From the NCBI GenBank assembly GCA_037381725.1, contig JARRQQ010000001.1:1-35857 (forward strand): 35,857 bases of DNA, given 5' to 3'. Positions 1 to 35,857 of this stretch are shown here, piece by piece. Within the stretch, counting starts at the first letter, position 1; every line of letters starts with the position of its first letter. The notes under the pieces were generated by a model. The model made no database searches, had not been told where the DNA came from, and was given only the letters and a program-made list of their open reading frames with translations. The position numbers were made by a program, and so were the translations under genes. The DNA is from Sedimentisphaerales bacterium (GTDB lineage: Bacteria; Planctomycetota; Phycisphaerae; Sedimentisphaerales; Anaerobacaceae).

Positions 1-848
1 GTCAGGGCGTCCACGTGACGGGTTTGCCGACGGGCTTCTACGAGCTTGACGAGCTGACCTGCGTGCTCCAAAGCGGCGAGATGATTATCGTCGCGGGCCG
101 GCCGAGCATGGGCAAGACGTCACTGGCGTTGAACATGGCCGAGCACCTCGGCCTGGTCGAGAAAATCCCGACGGCGATCTTCTCGCTCGAGATGGGCCGC
201 CAGCAGTTGGCGGAGCGGTTCTTGTGCAGCATCAGCGAGATCGATAGTCAGAAGGTGCGCAGAGGCATGTTGGGCGACGAGCATTTCAGGAAACTGGCCG
301 ATGCCTGTGATGAGCTGGCAAAGGCGCCGATCTTCATCGACGATACGTCAACGCTCACGCCGCTCGAGCTTCGCGCCAAGGCCCGGCGGTTCAAGAGCCG
401 GTTCGATATTCGTTGTATCATAGTGGATTATTTGCAGTTGATGCATCTCGGCTCCGGGCGCATTGAGTCACGTCAGCAGGAGATCACAACTATTTCGCGC
501 TATCTCAAGGCCATCGCCCGGGAGTTGAACGTCCCCATTGTCGTTTTGAGTCAGTTGAACCGGGCGCCGGAAGGACGGGAAGGGCATCGGCCGAGGATGA
601 GCGATTTGCGAGAGAGCGGTAGTATTGAGCAGGACGCCGATGTCGTCATGCTTCTGCACCGCGAGGCGTACTATCACAGAGACGAGCCGGACTGGGAAGA
701 AAACAATCCGGACAAGATTAATACGGCGGAGGTGATTATCGCCAAGCAGCGAAACGGTCCGACCGGGACTGTGAAACTGGTATTCAGGGAAAGAGTCACT
801 CGGTTCGAGAACGCCTCTCACGCAGGCGAGCCGGTGGCGCCGTTTTGA
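1..848 (+). CDS. dnaB: Replicative DNA helicase DnaB, C-terminal RecA-like domain (5' end outside window)
   Basis: The reading frame is open back to base 3, so the listed start at 15 is internal. Motifs seen: GLPTGFYELD linker, Walker A GRPSMGKT, Walker B IIVDYLQLM, and SQLNR...RPRMSDLRESGSIEQDADVV typical of DnaB. Confidence 0.93.
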   Translation, partial: QGVHVTGLPTGFYELDELTCVLQSGEMIIVAGRPSMGKTSLALNMAEHLGLVEKIPTAIFSLEMGRQQLAERFLCSISEIDSQKVRRGMLGDEHFRKLADACDELAKAPIFIDDTSTLTPLELRAKARRFKSRFDIRCIIVDYLQLMHLGSGRIESRQQEITTISRYLKAIARELNVPIVVLSQLNRAPEGREGHRPRMSDLRESGSIEQDADVVMLLHREAYYHRDEPDWEENNPDKINTAEVIIAKQRNGPTGTVKLVFRERVTRFENASHAGEPVAPF

Positions 849-915
849 TCTGAGGGCTGGGATTCGAGACAACGTAACTAAGTGAGCCAAAGTGTACAAG
901 CGCCACTGTCAACTT

Positions 916-950
916 TAGGCACTTTAGTCACTTCAAACTCTAGGCACTTT
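916..950. repeat. Exact 10-nt direct repeat TAGGCACTTT (916-925 and 941-950) in the dnaB-bamA spacer; possible operator or promoter element
   Basis: Read directly from the sequence. The two copies are 25 nt apart (start to start) in a 145-nt intergenic region about 45-80 nt upstream of the bamA start. Confidence 0.45.
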
Positions 951-993
951 TACGGCCTTTCGGCTCCCGGCGGACAAGGGACTGAGATACAGA

Positions 994-3144
994 ATGCGAA
1001 GAACGATCTGGATTGTCTTGACGTTGATGACGCTTTCAAGTCCGGTCTTGTATGGGGCTTCAAGCCGGCCCGGCGGCGGGAGCGCCGCCAAGTCCAAGGG
1101 CGCCGGCGTCACAGGCGAGTTCGGCACGATCAGGGAGATCGAGTTTCGGAACAATCGCAAGTACAAGCGCAAGACTCTGCTGAAGAAGCTGGATTTTGCA
1201 GTGGGTGACTATCTCGACCCGGTCCTGGCCGAGTCGGGCCGAATCAGCCTGGCCGAATTCTACCGAAGCAAGGGGTATCCCTACGCGGAAGTCATGCTCA
1301 ACAGAGAGAAGCTCTCCGAGGGCAAAGTCATTTACACTGTCGTTCCCGGTCTGAGAATTCGTATCCTGTCGGTAGGCTTCGAGGGCAACCACGCCCTGAA
1401 GACCAGCGACCTTCGACAAGCCATAAAGACGGGGACCCGCGAGTGGATTCTCTGGCCGGCTTACTACACCGAGGAGAAGATCGCCGCCGACGTCGAGAGG
1501 CTGCGCACGCTCTACTATCAGCGCGGGTACCTCAATCACCGCATTGCGGTCGAGGGCCAGGCCCACGTGACGTTCATCATCGACGAAGGACCGCTCTATC
1601 ACGTGCGCAACATCATCCTCCGGGGCAATACCTACTACGACGACAAGACGCTTCTTGCCGGGCTGGAGCTGGAGCCGGGAGGGATTTACTACCGGCAAAA
1701 AGCCGCGGCCCAGGCCAAGAAGATGCTCAAGCTCTATCGCGAGAACGGCTTTATCGACGCCAGCGTTCAGGAAGCGCCGAGTTTTGTGGCCGAGCCTAAC
1801 GCTGTCGACGTGGTGTTCACCGTCGAGGAGGGCAAGCAATTCCGCATCGGCAAGGTGGATATCATCGGCAACGAGGAGACGCAAGACAAGGTGTTCCGCC
1901 GGATATTGAACGAGTATGATTTCGTGCCGGGCGAACTGTACAACGCCGACATGGCCCCGAAACAAGGGGGCGGCCAGTTGGAAAGGTACCTGCGCGCCAT
2001 GACCTCGTCGGAGCGGGTTATCGTTCAACCGGTTCCGCCCGCCGACGGCGCGGCGGACCGCCGGGACGCGGAGGTGGACGTCAAAGAAGGCTTGACGGGG
2101 ATGTTCAACCCCGGCGTCGCCATCGGGAGCGATAGCGGCGTCATCGGCCAGTTCATCTTTTCCCAGCGCAACTTCGACTACAGGGACTGGCCCCAAAGTC
2201 TTGACGAGCTGCTCAAGATGCAAGCCTTCAAAGGCGCGGGCCAGAAGCTCTCGATGACCCTCGCTCCGGGCACGGAGGTCAGCTACTATTCCGTCAACTT
2301 TACGGAGCCCTACTTCCGCGAAAGGCCCACCTCGCTCGACATAGCCGGGTCGAGTTGGGAACGGTGGCGGGAGAGCTACGACGAGCAGAGGACCAAAGGC
2401 TACGTGGGGTTCGAGAAGCGGCACAAGAGCCGCTGGCGCACCCGGCTTGGGTTCCGCGTCGAAAACGTCGAGGTCGAACATATCGACTTTGACGCGCCGC
2501 AAGAAATCTACGACGTCAAAGGGAACAATCTGCTCATGGGCGCCCGGGTCGGCCTCGGTCGAGACGCCACGGATGATATCATCGAGCCGAGCAAAGGGTA
2601 TGAATTCGACATCGGTTACGAGCAGCTCACCGGCGACGATGATTTCGGAATCTTGCTGGGCAGCGTCGTGGGGTACAGGACGTTGTACGAGGACGTGCTC
2701 GAACGAAAGACCGTGCTGGCGACAAAGTTCCTTGCCGGCAGCGTGGTCGGCGATGCGCCCCCCTTCGAGAAGTTCTACGCTGGCGGCACGAGAACCTATG
2801 GCCTGCGAGGCTTCGAGTATCGTGGCGTGAGCACACGCGGCCTCCAAACGCACGTCCCCAACCCCGTGCGAAAGGACCCCATCGGCAGTGACACGATCTT
2901 CCTGGCCAGCACCGAGATGGTTGTGCCTCTGATCGGGGAGAACATTTCGGCTTTGTTCTTTATGGACAGCGGGACCGTCGATACCGGCAGATACCGCGTC
3001 TCTATCGGCACGGGCATACAAATCACCATACCTCAATTGCTCGGTACGCGCGTGCCTATGAGATTCGAGATCGGAACGCCTTTGCAGAAGGATGATGAGG
3101 ACGAAACGCAGGTCTTCAGCTTCTACATGGGGAGATTGTATTAG
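994..3144 (+). CDS. bamA: Outer membrane protein assembly factor BamA (Omp85 family)
   Basis: N-terminal signal peptide, then repeated POTRA-like segments (e.g. IREIEFRNNRKY, ILSVGFEGNHAL, VRNIILRGNTYY, IGKVDIIGNEET). C-terminal barrel motif FYAGGTRTYGLRGFEY and a terminal aromatic residue. Synteny bamA-skp-lpxD. Confidence 0.9.
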   Translation: MRRTIWIVLTLMTLSSPVLYGASSRPGGGSAAKSKGAGVTGEFGTIREIEFRNNRKYKRKTLLKKLDFAVGDYLDPVLAESGRISLAEFYRSKGYPYAEVMLNREKLSEGKVIYTVVPGLRIRILSVGFEGNHALKTSDLRQAIKTGTREWILWPAYYTEEKIAADVERLRTLYYQRGYLNHRIAVEGQAHVTFIIDEGPLYHVRNIILRGNTYYDDKTLLAGLELEPGGIYYRQKAAAQAKKMLKLYRENGFIDASVQEAPSFVAEPNAVDVVFTVEEGKQFRIGKVDIIGNEETQDKVFRRILNEYDFVPGELYNADMAPKQGGGQLERYLRAMTSSERVIVQPVPPADGAADRRDAEVDVKEGLTGMFNPGVAIGSDSGVIGQFIFSQRNFDYRDWPQSLDELLKMQAFKGAGQKLSMTLAPGTEVSYYSVNFTEPYFRERPTSLDIAGSSWERWRESYDEQRTKGYVGFEKRHKSRWRTRLGFRVENVEVEHIDFDAPQEIYDVKGNNLLMGARVGLGRDATDDIIEPSKGYEFDIGYEQLTGDDDFGILLGSVVGYRTLYEDVLERKTVLATKFLAGSVVGDAPPFEKFYAGGTRTYGLRGFEYRGVSTRGLQTHVPNPVRKDPIGSDTIFLASTEMVVPLIGENISALFFMDSGTVDTGRYRVSIGTGIQITIPQLLGTRVPMRFEIGTPLQKDDEDETQVFSFYMGRLY

Positions 3145-3193
3145 TTGACGGTGAATGGCAAACCCAAATGTGAATCTGGAAAGGACTAATGTA

Positions 3194-3799
3194 ATGAGGA
3201 CGAAAACGCTGATTTCGGCTTTCTTGACGGTCATTGTTGTTCTGTTCTTGGTGCATGAATTCGGTCAGGCTCAGCCGTTGGCGAACTCGCCGGCCTTGAA
3301 CGTCGGCGTCGTTCACCTCGGACAGGCCATGCAGAACTGCAAAGCCACGGTGAAGTTCAAGGAGAGAGCGGCCGCCGAAAAGAAGCAAATGGACGCGGAG
3401 GAAGGAAGCCTCTCCGGACAGATCGATGCGCTGCGAAACGGGTTGTCGGCCCTCGTGCCCAACAGCCCGGACTGGCTGGACCAATATAAAGATATGGTGC
3501 AGAAGCAGAAGAAGCTGGAGGCTCTGAAGGAATATAACCCGCAGATCATATCGATGAGAGTCCATCAATGGTCGCAGAAGCTCTACCCGGAGGTTCTGCG
3601 GATCACCAAGGAGCTGGGTGCAAAGAAGGGACTGGCCCTGGTGCTTGGGGTCGAGGAGCCGGAGTTTCCCATGCAGCGGCCCGAACAGCTTTCGGCGGCT
3701 ATCCAGACCCACAAGGTGTTGTACAGCGCCGGATGTGTGGATCTGACGAGTGAGGTTATCGCCGAGCTGGACAAGATGGACTCCCTGCTCAAGCAATGA
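3194..3799 (+). CDS. skp: OmpH/Skp-like periplasmic chaperone
   Basis: ATG at 3194 gives [20 protein letters not shown] (signal peptide); the ORF-track start at 3155 is probably too early. Body is K/E/Q-rich and helical. Canonical position between bamA and lpxD. Confidence 0.75.
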
Positions 3800-3800
3800 T

Positions 3801-4862
3801 ATGCAATCTGTTATGGAAGTGACGATAGGACAATTGGCCGAGCGCCTCGGCGCCGAGTTGGTGGGCGGGACCGGGGATCGCAACAAGCCCATCGCGTCCG
3901 TGGCCCCGGTTGAGGCGGCGGGCGAGACGGATGTGACGTTCATCACAGGCGACAAGCATAAAACTGCTCTGGGCCGCTCCCGCGCCGGAGCGGTTCTCGT
4001 CTCGGCCTCCGTGGAAGGACTCGACAAGCCGCAACTGGTCGTCAAGAACGTCAGCGCCGCCCTGATCGAAGCCCTGAACCTCTTTGCGCCGAAGCTCAAG
4101 CCTCCCGCCGAAGGGATCGATCCGACCGCCAAGATCGGGCAGCGCGTCACCCTCGCCGAAGGCGCCTGTATCGGCGCGGGCGTCGTCATCGAGGACGGAG
4201 TCCAAATCGGGCGCCACAGCGTCATCGCCGCCGGGTGCAAGATCGGGGAGAATTCCAGAATCGGCGAACATTGTCGGCTCGACGGCAACGTGGTCGTTTA
4301 TCACAACTGCCGCTTGGGCAACCATGTGATCATCCAGGCCAACGCCACGATCGGAGCGACCGGCTTCGGGTATTCGTTCATTGACGGCGCCCATCGGCTG
4401 ATCCCGCACAACGGCGGCGTGGTCATCGAGGACTTCGTCGAGATCGGGGCCAATACCTGCGTCGACCGGGCCAAGTTCGGCGATACGACCATCGGAGCCG
4501 GAACAAAGATCGACAATCTTGTCCAAATCGCGCATAATGTTGCCATTGGTAAATGTTGTTTGATTGCCGCTCAGGTCGGTATTTCCGGTAGCTGTAAGCT
4601 CGGCGACGGGGTCGTGCTGGCCGGACAGGTCGGCCTGGCGGACAACATCCAGATCGGCGAGGGCGTCATGGTCGGCGCCCAGGCGGGGCTGATGAGCAGT
4701 GTCCCGGCCGGACTGAAAATGGCCTGGACCCCGGCGCTCGAGCGAAAGGAGGCCCTGAGAACCGTCGGTTTGATTATGCGTTTGCCCAAGATGGCTGAGC
4801 AGCTCAAGCAACTGGGCAAGAGGGTCGAAGACCTTGAAGCTACAGAAGACGATAAAAGGTGA
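3801..4862 (+). CDS. lpxD: UDP-3-O-acylglucosamine N-acyltransferase LpxD
   Basis: ATG at 3801, 1 nt after the skp stop. N-terminal [14 protein letters not shown], then a long left-handed beta-helix of hexapeptide repeats (IG.....I). Lipid A gene synteny. Confidence 0.9.
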
Positions 4863-6144
4863 AGCCAAAGTACGCGGCCGGGGGCTGTTCGGAGGCAAAG
4901 AAGCCAAGGTCGTCTTCCGTCCCGCTCCGGAGGATTCGGGTATTACGTTCGTCCGCATCGACGCTCCCGAGCCGGTCCGGATCCGCGCCACGGCCTCCAA
5001 TATTGTCGAGCGTAGTCGCCGCACGACGATCCAGAACGGGAGCGCCTGTGTCGAGACGGTCGAGCACTGTCTGGCCGCGGTCAATGCTTTGGAGATCGAC
5101 AACCTGTTCATCGACGTGTACGGCCCGGAGCTGCCGGCCCCCGATTGCAGTTGTGCTGAGTATTTCAAGATCCTCAAGCGCGTCGGCGTGGTCGAGCAAA
5201 ACGTCGTGCGAAAGGAATTCGTAATCACCCGACCGATCACCATCGCTGCCGGGGACGCTTGCATTTACGCCTTACCCAGTATCGACAACGGTTTGAGCCT
5301 CACCTACGATCTCGATTATGGCGGGCACACGGGGATCGGCCGGCAAGTTTTCAGTTGCCGCCTTACGCCGGAGAATTTCGAGAGGCAACTGGCACCTGCA
5401 AGGACCTTTCTGCTCGAAGCGGAGGCCAAGCAGTTCCAGGCCCGCGGGATGGGCGCGCACATCAGTCCTCGCGATCTGCTGGTGATCAACTCGGATGGAC
5501 CCATCAAGAACAGCTATCGATTCCCGGACGAGTGTGTTCGGCATAAGCTCGTCGATTTGGTGGGTGATCTGGCGCTCATCGGCCGACCCATCAAAGGCCG
5601 AATCGTTGCCTACAGGAGCGGGCATACGTTGAACCAGCAGCTTGCCAGGAAGTTGTACGAGGTGGCGCAGCAGGCCGAGCGGATGGCTAGGTTCGGTACC
5701 GACGCCCTCCTGGACGTGCGGCAAATCGCCAAGATTTTGCCTCACCGCTACCCGTTCCTGCTTGTGGACAAGGTCATCGAAATCGAAGGGGACACGCGAA
5801 TCAAGGGCGTGAAAAACGTCAGCATCAACGAGCAGTTTTTCCAGGGGCATTTTCCCGGCACGCCGATTATGCCGGGGGTCCTGATCGTCGAAGCGATGGC
5901 CCAGGTCTCCGGCTTACTCTTCGCCCAGAGGCTGGAGCATACGGGTAAGCTGGCCGTGCTGTTGAGCATGGACCACGTCAAACTTCGCAAGTCGGTCGTG
6001 CCCGGCGATCAGTTGATCTTGACCGCCGAGACGATGAAGCTCAGAAAGAGAACCGCCCAATGCCGATGCAAGGCCATCGTCGGCGACGCTGTGGTCGCCG
6101 AAGCGGAAATCAAATTCATGCTTATTGACGACGAGAAAGTGTAA
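4834..6144 (+). CDS. lpxC/fabZ: Bifunctional UDP-3-O-acyl-GlcNAc deacetylase / 3-hydroxyacyl-ACP dehydratase (LpxC-FabZ fusion)
   Basis: The N-terminal ~290 aa are LpxC-like ([38 protein letters not shown]). The C-terminal ~145 aa are FabZ ([37 protein letters not shown]). TTG start at 4834 overlaps the lpxD end by 29 nt. Confidence 0.9.
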
Positions 6145-6164
6145 AGGAGAATCGAAGAGAAGAC

Positions 6165-6974
6165 ATGACTCGGATACATCCCAGCGCGGTCATTCATGAA
6201 AACGCCCGGCTGGCCGAGGGCGTGATCGTCGGGCCGAATTGTATGATCGGCGCCGACGTGTCCATCGGTGCCGGAACGAGGCTTGACGCCAACGTCGTCA
6301 TCGACGGGCAAGTCAGCATTGGCCGGAATAATCACTTCTTTCCCAACTCTGTGATCGGGTGCCGTCCGCAGATTCTGCGTCTGACGCCCGGCACGCCGAT
6401 CGGCGCGGTTGCCATAGGGGACGGCAACGTCTTTCGCGAGCACGTGACCATCCACCCGGGTATGCACCCGGGCTCGTGGACCAGGGTCGGATCAGAGAAC
6501 TTCCTGATGGTGAGCGTGCACATCGGGCACGATTGCATTTTGGAAGACAAGATTGTGATGAGCAATCTCGTGCAGATCGGCGGGCATTGCAAGATCGAAA
6601 CGGGCGCCTGGTTCAGCGGCTTGGCGGGGTCGCACCAGTTTGTGACCGTCGGCAAGTGGTGCTACGTGGCGGGCTTGGCCGGGCTGAACAGGGACGTGCC
6701 CCCGTTCCTGACGGTCAGTGGGCATTATCCGCTGAAGGTGCGAGGGGTCAACAAGCGAGGTCTGGTTCGAGCCGGACTGAACGAGGAGCAGCAGCGGAAC
6801 ATCTTCGAGGCGCACAAGAAATTGTACCGCCGGTCGGGCTCGCTGCTCGACAACGCCAGGAAGCTGGCCGAGCAGGATGGACTCGATGAAAACGTTCGAG
6901 CCATCGTCGATGCGATCATCAACAGCAGCCGGCATCAGTTCGGCAGACACCTGGAGACGTTCAGAGAACATTAG
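6165..6974 (+). CDS. lpxA: Acyl-ACP--UDP-N-acetylglucosamine O-acyltransferase LpxA
   Basis: IHPSAVI start, hexapeptide beta-helix, conserved GHDC and GG..KI segments, and a helical C-terminal domain. AAGGAG lies upstream of the ATG. Confidence 0.92.
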   Translation: MTRIHPSAVIHENARLAEGVIVGPNCMIGADVSIGAGTRLDANVVIDGQVSIGRNNHFFPNSVIGCRPQILRLTPGTPIGAVAIGDGNVFREHVTIHPGMHPGSWTRVGSENFLMVSVHIGHDCILEDKIVMSNLVQIGGHCKIETGAWFSGLAGSHQFVTVGKWCYVAGLAGLNRDVPPFLTVSGHYPLKVRGVNKRGLVRAGLNEEQQRNIFEAHKKLYRRSGSLLDNARKLAEQDGLDENVRAIVDAIINSSRHQFGRHLETFREH

Positions 6975-7048
6975 TCACCGGAGCCACCGGTGCTTTGGCG
7001 GCCAGGCTCAAAACATGGAGTCGGATCGGCCGCCGGTTAGGACACTAC

Positions 7049-8080
7049 ATGGAAGATGACAAGATACGGGTCGCGGTGGTCGGCGCGGGCAAGATGGGCA
7101 CGATACACGCGAAGGTCTATACGCAGCTTCCTCAGTGCGATCTGGTCGGCGTGGTCGATATCGACGCCAAGAAAGCCCGGCGTCTGGCCGAACGCTCGAG
7201 CTGCCCCGCCTATACCGATTGCGAGGACATTCTGGACAAGGTCGATGCGGTCACCATCGCGACTCCCACAGTCACTCATCTGAAACTGGCGAGGACATTC
7301 ATCAAGAACAAAATCGCCGTGCTGGTTGAAAAGCCGTTGGCCGTGAACGTCAGAGAAGGCAAGAAGATCGTCGCTCTCGCCAGGCGAAATGACGGCGTCG
7401 TGGCGGTGGGTCATTCCGAGCGTTGCAACCCCGTCGCCCAGGCCATCAAACGGCTCGACATCAAGCCGAAGTTTATCGACGCCGACCGCATCAGTCCGTA
7501 TCCGTTCCGCTCGACGGACGTCGGCGTGGTGCTGGACGTGATGATCCATGACATCGACATCATCTTGTCCCTGGCGGCCAGCAAGATCAAGAAAGTGGAT
7601 GCCGTCGGCGTCAACGTCGTCGAGGACAAAGAAGACATCTGCAATGCGCGGATTGTCTTCGAGAACGGCTGCATCGCCAATATGACCGCTTCGAGGCTCG
7701 CCCTCAAAACCGAGCGGCGCGTCAGAGTGTTCAGTCGTCAGGCGTACCTGAGCGTGGACTACCTCAAAAAGAGCGGCATTCTGATCAAGGCCGATCCGAA
7801 CATCAACGTCCTCAAGTGGATTCAGGAGCATAAAGAGGCAGGGGACTTCGACCTGACGAGCGTGAACTGGCCCGACCTGCTGCACATCGAGCAGCTCGAC
7901 ATAGGCGACAAGGAACCGATCCGCCTGGAGCAAGAGGCGTTCCTTAGGGCCGTGACGGATAGAGCGCTCAGACCCGAGGTGAGCGCCGAAGAGGGGCTGG
8001 CGGCGCTGGAATGCGCCCAGAAGATTCTGACCTCTGTCAGGAAGCACAAGTGGCACGAGAAGATAGGTGATGATTCGTAG
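7049..8080 (+). CDS. Gfo/Idh/MocA family NAD(P)-dependent oxidoreductase embedded in the lipid A cluster
   Basis: ATG at 7049 gives MEDDKIRVAVVGAGKMG (Rossmann GxGxxG at the N-terminus). EKPLA motif is typical of the family. The ORF-track start at 6995 adds an implausible basic extension. Confidence 0.8.
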   Translation: MEDDKIRVAVVGAGKMGTIHAKVYTQLPQCDLVGVVDIDAKKARRLAERSSCPAYTDCEDILDKVDAVTIATPTVTHLKLARTFIKNKIAVLVEKPLAVNVREGKKIVALARRNDGVVAVGHSERCNPVAQAIKRLDIKPKFIDADRISPYPFRSTDVGVVLDVMIHDIDIILSLAASKIKKVDAVGVNVVEDKEDICNARIVFENGCIANMTASRLALKTERRVRVFSRQAYLSVDYLKKSGILIKADPNINVLKWIQEHKEAGDFDLTSVNWPDLLHIEQLDIGDKEPIRLEQEAFLRAVTDRALRPEVSAEEGLAALECAQKILTSVRKHKWHEKIGDDS

Positions 8081-8092
8081 AGGTGACAAGTT

Positions 8093-8722
8093 ATGTCAAG
8101 TAGACACTGTGTCGTTGAACTGTTAATGGCCACTATGTTAATCTGCGGCTGTTCTGAGCACGCGGACAGGAAGCAGCCGGACGCGAAAGAAACTGCATTG
8201 GAAAGGAACGCTGTGAATTCGCAAGCGAACGTTGTGAAGCTTCAAACAAGCATGGGCGATATCGTTATTGAGCTTGACCGGCAGGCGGCACCTGTCACGA
8301 CGGCCAATTTCCTCGAATACGCGGGATCCGGATTCTACGATGGGACGATATTCCACAGAGTTATAAGGGGCTTCATGATCCAAGGAGGCGGCCTCACGGC
8401 GAAGATGGTGCAGAAGAAGACACGCGATCCGATCGTCAATGAAGCCAAGAACGGCCTGAGCAACAAGCGCGGCACGATTGCAATGGCCCGAGGCGGCGAT
8501 CCCAACAGCGCGACGAGCCAGTTCTTCATCAACCACGTGGACAACATGCCGCTGGACTACATCGACGCCAAGCAGCCCGGCTACGCCGTATTCGGCAAGG
8601 TCATCGAGGGGATGGACGTTGTCGACGCCATCGCCGCGGTCAAGACGACAACTCGAAACGGGATGGACGACGTCCCCGTCGAACCGGTCGTCATAGAATC
8701 CGCCACTATCCAGCCCGAATAA
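8093..8722 (+). CDS. Cyclophilin-type peptidyl-prolyl cis-trans isomerase, probable lipoprotein
   Basis: [21 protein letters not shown] and SQFFIN cyclophilin motifs. N-terminal hydrophobic segment ends in LICGC (lipobox-like). Confidence 0.9.
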
Positions 8723-8818
8723 ACACGAAATTACCACAACTCCGATCGGGTGGTTTCCTCCCGACCAAACACGTACTGCGTGGGAATGACTGGACGGCAA
8801 GCGGTGTTCGTACAGGTT

Positions 8819-9514
8819 CTACGTCTCGAGCTTCAATTTGCTGACGAGTTGGTGGGCCAGACGCGTCGGTTCCGGCAGACGATATTTCACCGCGCACGTG
8901 AGCGTGATTCGTACGGCATCCTCCAGCAGACATTTATGACCCACCGAGACGAAGACGGGCTTGACGTTCGTGCGCGTTCTGACGACGGCTCCGATGGTTT
9001 CGGCGGGTGTCTGCCCCTTGCTCTTTTCGTCTTTTAGCAGGCTATACACACCTTTTTCGGGCGGAGGCTCCTGGTAGACTCCGGTTAGCCTGCTCTTGGC
9101 GCAACCGATGGTTGGCTCATCGAAAAACAGACCGAGATGGGCCGCCAGCCCGAGCCGGCGGGGATGGGCGATGCCCTGGCCGTCTATAATGAACACGTTC
9201 GGAGCCGTTTGAAGCTTTTCAACCGCGTCGAGACAAACCGGGGCCTCGCGGAAAGAAAGCAGGCCGGGGATATAAGGAAAGCTCACGTCTCGAATCGCGC
9301 TGACCGTTTCGACGATATCGAAATCGGGTGAGCGCAAGACAACAACGACCGCCAAAATCCTTCGCCCGTCCTTGCTGAAAGCACAATCCAGCCCAGCGAT
9401 CACGGGCGGATCCTTCTTAATCGGTGTGAATTTCACCTTGCCAGCCAGCGCGGTTTGCAGCTCTCTCGCCTGCGCGTAAGACAAATCCCAGTCATGCAGC
9501 TTCTTTGTTCGCAT
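8819..9514 (-). CDS. nfi: Endonuclease V (deoxyinosine 3' endonuclease)
   Basis: AGLDCAF, YIPGLLSFREAP and IDGQGIAHPRRLGLAAHLG motifs of the Nfi family. 231 aa, ATG at 9514. Confidence 0.9.
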   Translation of the reverse strand: MRTKKLHDWDLSYAQARELQTALAGKVKFTPIKKDPPVIAGLDCAFSKDGRRILAVVVVLRSPDFDIVETVSAIRDVSFPYIPGLLSFREAPVCLDAVEKLQTAPNVFIIDGQGIAHPRRLGLAAHLGLFFDEPTIGCAKSRLTGVYQEPPPEKGVYSLLKDEKSKGQTPAETIGAVVRTRTNVKPVFVSVGHKCLLEDAVRITLTCAVKYRLPEPTRLAHQLVSKLKLET

Positions 9515-9862
9515 ACAGTTTCTAATACCTCATGGCAAGCAGCATTGCCAGTGTTCTTTCTGTGATCGGGTGGCGACCTCATCCCGAAGGGATGGGATGG
9601 CTTTTCCCCGGCTAAGCACACACAATCACCTCTTATGATCTACCTGCCTACGCCGTCCGCCTCGACTTAGGATTGCCGACCAGCCCAAAATGCCGCCTTT
9701 CGCCAGTCTTCCGACGGGTCAAGAGACTACGTTCCTGAACGCGAATACTAATTGTAAACATTTTAGCATGAAATTAGTACAAGGAAGACAGAATGCGTCC
9801 ATTCCGGTGTCCAATCGGTATTCGGCGGCGGATTGCCCATCAATGCCCCGCGTTTAGCGCTT

Positions 9863-9995
9863 GCAGGGCTACCAGCAGATAGATGGACGACGCCACACGA
9901 ACCTGGCCCGGGCCCGGTTCCTCTCAGCCCTGCCGGTAGCCTGATAGGCGGAAAACGCAGGGGAGCAGGCCGTCGCCACGCGACGTCAGGCTACC
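9863..9995. other. Two adjacent strong helices (8-bp 9863-9870/9926-9933 enclosing a 22-nt near-palindrome at 9899-9920; 10-bp 9935-9944/9986-9995); candidate structured RNA core or REP-like element
   Basis: Complementarity read directly: GCAGGGCT/AGCCCTGC, GAACCTGGCCCGGGCCCGGTTC, GGTAGCCTGA/TCAGGCTACC. Strand cannot be decided from DNA palindromes. No convincing ORF in this region. Confidence 0.35.
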
Positions 9996-10163
9996 CGCGC
10001 GAGTCGGCGCCCCGTCTTCAAATTCGCCAAGCCGTCGTCCCGTGGAGGTACGTATTCCTCCGCGAGACCAGCCGCGAAGCGGCTCAGGGACTCGATATGA
10101 CACGTTGCACCATGTCCTCCGATAATAGGGCATTCTGTTCCACGAGAGCGAAGGTTTTTGGCC

Positions 10164-10185
10164 GGCCCACAAAACACTTGTGGCC
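10164..10185 (+). terminator. Terminator-like hairpin (GGCC[C]ACAA-aacac-TTGTGGCC) followed by TTGTT
   Basis: 8-bp stem with one bulge, followed by a short T-rich tail. Could end a + strand transcript that starts in the AT-rich patch near 9750-9780. It overlaps the proposed uvrA -35 element. Confidence 0.25.
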
Positions 10186-10207
10186 TTGTTAGGTCCGGTG
10201 GTACAAT
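10178..10207 (+). promoter_or_regulatory. Candidate sigma70-type uvrA promoter (TTGTGG - 18 nt - TACAAT)
   Basis: Hexamers read from the sequence. The -10 element TACAAT at 10202-10207 lies about 60 nt upstream of the uvrA ATG. Confidence 0.3.
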
Positions 10208-10269
10208 GACCGGTTTGCTTTGTTGCTGAATCTTCAATAATGGGGTAACGGAAGCTAATACGAGGCAGG

Positions 10270-13137
10270 ATGGCCAGACGAATAGAAAAAGCGATCAGGA
10301 TCACCGGCGCCGCCGAGCATAATCTCAAGAATATCAGTTTGAGCATCCCGCGCGACAAGCTGGTGGTCATTACCGGCATCAGCGGATCGGGCAAGAGCTC
10401 GCTGGCGTTCGATACGATTTACGCCGAAGGGCGTAGAAAATACGTCGAGTCGCTCAGCGCCTACGCCCGGCAGTTCCTAGAACAGATGCAAAAACCGGCC
10501 GTCTCGGAGATTACGGGACTTCCGCCGACCATCGCCATCGAGCAACGAAGCGCCAGTAGCAATCCCCGTTCGACGGTCGCAACGACCACGGAGATTTACG
10601 ACTATTTCCGCGTGCTTTTCGCGCGTGTGGGCCAGCCGCACTGCTGGGTTTGCGGCAAGGAGATTTCCAGCCAGCACTCCTCACAAATCGTCGAATCCAT
10701 TCTCTCCCGGCCGGAAGGCACGAAAATCCAGGTCTGCGCTCCGCTGGTCCGCGGCAAAAAGGGCGAGCACAAAGACGTCTTCGCGGCCATCCAGCGTGAA
10801 GGCTTCGTCCGGGTTCGCGTCGACGGCTCGACTTGCGACGTGCGGACTGTCCCGGCGCTGAACAAGAACAAGAAGCACGACATTGCGGCGGTCGTTGATC
10901 GGTTGATTATCAAACAGGGAGTTCGCACCCGCCTGGCTGACTCCGTGGAGACGGCGTTGAAGCTGGCCGAGGGTATCCTTCTGGTCCTGCTCCAGGAACC
11001 CCGCGCCGACAAGCACAACGGCGGCGATGGGCGCTGGGAGGAGGCCATTTACAGCGAGAAATTTGCCTGTCCCGAGCACCCGCAAGCGAGTCTCGAAGAG
11101 CTTTCACCCAGGCTATTTAGTTTCAACAGCCCTTACGGCGCCTGCAAAAGCTGCGATGGCCTCGGAACCATCCTCGAGTTCGACCCCGAATTGATTGTGC
11201 CTGATAAGAGCGTCTCGCTCGAAAACGGCGCAATCGACGCCTGGCGCAAAGGCGGCAAGAGAATGAACATTTTCTATAACCGCCTGGTCAAGCGGTTCTG
11301 CCGGAACACGGGCATCAGCAAGTCCGTCCCATTCGAGCAAATCCCGCAGCAATATAAGAGGATTCTGATGTACGGCACGACCGACGAGGACGAGGACAAA
11401 TACGGTGTGGTGTTCGAGGGCGTCATTCCGAACCTCCTCCGCCGATGGGAGAACACGACCAGCGAATATGTCAAAACCCGGTTGAGCGGCTATCTGTCGC
11501 ATCAGCCCTGTCGAAGCTGTGGGGGCGCCCGGCTGCGTCCCGAGGCCATCGCCGTAACCATCGGAGGCAAGAATATCCACGATCTGACGGCCCTGAGCAT
11601 CGAGAACGCGCAGTCGTTCTTCGGCCGACTGAAGCTGGACGAGGAGAAGACCGTGATCGCCGCGGCGGTGCTCAAAGAGATCAAAGCCCGCCTCAAATTC
11701 ATGTTCGACGTCGGACTCGGATATTTGACGCTGGACCGCACGAGCAGCACGCTGGCCGGCGGTGAAGCCCAGCGAATCCGCCTAGCCACGCAGGTCGGCA
11801 GCGGCCTGGTCGGGGTCTGTTACGTGCTCGACGAACCGACCATCGGCCTGCACAAACGGGACAACGACCGCCTCCTGGGCATATTGCGGAGGCTCAGCAA
11901 GCTCGGCAACACGGTCATCGTGGTCGAGCACGACGAAGACATTATCCGTAGCGCCGATCACATCGTCGATATCGGCCCAGCCGCCGGCGCGCATGGCGGC
12001 GAGGTCGTCGCACAAGGCACTTTGAAAGACATTATCAAATGTGAAACCTCGCTGACCGGCGAATACCTGAGCGGCAAAAAAAGCATCGAGCTACCCTTAA
12101 AAAGAAGACGCTACAATCTGAGAAAAAGTATCGAAGTCAAGGGCGCGGCTGAGAATAACCTCAAGAGCATCGACGTCAAGTTCCCGCTGGGCGTCTTTAC
12201 GTGTGTGACCGGCGTCTCCGGCTCGGGCAAAAGCACCCTCGTCAGCGAAATCCTGCTCAAAGCCCTCAAACGCCGGCTCTACCAGTCCCGCGAAAAGCCC
12301 GGCGCACACAAGAACATTCTCGGCACGTCATTGATCGACAAGGTAATCGAGATCGACCAGTCGCCGATCGGCAAGACGCCTCGAAGCAACCCGGCTACGT
12401 ACACGGGTGCTTTCGATCTGATCAGGAAACTGTTCAGCATGACGCGGGAGTCGAAGATTCGAGGCTACAAGCCCGGGCGGTTCAGCTTCAACGTCAAAGG
12501 CGGCCGATGCGAATCGTGCAAAGGCCAGGGCACGAAAAAGATCGAGATGCACTTTTTGCCCGACGTCTACGTCACCTGCCAAAGCTGCAAGGGCACGCGA
12601 TATAACCCGGAGACCTTGGCCGTGACGTATAAAGGCAAGAATATCGCCGACGTGCTCGATATGCGGATCGACGACGCCCTGAACTTCTTTGCTAATTTCC
12701 CGGTCATCGTACGGATTTTGCGGACACTGGCGGATGTCGGGCTGGGCTACATGCAGTTGGGCCAGCCCTCGACGACCCTCTCCGGCGGTGAAGCCCAGCG
12801 GGTCAAGCTCTCCGCCGAATTGGGCAAAGCCGCGACCGGGCACACGCTATATATTCTCGATGAGCCAACGACGGGATTGCACTTTGCCGACATTCACAAC
12901 CTCCTGAACGTGCTCCAGCGGCTGACCGATTGCGGCAATACCGTCGTCGTTATCGAACACAACCTTGATGTGATCAAGATAGCGGATTATATTATAGACC
13001 TCGGCCCTGAAGGCGGAGAAGCCGGCGGCACCGTCGTCGCAGCCGGCACGCCCGAGGAGATTACGAAAAACAAGAACAGCTTTACGGCCAAGTTTCTGAA
13101 GGCCAAACTCGCAGAGGGCAAAACGCCGGACAGGTAA
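10270..13137 (+). CDS. uvrA: Excinuclease ABC subunit A
   Basis: ITGAAEHNLKNI...VITGISGSGKSSLAFDTIYAEGRRKYVESLSAYARQFL. Two ABC modules (second Walker A GVSGSGKST, signatures LSGGEAQR x2) and Zn-finger Cys pairs. 955 aa. Confidence 0.97.
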   Translation: MARRIEKAIRITGAAEHNLKNISLSIPRDKLVVITGISGSGKSSLAFDTIYAEGRRKYVESLSAYARQFLEQMQKPAVSEITGLPPTIAIEQRSASSNPRSTVATTTEIYDYFRVLFARVGQPHCWVCGKEISSQHSSQIVESILSRPEGTKIQVCAPLVRGKKGEHKDVFAAIQREGFVRVRVDGSTCDVRTVPALNKNKKHDIAAVVDRLIIKQGVRTRLADSVETALKLAEGILLVLLQEPRADKHNGGDGRWEEAIYSEKFACPEHPQASLEELSPRLFSFNSPYGACKSCDGLGTILEFDPELIVPDKSVSLENGAIDAWRKGGKRMNIFYNRLVKRFCRNTGISKSVPFEQIPQQYKRILMYGTTDEDEDKYGVVFEGVIPNLLRRWENTTSEYVKTRLSGYLSHQPCRSCGGARLRPEAIAVTIGGKNIHDLTALSIENAQSFFGRLKLDEEKTVIAAAVLKEIKARLKFMFDVGLGYLTLDRTSSTLAGGEAQRIRLATQVGSGLVGVCYVLDEPTIGLHKRDNDRLLGILRRLSKLGNTVIVVEHDEDIIRSADHIVDIGPAAGAHGGEVVAQGTLKDIIKCETSLTGEYLSGKKSIELPLKRRRYNLRKSIEVKGAAENNLKSIDVKFPLGVFTCVTGVSGSGKSTLVSEILLKALKRRLYQSREKPGAHKNILGTSLIDKVIEIDQSPIGKTPRSNPATYTGAFDLIRKLFSMTRESKIRGYKPGRFSFNVKGGRCESCKGQGTKKIEMHFLPDVYVTCQSCKGTRYNPETLAVTYKGKNIADVLDMRIDDALNFFANFPVIVRILRTLADVGLGYMQLGQPSTTLSGGEAQRVKLSAELGKAATGHTLYILDEPTTGLHFADIHNLLNVLQRLTDCGNTVVVIEHNLDVIKIADYIIDLGPEGGEAGGTVVAAGTPEEITKNKNSFTAKFLKAKLAEGKTPDR

Positions 13138-13141
13138 TCTG

Positions 13142-15790
13142 ATGTGGGAATTTCGACTGCGTACAATCGACGATCTGGAGCAAATGAACAAACGGCTCGG
13201 TCTGGCGGTCAAAGCCAGACGGGACGTCTCGATCCTGGCCGAGCCTGTGCGGGCTGGGAACCTGGTGATACCGAATTCGTTGGCGGTGCACCCGATGGAG
13301 GGTTGCGATGGCGATTCACAGGGCCGGCCGGGAAAGCTCACGCTCCGGCGATACGAGAGATTTGCCGCCGGCGGCGCGGGGCTGATCTGGGGCGAAGCGA
13401 CCGCCGTCGTTCCCGAGGGCAGGGCGAATCCGAGGCAACTGTGGATTCACGACAAGAGCAAGGATAGCTTCGCCGCGATGGTGAAGATGATGCGCCGGGC
13501 GGCCGCCGAGAGTATGGGGCCGGACCACAAGCCCGTCATCGTAATGCAGCTAACGCATTCAGGCCGATACAGTAAGCCGGAAGGCGTTGCTCAGCCGATG
13601 ATTCCTCAGCGCGATCCGCACCGTGATCCGCTCATCCCGCAACGAGAACCTAATCTGAACGTCAAGAGCAGAATACCGGACGATTGGCCTCTCGTGACGG
13701 ACGAGTACCTCGACCGGCTCCAGGAAGCGTATGTCGAGGCGGCGAAAATCGCCTTCGACATCGGATTCGACGCCGTCGATATCAAGTCGTGTCACGGGTA
13801 TCTCATCAATGAGCTTTTCGGCTGTCGGGGTAGAGAGGGCAAGTACGGCGGCTCCTTCGAGAACCGGACCCGGTTTCCGCTCGAAGTCATCGACAAGATT
13901 CGCAAAGCGCTGGGCGAAGACGTCCCGGTGACAACCCGGCTCGGCGTTTTCGATGCAATTCCTTATCCTTACGGCTGGGCCGTTGACAAGGACGATTACA
14001 CTAAGCCCGATTTGTCGGAACCGAAGAAGCTGATCGGATTGTTGGAGCAGCGCGGCGTTCGCCTGATCAATATCACTATAGCGAATCCGTATTACAATCC
14101 CCACGTAGGCAGGCCGTTCAACGATCCGATTGTAGGCGGGTATGAAGAGCCGGAGCATCCTCTCGCGGGCGTCAGCCGGCTCGTCAACATTGTAGGTGAG
14201 ATACAAAAGGAATTCCCCAAGATAGCCATGGTCGGTACGGGTTATAGCTGGTTGCGGACCCTTTTCGCCAACGTCGCCGCGGAAAACAAAGCCAATGGCC
14301 TGGTGAGCCTGGCGGGCGGCGGGCGTATGTCCTTCGCCTATCCCGATTTCGCCAAGGATATCCTCACCAAGGGCCGAATGTCCCCGGAGAAGGTTTGTAT
14401 TGCCTGCAGCGCCTGTACTCAGATCATGCGTGACGCCGGGATGGCTGGCTGCGTTGTGCGGGACAACGATGTGTACGGTCCCATCTTCGAGCGAGGCCGG
14501 ATGAGCGACAGGGAGAATCTCGCTCGCCTAGCGGCGGCGTGCCGCAAGTGCCAGGAGCCGACGTGCCAGTTGGCGTGCCCGGCGAGCGTGGATATCCCAA
14601 GATTCATCAGTCAGTTCCTGGATGGACAAGAGAAGGCTGCCTACGAAACCCTCAGAGAAACCAATATGTTCCCCGAAATCTGCGCCTGGCTGTGTCCGGT
14701 CGAGCAGCAGTGTGAAGGTCATTGCTTGCAGGGCTTCATCGGTGACATGCCGGTCCCGATTGCCGAGATACAGATGCACCTGGCCGTACAAGCCAACAAG
14801 AACGGCTGGTCGAAGCTCCGCATCCCGACCAAAAGGTCCGGTCAAAACGTGGCCGTCATCGGCGCCGGCCCCGCCGGTCTGGCCTGTGCTGCAAAGCTCC
14901 TCGAAAGTGGTCATACCGTGACACTCTTCGATGCGAATACGGAATTCGGCGGCATGATCGCTTCGGTCATCCCGCCGGACAGGCAGAGCAATTCGCTCAA
15001 GAACGAAATCGCTGCGATTTTTGCCGACGTTCCCGAGGAACGAATGGTTCTGCGCCTGGGCAAAACGCTGAGTCCTGAATTCAATCTGGATCATATTGTC
15101 AGGGAAGGATTCGACGCCGTATTTGTCGGGATGGGTCTGCCGAAATCCGTCGGTATTAGCGATGAAAATCTCGACGGTTTGTGGAATGCGATGGACTTCC
15201 TTTCGGTAGCGAAAGCGCCGGATGGTCCGGACCTCGAAGGCAAACGCGTGGCCGCTATCGGAGGCGGCAGTACCGCCATGGACGTTGCTACTACAGCCAA
15301 GCGGCTCGGCGCTAAAGACGTTTACCTTATCGATCGCCGGTCCTTCAAAGAGATGCCGGCCTGGGGCGCCGAGCGCGATAGAGCGATGAAGGACGGCGTG
15401 CACTTTTTGATTTTGACTCAGCCGCTCGGCTTTTGCTCCACAAACGGCAAGCTGACGGGGATCAAAGTCTGCCCGACCTGTTTGGGCGAGCCGGATGCTT
15501 CGGGACGCCGGAGGCCCGAGCCGGTCGAGGCGAGCGCCTACGAGCTTGATATGGATGTCGTCGTGGAGGCGATAGGCCAGGCGCCGCCGGAACGGATCGC
15601 CGAGATCCTGCCGGGACTGGCGCTGAAAAACGGTCTGATCGAGACAAGGCAAGGCACGTCCGCGACGTCGAGGCCGGGTGTGTTTGCGGGTGGTGACTTG
15701 GTTCGTGGGGCCTCGACGGTGGTCGCCGCGGTGGCGGACGGCATGGCGGCCGCGAAGGAGATGGACGAGTTTTTGAAACAGGGACAATAG
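13142..15790 (+). CDS. Fusion flavoenzyme: OYE-like FMN TIM-barrel + Cys cluster + GltD/PreT-like Fe-S and FAD/NAD(P)H module (enoate / 2,4-dienoyl-CoA reductase-like)
   Basis: N-terminal half has OYE motifs (HPMEG, QLTHSGR, CHGYLINELF) and CIACSACTQ. The middle has CRKCQEPTCQLACP and CPVEQQCEGHC. The C-terminal half has VAVIGAGPAGLACA, VAAIGGGSTAMDVA and VFAGGDLVRGASTVV. The start is 4 nt after the uvrA stop; M15 at 13184 is an alternative start. Confidence 0.85.
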   Translation: MWEFRLRTIDDLEQMNKRLGLAVKARRDVSILAEPVRAGNLVIPNSLAVHPMEGCDGDSQGRPGKLTLRRYERFAAGGAGLIWGEATAVVPEGRANPRQLWIHDKSKDSFAAMVKMMRRAAAESMGPDHKPVIVMQLTHSGRYSKPEGVAQPMIPQRDPHRDPLIPQREPNLNVKSRIPDDWPLVTDEYLDRLQEAYVEAAKIAFDIGFDAVDIKSCHGYLINELFGCRGREGKYGGSFENRTRFPLEVIDKIRKALGEDVPVTTRLGVFDAIPYPYGWAVDKDDYTKPDLSEPKKLIGLLEQRGVRLINITIANPYYNPHVGRPFNDPIVGGYEEPEHPLAGVSRLVNIVGEIQKEFPKIAMVGTGYSWLRTLFANVAAENKANGLVSLAGGGRMSFAYPDFAKDILTKGRMSPEKVCIACSACTQIMRDAGMAGCVVRDNDVYGPIFERGRMSDRENLARLAAACRKCQEPTCQLACPASVDIPRFISQFLDGQEKAAYETLRETNMFPEICAWLCPVEQQCEGHCLQGFIGDMPVPIAEIQMHLAVQANKNGWSKLRIPTKRSGQNVAVIGAGPAGLACAAKLLESGHTVTLFDANTEFGGMIASVIPPDRQSNSLKNEIAAIFADVPEERMVLRLGKTLSPEFNLDHIVREGFDAVFVGMGLPKSVGISDENLDGLWNAMDFLSVAKAPDGPDLEGKRVAAIGGGSTAMDVATTAKRLGAKDVYLIDRRSFKEMPAWGAERDRAMKDGVHFLILTQPLGFCSTNGKLTGIKVCPTCLGEPDASGRRRPEPVEASAYELDMDVVVEAIGQAPPERIAEILPGLALKNGLIETRQGTSATSRPGVFAGGDLVRGASTVVAAVADGMAAAKEMDEFLKQGQ

Positions 15791-15805
15791 ATGAGGATTT
15801 AGAAA

Positions 15806-16603
15806 ATGGCAGAGCGACTCGTAGCAATCGTCACCGGAGCAAGCCGGGGCATCGGAAAAGGCATCGCAATGGAGCTGGCCTCGTTGGGTTTCGACCTCGT
15901 GATTAACCACTTCGACTTTACGAGCGACGGCAAGCCGGACGACTCGCGTGCGGCTGAGACACAAAAGGAGATCAAGGCACTCGGCGGTGAATGTGAGAGT
16001 CTGCGAGGGGACATCAGCCGGGCTGAGGATCGTGATAAGCTCGTTGCGCTGGCTAAGAGCAAATTCGGCCGATGCGATATGCTGGCCAATAACGCGGGCG
16101 TGGCGCCGTCGAAACGAATGGATCTTCTTGAGGCTACCGAAGAGAGTTTCGACAGAGTGATGAGCATCAATCTCAAAGGGCCATACTTTCTGACTCAAAA
16201 GGTAGCGAATTGGATGATCGAGCAAAAGAAAGCGCATCCTGAGCGAGGATACCGGATCGTAAGCACGGGGTCCATCTCGTCGTACACCAGTTCGCCGGCA
16301 CGCGGGGAGTATTGCGTCAGCAAGGCCGGGATTTCGATGATGACCAAACTGTATGCGGACCGGTTGGCGGAATACGGTATCGGCGTATTCGAAGTCAGTC
16401 CCGGCATTATTGCCACCGACATGACCAGCGTGGTCAAGGACAAGTACGACAAGCTGATCGCAGAGGGCTTGACGCCGATTAAGCGGTGGGGCCAGCCGGA
16501 GGATATCGGCAAAGCCGTCGGGGCTATCGCCGAGGGCCGGCTCGATTTCTCCACCGGTCAGGTCATTAACGTCGACGGTGGCTTTCATCTTAGAAGATTG
16601 TAG
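15806..16603 (+). CDS. Short-chain dehydrogenase/reductase (KduD/FabG-like)
   Basis: TGASRGIG cofactor motif, NNAG, and catalytic S...YCVSK (YxxxK). 265 aa. Confidence 0.88.
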
Positions 16604-16612
16604 GGAGGCAAA

Positions 16613-17398
16613 ATGGATATCAAGGGCACGATCACCACGCTATTAAGAGATGGCTTCATTCTGGTCTTTAACCAGGATAAGCTCGACGTCGTCAAAACGG
16701 CTGAAGCGCTCGTCAAAGCCGGTGTCAACAATATGGAGGTGACGTGCCGAATCAAGCAATCCCTGGAGAAGCTGTCCCGGCTGCGCAAGGCGCTGCCCGA
16801 TTTTGCGACGGGGGCGGCCAGCCTCATCGACTCGCCCGCAATGCTGAAAGTATACAACAATGCCCACCCGGAGGACCCGTTGCCCTCGGTCGATCAGGTC
16901 GTTGAGGCCGGGGCGTGCTACCTTGTCTCGGCGGTGAACTTCAGTGACGCGGGCTTCGAGAAATACGCCGGGCGGATTCCTATGATCCCTGGATGCGGAA
17001 GCGCCAGCGAGATCGTCAGCCAGTTCTCCAAGGGAGCAAACCTCTGCAAGATATTCCCAGCTAAGCAGCTTGGCGGACCGGCCTTTGTCAAAGCCATTGA
17101 CCCGGCGATTCACAAGACCATCAGCCTTGTGCCCACGGGCGGAACAAATGCAGGCAATATTCCTGACTACGTTGAGGCGGGCGTTCTGGTCCTGGGCGGC
17201 TCGTTCAGCATGATCGAGAAAGCCACGATGAAGAAGATCATCGACGAGCAAGACTACGGTCTTCTGGCTGACGAGCTCACGAAAATAAAACAGCTCATCG
17301 ACAAAGCGCGGGCCGAGAAATATCCCGACATGGACTTCGCCTCGGCGTCAGTTGAACAGATCAGCCAGGCCACGGGGAGGAATTTCAATGCGAGCTAA
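16613..17398 (+). CDS. KDPG/KHG (Eda-family) class I aldolase-like protein with a C-terminal extension
   Basis: Eda-like landmarks: MEVT, VSAV, PGCGSASEI, KIFPA (Schiff-base Lys context) and PTGG. About 50 aa longer than typical Eda. GGGAGG lies upstream of the ATG. Confidence 0.72.
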   Translation: MDIKGTITTLLRDGFILVFNQDKLDVVKTAEALVKAGVNNMEVTCRIKQSLEKLSRLRKALPDFATGAASLIDSPAMLKVYNNAHPEDPLPSVDQVVEAGACYLVSAVNFSDAGFEKYAGRIPMIPGCGSASEIVSQFSKGANLCKIFPAKQLGGPAFVKAIDPAIHKTISLVPTGGTNAGNIPDYVEAGVLVLGGSFSMIEKATMKKIIDEQDYGLLADELTKIKQLIDKARAEKYPDMDFASASVEQISQATGRNFNAS

Positions 17399-18878
17399 CA
17401 ACATCGGCAGAGAATCTGCCCATCCTACGATGTTCATTGCAGTCGTTGTCATATTGTCGCTAATAGTGACGCCATTGTGCGGAAAGGTAGAAGCTGCCTC
17501 CGGGGCACTGACTCTCAATAAAAAAGACACAGGCTATCGCGGCATCTGGTACATGAACCAGCCGTCCGGGGACGAATATGTCTACAAATACAGTGGCGGG
17601 CTGGGAACCTATTGTGCCAAGCACAAGCCGTTCGCCGTCTATTGCGACGAAGTCAAGAAGACCTTCTTTTGTTACGGCGGCACAACGAAGGACAGCGACC
17701 GAAAACTGCTCCACATGGTCTCGTACTACGACCACAGGACGGGGATGGTACCACGGCCGACTATCCTGCTCGATAAGAAGACCAGCGACGCGCACGACAA
17801 CCCGGTCATCTCCGTCGATGATGAAGGGTATATTTGGATATTCTCCACGTCGCACGGTACGTCGCGGCCTTCGTATATCCACAAGAGCCGCAAGCCCTAC
17901 AATGTTGATGCATTCGACCTCGTGAATCCGACGAAGATCGAGAACGGCAAAGACGTTCCGATGACCAACTTCTCGTACATGCAGTCTTGGCACGTCAAAG
18001 ATAAAGGCTTCGTTTGTTTTTTCACACGCTATAATTACCCCGCCGCCCGCACGATCTGTTTCATGACAAGTCCGGACGGTGTCAAATGGTCGCAGTGGCA
18101 GCGCCTGGCAGCCATTGATATGGGGCATTACCAGATCAGTGCTGCCGGGAAGAACAAGGAAGGGTCGGCATTCAACTACCATCCGACGCCCAAGGGACTC
18201 AATTGGCGGACGAATTTGTACTACGTCGAGACTGGCGATCTTGGCAAGACGTGGAGCAGCGCAGGCGGACGCAACCTGGAGCTTCCACTGACGAAGCCTC
18301 AGAATCCCGCCCTGGTGCATGACTATCAGGCTGAGGGTCTGAACGTCTATCTGAAAGATATTCGCTTCGATAGCCAAGATCGGCCCGTGATTCTTTTTAT
18401 CACGAGCAAAGGGTATGAGTCCGGCCCCAAGAACGACCCGCGCACCTGGACGACGGCCCGCTGGACCGGTGCGACGTGGCAGATTCGTCCGGCTTGCGTC
18501 TCGGACAACAATTACGACATGGGCTCGCTGTACATCGAGGACGACGGGACGTGGCGGATCATCGGTCCGACGGAGAGGGGACCGCAGCCGTACAACCCGG
18601 GCGGTGAGATGGCGATGTGGATCAGCCACGACGAAGGGGCGTCCTGGACGAAGGCCAGGCAACTCACCAGGAACAGTCCGTTCAATCATACATACGCCCG
18701 GCGCCCGGTTAACGCTCATCCTGACTTCTATGCTATCTGGGCAGACGGGCACGGCAGAAAGCCGTCCAAGTCGTCGCTCTATTTCTGCGACAAGCAAGGA
18801 AACGTCTATGTCTTGCCGCGAGAGATGATCGGCGATTTAGCACGACCGAAGCTGCTGGAACAACCGTCAGACAGATAA
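17388..18878 (+). CDS. Secreted BNR/Asp-box beta-propeller-like protein
   Basis: ATG at 17388 is preceded by GGGGAGG and overlaps the aldolase stop by 11 nt. Signal peptide MFIAVVVILSLIVTPLCGKVEAAS. Asp-box-like motifs TSPDGVKW, TGDLGKTW, SHDEGASW and EDDGTW. Confidence 0.75.
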   Translation: MRANNIGRESAHPTMFIAVVVILSLIVTPLCGKVEAASGALTLNKKDTGYRGIWYMNQPSGDEYVYKYSGGLGTYCAKHKPFAVYCDEVKKTFFCYGGTTKDSDRKLLHMVSYYDHRTGMVPRPTILLDKKTSDAHDNPVISVDDEGYIWIFSTSHGTSRPSYIHKSRKPYNVDAFDLVNPTKIENGKDVPMTNFSYMQSWHVKDKGFVCFFTRYNYPAARTICFMTSPDGVKWSQWQRLAAIDMGHYQISAAGKNKEGSAFNYHPTPKGLNWRTNLYYVETGDLGKTWSSAGGRNLELPLTKPQNPALVHDYQAEGLNVYLKDIRFDSQDRPVILFITSKGYESGPKNDPRTWTTARWTGATWQIRPACVSDNNYDMGSLYIEDDGTWRIIGPTERGPQPYNPGGEMAMWISHDEGASWTKARQLTRNSPFNHTYARRPVNAHPDFYAIWADGHGRKPSKSSLYFCDKQGNVYVLPREMIGDLARPKLLEQPSDR

Positions 18879-18919
18879 TCTAAACGATCGATGTGCGATT
18901 CGCTCAATGGGAGAAAGAG

Positions 18920-20956
18920 ATGACGCAGACAAAACAGATTGCCAACCAAACCGTAACCTTCCATTGCCATAACACGATCATCGTCGGCTCCGGCGCCGCG
19001 GGTATGAACTGCGCCGTGCATCTGTGCGAGTTCATGGAGCAGAAAGGCGTCGCAAATCCCGCCGAGAGGATCGCTGTCGTCACCGCCGGGCTGGGACTGG
19101 GCGCCTCGCGGATGAGCGGCTCGGACAAGCAGACGTATTACAAGATCGGCACCAGCCCGGACGTTCCCGACAGCGCGGAGGAGTTTGCCAAGAGCCTCAC
19201 CGCCGCGGGTTGTTGTCACGGCGATTCGGCATTGATTGAGGCCATCGGCTCGCTGCGCGAATTTTACCACCTGGTCCAGGTGGGCGTGCCATTCCCCACG
19301 GATTCGATGGGAACCTTTATCGGCTACAAGACCGACCACGACCCGTTCGAGAGAGCGACGTCGGCCGGACCGAAAACCAGCCGGTTCATGAGCGAGTGCT
19401 TGCAAAAGCAGCTCGGACGCTATGGCGTCAGCATTTACGATCAACAGGAAGCTGCGCGCTTGCTAACACTCGGCTCTGGCAAAGACAAGCGCATTGGCGG
19501 CATTGTCACGATAGACAAGAATCGTCTCGCCGAATCGGACGATGCCGTCAACGTGTTCCTGGCCTCCAATATCGTCCTTGCCGCCGGCGGGCCGGGCGAG
19601 CTGTTCAAAACCAGCGTTTACCCCAGGGACCAGTTGGGTATCCACGGACTTGCTTTCAAAGCGGGGCTGATCGGGGCGAACCTGACCGAATCGCAGTTCG
19701 GCCTGGCGAGCATCAAGTTTCGTTGGAACGTCTCGGGCACGTATATGCAGGCGGTGCCGCGACTTTTCAGCACCGACGCCGACGGCCAGGACGAGCAGGA
19801 GTTTCTCACGGGCTTCTTCCCCTCGATGAGCAAGATGGCCACGAACATCTTTCTCAAGGGGTATCAGTGGCCCTTCGATCCGCAGAAGATCGAGAACCTG
19901 CAATCCTCGTTGATCGACATCTTAGTCTTCAACGAAACGCAAAAGGGCCGGCGGGTTTATATGGACTTTCTCCACAATCCCGTTGGTAGTGATTCGATGG
20001 AGGAATTCGACATCGACAAGCTCGAACCGGAGGCCAAAGAGTACCTCAAGAAAGCCGGAGCGCTGCAAAAGACGCCCATCGAACGGCTGGCCCACATGAA
20101 TCCTCCCGCTATCGAAATCTACAAAGAGAACGGCATCGACCTGTACTCAGAACCGCTTGAGATCGCGGTCTGCGCGCAGCACAACAATGGCGGCTTCGCC
20201 GTGAACAAGTGGTGGCAATCCAATATCCCGCAGACGTTTGTCATCGGTGAAATGGCGGGCACGCACGGTGTCAAGCGGCCGGGCGGCTCGGCCCTCAACG
20301 CCGGCCAGACCGGCGGGCTTCGTGCCGCCGAATATATCGTCAACGTGTGCGGCTGCGAAGTACCGGATTATTCGGGCAAACAATCCGAGATCGACCAGCA
20401 AATCAGCGAGTGTATCGCCGGCATCGAACAGCATAAAGGCTCGTCCGGCTTGCCGGCCACAAACGTTTTGGAGCAGATCCGAAGCCGAATGACCGCCTCC
20501 GGGGGACATATCCGGGAATTCAAGGACGCTCAACGAGCATTAGAAGAAGCTGTGAAGCTTTACAAAGGCATCAAAGCCAAGGGCGTGTCTTCAACAGGCG
20601 CCAAAGGCCTTGTTGCCGCGATACAAGCTGAGCATCTGGCGCTGACCAGCGTGGCTTATCTCAAGGCCGTGGTGGAATTGCTCGGTCAGGGCAGCGGATC
20701 GCGCGGCTCGCATCTTGTGCTGGCCGAAGACGGCGTTGAAATCCACCCCGACGTGATCGACAAAGCGACCGGTAAACCACTAAAGTTCAAGCCCGAGAAC
20801 CAGTCGCTGAGGAATTCAATCCTGCAGATCGAATGCGATGAGAGTTCACCTGATCTGTTTCGCAGCACAACTGTTGAGCTGAGGCCGGCGCCGAAAGACC
20901 GCAAAGCGTTCGAGCCGGCCTGGCAGGATTATCGAGAAGGAAAGATTTACGGCTAA
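18920..20956 (+). CDS. Large FAD-binding protein of the succinate dehydrogenase/fumarate reductase/L-aspartate oxidase flavoprotein superfamily
   Basis: ATG at 18920 after GGGAGAAAGAG. N-terminal IIVGSGAAGMNCA (GxGxxG). Late GEMAGTHGVKRPGGSALNAGQTGG resembles the GE..G.HGANRLGGNSL segment of FrdA/SdhA/NadB. No signal peptide. Confidence 0.72.
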   Translation: MTQTKQIANQTVTFHCHNTIIVGSGAAGMNCAVHLCEFMEQKGVANPAERIAVVTAGLGLGASRMSGSDKQTYYKIGTSPDVPDSAEEFAKSLTAAGCCHGDSALIEAIGSLREFYHLVQVGVPFPTDSMGTFIGYKTDHDPFERATSAGPKTSRFMSECLQKQLGRYGVSIYDQQEAARLLTLGSGKDKRIGGIVTIDKNRLAESDDAVNVFLASNIVLAAGGPGELFKTSVYPRDQLGIHGLAFKAGLIGANLTESQFGLASIKFRWNVSGTYMQAVPRLFSTDADGQDEQEFLTGFFPSMSKMATNIFLKGYQWPFDPQKIENLQSSLIDILVFNETQKGRRVYMDFLHNPVGSDSMEEFDIDKLEPEAKEYLKKAGALQKTPIERLAHMNPPAIEIYKENGIDLYSEPLEIAVCAQHNNGGFAVNKWWQSNIPQTFVIGEMAGTHGVKRPGGSALNAGQTGGLRAAEYIVNVCGCEVPDYSGKQSEIDQQISECIAGIEQHKGSSGLPATNVLEQIRSRMTASGGHIREFKDAQRALEEAVKLYKGIKAKGVSSTGAKGLVAAIQAEHLALTSVAYLKAVVELLGQGSGSRGSHLVLAEDGVEIHPDVIDKATGKPLKFKPENQSLRNSILQIECDESSPDLFRSTTVELRPAPKDRKAFEPAWQDYREGKIYG

Positions 20957-20980
20957 CGTGAGTCGGCAGGGAGGACGCCC

Positions 20981-22081
20981 ATGACAGCAATCGAGATCAA
21001 ACCTGGGTCACAATGCAAATACGATATCGTCTCGCTGGGCGAGATTATGATCCGCCTGGACCCGGGTGAGGAGAGAATCCACACAACCCGGCATTTTCGT
21101 GCGTGGGAAGGCGGCGGCGAGTACAACGTCGCCCGAGGTCTCAAGCGATGTTTCGGCAAGCGGGCCGCGGTTGTTACCGCGCTGGTGAATAATCCTGTCG
21201 GGCGATTGCTCGAGGACTTGATCTATCAAGGCGGCGTCAGTATGGAGTACGTCAAATGGGTGCCGTACGACGGGATCGGCCGGAAGGTCAGGATCGGCTT
21301 GAACTTCACCGAACGCGGCTTCGGCGTTCGGGCCGCCGTGGGTTGCTCGGACCGTGCTAATAGCGCCGCGTCCCAGTTGAAGAAAGGAGACATCAACTGG
21401 GAGAGAATCTTCGGACAGGACGGGACTCGTTGGTTCCATACGGGCGGGATATTCGCGGGCTTGTCCGAAACGACGCCGGACGTAATCCTTGAAGCCGTGA
21501 AAACCGCAAAAGAACACGGCACAATCGTCTCCTACGATTTGAACTATCGCAAGTCGCTCTGGCAGGATATTGGAGGGCAAGAAAAAGCCAGGCAGGTTAA
21601 CCGGGCCATTGCTCCCTACGTGGACGTGATGTTAGGCAACGAGGAGGATTTCACGGCGGCCCTCGGATTCGAGGTCAAGGGCATGGACAAAGGCTATTCG
21701 AAGCTCGATCCCGCGAATTTCAAGAAGATGATCGTCGAGGTGGTCAAGGAATTTCCCAACGTGAAGGCCGTTGCCACGACGCTGCGAAACGCTAAGACAG
21801 CCTCGGTCAACGACTGGGGGGCGATTCTGTATACGCAGGGCGAATTCCACGAAGCGACCCTGAGGCCCGATCTGGAAATCTACGACCGGGTCGGAGGCGG
21901 TGACAGCTTTGCCTCCGGCCTGATCTACGGCTTGATGGAAGGCAAGACGCCGGCAGAGGCCGTCAACTACGGCGCCGCTCACGGCGCCCTGGCCATGACC
22001 ACACCGGGCGACACAACCACAGCCAGCCTGCGCGAGGTCGAAAGGGTCATGGGAGGCAGCGGCGCCAGAGTCGATCGATAG
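20981..22081 (+). CDS. PfkB-family sugar kinase (2-dehydro-3-deoxygluconokinase-like)
   Basis: N-terminal IVSLGEIMIRL, GGGEYNVA, and C-terminal DRVGGGDSFASGLIYGL (PfkB signature 2). GGGAGGA lies upstream of the ATG. Confidence 0.85.
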   Translation: MTAIEIKPGSQCKYDIVSLGEIMIRLDPGEERIHTTRHFRAWEGGGEYNVARGLKRCFGKRAAVVTALVNNPVGRLLEDLIYQGGVSMEYVKWVPYDGIGRKVRIGLNFTERGFGVRAAVGCSDRANSAASQLKKGDINWERIFGQDGTRWFHTGGIFAGLSETTPDVILEAVKTAKEHGTIVSYDLNYRKSLWQDIGGQEKARQVNRAIAPYVDVMLGNEEDFTAALGFEVKGMDKGYSKLDPANFKKMIVEVVKEFPNVKAVATTLRNAKTASVNDWGAILYTQGEFHEATLRPDLEIYDRVGGGDSFASGLIYGLMEGKTPAEAVNYGAAHGALAMTTPGDTTTASLREVERVMGGSGARVDR

Positions 22082-22111
22082 GTCCGGCATAACACGGGCG
22101 GAAAGGGATTC

Positions 22112-23194
22112 ATGATTGTTCAAGCGGTCAAGTGGATTGGCGGCATTGACGGGTATTTGGAGCTGGTCGATCAGCGTCGGCTGCCGGTAGAGTTCGTGAT
22201 GCTGCATTGCCGCGATGTCGAGGTTCTTTTTGATGCGATCAGAACACTTGCCGTTCGCGGCGCCCCAGCCATCGGAGTTTCCGCTGCCTACGGTCTTGTC
22301 CTCGGCCTGCAAAAGCTGGACGCAAATGATGATGCCAAAAAGGCGTTGGAATCGCTCACAAAAGCCCGTGAATATTTGGCCTCGTCCCGCCCTACAGCGG
22401 TGAATTTGTTCTGGGCGTTGGATAGGATGCAAAAAAAGGCGGAGGAAGTGTCGCGGGCATCCTGCCCGCGATCCGAGGGCGAGACGCCCTCGACACTACA
22501 GGCATTTCGAGAGGCGGTTTTGGCAGAGGCCGAAGCCATCCACCAGGAAGACGTGGATATGTGCCGGCGAATCGGTGAAATCGGTCAGAAGTTTATCGAA
22601 GAGGGCGCCGGGGTCCTAACACATTGCAACGCCGGAGCGCTGGCGACGGGGGGGCAGGGAACGGCTCTTTCAGTACTGTTTGAAGCACACAAGAAGGGCA
22701 GGAAGTTCAGAGTCTACGCCGATGAGACTCGGCCGTTGTTGCAAGGTGCTCGATTGACGGCCTGGGAGTTGCAGCAAGCGGGAATAGACGTGACGGTCAT
22801 TTGTGACAATATGGCGGGGTGGCTGATGAAAGAGGGAAAGGTCAATGCCGTGATCGTGGGCGCCGACCGCATCGCGGCCAATGGCGATACGGCCAACAAG
22901 ATCGGTACTTACAGCCTGAGCATTCTTGCCCGCGAGCATGGCGTGCCGTTTTATATCGCGGCGCCCTCCAGCACGTTCGACCTCAGCATCGAAAGCGGGG
23001 CCGAGATACCTATCGAGCAACGGAACCCTGAGGAAGTGACCTCATTTGGTAATACCCAAACTGCTCCCACGGGTGTCAACGTGTACAATCCCGCGTTCGA
23101 CGTGACCGAAGCGCGCGACATCACCGCCATTATCACCGAACGAGGCGTCATCGAAAAACCCGATGCCGAGCGGGTCTCCAACCATCTTGCTTGA
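22112..23194 (+). CDS. mtnA: S-methyl-5-thioribose-1-phosphate isomerase (eIF-2B alpha/beta/delta-like)
   Basis: RPTAVNLFWALDRM, THCNAGALAT, VYADETRPLLQGARLTAWEL, VGADRIAANGDTANKIGTY and NPAFDVT motifs. Confidence 0.88.
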   Translation: MIVQAVKWIGGIDGYLELVDQRRLPVEFVMLHCRDVEVLFDAIRTLAVRGAPAIGVSAAYGLVLGLQKLDANDDAKKALESLTKAREYLASSRPTAVNLFWALDRMQKKAEEVSRASCPRSEGETPSTLQAFREAVLAEAEAIHQEDVDMCRRIGEIGQKFIEEGAGVLTHCNAGALATGGQGTALSVLFEAHKKGRKFRVYADETRPLLQGARLTAWELQQAGIDVTVICDNMAGWLMKEGKVNAVIVGADRIAANGDTANKIGTYSLSILAREHGVPFYIAAPSSTFDLSIESGAEIPIEQRNPEEVTSFGNTQTAPTGVNVYNPAFDVTEARDITAIITERGVIEKPDAERVSNHLA

Positions 23195-23242
23195 ATGAAA
23201 GGGGCTCCCTCCTCGCCCAGCCTTCATACGTACGTGGTTCGT

Positions 23243-24022
23243 CTACAGCGTCCTTCTTCTGCGCAGCCAACTGACGATACCCGCGCCGAGACTACCCAAG
23301 AAAATGGCTCCGGGAGCGGGCACAGCCGCGGTCGGCTCGACCTCAAACGTGCCGGAGAATAGCGCCCAGCCGGAGGCGGACGAATACTCCGACCCGTCAA
23401 AGACAGACAACTTGCTGTGCGTCCGCACGAGATCCAAGTCGGCCTGGCTCTCAGCGTAGAGGCTGCTGTCGAAGCCCGCCGTCGCGAACGCGGAGATGGG
23501 GTGGTCGACCAGGTGCTGGCGAAGGTCGTAGTACCCGTCGCTCCCGGCGAGGGCCTCAGCGTATCCCTCGCCGGCGTTGTCCAGCCACGATACTCCGCTA
23601 GAGCTCATCTGCCCTTTCATTCCCGAGGAGAATTGGCCTTGGTAGGTGACTGCAGTTGTGTAGACCATCCAACCCACCGTGTACTTCTCGCCGGGGACCA
23701 GGTCGGTATAGGTCCGGCTCATCTGCCAGTCGATGGTCTGTTGTGAATCGCCGGTTAGCCCTGAGATGTTTATTTCCTGCTCCCACGTATCGACCCAAGT
23801 CGAATCGCAGTTGGAAATGCCGAAGGAGGCGTAGTAGTAGCCGGTGTCATCCACGTCCAGGTCTTCGGCTGAGACGGTTCCCGAAACATCAAAGGTGAAA
23901 GTAACCGGGCCGGTCGGCGCCGTTGGCGAAGCCGAGGCGAGATTCTGCCCCAGAGCCAGCAAAAGGCAAAGTGACGTTGTGGTGAACAGAGCGGCCGATT
24001 TCATTTGCTGTTGACGGGTCAT
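23243..24022 (-). CDS. PEP-CTERM sorting-domain secreted protein, function unknown
   Basis: N-terminal signal peptide. C-terminus VPAPGAIFLGSLGAGIVSWLRRRRTL matches the PEP-CTERM variant motif + TM helix + Arg cluster. The second Met at 24004 is an alternative start. Confidence 0.8.
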   Translation of the reverse strand: MTRQQQMKSAALFTTTSLCLLLALGQNLASASPTAPTGPVTFTFDVSGTVSAEDLDVDDTGYYYASFGISNCDSTWVDTWEQEINISGLTGDSQQTIDWQMSRTYTDLVPGEKYTVGWMVYTTAVTYQGQFSSGMKGQMSSSGVSWLDNAGEGYAEALAGSDGYYDLRQHLVDHPISAFATAGFDSSLYAESQADLDLVRTHSKLSVFDGSEYSSASGWALFSGTFEVEPTAAVPAPGAIFLGSLGAGIVSWLRRRRTL

Positions 24023-24381
24023 CGGTGGTCAGTCCTTTCTTTGAGTCTGTTTTCCTTTGTGCCGGACGGAGAATTTCAGCAGAGCATACCTCATCCGTCT
24101 CGTGGACTTCCCTTTGGGCGGCAATGATGCCGCTTATCCCGATCCCTAATGTTGTATCGGTAGACGATGCCCAAAAAGTTGAGCCAAACTTCGCGTATTC
24201 CCCTTCTTGCTCATTGTTATCTTTGCTATGATGCCTAGACTAACTTTGCGAAGCTCTTACCGAGCCTGTATCGGGCAGCCGGGTTGCCGGCGAAGAAAAG
24301 CGCAGAGAGCGCGATCGGTCGCGGTCCGGGATCGGCACGACGCATCTTAACGTAACGATGTTCTCCGCGTGATTCGAGTGA

Positions 24382-24807
24382 CTACTGGAGCTTGCTTTGC
24401 AGTTCGGTAATGGCCTGCTGAGCCTGCTGCAACTGGCTTTGCAGATCGCTGACCTTCTGCGTCTCGGCCTTTAGCTCTTTGCTGAGGTTTTCCATCAGGG
24501 TCTGAGCCGTCTGGGCCTCGGCCAGCGCCGCCTCGCGCAATTTGGCCAGCTCGTCCTCGCGCTGTTGCAGCGCGTCGCGGATTTTCATGAATTCATCCAC
24601 CTGTTGCTGCAACTGGCCCGGCACGCCCGCCTCAGCGGTCTGGGCTTTCTGAAGGGCCGCCACCCGTGACTGGAGATAGTCTCTCTCACGCTCGATCTGC
24701 TCCAGCCTCGCCTTCGTGCGTGTAAACTCGGCTCTGTCGCAGCAGCCCGTCAGGACCGGGGAAACGAACAGCGCGATCAGGCACGCAAGAACCACCTTCT
24801 GTTTCAT
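24382..24807 (-). CDS. Coiled-coil lipoprotein, function unknown
   Basis: Signal peptide ending in lipobox VLTGC. The rest is a Q/E/A/L-rich heptad-like helix. 141 aa. Confidence 0.7.
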   Translation of the reverse strand: MKQKVVLACLIALFVSPVLTGCCDRAEFTRTKARLEQIERERDYLQSRVAALQKAQTAEAGVPGQLQQQVDEFMKIRDALQQREDELAKLREAALAEAQTAQTLMENLSKELKAETQKVSDLQSQLQQAQQAITELQSKLQ

Positions 24808-24848
24808 CGTGTCACTCCTAACTCTCTTTGCTTGGAAGAGAAGAACCG

Positions 24849-24870
24849 GGAAAGCACATATCTGCTTTCC
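24849..24870. repeat. Perfect 8-6-8 inverted repeat GGAAAGCA-catatc-TGCTTTCC
   Basis: Read directly. Lies about 40 nt upstream of the coiled-coil lipoprotein start in the divergent intergenic region. Confidence 0.5.
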
Positions 24871-24923
24871 AAAAAGTCTGTCTGACTTTCAGTACTTCAA
24901 GACTTAAATCTTGCTTGCGTAAG

Positions 24924-24956
24924 GGAAAGTGCCGACCGGCATCCTGCGGACTTTCC
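24924..24956. repeat. Inverted repeat GGAAAGT-19 nt-ACTTTCC with the same GGAAAG/CTTTCC arms as the 24849 element
   Basis: Read directly. 7-bp arms, second copy of the arm motif 75 nt from the first. Confidence 0.45.
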
Positions 24957-25402
24957 ACCACCACTCCTGACTTCATGATAACAAATTGAACTCGAAAATC
25001 AAGGAAAAAAGCTCGCGCCGGGCGACCTGTCCTTCTGCTTTTGAGCTTCCGGGTTGGCTCAGAAGAAGGGCCCCCACACCCAGGAAAGGAGGTCTGAAGA
25101 CTATAGGGGCCCGGTGGACTGTGATCTCACACAGGTACGAATACAAGTTAGGTATACGATAATCGCCGAACCGGGTCAATTGTGGTGACTACGTATTTTC
25201 CTTGAGAAACACCCAGGAAGAGTCCATTTGGCTGTCTTTGAAAATGGATAACATGGGTATCTTAGGAAAGCTATCTTCACAACTAACAGACGACAAGAAA
25301 AGGACTTATGGAGAATCTGCTAATTCTGGGTTAGGCTGATTTCGAGTGGTTCAACGGCCGGGAGACTTTTCAAAAGTTCGAGCGATTCGCGAAAAATCTG
25401 GT

Positions 25403-26182
25403 ATGATCCGCGTAGTGAAAAGGGGATTTGCTGTGGCAAAGACGAACGGACAACCGGCGGGCGGCACGATTTGCAGCGGCCGCCGGGAATCGGGCGCGGC
25501 GGTGGTAGCGGCCTTTACATTGATCGAGCTGTTGGTCGTGATCGCCATTATCGCGTTGCTGATGGGCATCTTGTTCCCCGTCCTGCGCAGGGCACGTGAG
25601 CAGGGCAAAGACGTCGTCTGCCGGAATAATCTGCGTCAGATCGGCTTGGCCGCCAATTTCTATGCCGGTGACAACGGCCTATTCATTCCCCGCTCAGCAG
25701 AATGGGGCGGTGATATCAAACCCTGGTTCCAGCTTTTCATGCCTTACCTGGCACAAAAGGCGATCAACGATGACTATCGCACCGTCAAGATATTTCGCTG
25801 CCCCAGCTATCCAGATAAGGAGCAGACGGTGTGTTTCGTTGTGAACGGCTGGAGTAATGAGAACAACAACGGTTGGGGCATGCAGCGCACACCGACGAAG
25901 CTGACCGATTGTCGCCGCCCCGGCCGGACACTCTACCTCGCGGATAACGAGGACGGTCCCTGGCGGACGATTATCAAGATGGCCACCGACCGGGACGTCA
26001 CGCGGTGCGACGTTTTCCGCCCGAGTCACCTGCCCGATTCGGACAATCAAGACATCACCAACGGCCGGCGCGTCGCACGCGCCCGGCACAAAACGGGCTG
26101 CAACGTGCTTTATCTCGACTGGCACGTCGCCTGGATGGCCGCCGACGACATGACCCCCGAAATGTGGCGATTCGACGATTAA
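25403..26182 (+). CDS. DUF1559-type protein with prepilin-type N-terminal cleavage/methylation domain (type II secretion pseudopilin-like)
   Basis: [25 protein letters not shown] class-III signal region. C-terminal [14 protein letters not shown] corresponds to the H-X9-DG motif but with DW. Start uncertain: GTG 25346, ATG 25403, or GTG 25433 after AAAGGGGA. Confidence 0.8.
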
Positions 26183-26201
26183 CACCAGAATTGAAATCAG
26201 G

Positions 26202-26609
26202 TTGTTTCGTTCCGAAATAGCTTGTCGAAGAAGTGGCACCCAAACTGCCGTCTGGACCGATCTTGTCGGGTCATATCTTGGCTCTAACATGAATAAATGG
26301 GTGTCGACGCGCCCGACGAAAGACAGCCCGTGGGGTGAACCGGGGAATCTCGGACCACCGATTAACACGTCGCCTAACGAGGATAAGGATGACTTGATAC
26401 GACGCGGCGGCGGCTTGAAGAGGATGCAACGGCATTCAGAGGCCGTGAGCACGCCGGAGGCGGGCTTGGCTGAAGGTTTTGGTCGAGAGACTTTTGGCGA
26501 TCAGGACACTTTCGATGACTATGATCTACTTGTCCACGATTTCGTATGTCTTGTCACCGATGAACTGGATGTCTCCCTTGAGTCCTTTGGCCGTTTGACA
26601 TCCGGCTAG
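26202..26609 (+). pseudogene. Possible remnant of a TolB/PD40-like beta-propeller repeat protein (or a spurious ORF)
   Basis: Only about 25 aa (TKDSPWGEPGNLGPPINTSPNED) resemble the W-G-x-P-x-N-L-G-x-x-I-N-S repeat. There is no signal peptide and no further repeats. The other frames are closed. The 3' end overlaps the entericidin-like gene on the opposite strand. Confidence 0.25.
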
Positions 26610-26660
26610 AGACACCGCAGCAATAATCACGGCCAGTAATATAAGCATTCCCTTAGCCAT
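26526..26660 (-). CDS. Entericidin EcnA/B-family small lipoprotein (44 aa; below the ORF-track length cutoff)
   Basis: Hand translation gives MAKGMLILLAVIIAAVSLAGCQTAKGLKGDIQFIGDKTYEIVDK. Lipobox LAGC followed by Q-T-A-K-G-L-x-G-D-I parallels E. coli EcnA LTGC-NTARGFGEDI. The ATG is 1 nt after the MltA stop, with AAGGGAA upstream. Confidence 0.7.
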   Translation of the reverse strand: MAKGMLILLAVIIAAVSLAGCQTAKGLKGDIQFIGDKTYEIVDK

Positions 26661-26661
26661 T

Positions 26662-27885
26662 CTATGGATTCCCTTGTGCGTAGCGGTTCCTGCCATCAGT
26701 CGTCTGCTTTAGAAACAGATAGTAGAGCCGGCCTTCCTGGTACGTTTGTCCGGCCAGCTCTCCGGCCACGTCGCCCACGCCCATATACACGTCGCTGCGC
26801 CCCGGCGCGCGGATCGCGCCGCCGGCGTCCTGGTCCAGGGCGAAGCCGCTATAGGGCACACTGACGGCCCGTCCTCCAACGGCGTGCGGCAAGGTGGTCG
26901 TGATGAACGTCAGGGATCCCCGCGGGAAGATCGACTTATCCGTGGCAATCGTCCTATAAGCTGTTACCGGCTCGTTCAGGCAACCTCGCGGCGAACCGTC
27001 CTCTTGCTTCTGAAAGAATACGTATCGTGCGTTTCGCCGGATGTACGTGCTGACCTGGTCTTTGTGTCGCTTGAAATAGTCGATCATGGAGGCCAGGCTG
27101 ATGTGGTCGGCGGGAATCTTGCCGTCGTTGACGAGGGCCTCTGCGACGCTTTGATATTCACGTCCATTGCTGGCGGCGTAGCCCACAGTGGTGACTTTAC
27201 TGTTGGGTAGCCTGAGCTTGGCCGAACCCTGCACGTGGGCGATGTACGCCTCGAACGGGTCGCTCAACCAGATGAGTTCTTTGCCCCTGAGCATTCTTGC
27301 GCCCTCAATGACGGCTCTGGACGGGTAGGCGGTGATTTGTCCGTCAGGCATACGCCGGCCGAGTATCTCGCCGTCCGGCGCTTTGACCAGGTCGTCCGGC
27401 GGCTTGTATAGCGGGTAGCAGAAACGCTCCGTGCGTTGCATGGAGCCGTCGAAGATGGGCGTGTAGTAACCCGTGAATAGCACGGTGCCCTGATCGTCGC
27501 ACCCAATGGACGTGTACACGTCGAACTTCTGCCGAATGGCGAGGTTTAGCTCGGCGCCCGTCATGCCGGAATCCAACATCTGGGCGAAGGATTTCAGGCT
27601 CTCCAGGGCGGTGTCGTGAGTGATCTCGCCGACGGGATAGAACTGCCGGCTCGACGGCTTCTGGAGGTAGTTGATGCTTCGGTGGACGGCGGTTTTCAGC
27701 CCGGCCAGGTCGCGACACGCCGCGGAAAAGTCCGGAATTTCGGCGGGGTTTGTGATCTTTCGCAAGGCCAGTTGCCCGGGCGGCAAAGGCCTGTCGTAGG
27801 CCTTCTGAGACTTGGCCGGCGGACTCTTGCATCCCGAAAAGACGACAATCAGACACGATACAGCGAGCAAAATCCTTTTTCTCAT
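26662..27885 (-). CDS. mltA: Membrane-bound lytic murein transglycosylase A (MltA family, with 3D domain), lipoprotein
   Basis: ATG at 27885 gives MRKRILLAVSCLIVVFSGC (lipobox). MltA-domain segments GYYTPIFDGS and YPLYKPPDDLV. 3D-domain segments ATDKSIFPRGSL and LDQDAGGAIRAPGRSDVYMG. Confidence 0.88.
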   Translation of the reverse strand: MRKRILLAVSCLIVVFSGCKSPPAKSQKAYDRPLPPGQLALRKITNPAEIPDFSAACRDLAGLKTAVHRSINYLQKPSSRQFYPVGEITHDTALESLKSFAQMLDSGMTGAELNLAIRQKFDVYTSIGCDDQGTVLFTGYYTPIFDGSMQRTERFCYPLYKPPDDLVKAPDGEILGRRMPDGQITAYPSRAVIEGARMLRGKELIWLSDPFEAYIAHVQGSAKLRLPNSKVTTVGYAASNGREYQSVAEALVNDGKIPADHISLASMIDYFKRHKDQVSTYIRRNARYVFFQKQEDGSPRGCLNEPVTAYRTIATDKSIFPRGSLTFITTTLPHAVGGRAVSVPYSGFALDQDAGGAIRAPGRSDVYMGVGDVAGELAGQTYQEGRLYYLFLKQTTDGRNRYAQGNP

Positions 27886-28088
27886 TCTAATTCCAAGCTC
27901 CAAAACGTCCTGAACCGGCGTTCATTCCCGCACGCCCGCTTCTGGCACGGCCGCAACAGGTCACTATCGGATCTCCGGGCGTTTGTACCGCCCGCGCCTT
28001 GATACTTTTATCGGCGCACGGGCTGGCTTTTTTGGAGTCAAAACGTCTCGCATGGTCCAAAAAAGTCCGAAGCCCGATTGAATTGTCC

Positions 28089-28116
28089 TTGACAAAAATA
28101 CGATAACTGCGATAAT
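28089..28116 (+). promoter_or_regulatory. Near-consensus sigma70-type promoter: TTGACA - 16 nt - GATAAT
   Basis: TTGACA at 28089-28094 and GATAAT at 28111-28116, read directly. Lies about 230 nt upstream of the first giant secreted-protein gene. Confidence 0.45.
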
Positions 28117-28344
28117 GGTAAATCCGTCGGATCATACGAGTTCTGACCTATGTAGCACCCGGATTCGCGCCCCAGTGAGGGGAGTGAGGGCCAAGTCGGG
28201 CGGAAGGATGTGGCGTTACACGAAATGCTGTGTTTTGATCGCACCAGACACATCTCAACGTTTATCAAAAGCAATCCCAACGCTTTGGCGTGTTGCCGGA
28301 GCAGGATTAACCCACCTTAAGTTTCTCTAGTAAGGAGGATTATT

Positions 28345-31300
28345 ATGTCTCGAAAGATCTGTTGGCTGACCGTGGTCTTGATGGTCGGATTCGTCGGAAT
28401 TGATCAGAGCCGCGCTCAAGACGTCGTCAATCTATTGCGAAACGGCGGCTTCGAGGACGGCGTGATGACGCCATGGGGCATATATGATAATACCGGCGGC
28501 GGCGCCCGCGGAGAGGTGATTACGGACGACCCGATCGAGGGGGACTATTGTTTGCACATTGTGGTTCCGCAAGCGAATGCGAACTATTGGGATGTCGGCT
28601 TGAACCAGGGAGGCCTGGTTTTTGAATCCGGCAAGAAGTACACGCTTTCGGCCTGGCTCAAGTGCGACAGCGGCACGCTGGACGTCAGTTACAAACCGGA
28701 ACTCGCCCAGGACCCATGGACGGGATTCGGCGCGCTGGACTTCACGATCACTGAGGAATGGGACGAATACAGCACGACGACTCCCGTGATGACCTCGGAC
28801 GTTAGCCCGGGGGAAGTGGTGTTCCATATAGGTTTTACCCCCGGCGAGCTTTGGGTCGATGGCGTCCGATGGTATGAAGGCGACTATGTAGCCCCTCCGC
28901 CTGTGACGGTCGAGGAACGGGCCGCGGCGGGCGATCCGAGTCCGGCCGATGGGGCGACGAACGTGCCGAATGATACGCCGCTGAGTTGGACGCCGGGTGA
29001 GTTCGCGGCGACGCACGACGTGTACCTCGGAACGAGTTTCGAGGACGTCAACAACGCCACCCGGACCAATCCGATGAACGTACTGGTCAGCAAAGACCTG
29101 CTTTTGACGAAATACAAGCTCCACGACGCTCTTGAATTCGGCCAGACCTACTATTGGCGAATCGACGAGGTGAATGCGCCGCCGGATTCGACCGTCTACA
29201 AGGGCGCCGTGTGGAGCTTCACCGTCGAGCCTTATGCGTTCGAGATAACCAATATCCAGGCGACAGCTAGCTCGTCCGCTATAGATCAAGGTCCCGAAAA
29301 CACCATTAACGGATCGGGTCTGAACTCCCGCGATCAGCACTCGACCATCGGGACGGACATGTGGCTCAGCGACGCGGCCGGACCACAGCCGACCTGGATA
29401 CAATATGAGTTCGACAAGGCCTATGCCTTACTTGAAATGTGGGTGTGGAACTCGAACCAGATGCTCGAGTCCGTGGTCGGTATCGGGGCCAAGGACGTGA
29501 CAATTGAATACTCGCTGGACGGCGAGAACTGGACCACGCTGGGCGAGCAGGAATTTGCCCAGGCGACGGGCACGCCGACCTACACACACAATACGACCGT
29601 CGATATGAGCGGTGTGGTCGCCAAGTACGTCCGGCTGACCATCACTACGAATTGGCAGGGATTATTGCCTCAGTATGGTTTGAGCGAAGTGCGGTTCACG
29701 TACATCCCCGTGCAGGCCAGCGATCCCGTGCCCTCCTCCGGTGCCTTGAACGTGCCTCTGGACGTCGTTCTGGATTGGCGCGGCGGGCGCGAGGCGGCTT
29801 CGCACGAGGTCTATCTCAGCACCGACGAGCAGGCGGTCATCGACGGTACGGCGCCTGCAACCACGGTGAACGATACCGAATATCAGGTGGGGCCGCTTGA
29901 TTATGGACAGAGGTACTACTGGAAAGTCAACGAGATCAGCGAGGATGGCAGCTTTTATGAAGGCGACGTCTGGCGGTTCTCGACGACCGAGATGAAGGCG
30001 GTGGACGATTTCGAGAGCTACACCGACGACGACGCGGCTGGCCAGGCGATCTGGCAAACGTGGATCGACGGCTTCGGCGTTCCTGAGAATGGCTCACAGG
30101 TCGGGTACCTCGTTCCGCCGTATGCCGAACGAACGATCGTTCATGGCGGCAAACAATCCATGCCGTTCTTCTACGATCATGGTCAAGGATCCACCGCGCG
30201 CTATTCCGAGGCGGAGCGGACTTTTGACGATCCGATGGACTGGACCCAGTCAGGCATCGAGCAATTGTCGCTGTGGTTCCGGGGCAATCCGGGCTCGGCG
30301 GGCAGCTTTGTGGAGAGTCCTGCGGGGACTTTCACCATGACGGGTTCCGGAACGGATATTTGGGACACGGCCGATCAGTTCCACTTCGCCTACAAAATGC
30401 TGACGGGGGCCGGCTCGATTGTTGCTCGCGTCCAGAGCGTAACCGATACGGACCCGTGGGCCAAGGCCGGCGTGATGATCCGCGAGACGCTGGATCCCGG
30501 GTCGAAGAACGCTTTTGCAACCATCACACCCGAGAACGGGGTTGCCTCTCAGGGGCGGACAGAAACGGGGGGCACGAGCTTCAGCACGAATCAGACGGGC
30601 GTCGCCGCGCCATACTGGGTGAAGCTGGAGCGTGACATCTCCGGGCGCTTCACGGTCTCCCACTCGGCGAACGGGACGAACTGGACCCCGGTCAACAATG
30701 CCACGGGAACCAATATCCAGATGAGCTCGACCGTCTACATCGGCCTAGCGGTGACCAGCCACAACGCCAGTGAGACGTGCGAGGCGGTATTCACGGATGT
30801 CACGATGACCGGTTCGGTCAGTGGAGAGTGGACGGATCAGGATATCGGAATCGCCACGAACGACGCCGAGCCGCTGTACGTTGGTCTGGTGGATACCGCG
30901 GGCCACATTGGCACGGTGGCCAGTGAAGACCCGGCCGCTACCCAGATTGACACTTGGACGCAGTGGAGTATTGACCTGGCTCAATTCGCCGACCAGGGCG
31001 TGAATCTGGCCGCCGTTCAGAACCTGATCCTGGGCGTAGGCGATAGAAACACTCCGACCGCGGGCGGCTCGGGAACGCTGTACTTCGATGATATCGGGGT
31101 CGGACGGGCCTTGCCGCCGCCGGAGTTCGTGAATCTGCTGGTCAATGGCGGCTTCGAGGACGGCGTGCTCGATCCGTGGTACATATATGACAATACAGGT
31201 GGCGGCGCGACCGCAGAAGTGGTATCAGAGGATCCGGTGGAAGGCAGCTTGTGTTTGCACGTTATCGTGCCGACAGTGAATGCCAACTTCTGGGACGTCG

Positions 31301-32124
31301 GGATAAGCCAGCCGGACTTGGTTTTTCAAGCCGGGAAGAAGTACACGCTTTCGGCCTGGCTGAAGTGTGCCAGCGGGACGCTCGATATCAATTTCAAACC
31401 GGAACTGGGTGCCGATCCCTACACGGGATATGGCGACCAGGTCTTGACCATGACGGACGAATGGGCGGAGTATCATATCACGACGCCCGTCTTCACGGAG
31501 GACGTGAGTCCGGGCACAGCCACCTTCCACGTCGGCTTCACCGCGACTGAGTTTTGGATGGACGACGTCAAGTTTTACGAAGGTGACTACACCATACCGG
31601 GTGGTCTCGACGCGGTTGTGGTCGGCGATTTCGAGGGCGGTCTTGACGGCTGGCAGGAACGGGACGCCACGCTGTCACTCAGTACGACGGGGGCAACGCT
31701 CGGCACGCAGGCACTGCAGGTGGACGGTCCCGGCGATTGGCACATCGACGCCTTAGTGGATATCAGGTCGCACAGCGCCTTGCTGGGAACCGCTGGTGCG
31801 ATGGTCGTGGCGGACGTGACCGCGTTCGACGCCGATCTGACCACGACGTGGATGAACATGGAGATGATTATCAACGGGCAGAACAACGATGATAACGGCG
31901 CGAACAACAACGTCGGCTGGCAATCGCTCGGCGCGCAGAGCATCGAGCGTGACGGGCAGCCCCACACGTACACGTGGGCGGTTCCGGAATCGCTCAGCAC
32001 GGTGATTGCGGGCACGGACGACAACATCGCGTGGTTCGAGCTGGCGCTGGTGTCGAACCTGGACGCGGCATCGGTGACGAAGTTCTACATTGATAACATC
32101 CGTCTGGTCGCCGGAGATCAGTAA
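28345..32124 (+). CDS. 1259-aa secreted multi-module protein with no recognisable catalytic domain. Order: CBM4/9/22-like module, repeat module, F5/8 type C (discoidin) domain, repeat module, beta-sandwich domain with nested ConA-like (DUF1349-type) insert, second CBM copy, C-terminal beta-sandwich
   Basis: Signal peptide ...DQSRA/QD. NGGFEDG...W CBM signature occurs twice. Discoidin-like stretch runs from ATASSS...TINGSG to YVRLTIT...GLSEVRF. ConA-like stretch includes GSGTDIWDTADQFHFAYK...WAKAGVMIRE...YWVKLER...YIGLAVTSHN. Strong SD AAGGAGGA lies 5 nt before the ATG. Confidence 0.9.
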   Translation: MSRKICWLTVVLMVGFVGIDQSRAQDVVNLLRNGGFEDGVMTPWGIYDNTGGGARGEVITDDPIEGDYCLHIVVPQANANYWDVGLNQGGLVFESGKKYTLSAWLKCDSGTLDVSYKPELAQDPWTGFGALDFTITEEWDEYSTTTPVMTSDVSPGEVVFHIGFTPGELWVDGVRWYEGDYVAPPPVTVEERAAAGDPSPADGATNVPNDTPLSWTPGEFAATHDVYLGTSFEDVNNATRTNPMNVLVSKDLLLTKYKLHDALEFGQTYYWRIDEVNAPPDSTVYKGAVWSFTVEPYAFEITNIQATASSSAIDQGPENTINGSGLNSRDQHSTIGTDMWLSDAAGPQPTWIQYEFDKAYALLEMWVWNSNQMLESVVGIGAKDVTIEYSLDGENWTTLGEQEFAQATGTPTYTHNTTVDMSGVVAKYVRLTITTNWQGLLPQYGLSEVRFTYIPVQASDPVPSSGALNVPLDVVLDWRGGREAASHEVYLSTDEQAVIDGTAPATTVNDTEYQVGPLDYGQRYYWKVNEISEDGSFYEGDVWRFSTTEMKAVDDFESYTDDDAAGQAIWQTWIDGFGVPENGSQVGYLVPPYAERTIVHGGKQSMPFFYDHGQGSTARYSEAERTFDDPMDWTQSGIEQLSLWFRGNPGSAGSFVESPAGTFTMTGSGTDIWDTADQFHFAYKMLTGAGSIVARVQSVTDTDPWAKAGVMIRETLDPGSKNAFATITPENGVASQGRTETGGTSFSTNQTGVAAPYWVKLERDISGRFTVSHSANGTNWTPVNNATGTNIQMSSTVYIGLAVTSHNASETCEAVFTDVTMTGSVSGEWTDQDIGIATNDAEPLYVGLVDTAGHIGTVASEDPAATQIDTWTQWSIDLAQFADQGVNLAAVQNLILGVGDRNTPTAGGSGTLYFDDIGVGRALPPPEFVNLLVNGGFEDGVLDPWYIYDNTGGGATAEVVSEDPVEGSLCLHVIVPTVNANFWDVGISQPDLVFQAGKKYTLSAWLKCASGTLDINFKPELGADPYTGYGDQVLTMTDEWAEYHITTPVFTEDVSPGTATFHVGFTATEFWMDDVKFYEGDYTIPGGLDAVVVGDFEGGLDGWQERDATLSLSTTGATLGTQALQVDGPGDWHIDALVDIRSHSALLGTAGAMVVADVTAFDADLTTTWMNMEMIINGQNNDDNGANNNVGWQSLGAQSIERDGQPHTYTWAVPESLSTVIAGTDDNIAWFELALVSNLDAASVTKFYIDNIRLVAGDQ
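28423..28887 (+). repeat. Copy 1 of an intragenic 465-nt (155-aa) duplicated CBM-like module
   Basis: Aligns without gaps to 31126-31590. By my hand count about two thirds of residues are identical, including the identical nucleotide run AAGAAGTACACGCTTTCGGCCTGGCT. Confidence 0.85.
31126..31590 (+). repeat. Copy 2 of the intragenic duplicated CBM-like module
   Basis: FVNLLVNGGFEDGVLDPW...FYEGDY aligns end to end with VVNLLRNGGFEDGVMTPW...WYEGDY of copy 1. Confidence 0.85.
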
Positions 32125-32287
32125 GGGCAGCTCTGGGTATGTAGACCTCGCGGGGGGTATCCACAAGGATGATGTTGGATCTCGCAGAGGTCAGGGGCCT
32201 ATGCCTCTCGCAAGGGGTGTCTCAGGCGGCTTGCTAAGGTGCAAGCCCCGTTCAGCGTGAATGCATTATCTCTGAAGGAGGACTACT

Positions 32288-34867
32288 ATGTGCGGAAGAA
32301 GAGCACTTCCAGCCGCCCTTGGTCTTCTATTGGGCGCGGCTGCGGCGAATGTGCGTGCCGCCGATCCGAATCTGATGGGTTGGTGGAGATTCAACGACGG
32401 CTCAGGCACGGTGGCGATTGACTCTTCGGGTCACGACCGTCACGGCGTTCTCGTCGATGGTCCTCAATGGGTTGCGGGCATCCACGGCGGCGCGCTTGCG
32501 TTCGCCGATGGCAGCCATGTAGCCGTGCCGGGCTACGACGGCATATTAGGCTCGCAAGCCCGCACGAACGCAGCGTGGGTCAACGTGACCAACACGTCGG
32601 CGAGCATCATCACGTGGGGGCCGAGCGGGTCCGGAACGAAGTGGATTGTGCGAACGCACAACGATCCCGCGAATCTCCGCGTCGAGTGCGGCCAGGGAAA
32701 TACATGGGGGACCACCGACCTTGCCGACGGCGAGTGGCACCACGTGGCGGCCGTCCTCGAAGACGATGGGTCACCGGACATTAGCGAGGTTAAGCTCTAC
32801 GTGGACGGCGAGTTGGACCCCATTGCCGGAGGGACGCCGAGAGCAATCAACACCTCCAGCGGCGGCGAGCTCCGAATCGCCTACGATTTGAACAATACGC
32901 CGAGAGTTTTTACGGGCATGATGGACGATGTCCGCATGTCTGACCGCGCGCTGACGGCCGAGGAGATTCAGGCGATTATGACGGACCCGGGCCTGGTCAG
33001 GCACGCCATGGGGCCGGACCCAACCGACGGTGCCGTGATCGACGAGACGTGGTATATGCTGAGCTGGACGCCGGGCGATCTGGCCGCCTCACATCAGGTT
33101 TACATCAGCGAGAATTTCGACGACGTCAATGAAGGCCGGGTCGAGCCGGTGTCTTCGGCGTCGTCTTATCTTGTGATCGGTCTTGGCGGGCCATACCCAA
33201 GCGGGCTGACACCAGGGGTAAGGTACTATTGGCGTGTCGATGAGGTTAATGAAGCCGAGCCGGATAGCCCCTGGAGGGGTAACGTCTGGAGCTTCAGTGT
33301 TCGACCAACGACCACGTGGAGTCCGGTCCCGGCCGATGGCGCCAGGTTTGTGGCGACCGACGCGGTCCTGAGCTGGGACCCCGGCGTGGGAGCGGTCGCC
33401 TTCTACGTCTATTTCGGCGACACTTTCGATGACGTGAACAACGCGACGGGCGCGCCTTTCACTACCGAGACGACGTACGATCCGGGCCCCCTGGAAGCTG
33501 GCAAGACCTACTATTGGCGGGTAGACGGGTCCGATTTCCAGACCCTCCAACGGGGCAAGGTCTGGAGTTTCACGACCGCCGGCGGGGGAGGCGGAATCCT
33601 GGGTGAGTATTTCAACAACATGGGCGCAAGCGGCCAGCCCGTCCTGACTCGGATCGATCAGAACGTTGATTTCGACTTCGGCGACGGCTCGCCCGAAGCC
33701 GGCGTCGTTGACGAAGACGCTTTCTCAGCCCGTTGGCGTGGCGAGATAGAGGCTGCGTTCTCCGAGACGTATACGTTCTACACGCGGACGAATGACGGTT
33801 CGAGACTGTGGCTCGACGACAAATTGATTGTAGACAAGTGGGTGTGGGTCAACAGGGTCGTCGATACACGCAGCACGCCGGTTGTGCTTGTCGCCGGGCA
33901 GCGATACAGCATCCGGATGGAATTCTTCAACGAGGACACGGAGGCCGAGGCGCACCTGTTGTGGGTGAGCGCCAGTCAGCCCAAGGGGATCGTCCCGCAG
34001 GCGGCGCTGTCCCTGCCTTTACAGGCGGGCAGCCCGCATCCGCCCAACGGGCAGACGGGCGTAAAGCTGATACCCCCTCTTCGCTGGGTTCCAGGAGTGT
34101 ACGCCGCCTCACACGACGTGTACTTCGGCACCGATGAACAGGCGGTCAGAGACGCCGGCAGAAACTCGCCCGAGTTTAAGGGCACTAAGGCGTTTGGCGA
34201 TGAAAACTACGATCCCGGCAAGCTCGCCAGACACACGACATACTATTGGCGCGTCGATGAGGTCAACGACCTCCATCCTGATAGCCCCTGGGTTGGCAAT
34301 CTCTGGAGCTTTACAACGGGTGCTTTCCTGGTCGTGGACGACTTCGAGGACTATACCGACGATGACACGGGCGGCGAGGCGATCTGGCAACGCTGGATCG
34401 ATGGTTTCGGTGTTGCGAACAACGGCTCGCAAGTCGGGTATCTGCTTCCTCCGTACGCCGAGCAGACGATTGTCCACAGCGGTCGCCAATCCATGCCGAT
34501 CCTTTACGAGAACGTGAACGGTGTGACCAATTCCGAGGTGGAACTGACGTTGACCTATCCGCGCGACTGGACCGAGCACGGCGTGAGCACGTTGACGCTC
34601 TGGTTCCGGGGTGATGCGGCTAATGCCGCTGAGCCGATGTACGTTGCTCTTGACGGCAATGCGATAGTCGCGCAGGAGAATCCCGCCGCGGCGCAGGCGA
34701 TCTCCTGGACGCAGTGGAACATCGACTTGGAGACGTTCGCCGATCTGGGTGAGGATCTGGCGAACGTGAACAGTATCGCGATTGGCTTGGGCACGAAGGC
34801 CGACGGCGCAGGTCCAGGCGGCTCGGGCACGATCTATATCGACGACATTCGGCTGTATCGGCCGTAG
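32288..34867 (+). CDS. 859-aa secreted multi-module protein. Order: LamG (Laminin_G_3-like) domain, two repeat modules, PA14 domain, third repeat module, C-terminal beta-sandwich domain shared with the upstream gene
   Basis: Signal peptide ...ANVRA/AD. LamG stretch runs LMGWWRFNDGSG...GEWHHVAAV...DDVRMSDRALTAEEIQ. PA14-like stretch runs GILGEYFNN...FSARWRGEI...YTFYTRTNDGSRLWLDD...EAHLLW. C-terminal DDFEDYTDDD...GSGTIYIDDIRLY. SD AAGGAGGA lies 5 nt before the ATG. Confidence 0.9.
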   Translation: MCGRRALPAALGLLLGAAAANVRAADPNLMGWWRFNDGSGTVAIDSSGHDRHGVLVDGPQWVAGIHGGALAFADGSHVAVPGYDGILGSQARTNAAWVNVTNTSASIITWGPSGSGTKWIVRTHNDPANLRVECGQGNTWGTTDLADGEWHHVAAVLEDDGSPDISEVKLYVDGELDPIAGGTPRAINTSSGGELRIAYDLNNTPRVFTGMMDDVRMSDRALTAEEIQAIMTDPGLVRHAMGPDPTDGAVIDETWYMLSWTPGDLAASHQVYISENFDDVNEGRVEPVSSASSYLVIGLGGPYPSGLTPGVRYYWRVDEVNEAEPDSPWRGNVWSFSVRPTTTWSPVPADGARFVATDAVLSWDPGVGAVAFYVYFGDTFDDVNNATGAPFTTETTYDPGPLEAGKTYYWRVDGSDFQTLQRGKVWSFTTAGGGGGILGEYFNNMGASGQPVLTRIDQNVDFDFGDGSPEAGVVDEDAFSARWRGEIEAAFSETYTFYTRTNDGSRLWLDDKLIVDKWVWVNRVVDTRSTPVVLVAGQRYSIRMEFFNEDTEAEAHLLWVSASQPKGIVPQAALSLPLQAGSPHPPNGQTGVKLIPPLRWVPGVYAASHDVYFGTDEQAVRDAGRNSPEFKGTKAFGDENYDPGKLARHTTYYWRVDEVNDLHPDSPWVGNLWSFTTGAFLVVDDFEDYTDDDTGGEAIWQRWIDGFGVANNGSQVGYLLPPYAEQTIVHSGRQSMPILYENVNGVTNSEVELTLTYPRDWTEHGVSTLTLWFRGDAANAAEPMYVALDGNAIVAQENPAAAQAISWTQWNIDLETFADLGEDLANVNSIAIGLGTKADGAGPGGSGTIYIDDIRLYRP

Positions 34868-34889
34868 GGGCAGGCCCATGTGCCTGCCC
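34868..34889 (+). terminator. GC-rich hairpin GGGCAGGC-ccatgt-GCCTGCCC immediately after the stop codon (weak terminator or attenuator candidate; no U-tract)
   Basis: 8-bp perfect stem read directly. It is followed by TGGGCAACC rather than a T-run. Confidence 0.3.
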
Positions 34890-34954
34890 TGGGCAACCAC
34901 GTGGGGGTGCCCCTATCCAGCACGGAGGTTCGACCTTTTTGAAGGAGGACTATT

Positions 34955-35857
34955 ATGTTTCAAAGAGTGACGTGTTTAGTCGCAATCATTTTGACGGCGG
35001 GACTTGTCTCGTGGGTCCCGGCCGCGGACGTGCACCTTATGGGCCGGTGGACGCTTGATGGTCACGCCCAGGATACATCCGGCAATGACCGTAATGGCAC
35101 ACTCAACGGCACACCGAGCTTTGGCCCCGGGGTCTATGGCGAGGCGATGGAGTTCGACGGGGATGACTTTGTGAGCATAACGGACTTCAAAGGCGTCCTG
35201 GGCACGAATCCCTGGAGCGTCACCGCCTGGATCAAGACCTCGAATGTCGATGACCACAGATGCGTTATAAGCTGGGGCACTGCCTCCAATGGTCAGAGAA
35301 TCGAACTGCGGACAATGAGCGGCACGGGTATCTTGCGGGCCAATCACGGTGCCGGAAATGTGAACACCAATACCGCTTTGACGGACGGTGAATGGCACCA
35401 CATAGCGCTCACGTCGATAGAAGGTGCTTACTGCCAGTATCCGGACATGACCATCTACGTTGACGGTCAGGATGATACCGTGCCCTCCACGGATACGGAT
35501 CCGATGCTCGACATTGTTGCGGATGTCGATCTGGGAATAGGCTACCGTGCCACACATGACGACAGGTATTGGGTCGGGTCCATTGATGAAGTCCGTATGT
35601 ACGACAAAGTGCTGACACAGCAAGAGATTCAGCAGATCATGAACGAAGGGGGCGAACCCTATCCGTATGCTTATGATCCCAGCCCGGCCGACGGCGCCTT
35701 GCATGAAGATGCTTGGGTGAACCTCTCGTGGTCGCCGGGAGGCAGTGCGGTCTCGCACGATGTCTATTTGGGCGATCGTTTCAATGACGTCAATGACGGC
35801 GCCCGGGACTCCGAGGTCTTCCGAGGCAACCAGACGGCAACCTTTTACGTGGCCGGC
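34955..35857 (+). CDS. Third paralogous secreted LamG-domain protein, 3' end outside window (absent from the supplied ORF track because it has no stop in the window)
   Basis: Hand translation gives MFQRVTCLVAIILTAGLVSWVPAADVHLMGRWTLDGHAQDTSGNDRNGTLNG...GEWHHIALT...IDEVRMYDKVLTQQEIQQIM...DPSPADGALHEDAWVNLSWSPGGSAVSHDVYLG. 301 codons are open to the window edge. Same SD and spacing as the two upstream genes. Confidence 0.85.
   Translation, partial: MFQRVTCLVAIILTAGLVSWVPAADVHLMGRWTLDGHAQDTSGNDRNGTLNGTPSFGPGVYGEAMEFDGDDFVSITDFKGVLGTNPWSVTAWIKTSNVDDHRCVISWGTASNGQRIELRTMSGTGILRANHGAGNVNTNTALTDGEWHHIALTSIEGAYCQYPDMTIYVDGQDDTVPSTDTDPMLDIVADVDLGIGYRATHDDRYWVGSIDEVRMYDKVLTQQEIQQIMNEGGEPYPYAYDPSPADGALHEDAWVNLSWSPGGSAVSHDVYLGDRFNDVNDGARDSEVFRGNQTATFYVAG

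Follow-up and report, generated by a model that had tools for sequence, protein, structure and literature searches.

Six tightly packed genes in a 35,857-nucleotide stretch of Sedimentisphaerales DNA (the window) may be the form that a widespread but uncharacterised catabolic module, acting on an acidic sugar or a sugar-like carboxylate, takes in one lineage; together with the mechanism proposed below, we give this reading a probability of roughly 0.45. Gene neighbourhoods in several phyla define a conserved core made up of a PRK12745-type SDR and two flavoproteins, one an OYE-type FMN/[4Fe-4S] protein and the other an SdhA/NadB-like FAD protein. The core is usually accompanied by a KDG-kinase-like PfkB protein and a KDPG-type aldolase, which in some phyla are fused. 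Literature and structure comparison found no paper, solved structure or characterised pathway matching the module, in agreement with a preliminary description of the locus, which did not recognise the gene set as a described pathway.

The six genes lie on the forward strand at 13142-22081, with intergenic distances of 15 and 9 nt, an 11-nt overlap, and distances of 41 and 24 nt (Table 1). The open reading frame list and start-site reading confirmed the six coding sequences of the preliminary description and reproduced its spacings exactly, and its domain calls agree with ours: Oxidored_FMN plus Fer4_20 plus Pyr_redox_2, SDR, KDPG/KHG aldolase, BNR_4, FAD_binding_2 and PfkB. UvrA and MtnA are packed equally tightly, extending the run to eight genes, and spacing alone therefore cannot delimit the functional unit. 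Promoter and terminator scans of the locus performed no better than on shuffled sequence; the limits of the cluster relative to UvrA and MtnA are defined neither by spacing nor by these scans. The predicted unit is delimited by comparative data instead. No transporter or regulator is found among the cluster genes, and KduI, UxaC, UxuA and UxaA are absent from both the cluster and the whole 36-kb window.

Table 1. Coordinates of the cluster, its flanking genes and features of the fusion protein within the window.
Feature	Position	Strand	Basis or remark
UvrA	10270-13137		ends 4 nt upstream of 882-aa gene
882-aa OYE-GltD/NfnB fusion	13142..15790	+	ORF, Pfam
OYE-like half	13142..14506	+	cross-phylum conservation beside flavoprotein gene
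predicted [4Fe-4S] motif	14396..14452	+	Cys alignment
GltD/NfnB-like half	14507..15790	+	lineage-specific fusion partner
SDR oxidoreductase, 265 aa	15806..16603	+	PRK12745 subfamily
Eda-family class I aldolase, 261 aa	16613..17398	+	PF01081
BNR_4 propeller protein, 496 aa	17388..18878	+	start: ATG behind GGGGAGGAA
FAD flavoprotein, 678 aa	18920..20956	+	start: ATG behind GGGAGAAAGAG
PfkB sugar-acid kinase, 366 aa	20981..22081	+	Pfam PfkB
MtnA	22112-23194		begins 30 nt downstream of PfkB gene

The signature gene of the module encodes the flavoprotein, which by its profile matches is a divergent branch of the SdhA/FrdA/NadB superfamily. Residues 28-468 correspond to Pfam FAD_binding_2, and the family profile matched NadB (1chu) at 1.7e-29 and SdhA/FrdA structures at 1e-25 to 1e-27, bearing out the earlier FrdA/NadB-like label. 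The protein is of SdhA/NadB length with a C-terminal helical domain, and homologues share its start site (the same M-x-T-K-Q-I-A-N-Q). H421 and R453, which correspond to NadB H351 and R386, are conserved in the family, the E. coli homologue included; the position of NadB His244 is occupied by Gly, and the capping domain is different and not alignable with that of NadB. The histidine for covalent FAD attachment is absent from the family alignment, as in NadB. The structure model was of low confidence (pLDDT 46) and unusable, and the active site was therefore read from alignments only.

The 882-aa protein is predicted to join an OYE-type FMN/[4Fe-4S] part (aa 1-455) to a GltD/NfnB-like NAD(P)H-FAD-2x[4Fe-4S] part (aa 456-882), with Pfam domains Oxidored_FMN at aa 34-272, Fer4_20 at 456-555 and Pyr_redox_2 at 569-867. 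Against the PDB, aa 30-280 matched OYE-family ene-reductases at about 1e-22 to 1e-26 and aa 462-878 matched Thermotoga NfnB (4ylf_B) at 6.9e-77; these profile and structure matches support the C=C-reductase-type architecture first suggested. The bilirubin-reductase N-domain model aligns over aa 32-439, and all NCBIfam equivalog cut-offs were missed by a wide margin. The stretch K215-S-C217-H218-G-Y220-L is kept across 17 diverse homologues of the OYE half, and the four cysteines of the predicted [4Fe-4S] motif (C419-x2-C422-x2-C425-x11-C437) are all present in 16-17 of the 17, which come from several phyla. The motif is of the type known from FadH, BaiCD and BilR, flavoenzymes of the OYE family that carry Fe-S clusters.

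The fusion as a whole had been regarded as the unusual unit; the OYE half is indeed conserved with the cluster, but the GltD half is a lineage-specific addition. Homologues in Sedimentisphaerales MAGs reach 77-99% identity, and full-length 880-aa matches are confined to Sedimentisphaerales-type loci and to L029, L037 and L056. At distant loci tblastn matches are restricted to aa 1-455 (44-48% identity), and elsewhere the OYE-like protein stands alone at ~445 aa. Over its entire length, the C-terminal part (420 aa) aligns with NfnB, GltD and the N-terminal part of DPD. Like DPD, the protein joins an NADPH-type module to an FMN TIM barrel, but the domain order is reversed and the barrel is OYE-type, not DHO_dh-type; at one locus (L083) a DHO_dh-like gene occupies the place equivalent to the OYE gene.

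KduD was considered for the SDR, as the preliminary description had suggested, and rejected: the protein scores 146 bits against KduD models with cut-offs of 339-369, and passes NCBIfam NF009386 (PRK12745) instead, with 329.9 bits against a cut-off of 250. It has no specific likeness to KduD, and its subfamily accompanies the flavoprotein even in E. coli, where the SDR is 41% identical to that of the window over its full length. The Aminicenantes orthologue also passes PRK12745.

By comparison, the KDG-type end of the cluster stands as first described. The aldolase (86.6 bits against PF01081) carries a 17-aa insertion. Alignment to the KDPG aldolase of Zymomonas (4bk9) shows its catalytic residues to be intact, with the ExTxR motif as MEVTCR and the Schiff-base Lys in CKIFPA; PTGG and GGS are in place for phosphate binding. 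Among NCBIfam models, the kinase (94.9 bits against Pfam PfkB) is closest to the 'KHG/KDPG aldolase/sugar kinase fusion protein' NF041633, in its kinase half (4.9e-87), then to the Haloferax-type KDG/KDGal kinase (3.8e-42), with secondary IolC matches at 2.5e-31. Kinase and Eda aldolase form a single protein in the clusters of Aminicenantes-type loci; this fusion passes NF041633 (946.9 bits, cut-off 700) and lies directly behind OYE-FAD-SDR in L072, L053 and L056. Kinase and aldolase, usually found together with the flavoprotein genes, appear to belong to the same module. The Synergistota and Rhizobium loci described below, in which a kinase and an aldolase accompany the FAD gene, were counted for this as well.

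The remaining gene encodes a protein with an N-terminal Sec-type signal that matches Pfam BNR_4 at 61.8 bits. PL25, PL42 and GH145 enzymes provide the background to this propeller family (PMC8377490, PMC13193363). The sole phmmer match in the PDB is the PL25 ulvan lyase 5uam, and Foldseek with the AF2 model (pLDDT 68, pTM 0.73) gave 5uam/5uas as best matches at 2e-15, followed by PL42 L-Rha-alpha-1,4-GlcA lyase (7esn), GH145 (5muk) and PL24 (7drq). Identity to the PL25, PL42 and GH145 relatives is only 13-17%; PL25 His123 and His143 align with the invariant H136 and H156, but the PL25 Tyr base and Arg neutraliser find no confident alignment. We infer a seven-bladed-type, PL25/PL42/GH145-like propeller, inserted in the cluster as an accessory. 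The preliminary description had seen an Asp-box propeller and no recognisable glycoside hydrolase or lyase domain. The propeller holds, with just one canonical Asp box (SHDEGASW, residue 413), and is itself such a domain. As an element of the gene set it is the least conserved, found at 5 of 48 loci with full flanks (about 10%) and missing between the Eda and flavoprotein genes of many close relatives (L004, L005, L011, L013-L016, L040); a relative at L083 lacks a signal peptide.

Neighbourhoods were counted at the 48 loci where the flavoprotein gene is flanked by 3 kb or more on each side. A PRK12745-type SDR lies within 4 kb at 36 of these, an OYE-like gene is present at 31 and one or the other at 41, with PfkB at 21 and Eda at 19. 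The six window genes plus MtnA recur in identical order at L001-L003. Five of the six recur jointly in other phyla, where the flavoprotein is 43-60% identical to that of the window. Loci that contain the OYE/FAD/SDR trio carry the labels Planctomycetota, Armatimonadota, Aminicenantes, Clostridiaceae, Halanaerobiaceae and Zhuqueibacterota, and the flavoprotein with SDR or OYE neighbours spans Planctomycetota, Aminicenantes, Bacillota-labelled MAGs, Zhuqueibacterota and others. Judged from these comparisons the arrangement is far beyond chance, and the co-localisation on which the preliminary description had staked its proposal is found across genomes and phyla.

That description had suggested redox chemistry for the two flavoenzymes. 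They probably form a single electron-transfer system and not consecutive steps of the pathway, since OYE and flavoprotein also occur naturally fused. The fusion protein, P0379 (1084 aa), is known from only two sequences in two assemblies; its OYE domain is 40% identical to that of the window, and its gene lies between a xylose-isomerase-like TIM-barrel gene and an SDR. In Aminicenantes the OYE and FAD genes are separated by just a few nt. The invariant 4Fe-4S motif of the OYE half was also counted for a single redox system. A precedent is provided by NADH:fumarate and NADH:acrylate reductases, whose OYE domain passes electrons to an FAD_binding_2 domain for the reduction of an alpha,beta-unsaturated carboxylate (10.1101/2022.01.20.477176). 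[quoted passage not shown] The module shares the pairing of an OYE-like with a carboxylate-binding FAD_binding_2 part, by adjacency and, in P0379, by fusion. Unlike them, it has the 4Fe-4S motif in place of FMN_bind, a 678-aa FAD protein, of SdhA/NadB length, whose capping domain is novel and whose C-terminal domain is helical, and a context of sugar-acid kinase and aldolase rather than respiration; in the window, the OYE part is also fused to the GltD/NfnB module.

On this basis, NAD(P)H would in the window genome be oxidised on the GltD/NfnB-like module, and electrons would run via its two [4Fe-4S] clusters to the cluster and FMN of the OYE domain and on to the FAD protein. There the conserved His/Arg pair would bind a carboxylate, and the flavin would act on the substrate's alpha,beta C-C bond, reducing it or, in the reverse direction, oxidising it. 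The His/Arg pair and the TRAP transporters that adjoin the flavoprotein gene in L058 and E. coli point to a carboxylate substrate. The flavin and SDR steps would give a 2-keto-3-deoxy-hexonate-type acid, which PfkB would phosphorylate, and the aldolase would split the product into pyruvate and triose phosphate. By analogy with PL25, PL42 and GH145, the propeller would be an optional secreted front end: its extracellular cleavage of a sugar-(1,4)-uronate linkage would supply a uronate-derived unit, possibly 4,5-unsaturated. Counted for the uronate link were the propeller fold with its two conserved catalytic His, the intact aldolase residues and GH28 genes within 4 kb of the flavoprotein gene (L018, L021, L046). 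Free unsaturated uronate converts to DEH/DKI unaided, and flavin reduction of it is therefore not obviously needed, which counts against this proposal. Also counted against it were the two-sequence P0379, the low-confidence model of the FAD protein, the cluster without transporter or regulator and with undefined limits, the aldolase annotated as fructose-bisphosphate type at a Rhizobium locus and, as described below, the loci whose FAD gene has neither SDR nor OYE nearby and the CoA contexts.

The same module could instead run in the oxidative direction, with the flavoprotein a NadB-like dehydrogenase acting at C2 (hydroxy or amino) or C2-C3 of a deoxy or amino sugar acid; this would make the 2-keto group for kinase and aldolase, and electrons would leave for NAD(P)+ through the OYE-Fe/S and GltD-like parts instead of entering there. 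By profile, L-aspartate oxidases are the nearest relatives of solved structure and share the lack of a covalent-FAD histidine, and DegT-type aminotransferases recur near the flavoprotein gene. In a minimal Synergistota operon (TRAP transporter, FAD protein, IclR, PfkB, Eda), which has neither SDR nor OYE, a single flavin step seems enough to serve kinase and aldolase. We nevertheless consider this alternative unlikely: GltD/NfnB-like modules usually pass on electrons from NADPH, the characterised enzymes of OYE-like plus FAD_binding_2 type are reductases, and His244 and the capping domain of NadB are not retained.

A second alternative is an ordinary unsaturated-uronate route with the flavoproteins as a separate redox-balancing enoate- or fumarate-type reductase, merely in the same gene run. 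In the alginate pathway an unsaturated uronate passes through DEH to KDG, by an SDR reductase, and to KDPG; propeller lyase, SDR (DEH/DKI to KDG), PfkB and Eda would formally suffice for this. OYE plus FAD_binding_2 reductases of simple enoates exist, and UvrA and MtnA show unrelated genes to be just as tightly packed. The window cluster resembles the KDG funnel (KduI/KduD or DEH reductase, KdgK, KdgA/Eda) in its PfkB and aldolase, its SDR and, in this lineage, its lyase-family propeller. It differs in the missing isomerases and dehydratases, in the SDR subfamily, which falls short of the KduD cut-offs, and in the conserved partners, two flavoproteins that take part in none of the described uronate routes. 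The SDR subfamily tracks the flavoprotein and not the lyase, propeller-less loci included; E. coli pairs SDR and flavoprotein without kinase or aldolase; the propeller is the rarest member; and in several phyla PfkB and Eda come immediately after the flavoprotein and SDR genes. We regard this route as distinctly improbable.

Degradation of a cyclitol or other keto-sugar, rather than a uronate, would start with oxidation of a ring hydroxyl by an SDR or Gfo-type enzyme. Dehydration or elimination by a xylose-isomerase-like TIM-barrel enzyme would then yield an enone for the flavoenzyme to reduce, and an IolC/IolJ-like kinase and aldolase would cleave the opened chain. Such a route would accommodate the TIM-barrel genes upstream in 8 of 48 loci (and in L083, L084 and E. 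coli), the 3-keto-disaccharide-hydrolase family neighbour in L031, L047 and L048, the DegT aminotransferases, the IolC matches and a Rhizobium plasmid locus (Gfo/Idh/MocA, FAD protein, sugar kinase and an aldolase annotated as fructose-bisphosphate type, not Eda), but is very unlikely given that the window cluster has no TIM-barrel gene, its Eda-type aldolase needs a 2-keto-3-deoxy acid, its kinase is closer to KDG/KDGal kinases than to IolC, and the His/Arg pair and TRAP transporters favour a carboxylate.

The flavoprotein family has 469 clusters at 50% identity (E<1e-30), and at least 595 species-representative genomes contain relatives of the protein. It probably has more than one function, because at 7 of the 48 loci, among them most of those from Armatimonadota and Sumerlaeota, neither SDR nor OYE lies nearby. 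Of 5426 complete E. coli genomes, 3126 have a related accessory island, located between ytfB and rplI; our literature search found no report of its function. It encodes TetR, SDR, sugar-phosphate isomerase/epimerase, enoyl-CoA hydratase, CoA-transferase, FAD-binding protein and a TRAP or MFS transporter. Its flavoprotein is 36% identical to that of the window over 97% of the length, with all signature motifs, and its SDR is of the same subfamily; unlike the window cluster, it has CoA-transferase and hydratase instead of OYE-like gene, kinase, aldolase and propeller. Bacillus sp. V3-13 likewise has FAD and SDR genes with CoA-transferase, enoyl-CoA hydratase and acyl-CoA dehydrogenase. In these two settings the gene contexts point to CoA-thioester chemistry rather than a KDG funnel.

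The window has the look of a housekeeping region from a planctomycete of the Sedimentisphaerales type, and the closest named relatives of the cluster proteins come from MAGs labelled Sedimentisphaerales, Phycisphaerae or Planctomycetota. The six cluster genes encode, in order, an OYE–GltD fusion (gene 1), an SDR (gene 2), an Eda aldolase (gene 3), a BNR_4 propeller (gene 4), an FAD flavoprotein (gene 5) and a PfkB kinase (gene 6). Their coordinates and spacings are as the preliminary description had them, using the ATG starts 17388 and 18920, both of which are backed by the N-termini of homologues. The end of UvrA lies 4 nt from the first cluster gene and the last cluster gene 30 nt from MtnA; tight spacing is thus a property of the whole gene run and not of the six genes. 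A consensus scan for promoters and terminators gave no signal over shuffled sequence (7 promoter-like sites versus 5.7 expected; 14 terminator-like sites versus 15.5).

Features of the window and of the related loci discussed in the text
Feature	Location	Coordinates	Strand	Remarks
DnaB (C-terminal part)	window		+	first in + strand order
BamA, Skp, LpxD, LpxC–FabZ fusion, LpxA, Gfo/Idh/MocA oxidoreductase	window	994-8080	+	in this order; tightly packed outer-membrane and lipid A block; LpxC–FabZ protein of 436 aa
Cyclophilin	window		+	follows the oxidoreductase in + strand order
Endonuclease V	window		-	between cyclophilin and UvrA
UvrA	window		+	followed by the six cluster genes, then MtnA
Six-gene cluster	window	13142-22081	+	genes 1 to 6
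Antisense ORF opposite the SDR gene and the last part of gene 1	window	14528-16588	-	686 aa
Propeller (gene 4)	window	17388-18878	+	BNR_4
Flavoprotein (gene 5)	window	18920-20956	+	678 aa
MtnA-type S-methyl-5-thioribose-1-phosphate isomerase	window	22112-23194	+	TIGR00512, 448.6 bits
ORF	window	23243-24022	-	259 aa; + strand gene run stops here
ORF	window	24382-24807	-	141 aa; likewise
Carbohydrate-binding protein	window	28345-32124	+	1259 aa; F5/8 type C, DUF1349, two CBM_4_9 domains
Carbohydrate-binding protein	window	32288-34867	+	859 aa; Laminin_G_3, PA14, Rha78A-like Ig domain (weak)
Operon with propeller and DHO_dh-like protein	L083, unlabelled MAG	8225-16926
P0379, OYE–flavoprotein fusion	L084, GCA_964351455.1, CAYGOU010000022.1	8001-11255		1084 aa
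Eda–PfkB fusion	L072, Aminicenantes chromosome CP070750.1	12817-14568		583 aa; also in L053 and L056
E. coli island	L085, OHT76-1, NZ_CP135245.1	179692-188615
E. coli island	L086, UPEC 536, NZ_CP158445.1	4342246-4349665
Rhizobium context	L087, Rhizobium sp. CCGE532 plasmid pRCCGE532c, NZ_CP032691.1	688655-694014

MtnA lies 3' of the cluster in 18 related loci, all of them close (Sedimentisphaerales-type) relatives, and is missing there in other phyla; it probably belongs to the neighbourhood and not to the pathway. A role for it in a 5-deoxyribose or DHAP-shunt pathway was rejected on this restriction to close relatives, and because the class of the aldolase does not fit. The long antisense ORF resembles a shadow cast by conserved sense genes where the DNA is G+C-rich, rather than a gene; antisense ORFs of its kind form clusters across the related loci when ORFs are clustered. 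The two minus-strand ORFs beyond MtnA have no Pfam or NCBIfam match. Further along are two large carbohydrate-binding proteins, probably secreted, in neither of which was a catalytic domain recognised.

The recurrence of the genes was quantified by mapping the window proteins onto the 80 best loci from the scan that found at least 595 genomes, together with three earlier loci, and clustering all ORFs. Neighbors were counted within 4 kb of the flavoprotein gene in the 48 loci having at least 3 kb on both sides. An SDR of the PRK12745 subfamily is present in 36 of the 48 and an OYE-like gene in 31; 26 loci have both and 41 at least one. PfkB follows with 21 loci, Eda with 19 and the BNR_4 propeller with five. 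Loci with the OYE/FAD/SDR trio carry the labels Planctomycetota, Armatimonadota, Aminicenantes, Clostridiaceae, Halanaerobiaceae and Zhuqueibacterota, and their flavoproteins are 43–60% identical to that of the window. Part of the MAG labelling seems unreliable (Pirellulales is given for several Sedimentisphaerales-like contigs), which makes counts of phyla approximate. The preliminary description had staked its proposal on homologues of the unusual genes lying together in other genomes, and they clearly do. A reading of the cluster as housekeeping and under unusual constraint, prompted by over 100 database clusters to which flavoprotein and propeller are 73–89% identical, was discarded: between the window and the related locus L002 UvrA is 89% identical and the cluster proteins 78–88%, and the high identities therefore reflect dense sampling of one clade.

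Other genes recur beside the module, namely those for MFS and SSF transporters, xylose-isomerase-like TIM barrels, URO-D-like proteins, DegT aminotransferases and a 3-keto-disaccharide-hydrolase family protein. GH28 genes lie no more than 4 kb away in three Phycisphaerae-type loci, and in a Synergistota locus the order is TRAP transporter, flavoprotein, IclR, PfkB, Eda.

The product of gene 1 (882 aa) carries, in Pfam order, an OYE-type TIM barrel (PF00724, 100.7 bits), Fer4_20 and Pyr_redox_2. Residues 30–280 align with ordinary OYE ene-reductases; residues 462–878 show an end-to-end match to NfnB, to GltD and to the N-terminal region of DPD (4ylf_B, 6.9e-77). This GltD half is an NADPH module of the standard kind. 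The layout of OYE-family Fe-S flavoenzymes, an Oxidored_FMN TIM barrel followed by a four-cysteine 4Fe-4S motif, is present: C419, C422, C425 and C437 (C-x2-C-x2-C-x11-C) are kept in 16–17 of 17 OYE homologues and, as judged from sequence, the motif is of the 4Fe-4S-binding type of these enzymes. No equivalog match to characterised FadH, BaiCD, BilR or enoate reductases was obtained (best 104–116 bits versus cut-offs of 750–825). The substrate-binding His pair of OYE-type Fe-S enzymes is Lys215/His218 in gene 1, and the usual C-terminal FAD/NAD(P)H domain of FadH-type proteins is replaced by the GltD/NfnB module with Fer4_20. In other phyla this C-terminal partner is wholly absent; beyond a subset of lineages the OYE-like protein stands alone, with about 445 aa and no nicotinamide-binding domain. 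The GltD half was considered as the conserved partner and ruled out, since tblastn places the cluster-associated conservation in residues 1–455, the OYE half.

Gene 5 (678 aa) by itself matches FAD_binding_2 weakly in Pfam (PF00890, aa 28–468). A profile of 43 diverse family members matches NadB (1.7e-29) and SdhA/FrdA (1e-25 to 1e-27) over two stretches, the C-terminal part included, and both the FAD_binding_2 fold and the C-terminal helical domain of SdhA/FrdA/NadB flavoproteins are present. Counterparts of NadB His351 and Arg386 are kept as H421 and R453, the sole retained pair; the capping region (about aa 254–390) is unalignable and the position of NadB H244 is occupied by Gly. Gene 5 has no covalent-FAD histidine, its flavin-attachment region reading G-A-S-R-M-S-G-S-D-K-Q, and it falls far below the SDH, FRD and L-aspartate oxidase equivalogs (best NCBIfam score 82 bits versus 450–860). 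An AlphaFold2 model made with 33 close homologues reached a pLDDT of 46; the active site was read from alignments and the model left out of the fold search. Relatives are encoded by at least 595 genomes (profile scan, one genome per species), and the family comprises 469 clusters at E<1e-30 (HMMER, representatives clustered at 50% identity). Members are currently labelled 'FAD-binding protein', 'succinate dehydrogenase/fumarate reductase flavoprotein subunit', '2,4-dienoyl-CoA reductase' or '3-ketoacyl-ACP reductase'; the last three labels are misleading.

The two large flavoenzymes are best read, by inference, as a single redox system, extended in the window by an NfnB/GltD-like NAD(P)H module. 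Three things point this way: the natural fusion of the two in the protein P0379, the abutting OYE and FAD genes of Aminicenantes, and the precedent of cytoplasmic NADH:fumarate/acrylate reductases, in which electrons from NADH enter at an OYE-like domain and the unsaturated carboxylate is reduced by a FAD_binding_2 domain (10.1101/2022.01.20.477176). P0379, seen in two assemblies only, is 40% identical to the window in its OYE/Fe-S domain and 42% in its flavoprotein part; its gene lies between those for a xylose-isomerase-like TIM barrel and an SDR, and upstream of these come genes for an SSF transporter and a DegT aminotransferase. Two atypical flavoenzymes had been recognised from the sequence at the outset; their presence stands, and it is their status as separate enzymes that P0379 speaks against. 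Like the Klebsiella FRD and Vibrio ARD NADH:2-enoate reductases, the module pairs an OYE-like with a FAD_binding_2 component. Unlike them it has a 4Fe-4S motif in place of FMN_bind, a domain detected in neither its OYE-like nor its FAD_binding_2 proteins, and its FAD subunit belongs to another branch. The likeness is one of working principle and not of family membership.

The SDR had been taken for a KduD-like enzyme, an assignment that the scores overturn: the KduD models are missed by about 200 bits (TIGR01832, 145.6 versus 338.85; NF005390, 146.8 versus 369) and NF009386 (PRK12745) is passed with 329.9 bits (cut-off 250). Its partner in the related loci is the flavoprotein and not uronate isomerase genes; no KduI or UxaC-type gene occurs within the window or the 83 related loci examined.

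The pathway closes with the classical KDG funnel. The Eda aldolase (PF01081, 86.6 bits versus 27.8) keeps MEVTCR, CKIFPA, PTGG and GGS of 4bk9; the Glu/Thr/Arg motif, Schiff-base lysine and phosphate-binding glycines that define KDPG/KHG aldolases are intact, and from these residues cleavage of KDPG or a 2-keto-3-deoxy acid is predicted. Its TIGR01182 score lies under the cut-off (103.3 versus 156), which is consistent with a 17-aa insertion. Gene 6 belongs to the PfkB family (PF00294, 94.9 bits versus 25.8, aa 15–347) and falls short of the KDG/KDGal kinase equivalogs (NF041332, 144.8 versus 440; NF040938, 71.2 versus 400; NF052444, 31 versus 400). In NCBIfam it matches NF041633 best, through the kinase half of that model, and KDG/KDGal kinases next; NF041633 is named 'KHG/KDPG aldolase/sugar kinase fusion protein' (NCBIfam). 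In Aminicenantes-type loci aldolase and kinase are indeed one protein, encoded immediately after OYE-FAD-SDR, and the fusion of L072 passes NF041633 with 946.9 bits (cut-off 700). That the fusion always follows OYE-FAD-SDR (L072, L053, L056) makes the NF041633 family part of the same uncharacterised module.

The propeller is a distant BNR_4 protein of the PL25/PL42/GH145 type (Pfam BNR_4, 61.8 bits versus 27.3) with the seven-bladed fold, a Sec-type hydrophobic N-terminal segment and one canonical Asp box. The BNR_4 family includes PL25 ulvan lyases, the PL42 L-Rha-alpha-1,4-GlcA lyase and GH145 (PMC13193363, PMC8377490). By sequence its sole PDB match is the PL25 lyase 5uam. A structure model of moderate confidence (pLDDT 68) retrieves 5uam/5uas first in Foldseek (2e-15; TM 0.58/0.65 for 5uam), then 7esn, 5muk and 7drq (PL42, GH145 and PL24). 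The catalytic residues of PL25 are His123, His143, Tyr188 and Arg204 (PMC8377490). The two histidines correspond to H136 and H156, invariant in 31 homologues; Arg204 may match R214 with a register shift of one residue, and Tyr188 falls within an insertion. By analogy, the propeller would be a candidate for cutting a sugar-(1,4)-uronate bond, by beta-elimination or by hydrolysis. The propeller is missing between the Eda and flavoprotein genes in many close relatives (L004, L005, L011, L013-L016 and L040); it is linked to the module as an optional supplier, an accessory.

The propeller recurs in a distant operon, at L083, with the order AraC, SDR, flavoprotein, Eda, DHO_dh-like FMN protein (where the OYE-like one would stand), BNR_4, a xylose-isomerase-like TIM barrel and a D-2-hydroxyacid dehydrogenase. 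Its propeller, which has no signal peptide, is 63% identical to that of the window and its flavoprotein 43%, a difference that hints at lateral transfer of the propeller.

Of 5426 complete E. coli genomes, 3126 have a full-length flavoprotein homologue that is 36% identical and keeps all signature motifs. Its gene lies in an accessory island between ytfB and rplI comprising TetR, a PRK12745-type SDR (same subfamily as that of the window, 41% identity), a TIM-barrel sugar-phosphate isomerase/epimerase, an enoyl-CoA hydratase, a CoA-transferase, the 690-aa FAD-binding protein and a TRAP QMP or MFS transporter. A literature search that included the protein accessions found no publication on this island. 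In Bacillus sp. V3-13 flavoprotein and SDR likewise occur with a CoA-transferase and an enoyl-CoA hydratase, and with an acyl-CoA dehydrogenase besides. On the Rhizobium plasmid the flavoprotein (35% identical) neighbors a Gfo/Idh/MocA oxidoreductase, a sugar kinase and an FBA-type 'fructose bisphosphate aldolase', with ABC transporter genes near; the arrangement is reminiscent of an IolC/IolJ-type ending. The CoA-enzyme and FBA-type contexts together indicate that the flavoprotein family probably covers more than one substrate.

We give a probability of roughly 45% to the overall picture of a flavoenzyme-fronted sugar-acid catabolic module with an electron chain to the FAD subunit and a KDG-type ending. 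NAD(P)H would enter at the GltD-like module, and the Fe-S clusters and OYE-domain FMN would relay electrons to the FAD subunit, where a bound sugar-type carboxylate would be reduced at its alpha,beta bond. The SDR may adjust one carbonyl or hydroxyl; PfkB would phosphorylate the resulting 2-keto-3-deoxy acid, from which the Eda aldolase would yield pyruvate and triose phosphate. In this lineage the secreted propeller may cut a sugar-(1,4)-uronate bond extracellularly. Sequence and synteny support this scheme through the intact aldolase residues and the KDG/KDGal-type kinase; the other steps we infer.

The conserved His/Arg pair and the TRAP transporters beside the flavoprotein gene are evidence for an acidic substrate, and the propeller family and the GH28 genes near three Phycisphaerae-type loci are evidence for a uronate origin. 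Specific routes from uronate, aldonate or inositol to a 2-keto-3-deoxy acid with one ene-reduction were drawn up; no scheme was clearly better and none is asserted. The same module might run with the flavoprotein as a dehydrogenase, the alpha,beta bond being oxidised; this draws on the same genes, the NADH:fumarate/acrylate reductase precedent is one of reduction, and we consider it unlikely. An ordinary DEH-reductase-type uronate route with unrelated flavoprotein neighbors would accommodate the KDG-type ending and the signs of a uronate origin; set against the pairing of SDR with flavoprotein and the KduD scores, it appears quite improbable. A keto-sugar or cyclitol variant of the module, with which the recurrent TIM-barrel, DegT, 3-keto-disaccharide-hydrolase and other neighbors are also compatible, is very doubtful beside the evidence for an acidic substrate.

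Returning to the reductive module, searches covering the gene combination, the name of the fusion protein, flavin-dependent uronate metabolism, Sedimentisphaerales with KDG and the E. coli protein accessions found no description of the combination in papers, solved structures or curated families. The cluster is real, broadly conserved and testable: the genomes of at least 595 species have its SDR and flavoprotein core, and more than half of the complete E. coli genomes carry a related island. What is new is an undescribed redox front end on a sugar-acid catabolic cluster of known type. We propose, tentatively, that it represents an undescribed flavin and iron-sulfur route for the catabolism of an acidic sugar (or sugar-like acid), in which a composite reductase, running from the GltD/NfnB-like NAD(P)H module through the OYE-type FMN/[4Fe-4S] module to the SdhA/NadB-like FAD subunit, would replace hexuronate isomerase/dehydratase chemistry.

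The E. coli island offers a genetically tractable entry and the most direct way to an experimental answer, one that could assign functions across the 469 clusters of the flavoprotein family. If the proposal is true, the module would represent a new flavoenzyme architecture, in which an OYE-type Fe-S module is coupled to an SdhA/NadB-like subunit and an NfnB-like module is present in some cases and absent in others. It would also mean that a sugar-acid pathway common to many anaerobic degraders of polysaccharides, most of them uncultured and including Sedimentisphaerales, Aminicenantes, Armatimonadota and Lentisphaerota, is absent from current metabolic reconstructions, and that predictions of carbon flow in sediments and digesters miss it.

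Follow-up and report, generated by a model that had tools for sequence, protein, structure and literature searches.

The described proteins closest to those reported here are the SusE/SusF-type SGBPs of Bacteroidota and the CBM-only proteins of cellulolytic bacteria. Both are exported, non-catalytic arrays of tandem beta-sandwich binding modules made by polysaccharide degraders; the SusE/SusF-type SGBPs are lipid-anchored and are encoded in polysaccharide utilisation loci beside transporters and enzymes. A second point of reference is the cellulosome, which combines variable functional modules with a conserved dockerin. At the level of single domains, comparison is made with LamG recognition domains (4qvs, the AbnA C-terminal domain 5hon, pentraxins and sialidase CBM40) and with the families CBM11, CBM30, CBM22 and CBM16.

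The locus described here was found in a planctomycete from salt-marsh sediment. It belongs to the Sedimentisphaerales, which play a major part in the anaerobic degradation of polysaccharides in sediments and digesters. The window, that is, the whole stretch of 35,857 nucleotides that was analysed, contains three neighbouring + strand ORFs encoding exported-looking multi-modular proteins. These resemble SGBPs and CBM-only proteins in being non-catalytic, predicted to be exported and composed of tandem beta-sandwich binding modules. Unlike the SusE/SusF-type SGBPs, their family has no lipobox and no conserved enzyme or transporter neighbour (none was seen in orthologous loci); it comprises more than 100 dispersed paralogs, with a tail of FN3 modules and a so-called DDFE domain conserved family-wide. 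As in cellulosome logic, numerous paralogs share a single conserved C-terminal module and differ in the functional head attached to it, and a common docking partner is thereby suggested. However, neither dockerin nor cohesin was found in the three window genes, and where a cellulosomal protein has its Ca-binding dockerin, the tail here is a CBM-like jelly-roll of 180 aa. Nor was a scaffoldin identified; the head of one paralog (C208) gave a sub-threshold Dockerin_1 match of 21.8 bits against a cut-off of 22.9 bits.

The head profile of the family matches the LamG recognition domains at E values of 1e-32 to 1e-6, but here the domain is N-terminal on a non-enzymatic protein and occurs in dozens of paralogous variants per genome, with a median identity of 29%. 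The DDFE domain and the C-terminal domain of gene 1 have, in predicted structures, the same beta-jelly-roll fold as CBM11, CBM30, CBM22 and CBM16 (TM 0.5-0.7), together with common first-strand (D/G)FE and last-strand (I/V)DD(I/V) motifs. In contrast to these families, the two domains are without a Pfam model and are not enzyme-appended, and identity is as low as 10-20%. For neither domain did sequence or profile searches match a solved CBM, and neither is therefore assigned to these CAZy families, membership of which requires significant sequence similarity to a family member.

Organization of the gene trio

Gene 1 (28345-32124) encodes 1259 aa, gene 2 (32288-34867) 859 aa and gene 3 (34955-35857), which is open at its 3' end, at least 301 aa. 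All three lie on the + strand, as do the domains described below. The ORFs agree with the original prediction of three consecutive + strand genes of 1259, 859 and more than 301 aa, though proteins of 859-1259 aa are large and not giant, as they had been called. Signal peptides had been assigned to all three, and the N-termini are indeed signal-peptide-like, a judgement based only on inspection and on a simple heuristic. The window spans all of its contig (C1); hence, gene 3 is truncated by the assembly. An exact-match scan of public metagenome contigs returned nothing that would extend this gene, and the marsh-metagenome assemblies compared at its end all break at one and the same repeated FN3 module.

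The intergenic spacers measure 163 bp (genes 1-2) and 87 bp (genes 2-3). A sigma-70-type promoter-like site (28089..28116, + strand; TTGACA, 16 nt, TG-GATAAT; 11/12) is located 229 nt upstream of the ATG of gene 1; it is a consensus match only, in a region with 3 such sites against 2.4 expected from shuffles. Thus, the short spacers proposed earlier were found, and the strong promoter proposed with them amounts to a near-consensus site. The trio is possibly co-transcribed from it. The spacer between genes 2 and 3 holds a REP-like palindromic hairpin, GGGCAGGC-N6-GCCTGCCC (34868..34889, no strand assigned). In marsh metagenomes, contigs at the 35-bp hairpin element after gene 2 are of high depth and branch. 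The hairpin recurs at about 48 loci genome-wide, and 5 of its 96 strand-wise matches lie directly downstream of a family gene. A family-specific 3' element was ruled out, since the hairpin is REP-like and genome-wide.

Module composition of the three proteins

In gene 1, the signal peptide is followed by CBM4_9 copy A (28417..28902; aa 25-186; Pfam PF02018), a first FN3-like 'YYWR' module (28921..29235; aa 193-297), an F5/8 type C (discoidin) domain (29257..29655; aa 305-437; Pfam PF00754) and a second YYWR module (29707..29988; aa 455-548). The DDFE domain, marked by the motif DDFE...GSGTxYxDDI and shared by genes 1 and 2 as had been predicted, is contiguous in gene 2 and split here by an insert. 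Its N-terminal half (29983..30309; aa 547-655) is 48% identical to gene 2 aa 566-780 and its C-terminal half (30805..31119; aa 821-925) 41% identical to gene 2 aa 749-858, and the nested insert is a DUF1349-like domain of the ConA type (30307..30819; aa 655-825). CBM4_9 copy B (31120..31605; aa 926-1087) and a C-terminal CBM22/16/11-like beta-jelly-roll without a Pfam model (31606..32121; aa 1088-1259) complete the protein. By this arrangement, gene 1 is classed as an atypical member of the family, extended at the C-terminus.

Pfam confirmed the CBM_4_9, F5_F8_type_C, PA14 and LamG domains that had been named in the original prediction; the match to DUF1349 lies below its cut-off. In gene 1, CBM_4_9 (PF02018) matches two stretches with 115.2 bits (E 3.6e-33; gathering cut-off 25.9 bits), and the two copies are 62-69% identical, or 63% over the full-length alignment. 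F5_F8_type_C (PF00754) reaches 49.7 bits (E 5e-13; cut-off 28.2) over aa 305-437. DUF1349 (PF07081) scores 25.7 bits (E 1.1e-5) under a gathering cut-off of 32.4 bits. It is the sole family matched by excised inserts, in 5 of 9 paralog copies with a best E of 1.6e-7; the excised insert of gene 1 itself gave no match at E <=0.01. Hence, the insert of gene 1 is likely a distant relative of DUF1349 and not a member by the curated threshold. Such inserts are present in 32 ORFs of the genome and are about 70% conserved among paralogs. The C-terminal domain of gene 1 was modelled by AlphaFold with a pLDDT of 96 and a pTM of 0.90, and Foldseek aligned the model with CBM22, CBM16 and CBM11 at TM 0.55-0.70. 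It is found in at least 107 database proteins, with one to four tandem copies each, and no profile relationship to the DDFE domain was detected (hhalign probability 3.5%).

Gene 2 comprises a signal peptide, a LamG head (32360..33001; aa 25-238; Pfam Laminin_G_3, E 7e-22; PDB 4qvs at 4.6e-8), two FN3-like modules (33002..33580; aa 239-431), a PA14 domain (33593..33979; aa 436-564; Pfam PF07691, E 5e-23), a third FN3-like module (34019..34321; aa 578-678) and the C-terminal DDFE domain (34319..34864; aa 678-859), which is without a Pfam model. Gene 3 contains a signal peptide, a LamG domain (35027-35668) and the start of an FN3-like module. The Laminin_G_3 (PF13385) scores of 78.6 bits in gene 2 and 92.4 bits in gene 3 (E 4e-26) are above the cut-off of 27.6, as is the PA14 score of 81.9 bits above its gathering cut-off of 24 bits. 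Gene 2 has more than 5,700 homologs in the database and, judged from its predicted domains, it represents the canonical architecture of the family with PA14 in the variable slot.

The YYWR module occurs in all three genes, as had been predicted, with two copies in gene 1, three in gene 2 and a partial one in gene 3. The FN3-like profile (A2) matched titin FN3 in the PDB at E 4.4e-7; other entries for titin and for Fn3-like domains followed at E values from 1e-3 to 0.06. In Pfam, weak matches to Ig_Rha78A_N were the only ones obtained, and homologs of gene 2 carry Pur_ac_phosph_N annotations. On these profile matches, the YYWR module is a putative divergent FN3.

For the DDFE domain of gene 2, AlphaFold gave a pLDDT of 89 and a pTM of 0.87, and Foldseek returned CBM11, CBM30, CBM61 and CBM22 at TM 0.5-0.6; no sequence relative was found in the PDB. 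The domain was identified in 106 ORFs of the genome and in 5,132 cluster representatives worldwide. Among the genome ORFs, it ends 15 aa or less from the stop in 88 cases, and sequence comparison marks it as a near-universal, strongly conserved and family-defining C-terminal domain. Its invariant residues, numbered within gene 2 aa 678-859, are E10, Y12, W26, D28, Q57, Y63, N65, W84, Y108, W130, W133, D175 and D176. Gene 1 and about 10% of the members have further modules after it, and it is found in tandem or at internal positions in some database proteins; hence, it is not a strict C-terminal sorting signal.

No catalytic family was found in genes 1-3 by Pfam or NCBIfam, and the enzymes matched in NCBIfam, far below cut-off, were matched only through their CBM and PA14 portions. 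All segments were assigned to binding or spacer folds: most by Pfam and by profile searches of the PDB, and the two unannotated stretches by confident AlphaFold models, in which they fold as CBM-like beta-jelly-rolls. It had been claimed that the proteins consist of binding-type modules only, and this was borne out by the profile searches and by the structure searches with the two modelled domains, in which no hidden catalytic domain was detected. The family profile of the LamG head matches 87 PDB sequences at E <=0.01, and all of the 60 listed are non-catalytic recognition domains. The matches include the 4qvs LamG, the AbnA non-catalytic C-terminal domain, pentraxins, neurexin LNS and sialidase CBM40. 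The LamG heads have hypervariable loops in which indels are frequent.

Searches of genes 1 and 2 with Pfam and NCBIfam found no PEP-CTERM, LPXTG, dockerin, autotransporter barrel, T9SS CTD or SLH, and the C-termini of both are CBM-like jelly-rolls in predicted structures. A simple heuristic classed the N-termini of 82 of the 113 family ORFs with intact 5' ends as signal-peptide-like and found a lipobox-like motif in 2. The absence of an anchor, as originally proposed, therefore stands for the known types; what had been overlooked is that the conserved DDFE domain could itself be a retention or docking module. Since its fold is that of substrate-binding CBMs, its ligand could also be a common substrate and not a part of the envelope.

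Divergence and distribution of the family

The genome contains about 142 family ORFs, which account for 4.3% of its bases; FN3-YYWR modules are present in 126, and tandem runs of two to six are common. The trio had been considered a locally duplicated family, which is contradicted by the position of the closest paralogs, all on other contigs: 54-57% identical for gene 1 (C209, C4 and C189), 51% for gene 2 (C296) and 42% for gene 3 (C459). The modules that genes 1 and 2 have in common show no more than 41-48% identity. With closer paralogs elsewhere, an origin of the trio by local duplication was ruled out; tandem runs are routine in a family of this size, and the trio is one of many.

Among 22 canonical paralogs, the median identity was 29% for LamG, 62-68% for FN3 and 71% for DDFE. 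The corresponding pN values were 0.51, 0.20-0.24 and 0.17, and pS was 0.67-0.75 in every module. These codon comparisons show that non-synonymous divergence is about three times faster in the heads and that purifying selection has held stalk and tail among old paralogs. As causes of the conserved tail, gene conversion and recent duplication were both rejected, because pS is saturated in all modules, with no pair below 0.3. Between gene 1 and its 81%-identical ortholog in genome L001, dN/dS was 0.14.

Members of the family were found in 15 of 20 genomes of the same order, in 2 of about 130 further genomes of the class and in 37 of 41 in the same taxonomic family, where copy number ranges from 1 to more than 100 per genome. 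By these counts, the family is confined to one Sedimentisphaerales-type order. Other paralogs carry alternative heads on the same tail, namely CBM9, PKD, P-domain and a molybdopterin oxidoreductase domain. Database labels for the family are either 'LamG domain-containing' or 'hypothetical', and no description of it was found in the literature on LamG, DUF1559 and Sedimentisphaerales.

Proposed function and alternatives

The three genes probably encode Sec-exported, non-catalytic modular proteins that bind glycans or other ligands, the variable head providing specificity and the conserved tail a shared means of retention or docking. In the plan of the family, a signal peptide and a variable head are followed by two or three divergent FN3 modules, with room between these for an optional slot module, and then by the conserved C-terminal DDFE domain. 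The head is usually LamG, with CBM4_9 in gene 1, and the slot holds PA14 in gene 2 and F5/8C in gene 1; some members, gene 1 among them, have a DUF1349-like ConA domain nested within DDFE. Ligand specificity would be set by the head, plus the slot module where present, and the FN3 modules would form a spacer stalk. The conserved tail would serve a function common to all members; most likely, it would bind a shared cell-envelope partner or glycan, so that the protein stays on the cell surface or within the periplasm. As a result, the cell would display a broad repertoire of polysaccharide-capture proteins.

Less likely, though the strongest of the alternatives, is that these are free secreted or matrix proteins whose DDFE domain is an ordinary CBM for one abundant environmental polymer, with heads that add avidity or a second specificity. 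In that case, they would not be cell-retained receptors; they would scavenge or cross-link glycans in soluble form, or serve as adhesins in biofilms and on particles. The folds nearest to DDFE, those of the type-B substrate-binding CBM11, CBM30, CBM22 and CBM61, fit such a role, as do its tandem and internal copies and the lack of a lipobox, transmembrane segment, PEP-CTERM or other anchor. However, it is hard to explain in this way why purifying selection has kept the tail at about 70% identity in more than 100 old paralogs whose heads have diverged to 29%, and the same tail on non-glycan heads (the molybdopterin oxidoreductase domain) fits generic docking or localisation better.

PA14 and F5/8C domains are common in adhesins, and FN3 stalks are typical of surface proteins. 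Both features, and the S-layer domain-containing protein from which the LamG head's best solved relative is taken, would suit structural coat or cell-cell adhesion proteins, S-layer-like or acting as aggregation factors, which self-assemble or attach to algal, cyanobacterial or particle surfaces and do not capture nutrients. This is improbable in a lineage described as rich in polysaccharide-degrading enzymes (PMC11131199). Moreover, Pfam found no SLH or other S-layer anchoring domain, and more than 100 diversified heads suit a recognition repertoire better than a repetitive coat. Still less probable is a reading as cryptic, enzyme-appended CBM proteins, in which one ConA-like module (LamG head or DUF1349-like insert) would be a lyase or hydrolase of a new kind acting on polysaccharides: such activity is formally conceivable because the ConA-like jelly-roll superfamily and LamG folds include enzyme families, and the conservation of the insert and a very weak 3-keto-disaccharide-hydrolase-like match in one paralog head (E 0.009) point the same way, but no catalytic family was seen by Pfam or NCBIfam, the listed PDB matches of the LamG head are all recognition domains, its hypervariable, indel-rich loops are the opposite of a conserved active site, and DUF1349 is without known activity.

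For the preferred reading of retained, polymer-capturing proteins, a specific docking partner can be proposed, though doubtfully. The FN3 and DDFE tail may dock all members on one envelope structure, possibly DUF1559 pseudopilin fibres, with the heads capturing polymers for uptake. In this 'glycan-fishing' repertoire, the DUF1559 fibres, which are expanded in the lineage, would be extruded through its many secretins. With regard to a possible type II secretion of the family proteins, 11 secretin genes and 85 ORFs resembling DUF1559 pseudopilins were counted in the genome, and the copy number of the family co-varies with that of the pseudopilins. DUF1559 genes are only about two-fold enriched within 5 kb of family genes (17% vs 8%, against an imperfect null); no physical linkage of the family to secretin loci was found.

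If this proposal is true, the family would do in planctomycetes what dockerin-cohesin or Sus-type systems do elsewhere, but with unrelated parts. The tracking of its copy number with DUF1559 offers a hypothesis for the role of planctomycete pseudopilin expansions. The two CBM-like modules without a Pfam model, DDFE and the C-terminal domain of gene 1, are candidates for new CBM families. Finally, the combination of a constant stalk and tail with a fast-diversified head provides a testable hypothesis for how members of this lineage may recognise many polymers.

Domain layout of the three genes

The three consecutive + strand genes at the 3' end of the window are gene 1 (28345-32124, 1259 aa), gene 2 (32288-34867, 859 aa) and gene 3 (34955-35857, 301 aa, with an open 3' end), and the reading frames of the original prediction were borne out for all of them. 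The assembly is composed of 789 contigs (5.9 Mb, 56% GC) and the window is the whole of one contig (C1); hence, the missing 3' end of gene 3 is an artefact of the assembly. By inspection and a heuristic, each N-terminus resembles a Sec signal peptide with an A-x-A-type cleavage site, as had been claimed, and lacks a lipobox. A sigma-70-type site close to consensus (TTGACA, 16 nt, TG-GATAAT) lies 229 nt 5' of gene 1, the spacers measure 163 bp (gene 1/gene 2) and 87 bp (gene 2/gene 3), and the ribosome-binding site AAGGAGGA is common to the three genes. A palindromic hairpin (GGGCAGGC-N6-GCCTGCCC, window 34868-34889) directly follows the gene 2 stop codon; it occurs at about 48 loci of this genome, its contig depth in marsh metagenomes is 5-25x the local level with many contigs branching there, and it is a REP-like element that is not family-specific.

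The domains named in the original prediction were recovered by Pfam search: CBM_4_9 (twice), F5_F8_type_C and, below threshold, DUF1349 in gene 1, Laminin_G_3 and PA14 in gene 2, and Laminin_G_3 in gene 3. Module borders, including those of the YYWR modules and the DDFE domain (with its DDFE...GSGTxYxDDI motif), were set by pairwise and fragment BLAST. Behind its signal peptide, the gene 1 product carries a CBM4_9 domain (aa 25-186; window 28417-28902), a YYWR module (aa 193-297), the F5/8C domain (aa 305-437), a second YYWR module (aa 455-548), the N-half of the DDFE domain (aa 547-655), a DUF1349-like insert (aa 655-825), the DDFE C-half (aa 821-925), a second CBM4_9 domain (aa 926-1087; window 31120-31605) and a C-terminal domain without annotation (aa 1088-1259). 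The CBM4_9 copies are 62-69% identical by BLAST (63% in the full-length alignment) and represent an internal duplication; the next-best match in the genome is only 31% identical, so that they have no close relative there. In the gene 2 product, the signal peptide is followed by LamG (aa 25-238), two YYWR modules (aa 239-341 and 343-431), PA14 (aa 436-564), a third YYWR module (aa 578-678) and the DDFE domain (aa 678-859), while gene 3 encodes a signal peptide, LamG and the partial start of a YYWR module.

Folds of the modules and the search for catalysis or an anchor

When the six YYWR modules were combined into a profile, it matched titin fibronectin type III (FN3) domains at E 4e-7, as well as further FN3 entries, so that the module is probably a divergent type of FN3 with a spacer role. 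No Pfam model covers the DDFE domain, and neither sequence nor profile searches brought up a relative of known structure. The AlphaFold model of the DDFE domain, for which 25 sequences (paralogs and orthologs together) were used, is a confident beta-jelly-roll (pLDDT 89, pTM 0.87), with CBM11, CBM30, CBM61 and CBM22 as the best structural matches (TM about 0.5-0.6, 10-19% identity). At least 107 database proteins contain the gene 1 C-terminal domain, which occurs in 1-4 tandem copies at the N- or C-terminus; its very confident model (pLDDT 96, pTM 0.90) matched CBM22, CBM16, CBM11 and CBM4 (TM 0.55-0.70), and no relationship to the DDFE domain was detectable. For the insert, DUF1349 was the sole family matched (5 of 9 paralog copies). 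A LamG-head profile built from 17 diverse heads gave 87 PDB matches (E 0.01 or lower); all 60 of those listed are recognition domains, including the LamG domain of an S-layer protein (4qvs), the non-catalytic C-terminal domain of the arabinanase AbnA, pappalysin LamG modules, lectin-like receptor-binding domains of toxins, pentraxins, neurexin LNS and sialidase CBM40.

By these assignments, no residue range of the three proteins falls outside the binding and spacer folds. Pfam, NCBIfam, PDB profiles and models revealed no recognisable catalytic domain, in agreement with the original prediction; in NCBIfam, enzyme models matched only over CBM/PA14 parts and far below cut-off. The claimed lack of an anchor also held, in that no classical anchor was found in the three proteins. 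A 259-aa secreted protein without a Pfam match, encoded elsewhere in the window (23243-24022, - strand), has a PEP-CTERM-like sorting motif at its end, which indicates that the organism uses PEP-CTERM, though not on the studied family.

Expansion and divergence of the family

HMMs from the window's own modules, run on the organism's own genome, yielded 142 family ORFs (4.3% of the genome), with YYWR/FN3 in 126 ORFs (295 modules), DDFE in 106, LamG in 97, DUF1349-like in 32, PA14 in 11 and F5/8C in 6. The canonical order is signal peptide, LamG, FN3, FN3, variable slot, DDFE, where the slot holds FN3, or PA14, F5/8C or LamG followed by FN3; DDFE lies at most 15 residues from the stop codon in 88 cases. 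Gene 2 has this architecture, and gene 1 is atypical because two further CBM-type modules stand C-terminal to its DDFE domain. Tandem runs on the same strand are common (18 pairs, 9 trios, 4 quartets and 1 sextet), and arrays in related MAGs reach six genes. The trio had been described as locally duplicated, which is not supported, since each gene is closer to paralogs outside the trio than to its neighbours.

Database homologs of gene 2 number more than 5,700; the named ones belong to MAGs of Sedimentisphaerales, Phycisphaerae or Planctomycetota and carry no labels beyond LamG-like, PA14-containing or hypothetical. The DDFE profile retrieved 5,132 cluster representatives among 1.84 billion proteins, and the domain was present in 37 of 41 sampled genomes of the same taxonomic family (1 to >100 copies each), 15 of 20 of the same order and 2 of ~130 elsewhere in the class. 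The organism itself was found in marsh and salt-marsh metagenomes. The products of genes 1-3 are modular, non-catalytic and apparently exported, and they belong to a lineage-specific family that is highly expanded.

Among 22 canonical paralogs, pairwise medians were 29% identity, pS 0.75 and pN 0.51 for the LamG head, 62-68%, 0.67-0.71 and 0.20-0.24 for the FN3 modules, and 71%, 0.68 and 0.17 for the DDFE tail. In all modules, synonymous differences come close to saturation, with no pair below 0.3. Gene conversion was therefore rejected as the source of the similar tails, and the paralogs are old, with a head that has diversified and a stalk and tail constrained by purifying selection at the protein level. 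Gene 1, too, is under such selection, with a dN/dS of 0.14 against its 81%-identical ortholog in the closest relative (L001). In the head alignment, the sandwich framework is conserved and the central loops are hypervariable and rich in indels, a pattern that would be expected of a diversified ligand-binding surface and runs counter to that of a conserved active site. Further paralogs combine this tail with other heads, including CBM9, PKD, a proprotein-convertase P-domain and a molybdopterin oxidoreductase domain, and several more have no Pfam match; since such different heads share one tail, the tail behaves as a generic module.

In one member (C208:2438-3943, - strand), a sulfite-oxidase-type molybdopterin part (Oxidored_molyb + Mo-co_dimer) and then a sub-threshold dockerin/EF-hand-like segment lie upstream of the family module(s); from its domains, this member would be a redox enzyme that is exported and built on the scaffold of the family. 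Another, on contig C259, combines a PKD domain with an unknown region of ~400 aa whose GWSTG motif resembles the nucleophile elbow of alpha/beta-hydrolases.

Genomic associations and proposed function

On long contigs with orthologs, no conserved enzyme or transporter partner was found in the neighbourhood. Upstream of gene 1 lie a coiled-coil lipoprotein with a lipobox-like LTGC at its N-terminus (24382-24807, -), a DUF1559 pseudopilin (25346-26182, +) and MltA (26662-27903, -), an order retained in L001 with 79-85% identity. A prepilin-type gene recurs upstream of gene-1-type genes at ortholog loci, and such genes lie near them in L005, L008, L010 and L077. The organism's T2SS/T4P-type machinery complement is unusually large: the 5.9 Mb hold about 85 DUF1559/N_methyl pseudopilin-like ORFs and 11 secretin (PF00263) genes above the curated cut-off (for example C76:8825-9316, C137:883-1359, C57:8539-9045 and C5:23320-23802). 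A pseudopilin-like ORF is also present on 4 of the 11 secretin contigs, and a family gene on none. Across 41 genomes of the taxonomic family, DDFE copy number followed DUF1559 count (Spearman rho 0.74; partial correlation 0.40, p = 0.009, after removing genome size) and did not significantly follow sulfatase count (partial r = -0.20), these being counts of crude first-look candidates and statistics that ignore phylogeny. Family genes adjoining DUF1559 are only about two-fold enriched, and the co-variation is a lead, not a result.

Multi-CBM or lectin proteins without a catalytic function are already known, and none of the individual Pfam domains is out of the ordinary; hence, the trio is unremarkable for its lineage, and the interest lies in the family. 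The literature searched held no description of the family as such, of its two CBM-like domains without a Pfam model, of the combination of diversified heads with a constant tail under selection or of co-expansion with pseudopilins.

The main rival reading of the tail, whose model resembles CBMs, is that DDFE is a plain substrate CBM for one common polymer and that the proteins are soluble. A cryptic enzyme, at odds with the fold assignments and the variable head loops, and a structural coat are less likely. For DDFE, the favoured role is retention or docking at the envelope, because more than 100 old paralogs share this one tail, some of them with heads that do not bind glycans; its tolerance of a loop insertion and C-terminal extensions suggests a binding domain and argues against a cleaved terminal sorting signal. 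The family joins a diversified head to a constant stalk and tail under selection: which ligand is bound, probably a glycan, would depend on the head and slot modules, the FN3 modules may serve as spacers, and the tail would perform one function common to all members.
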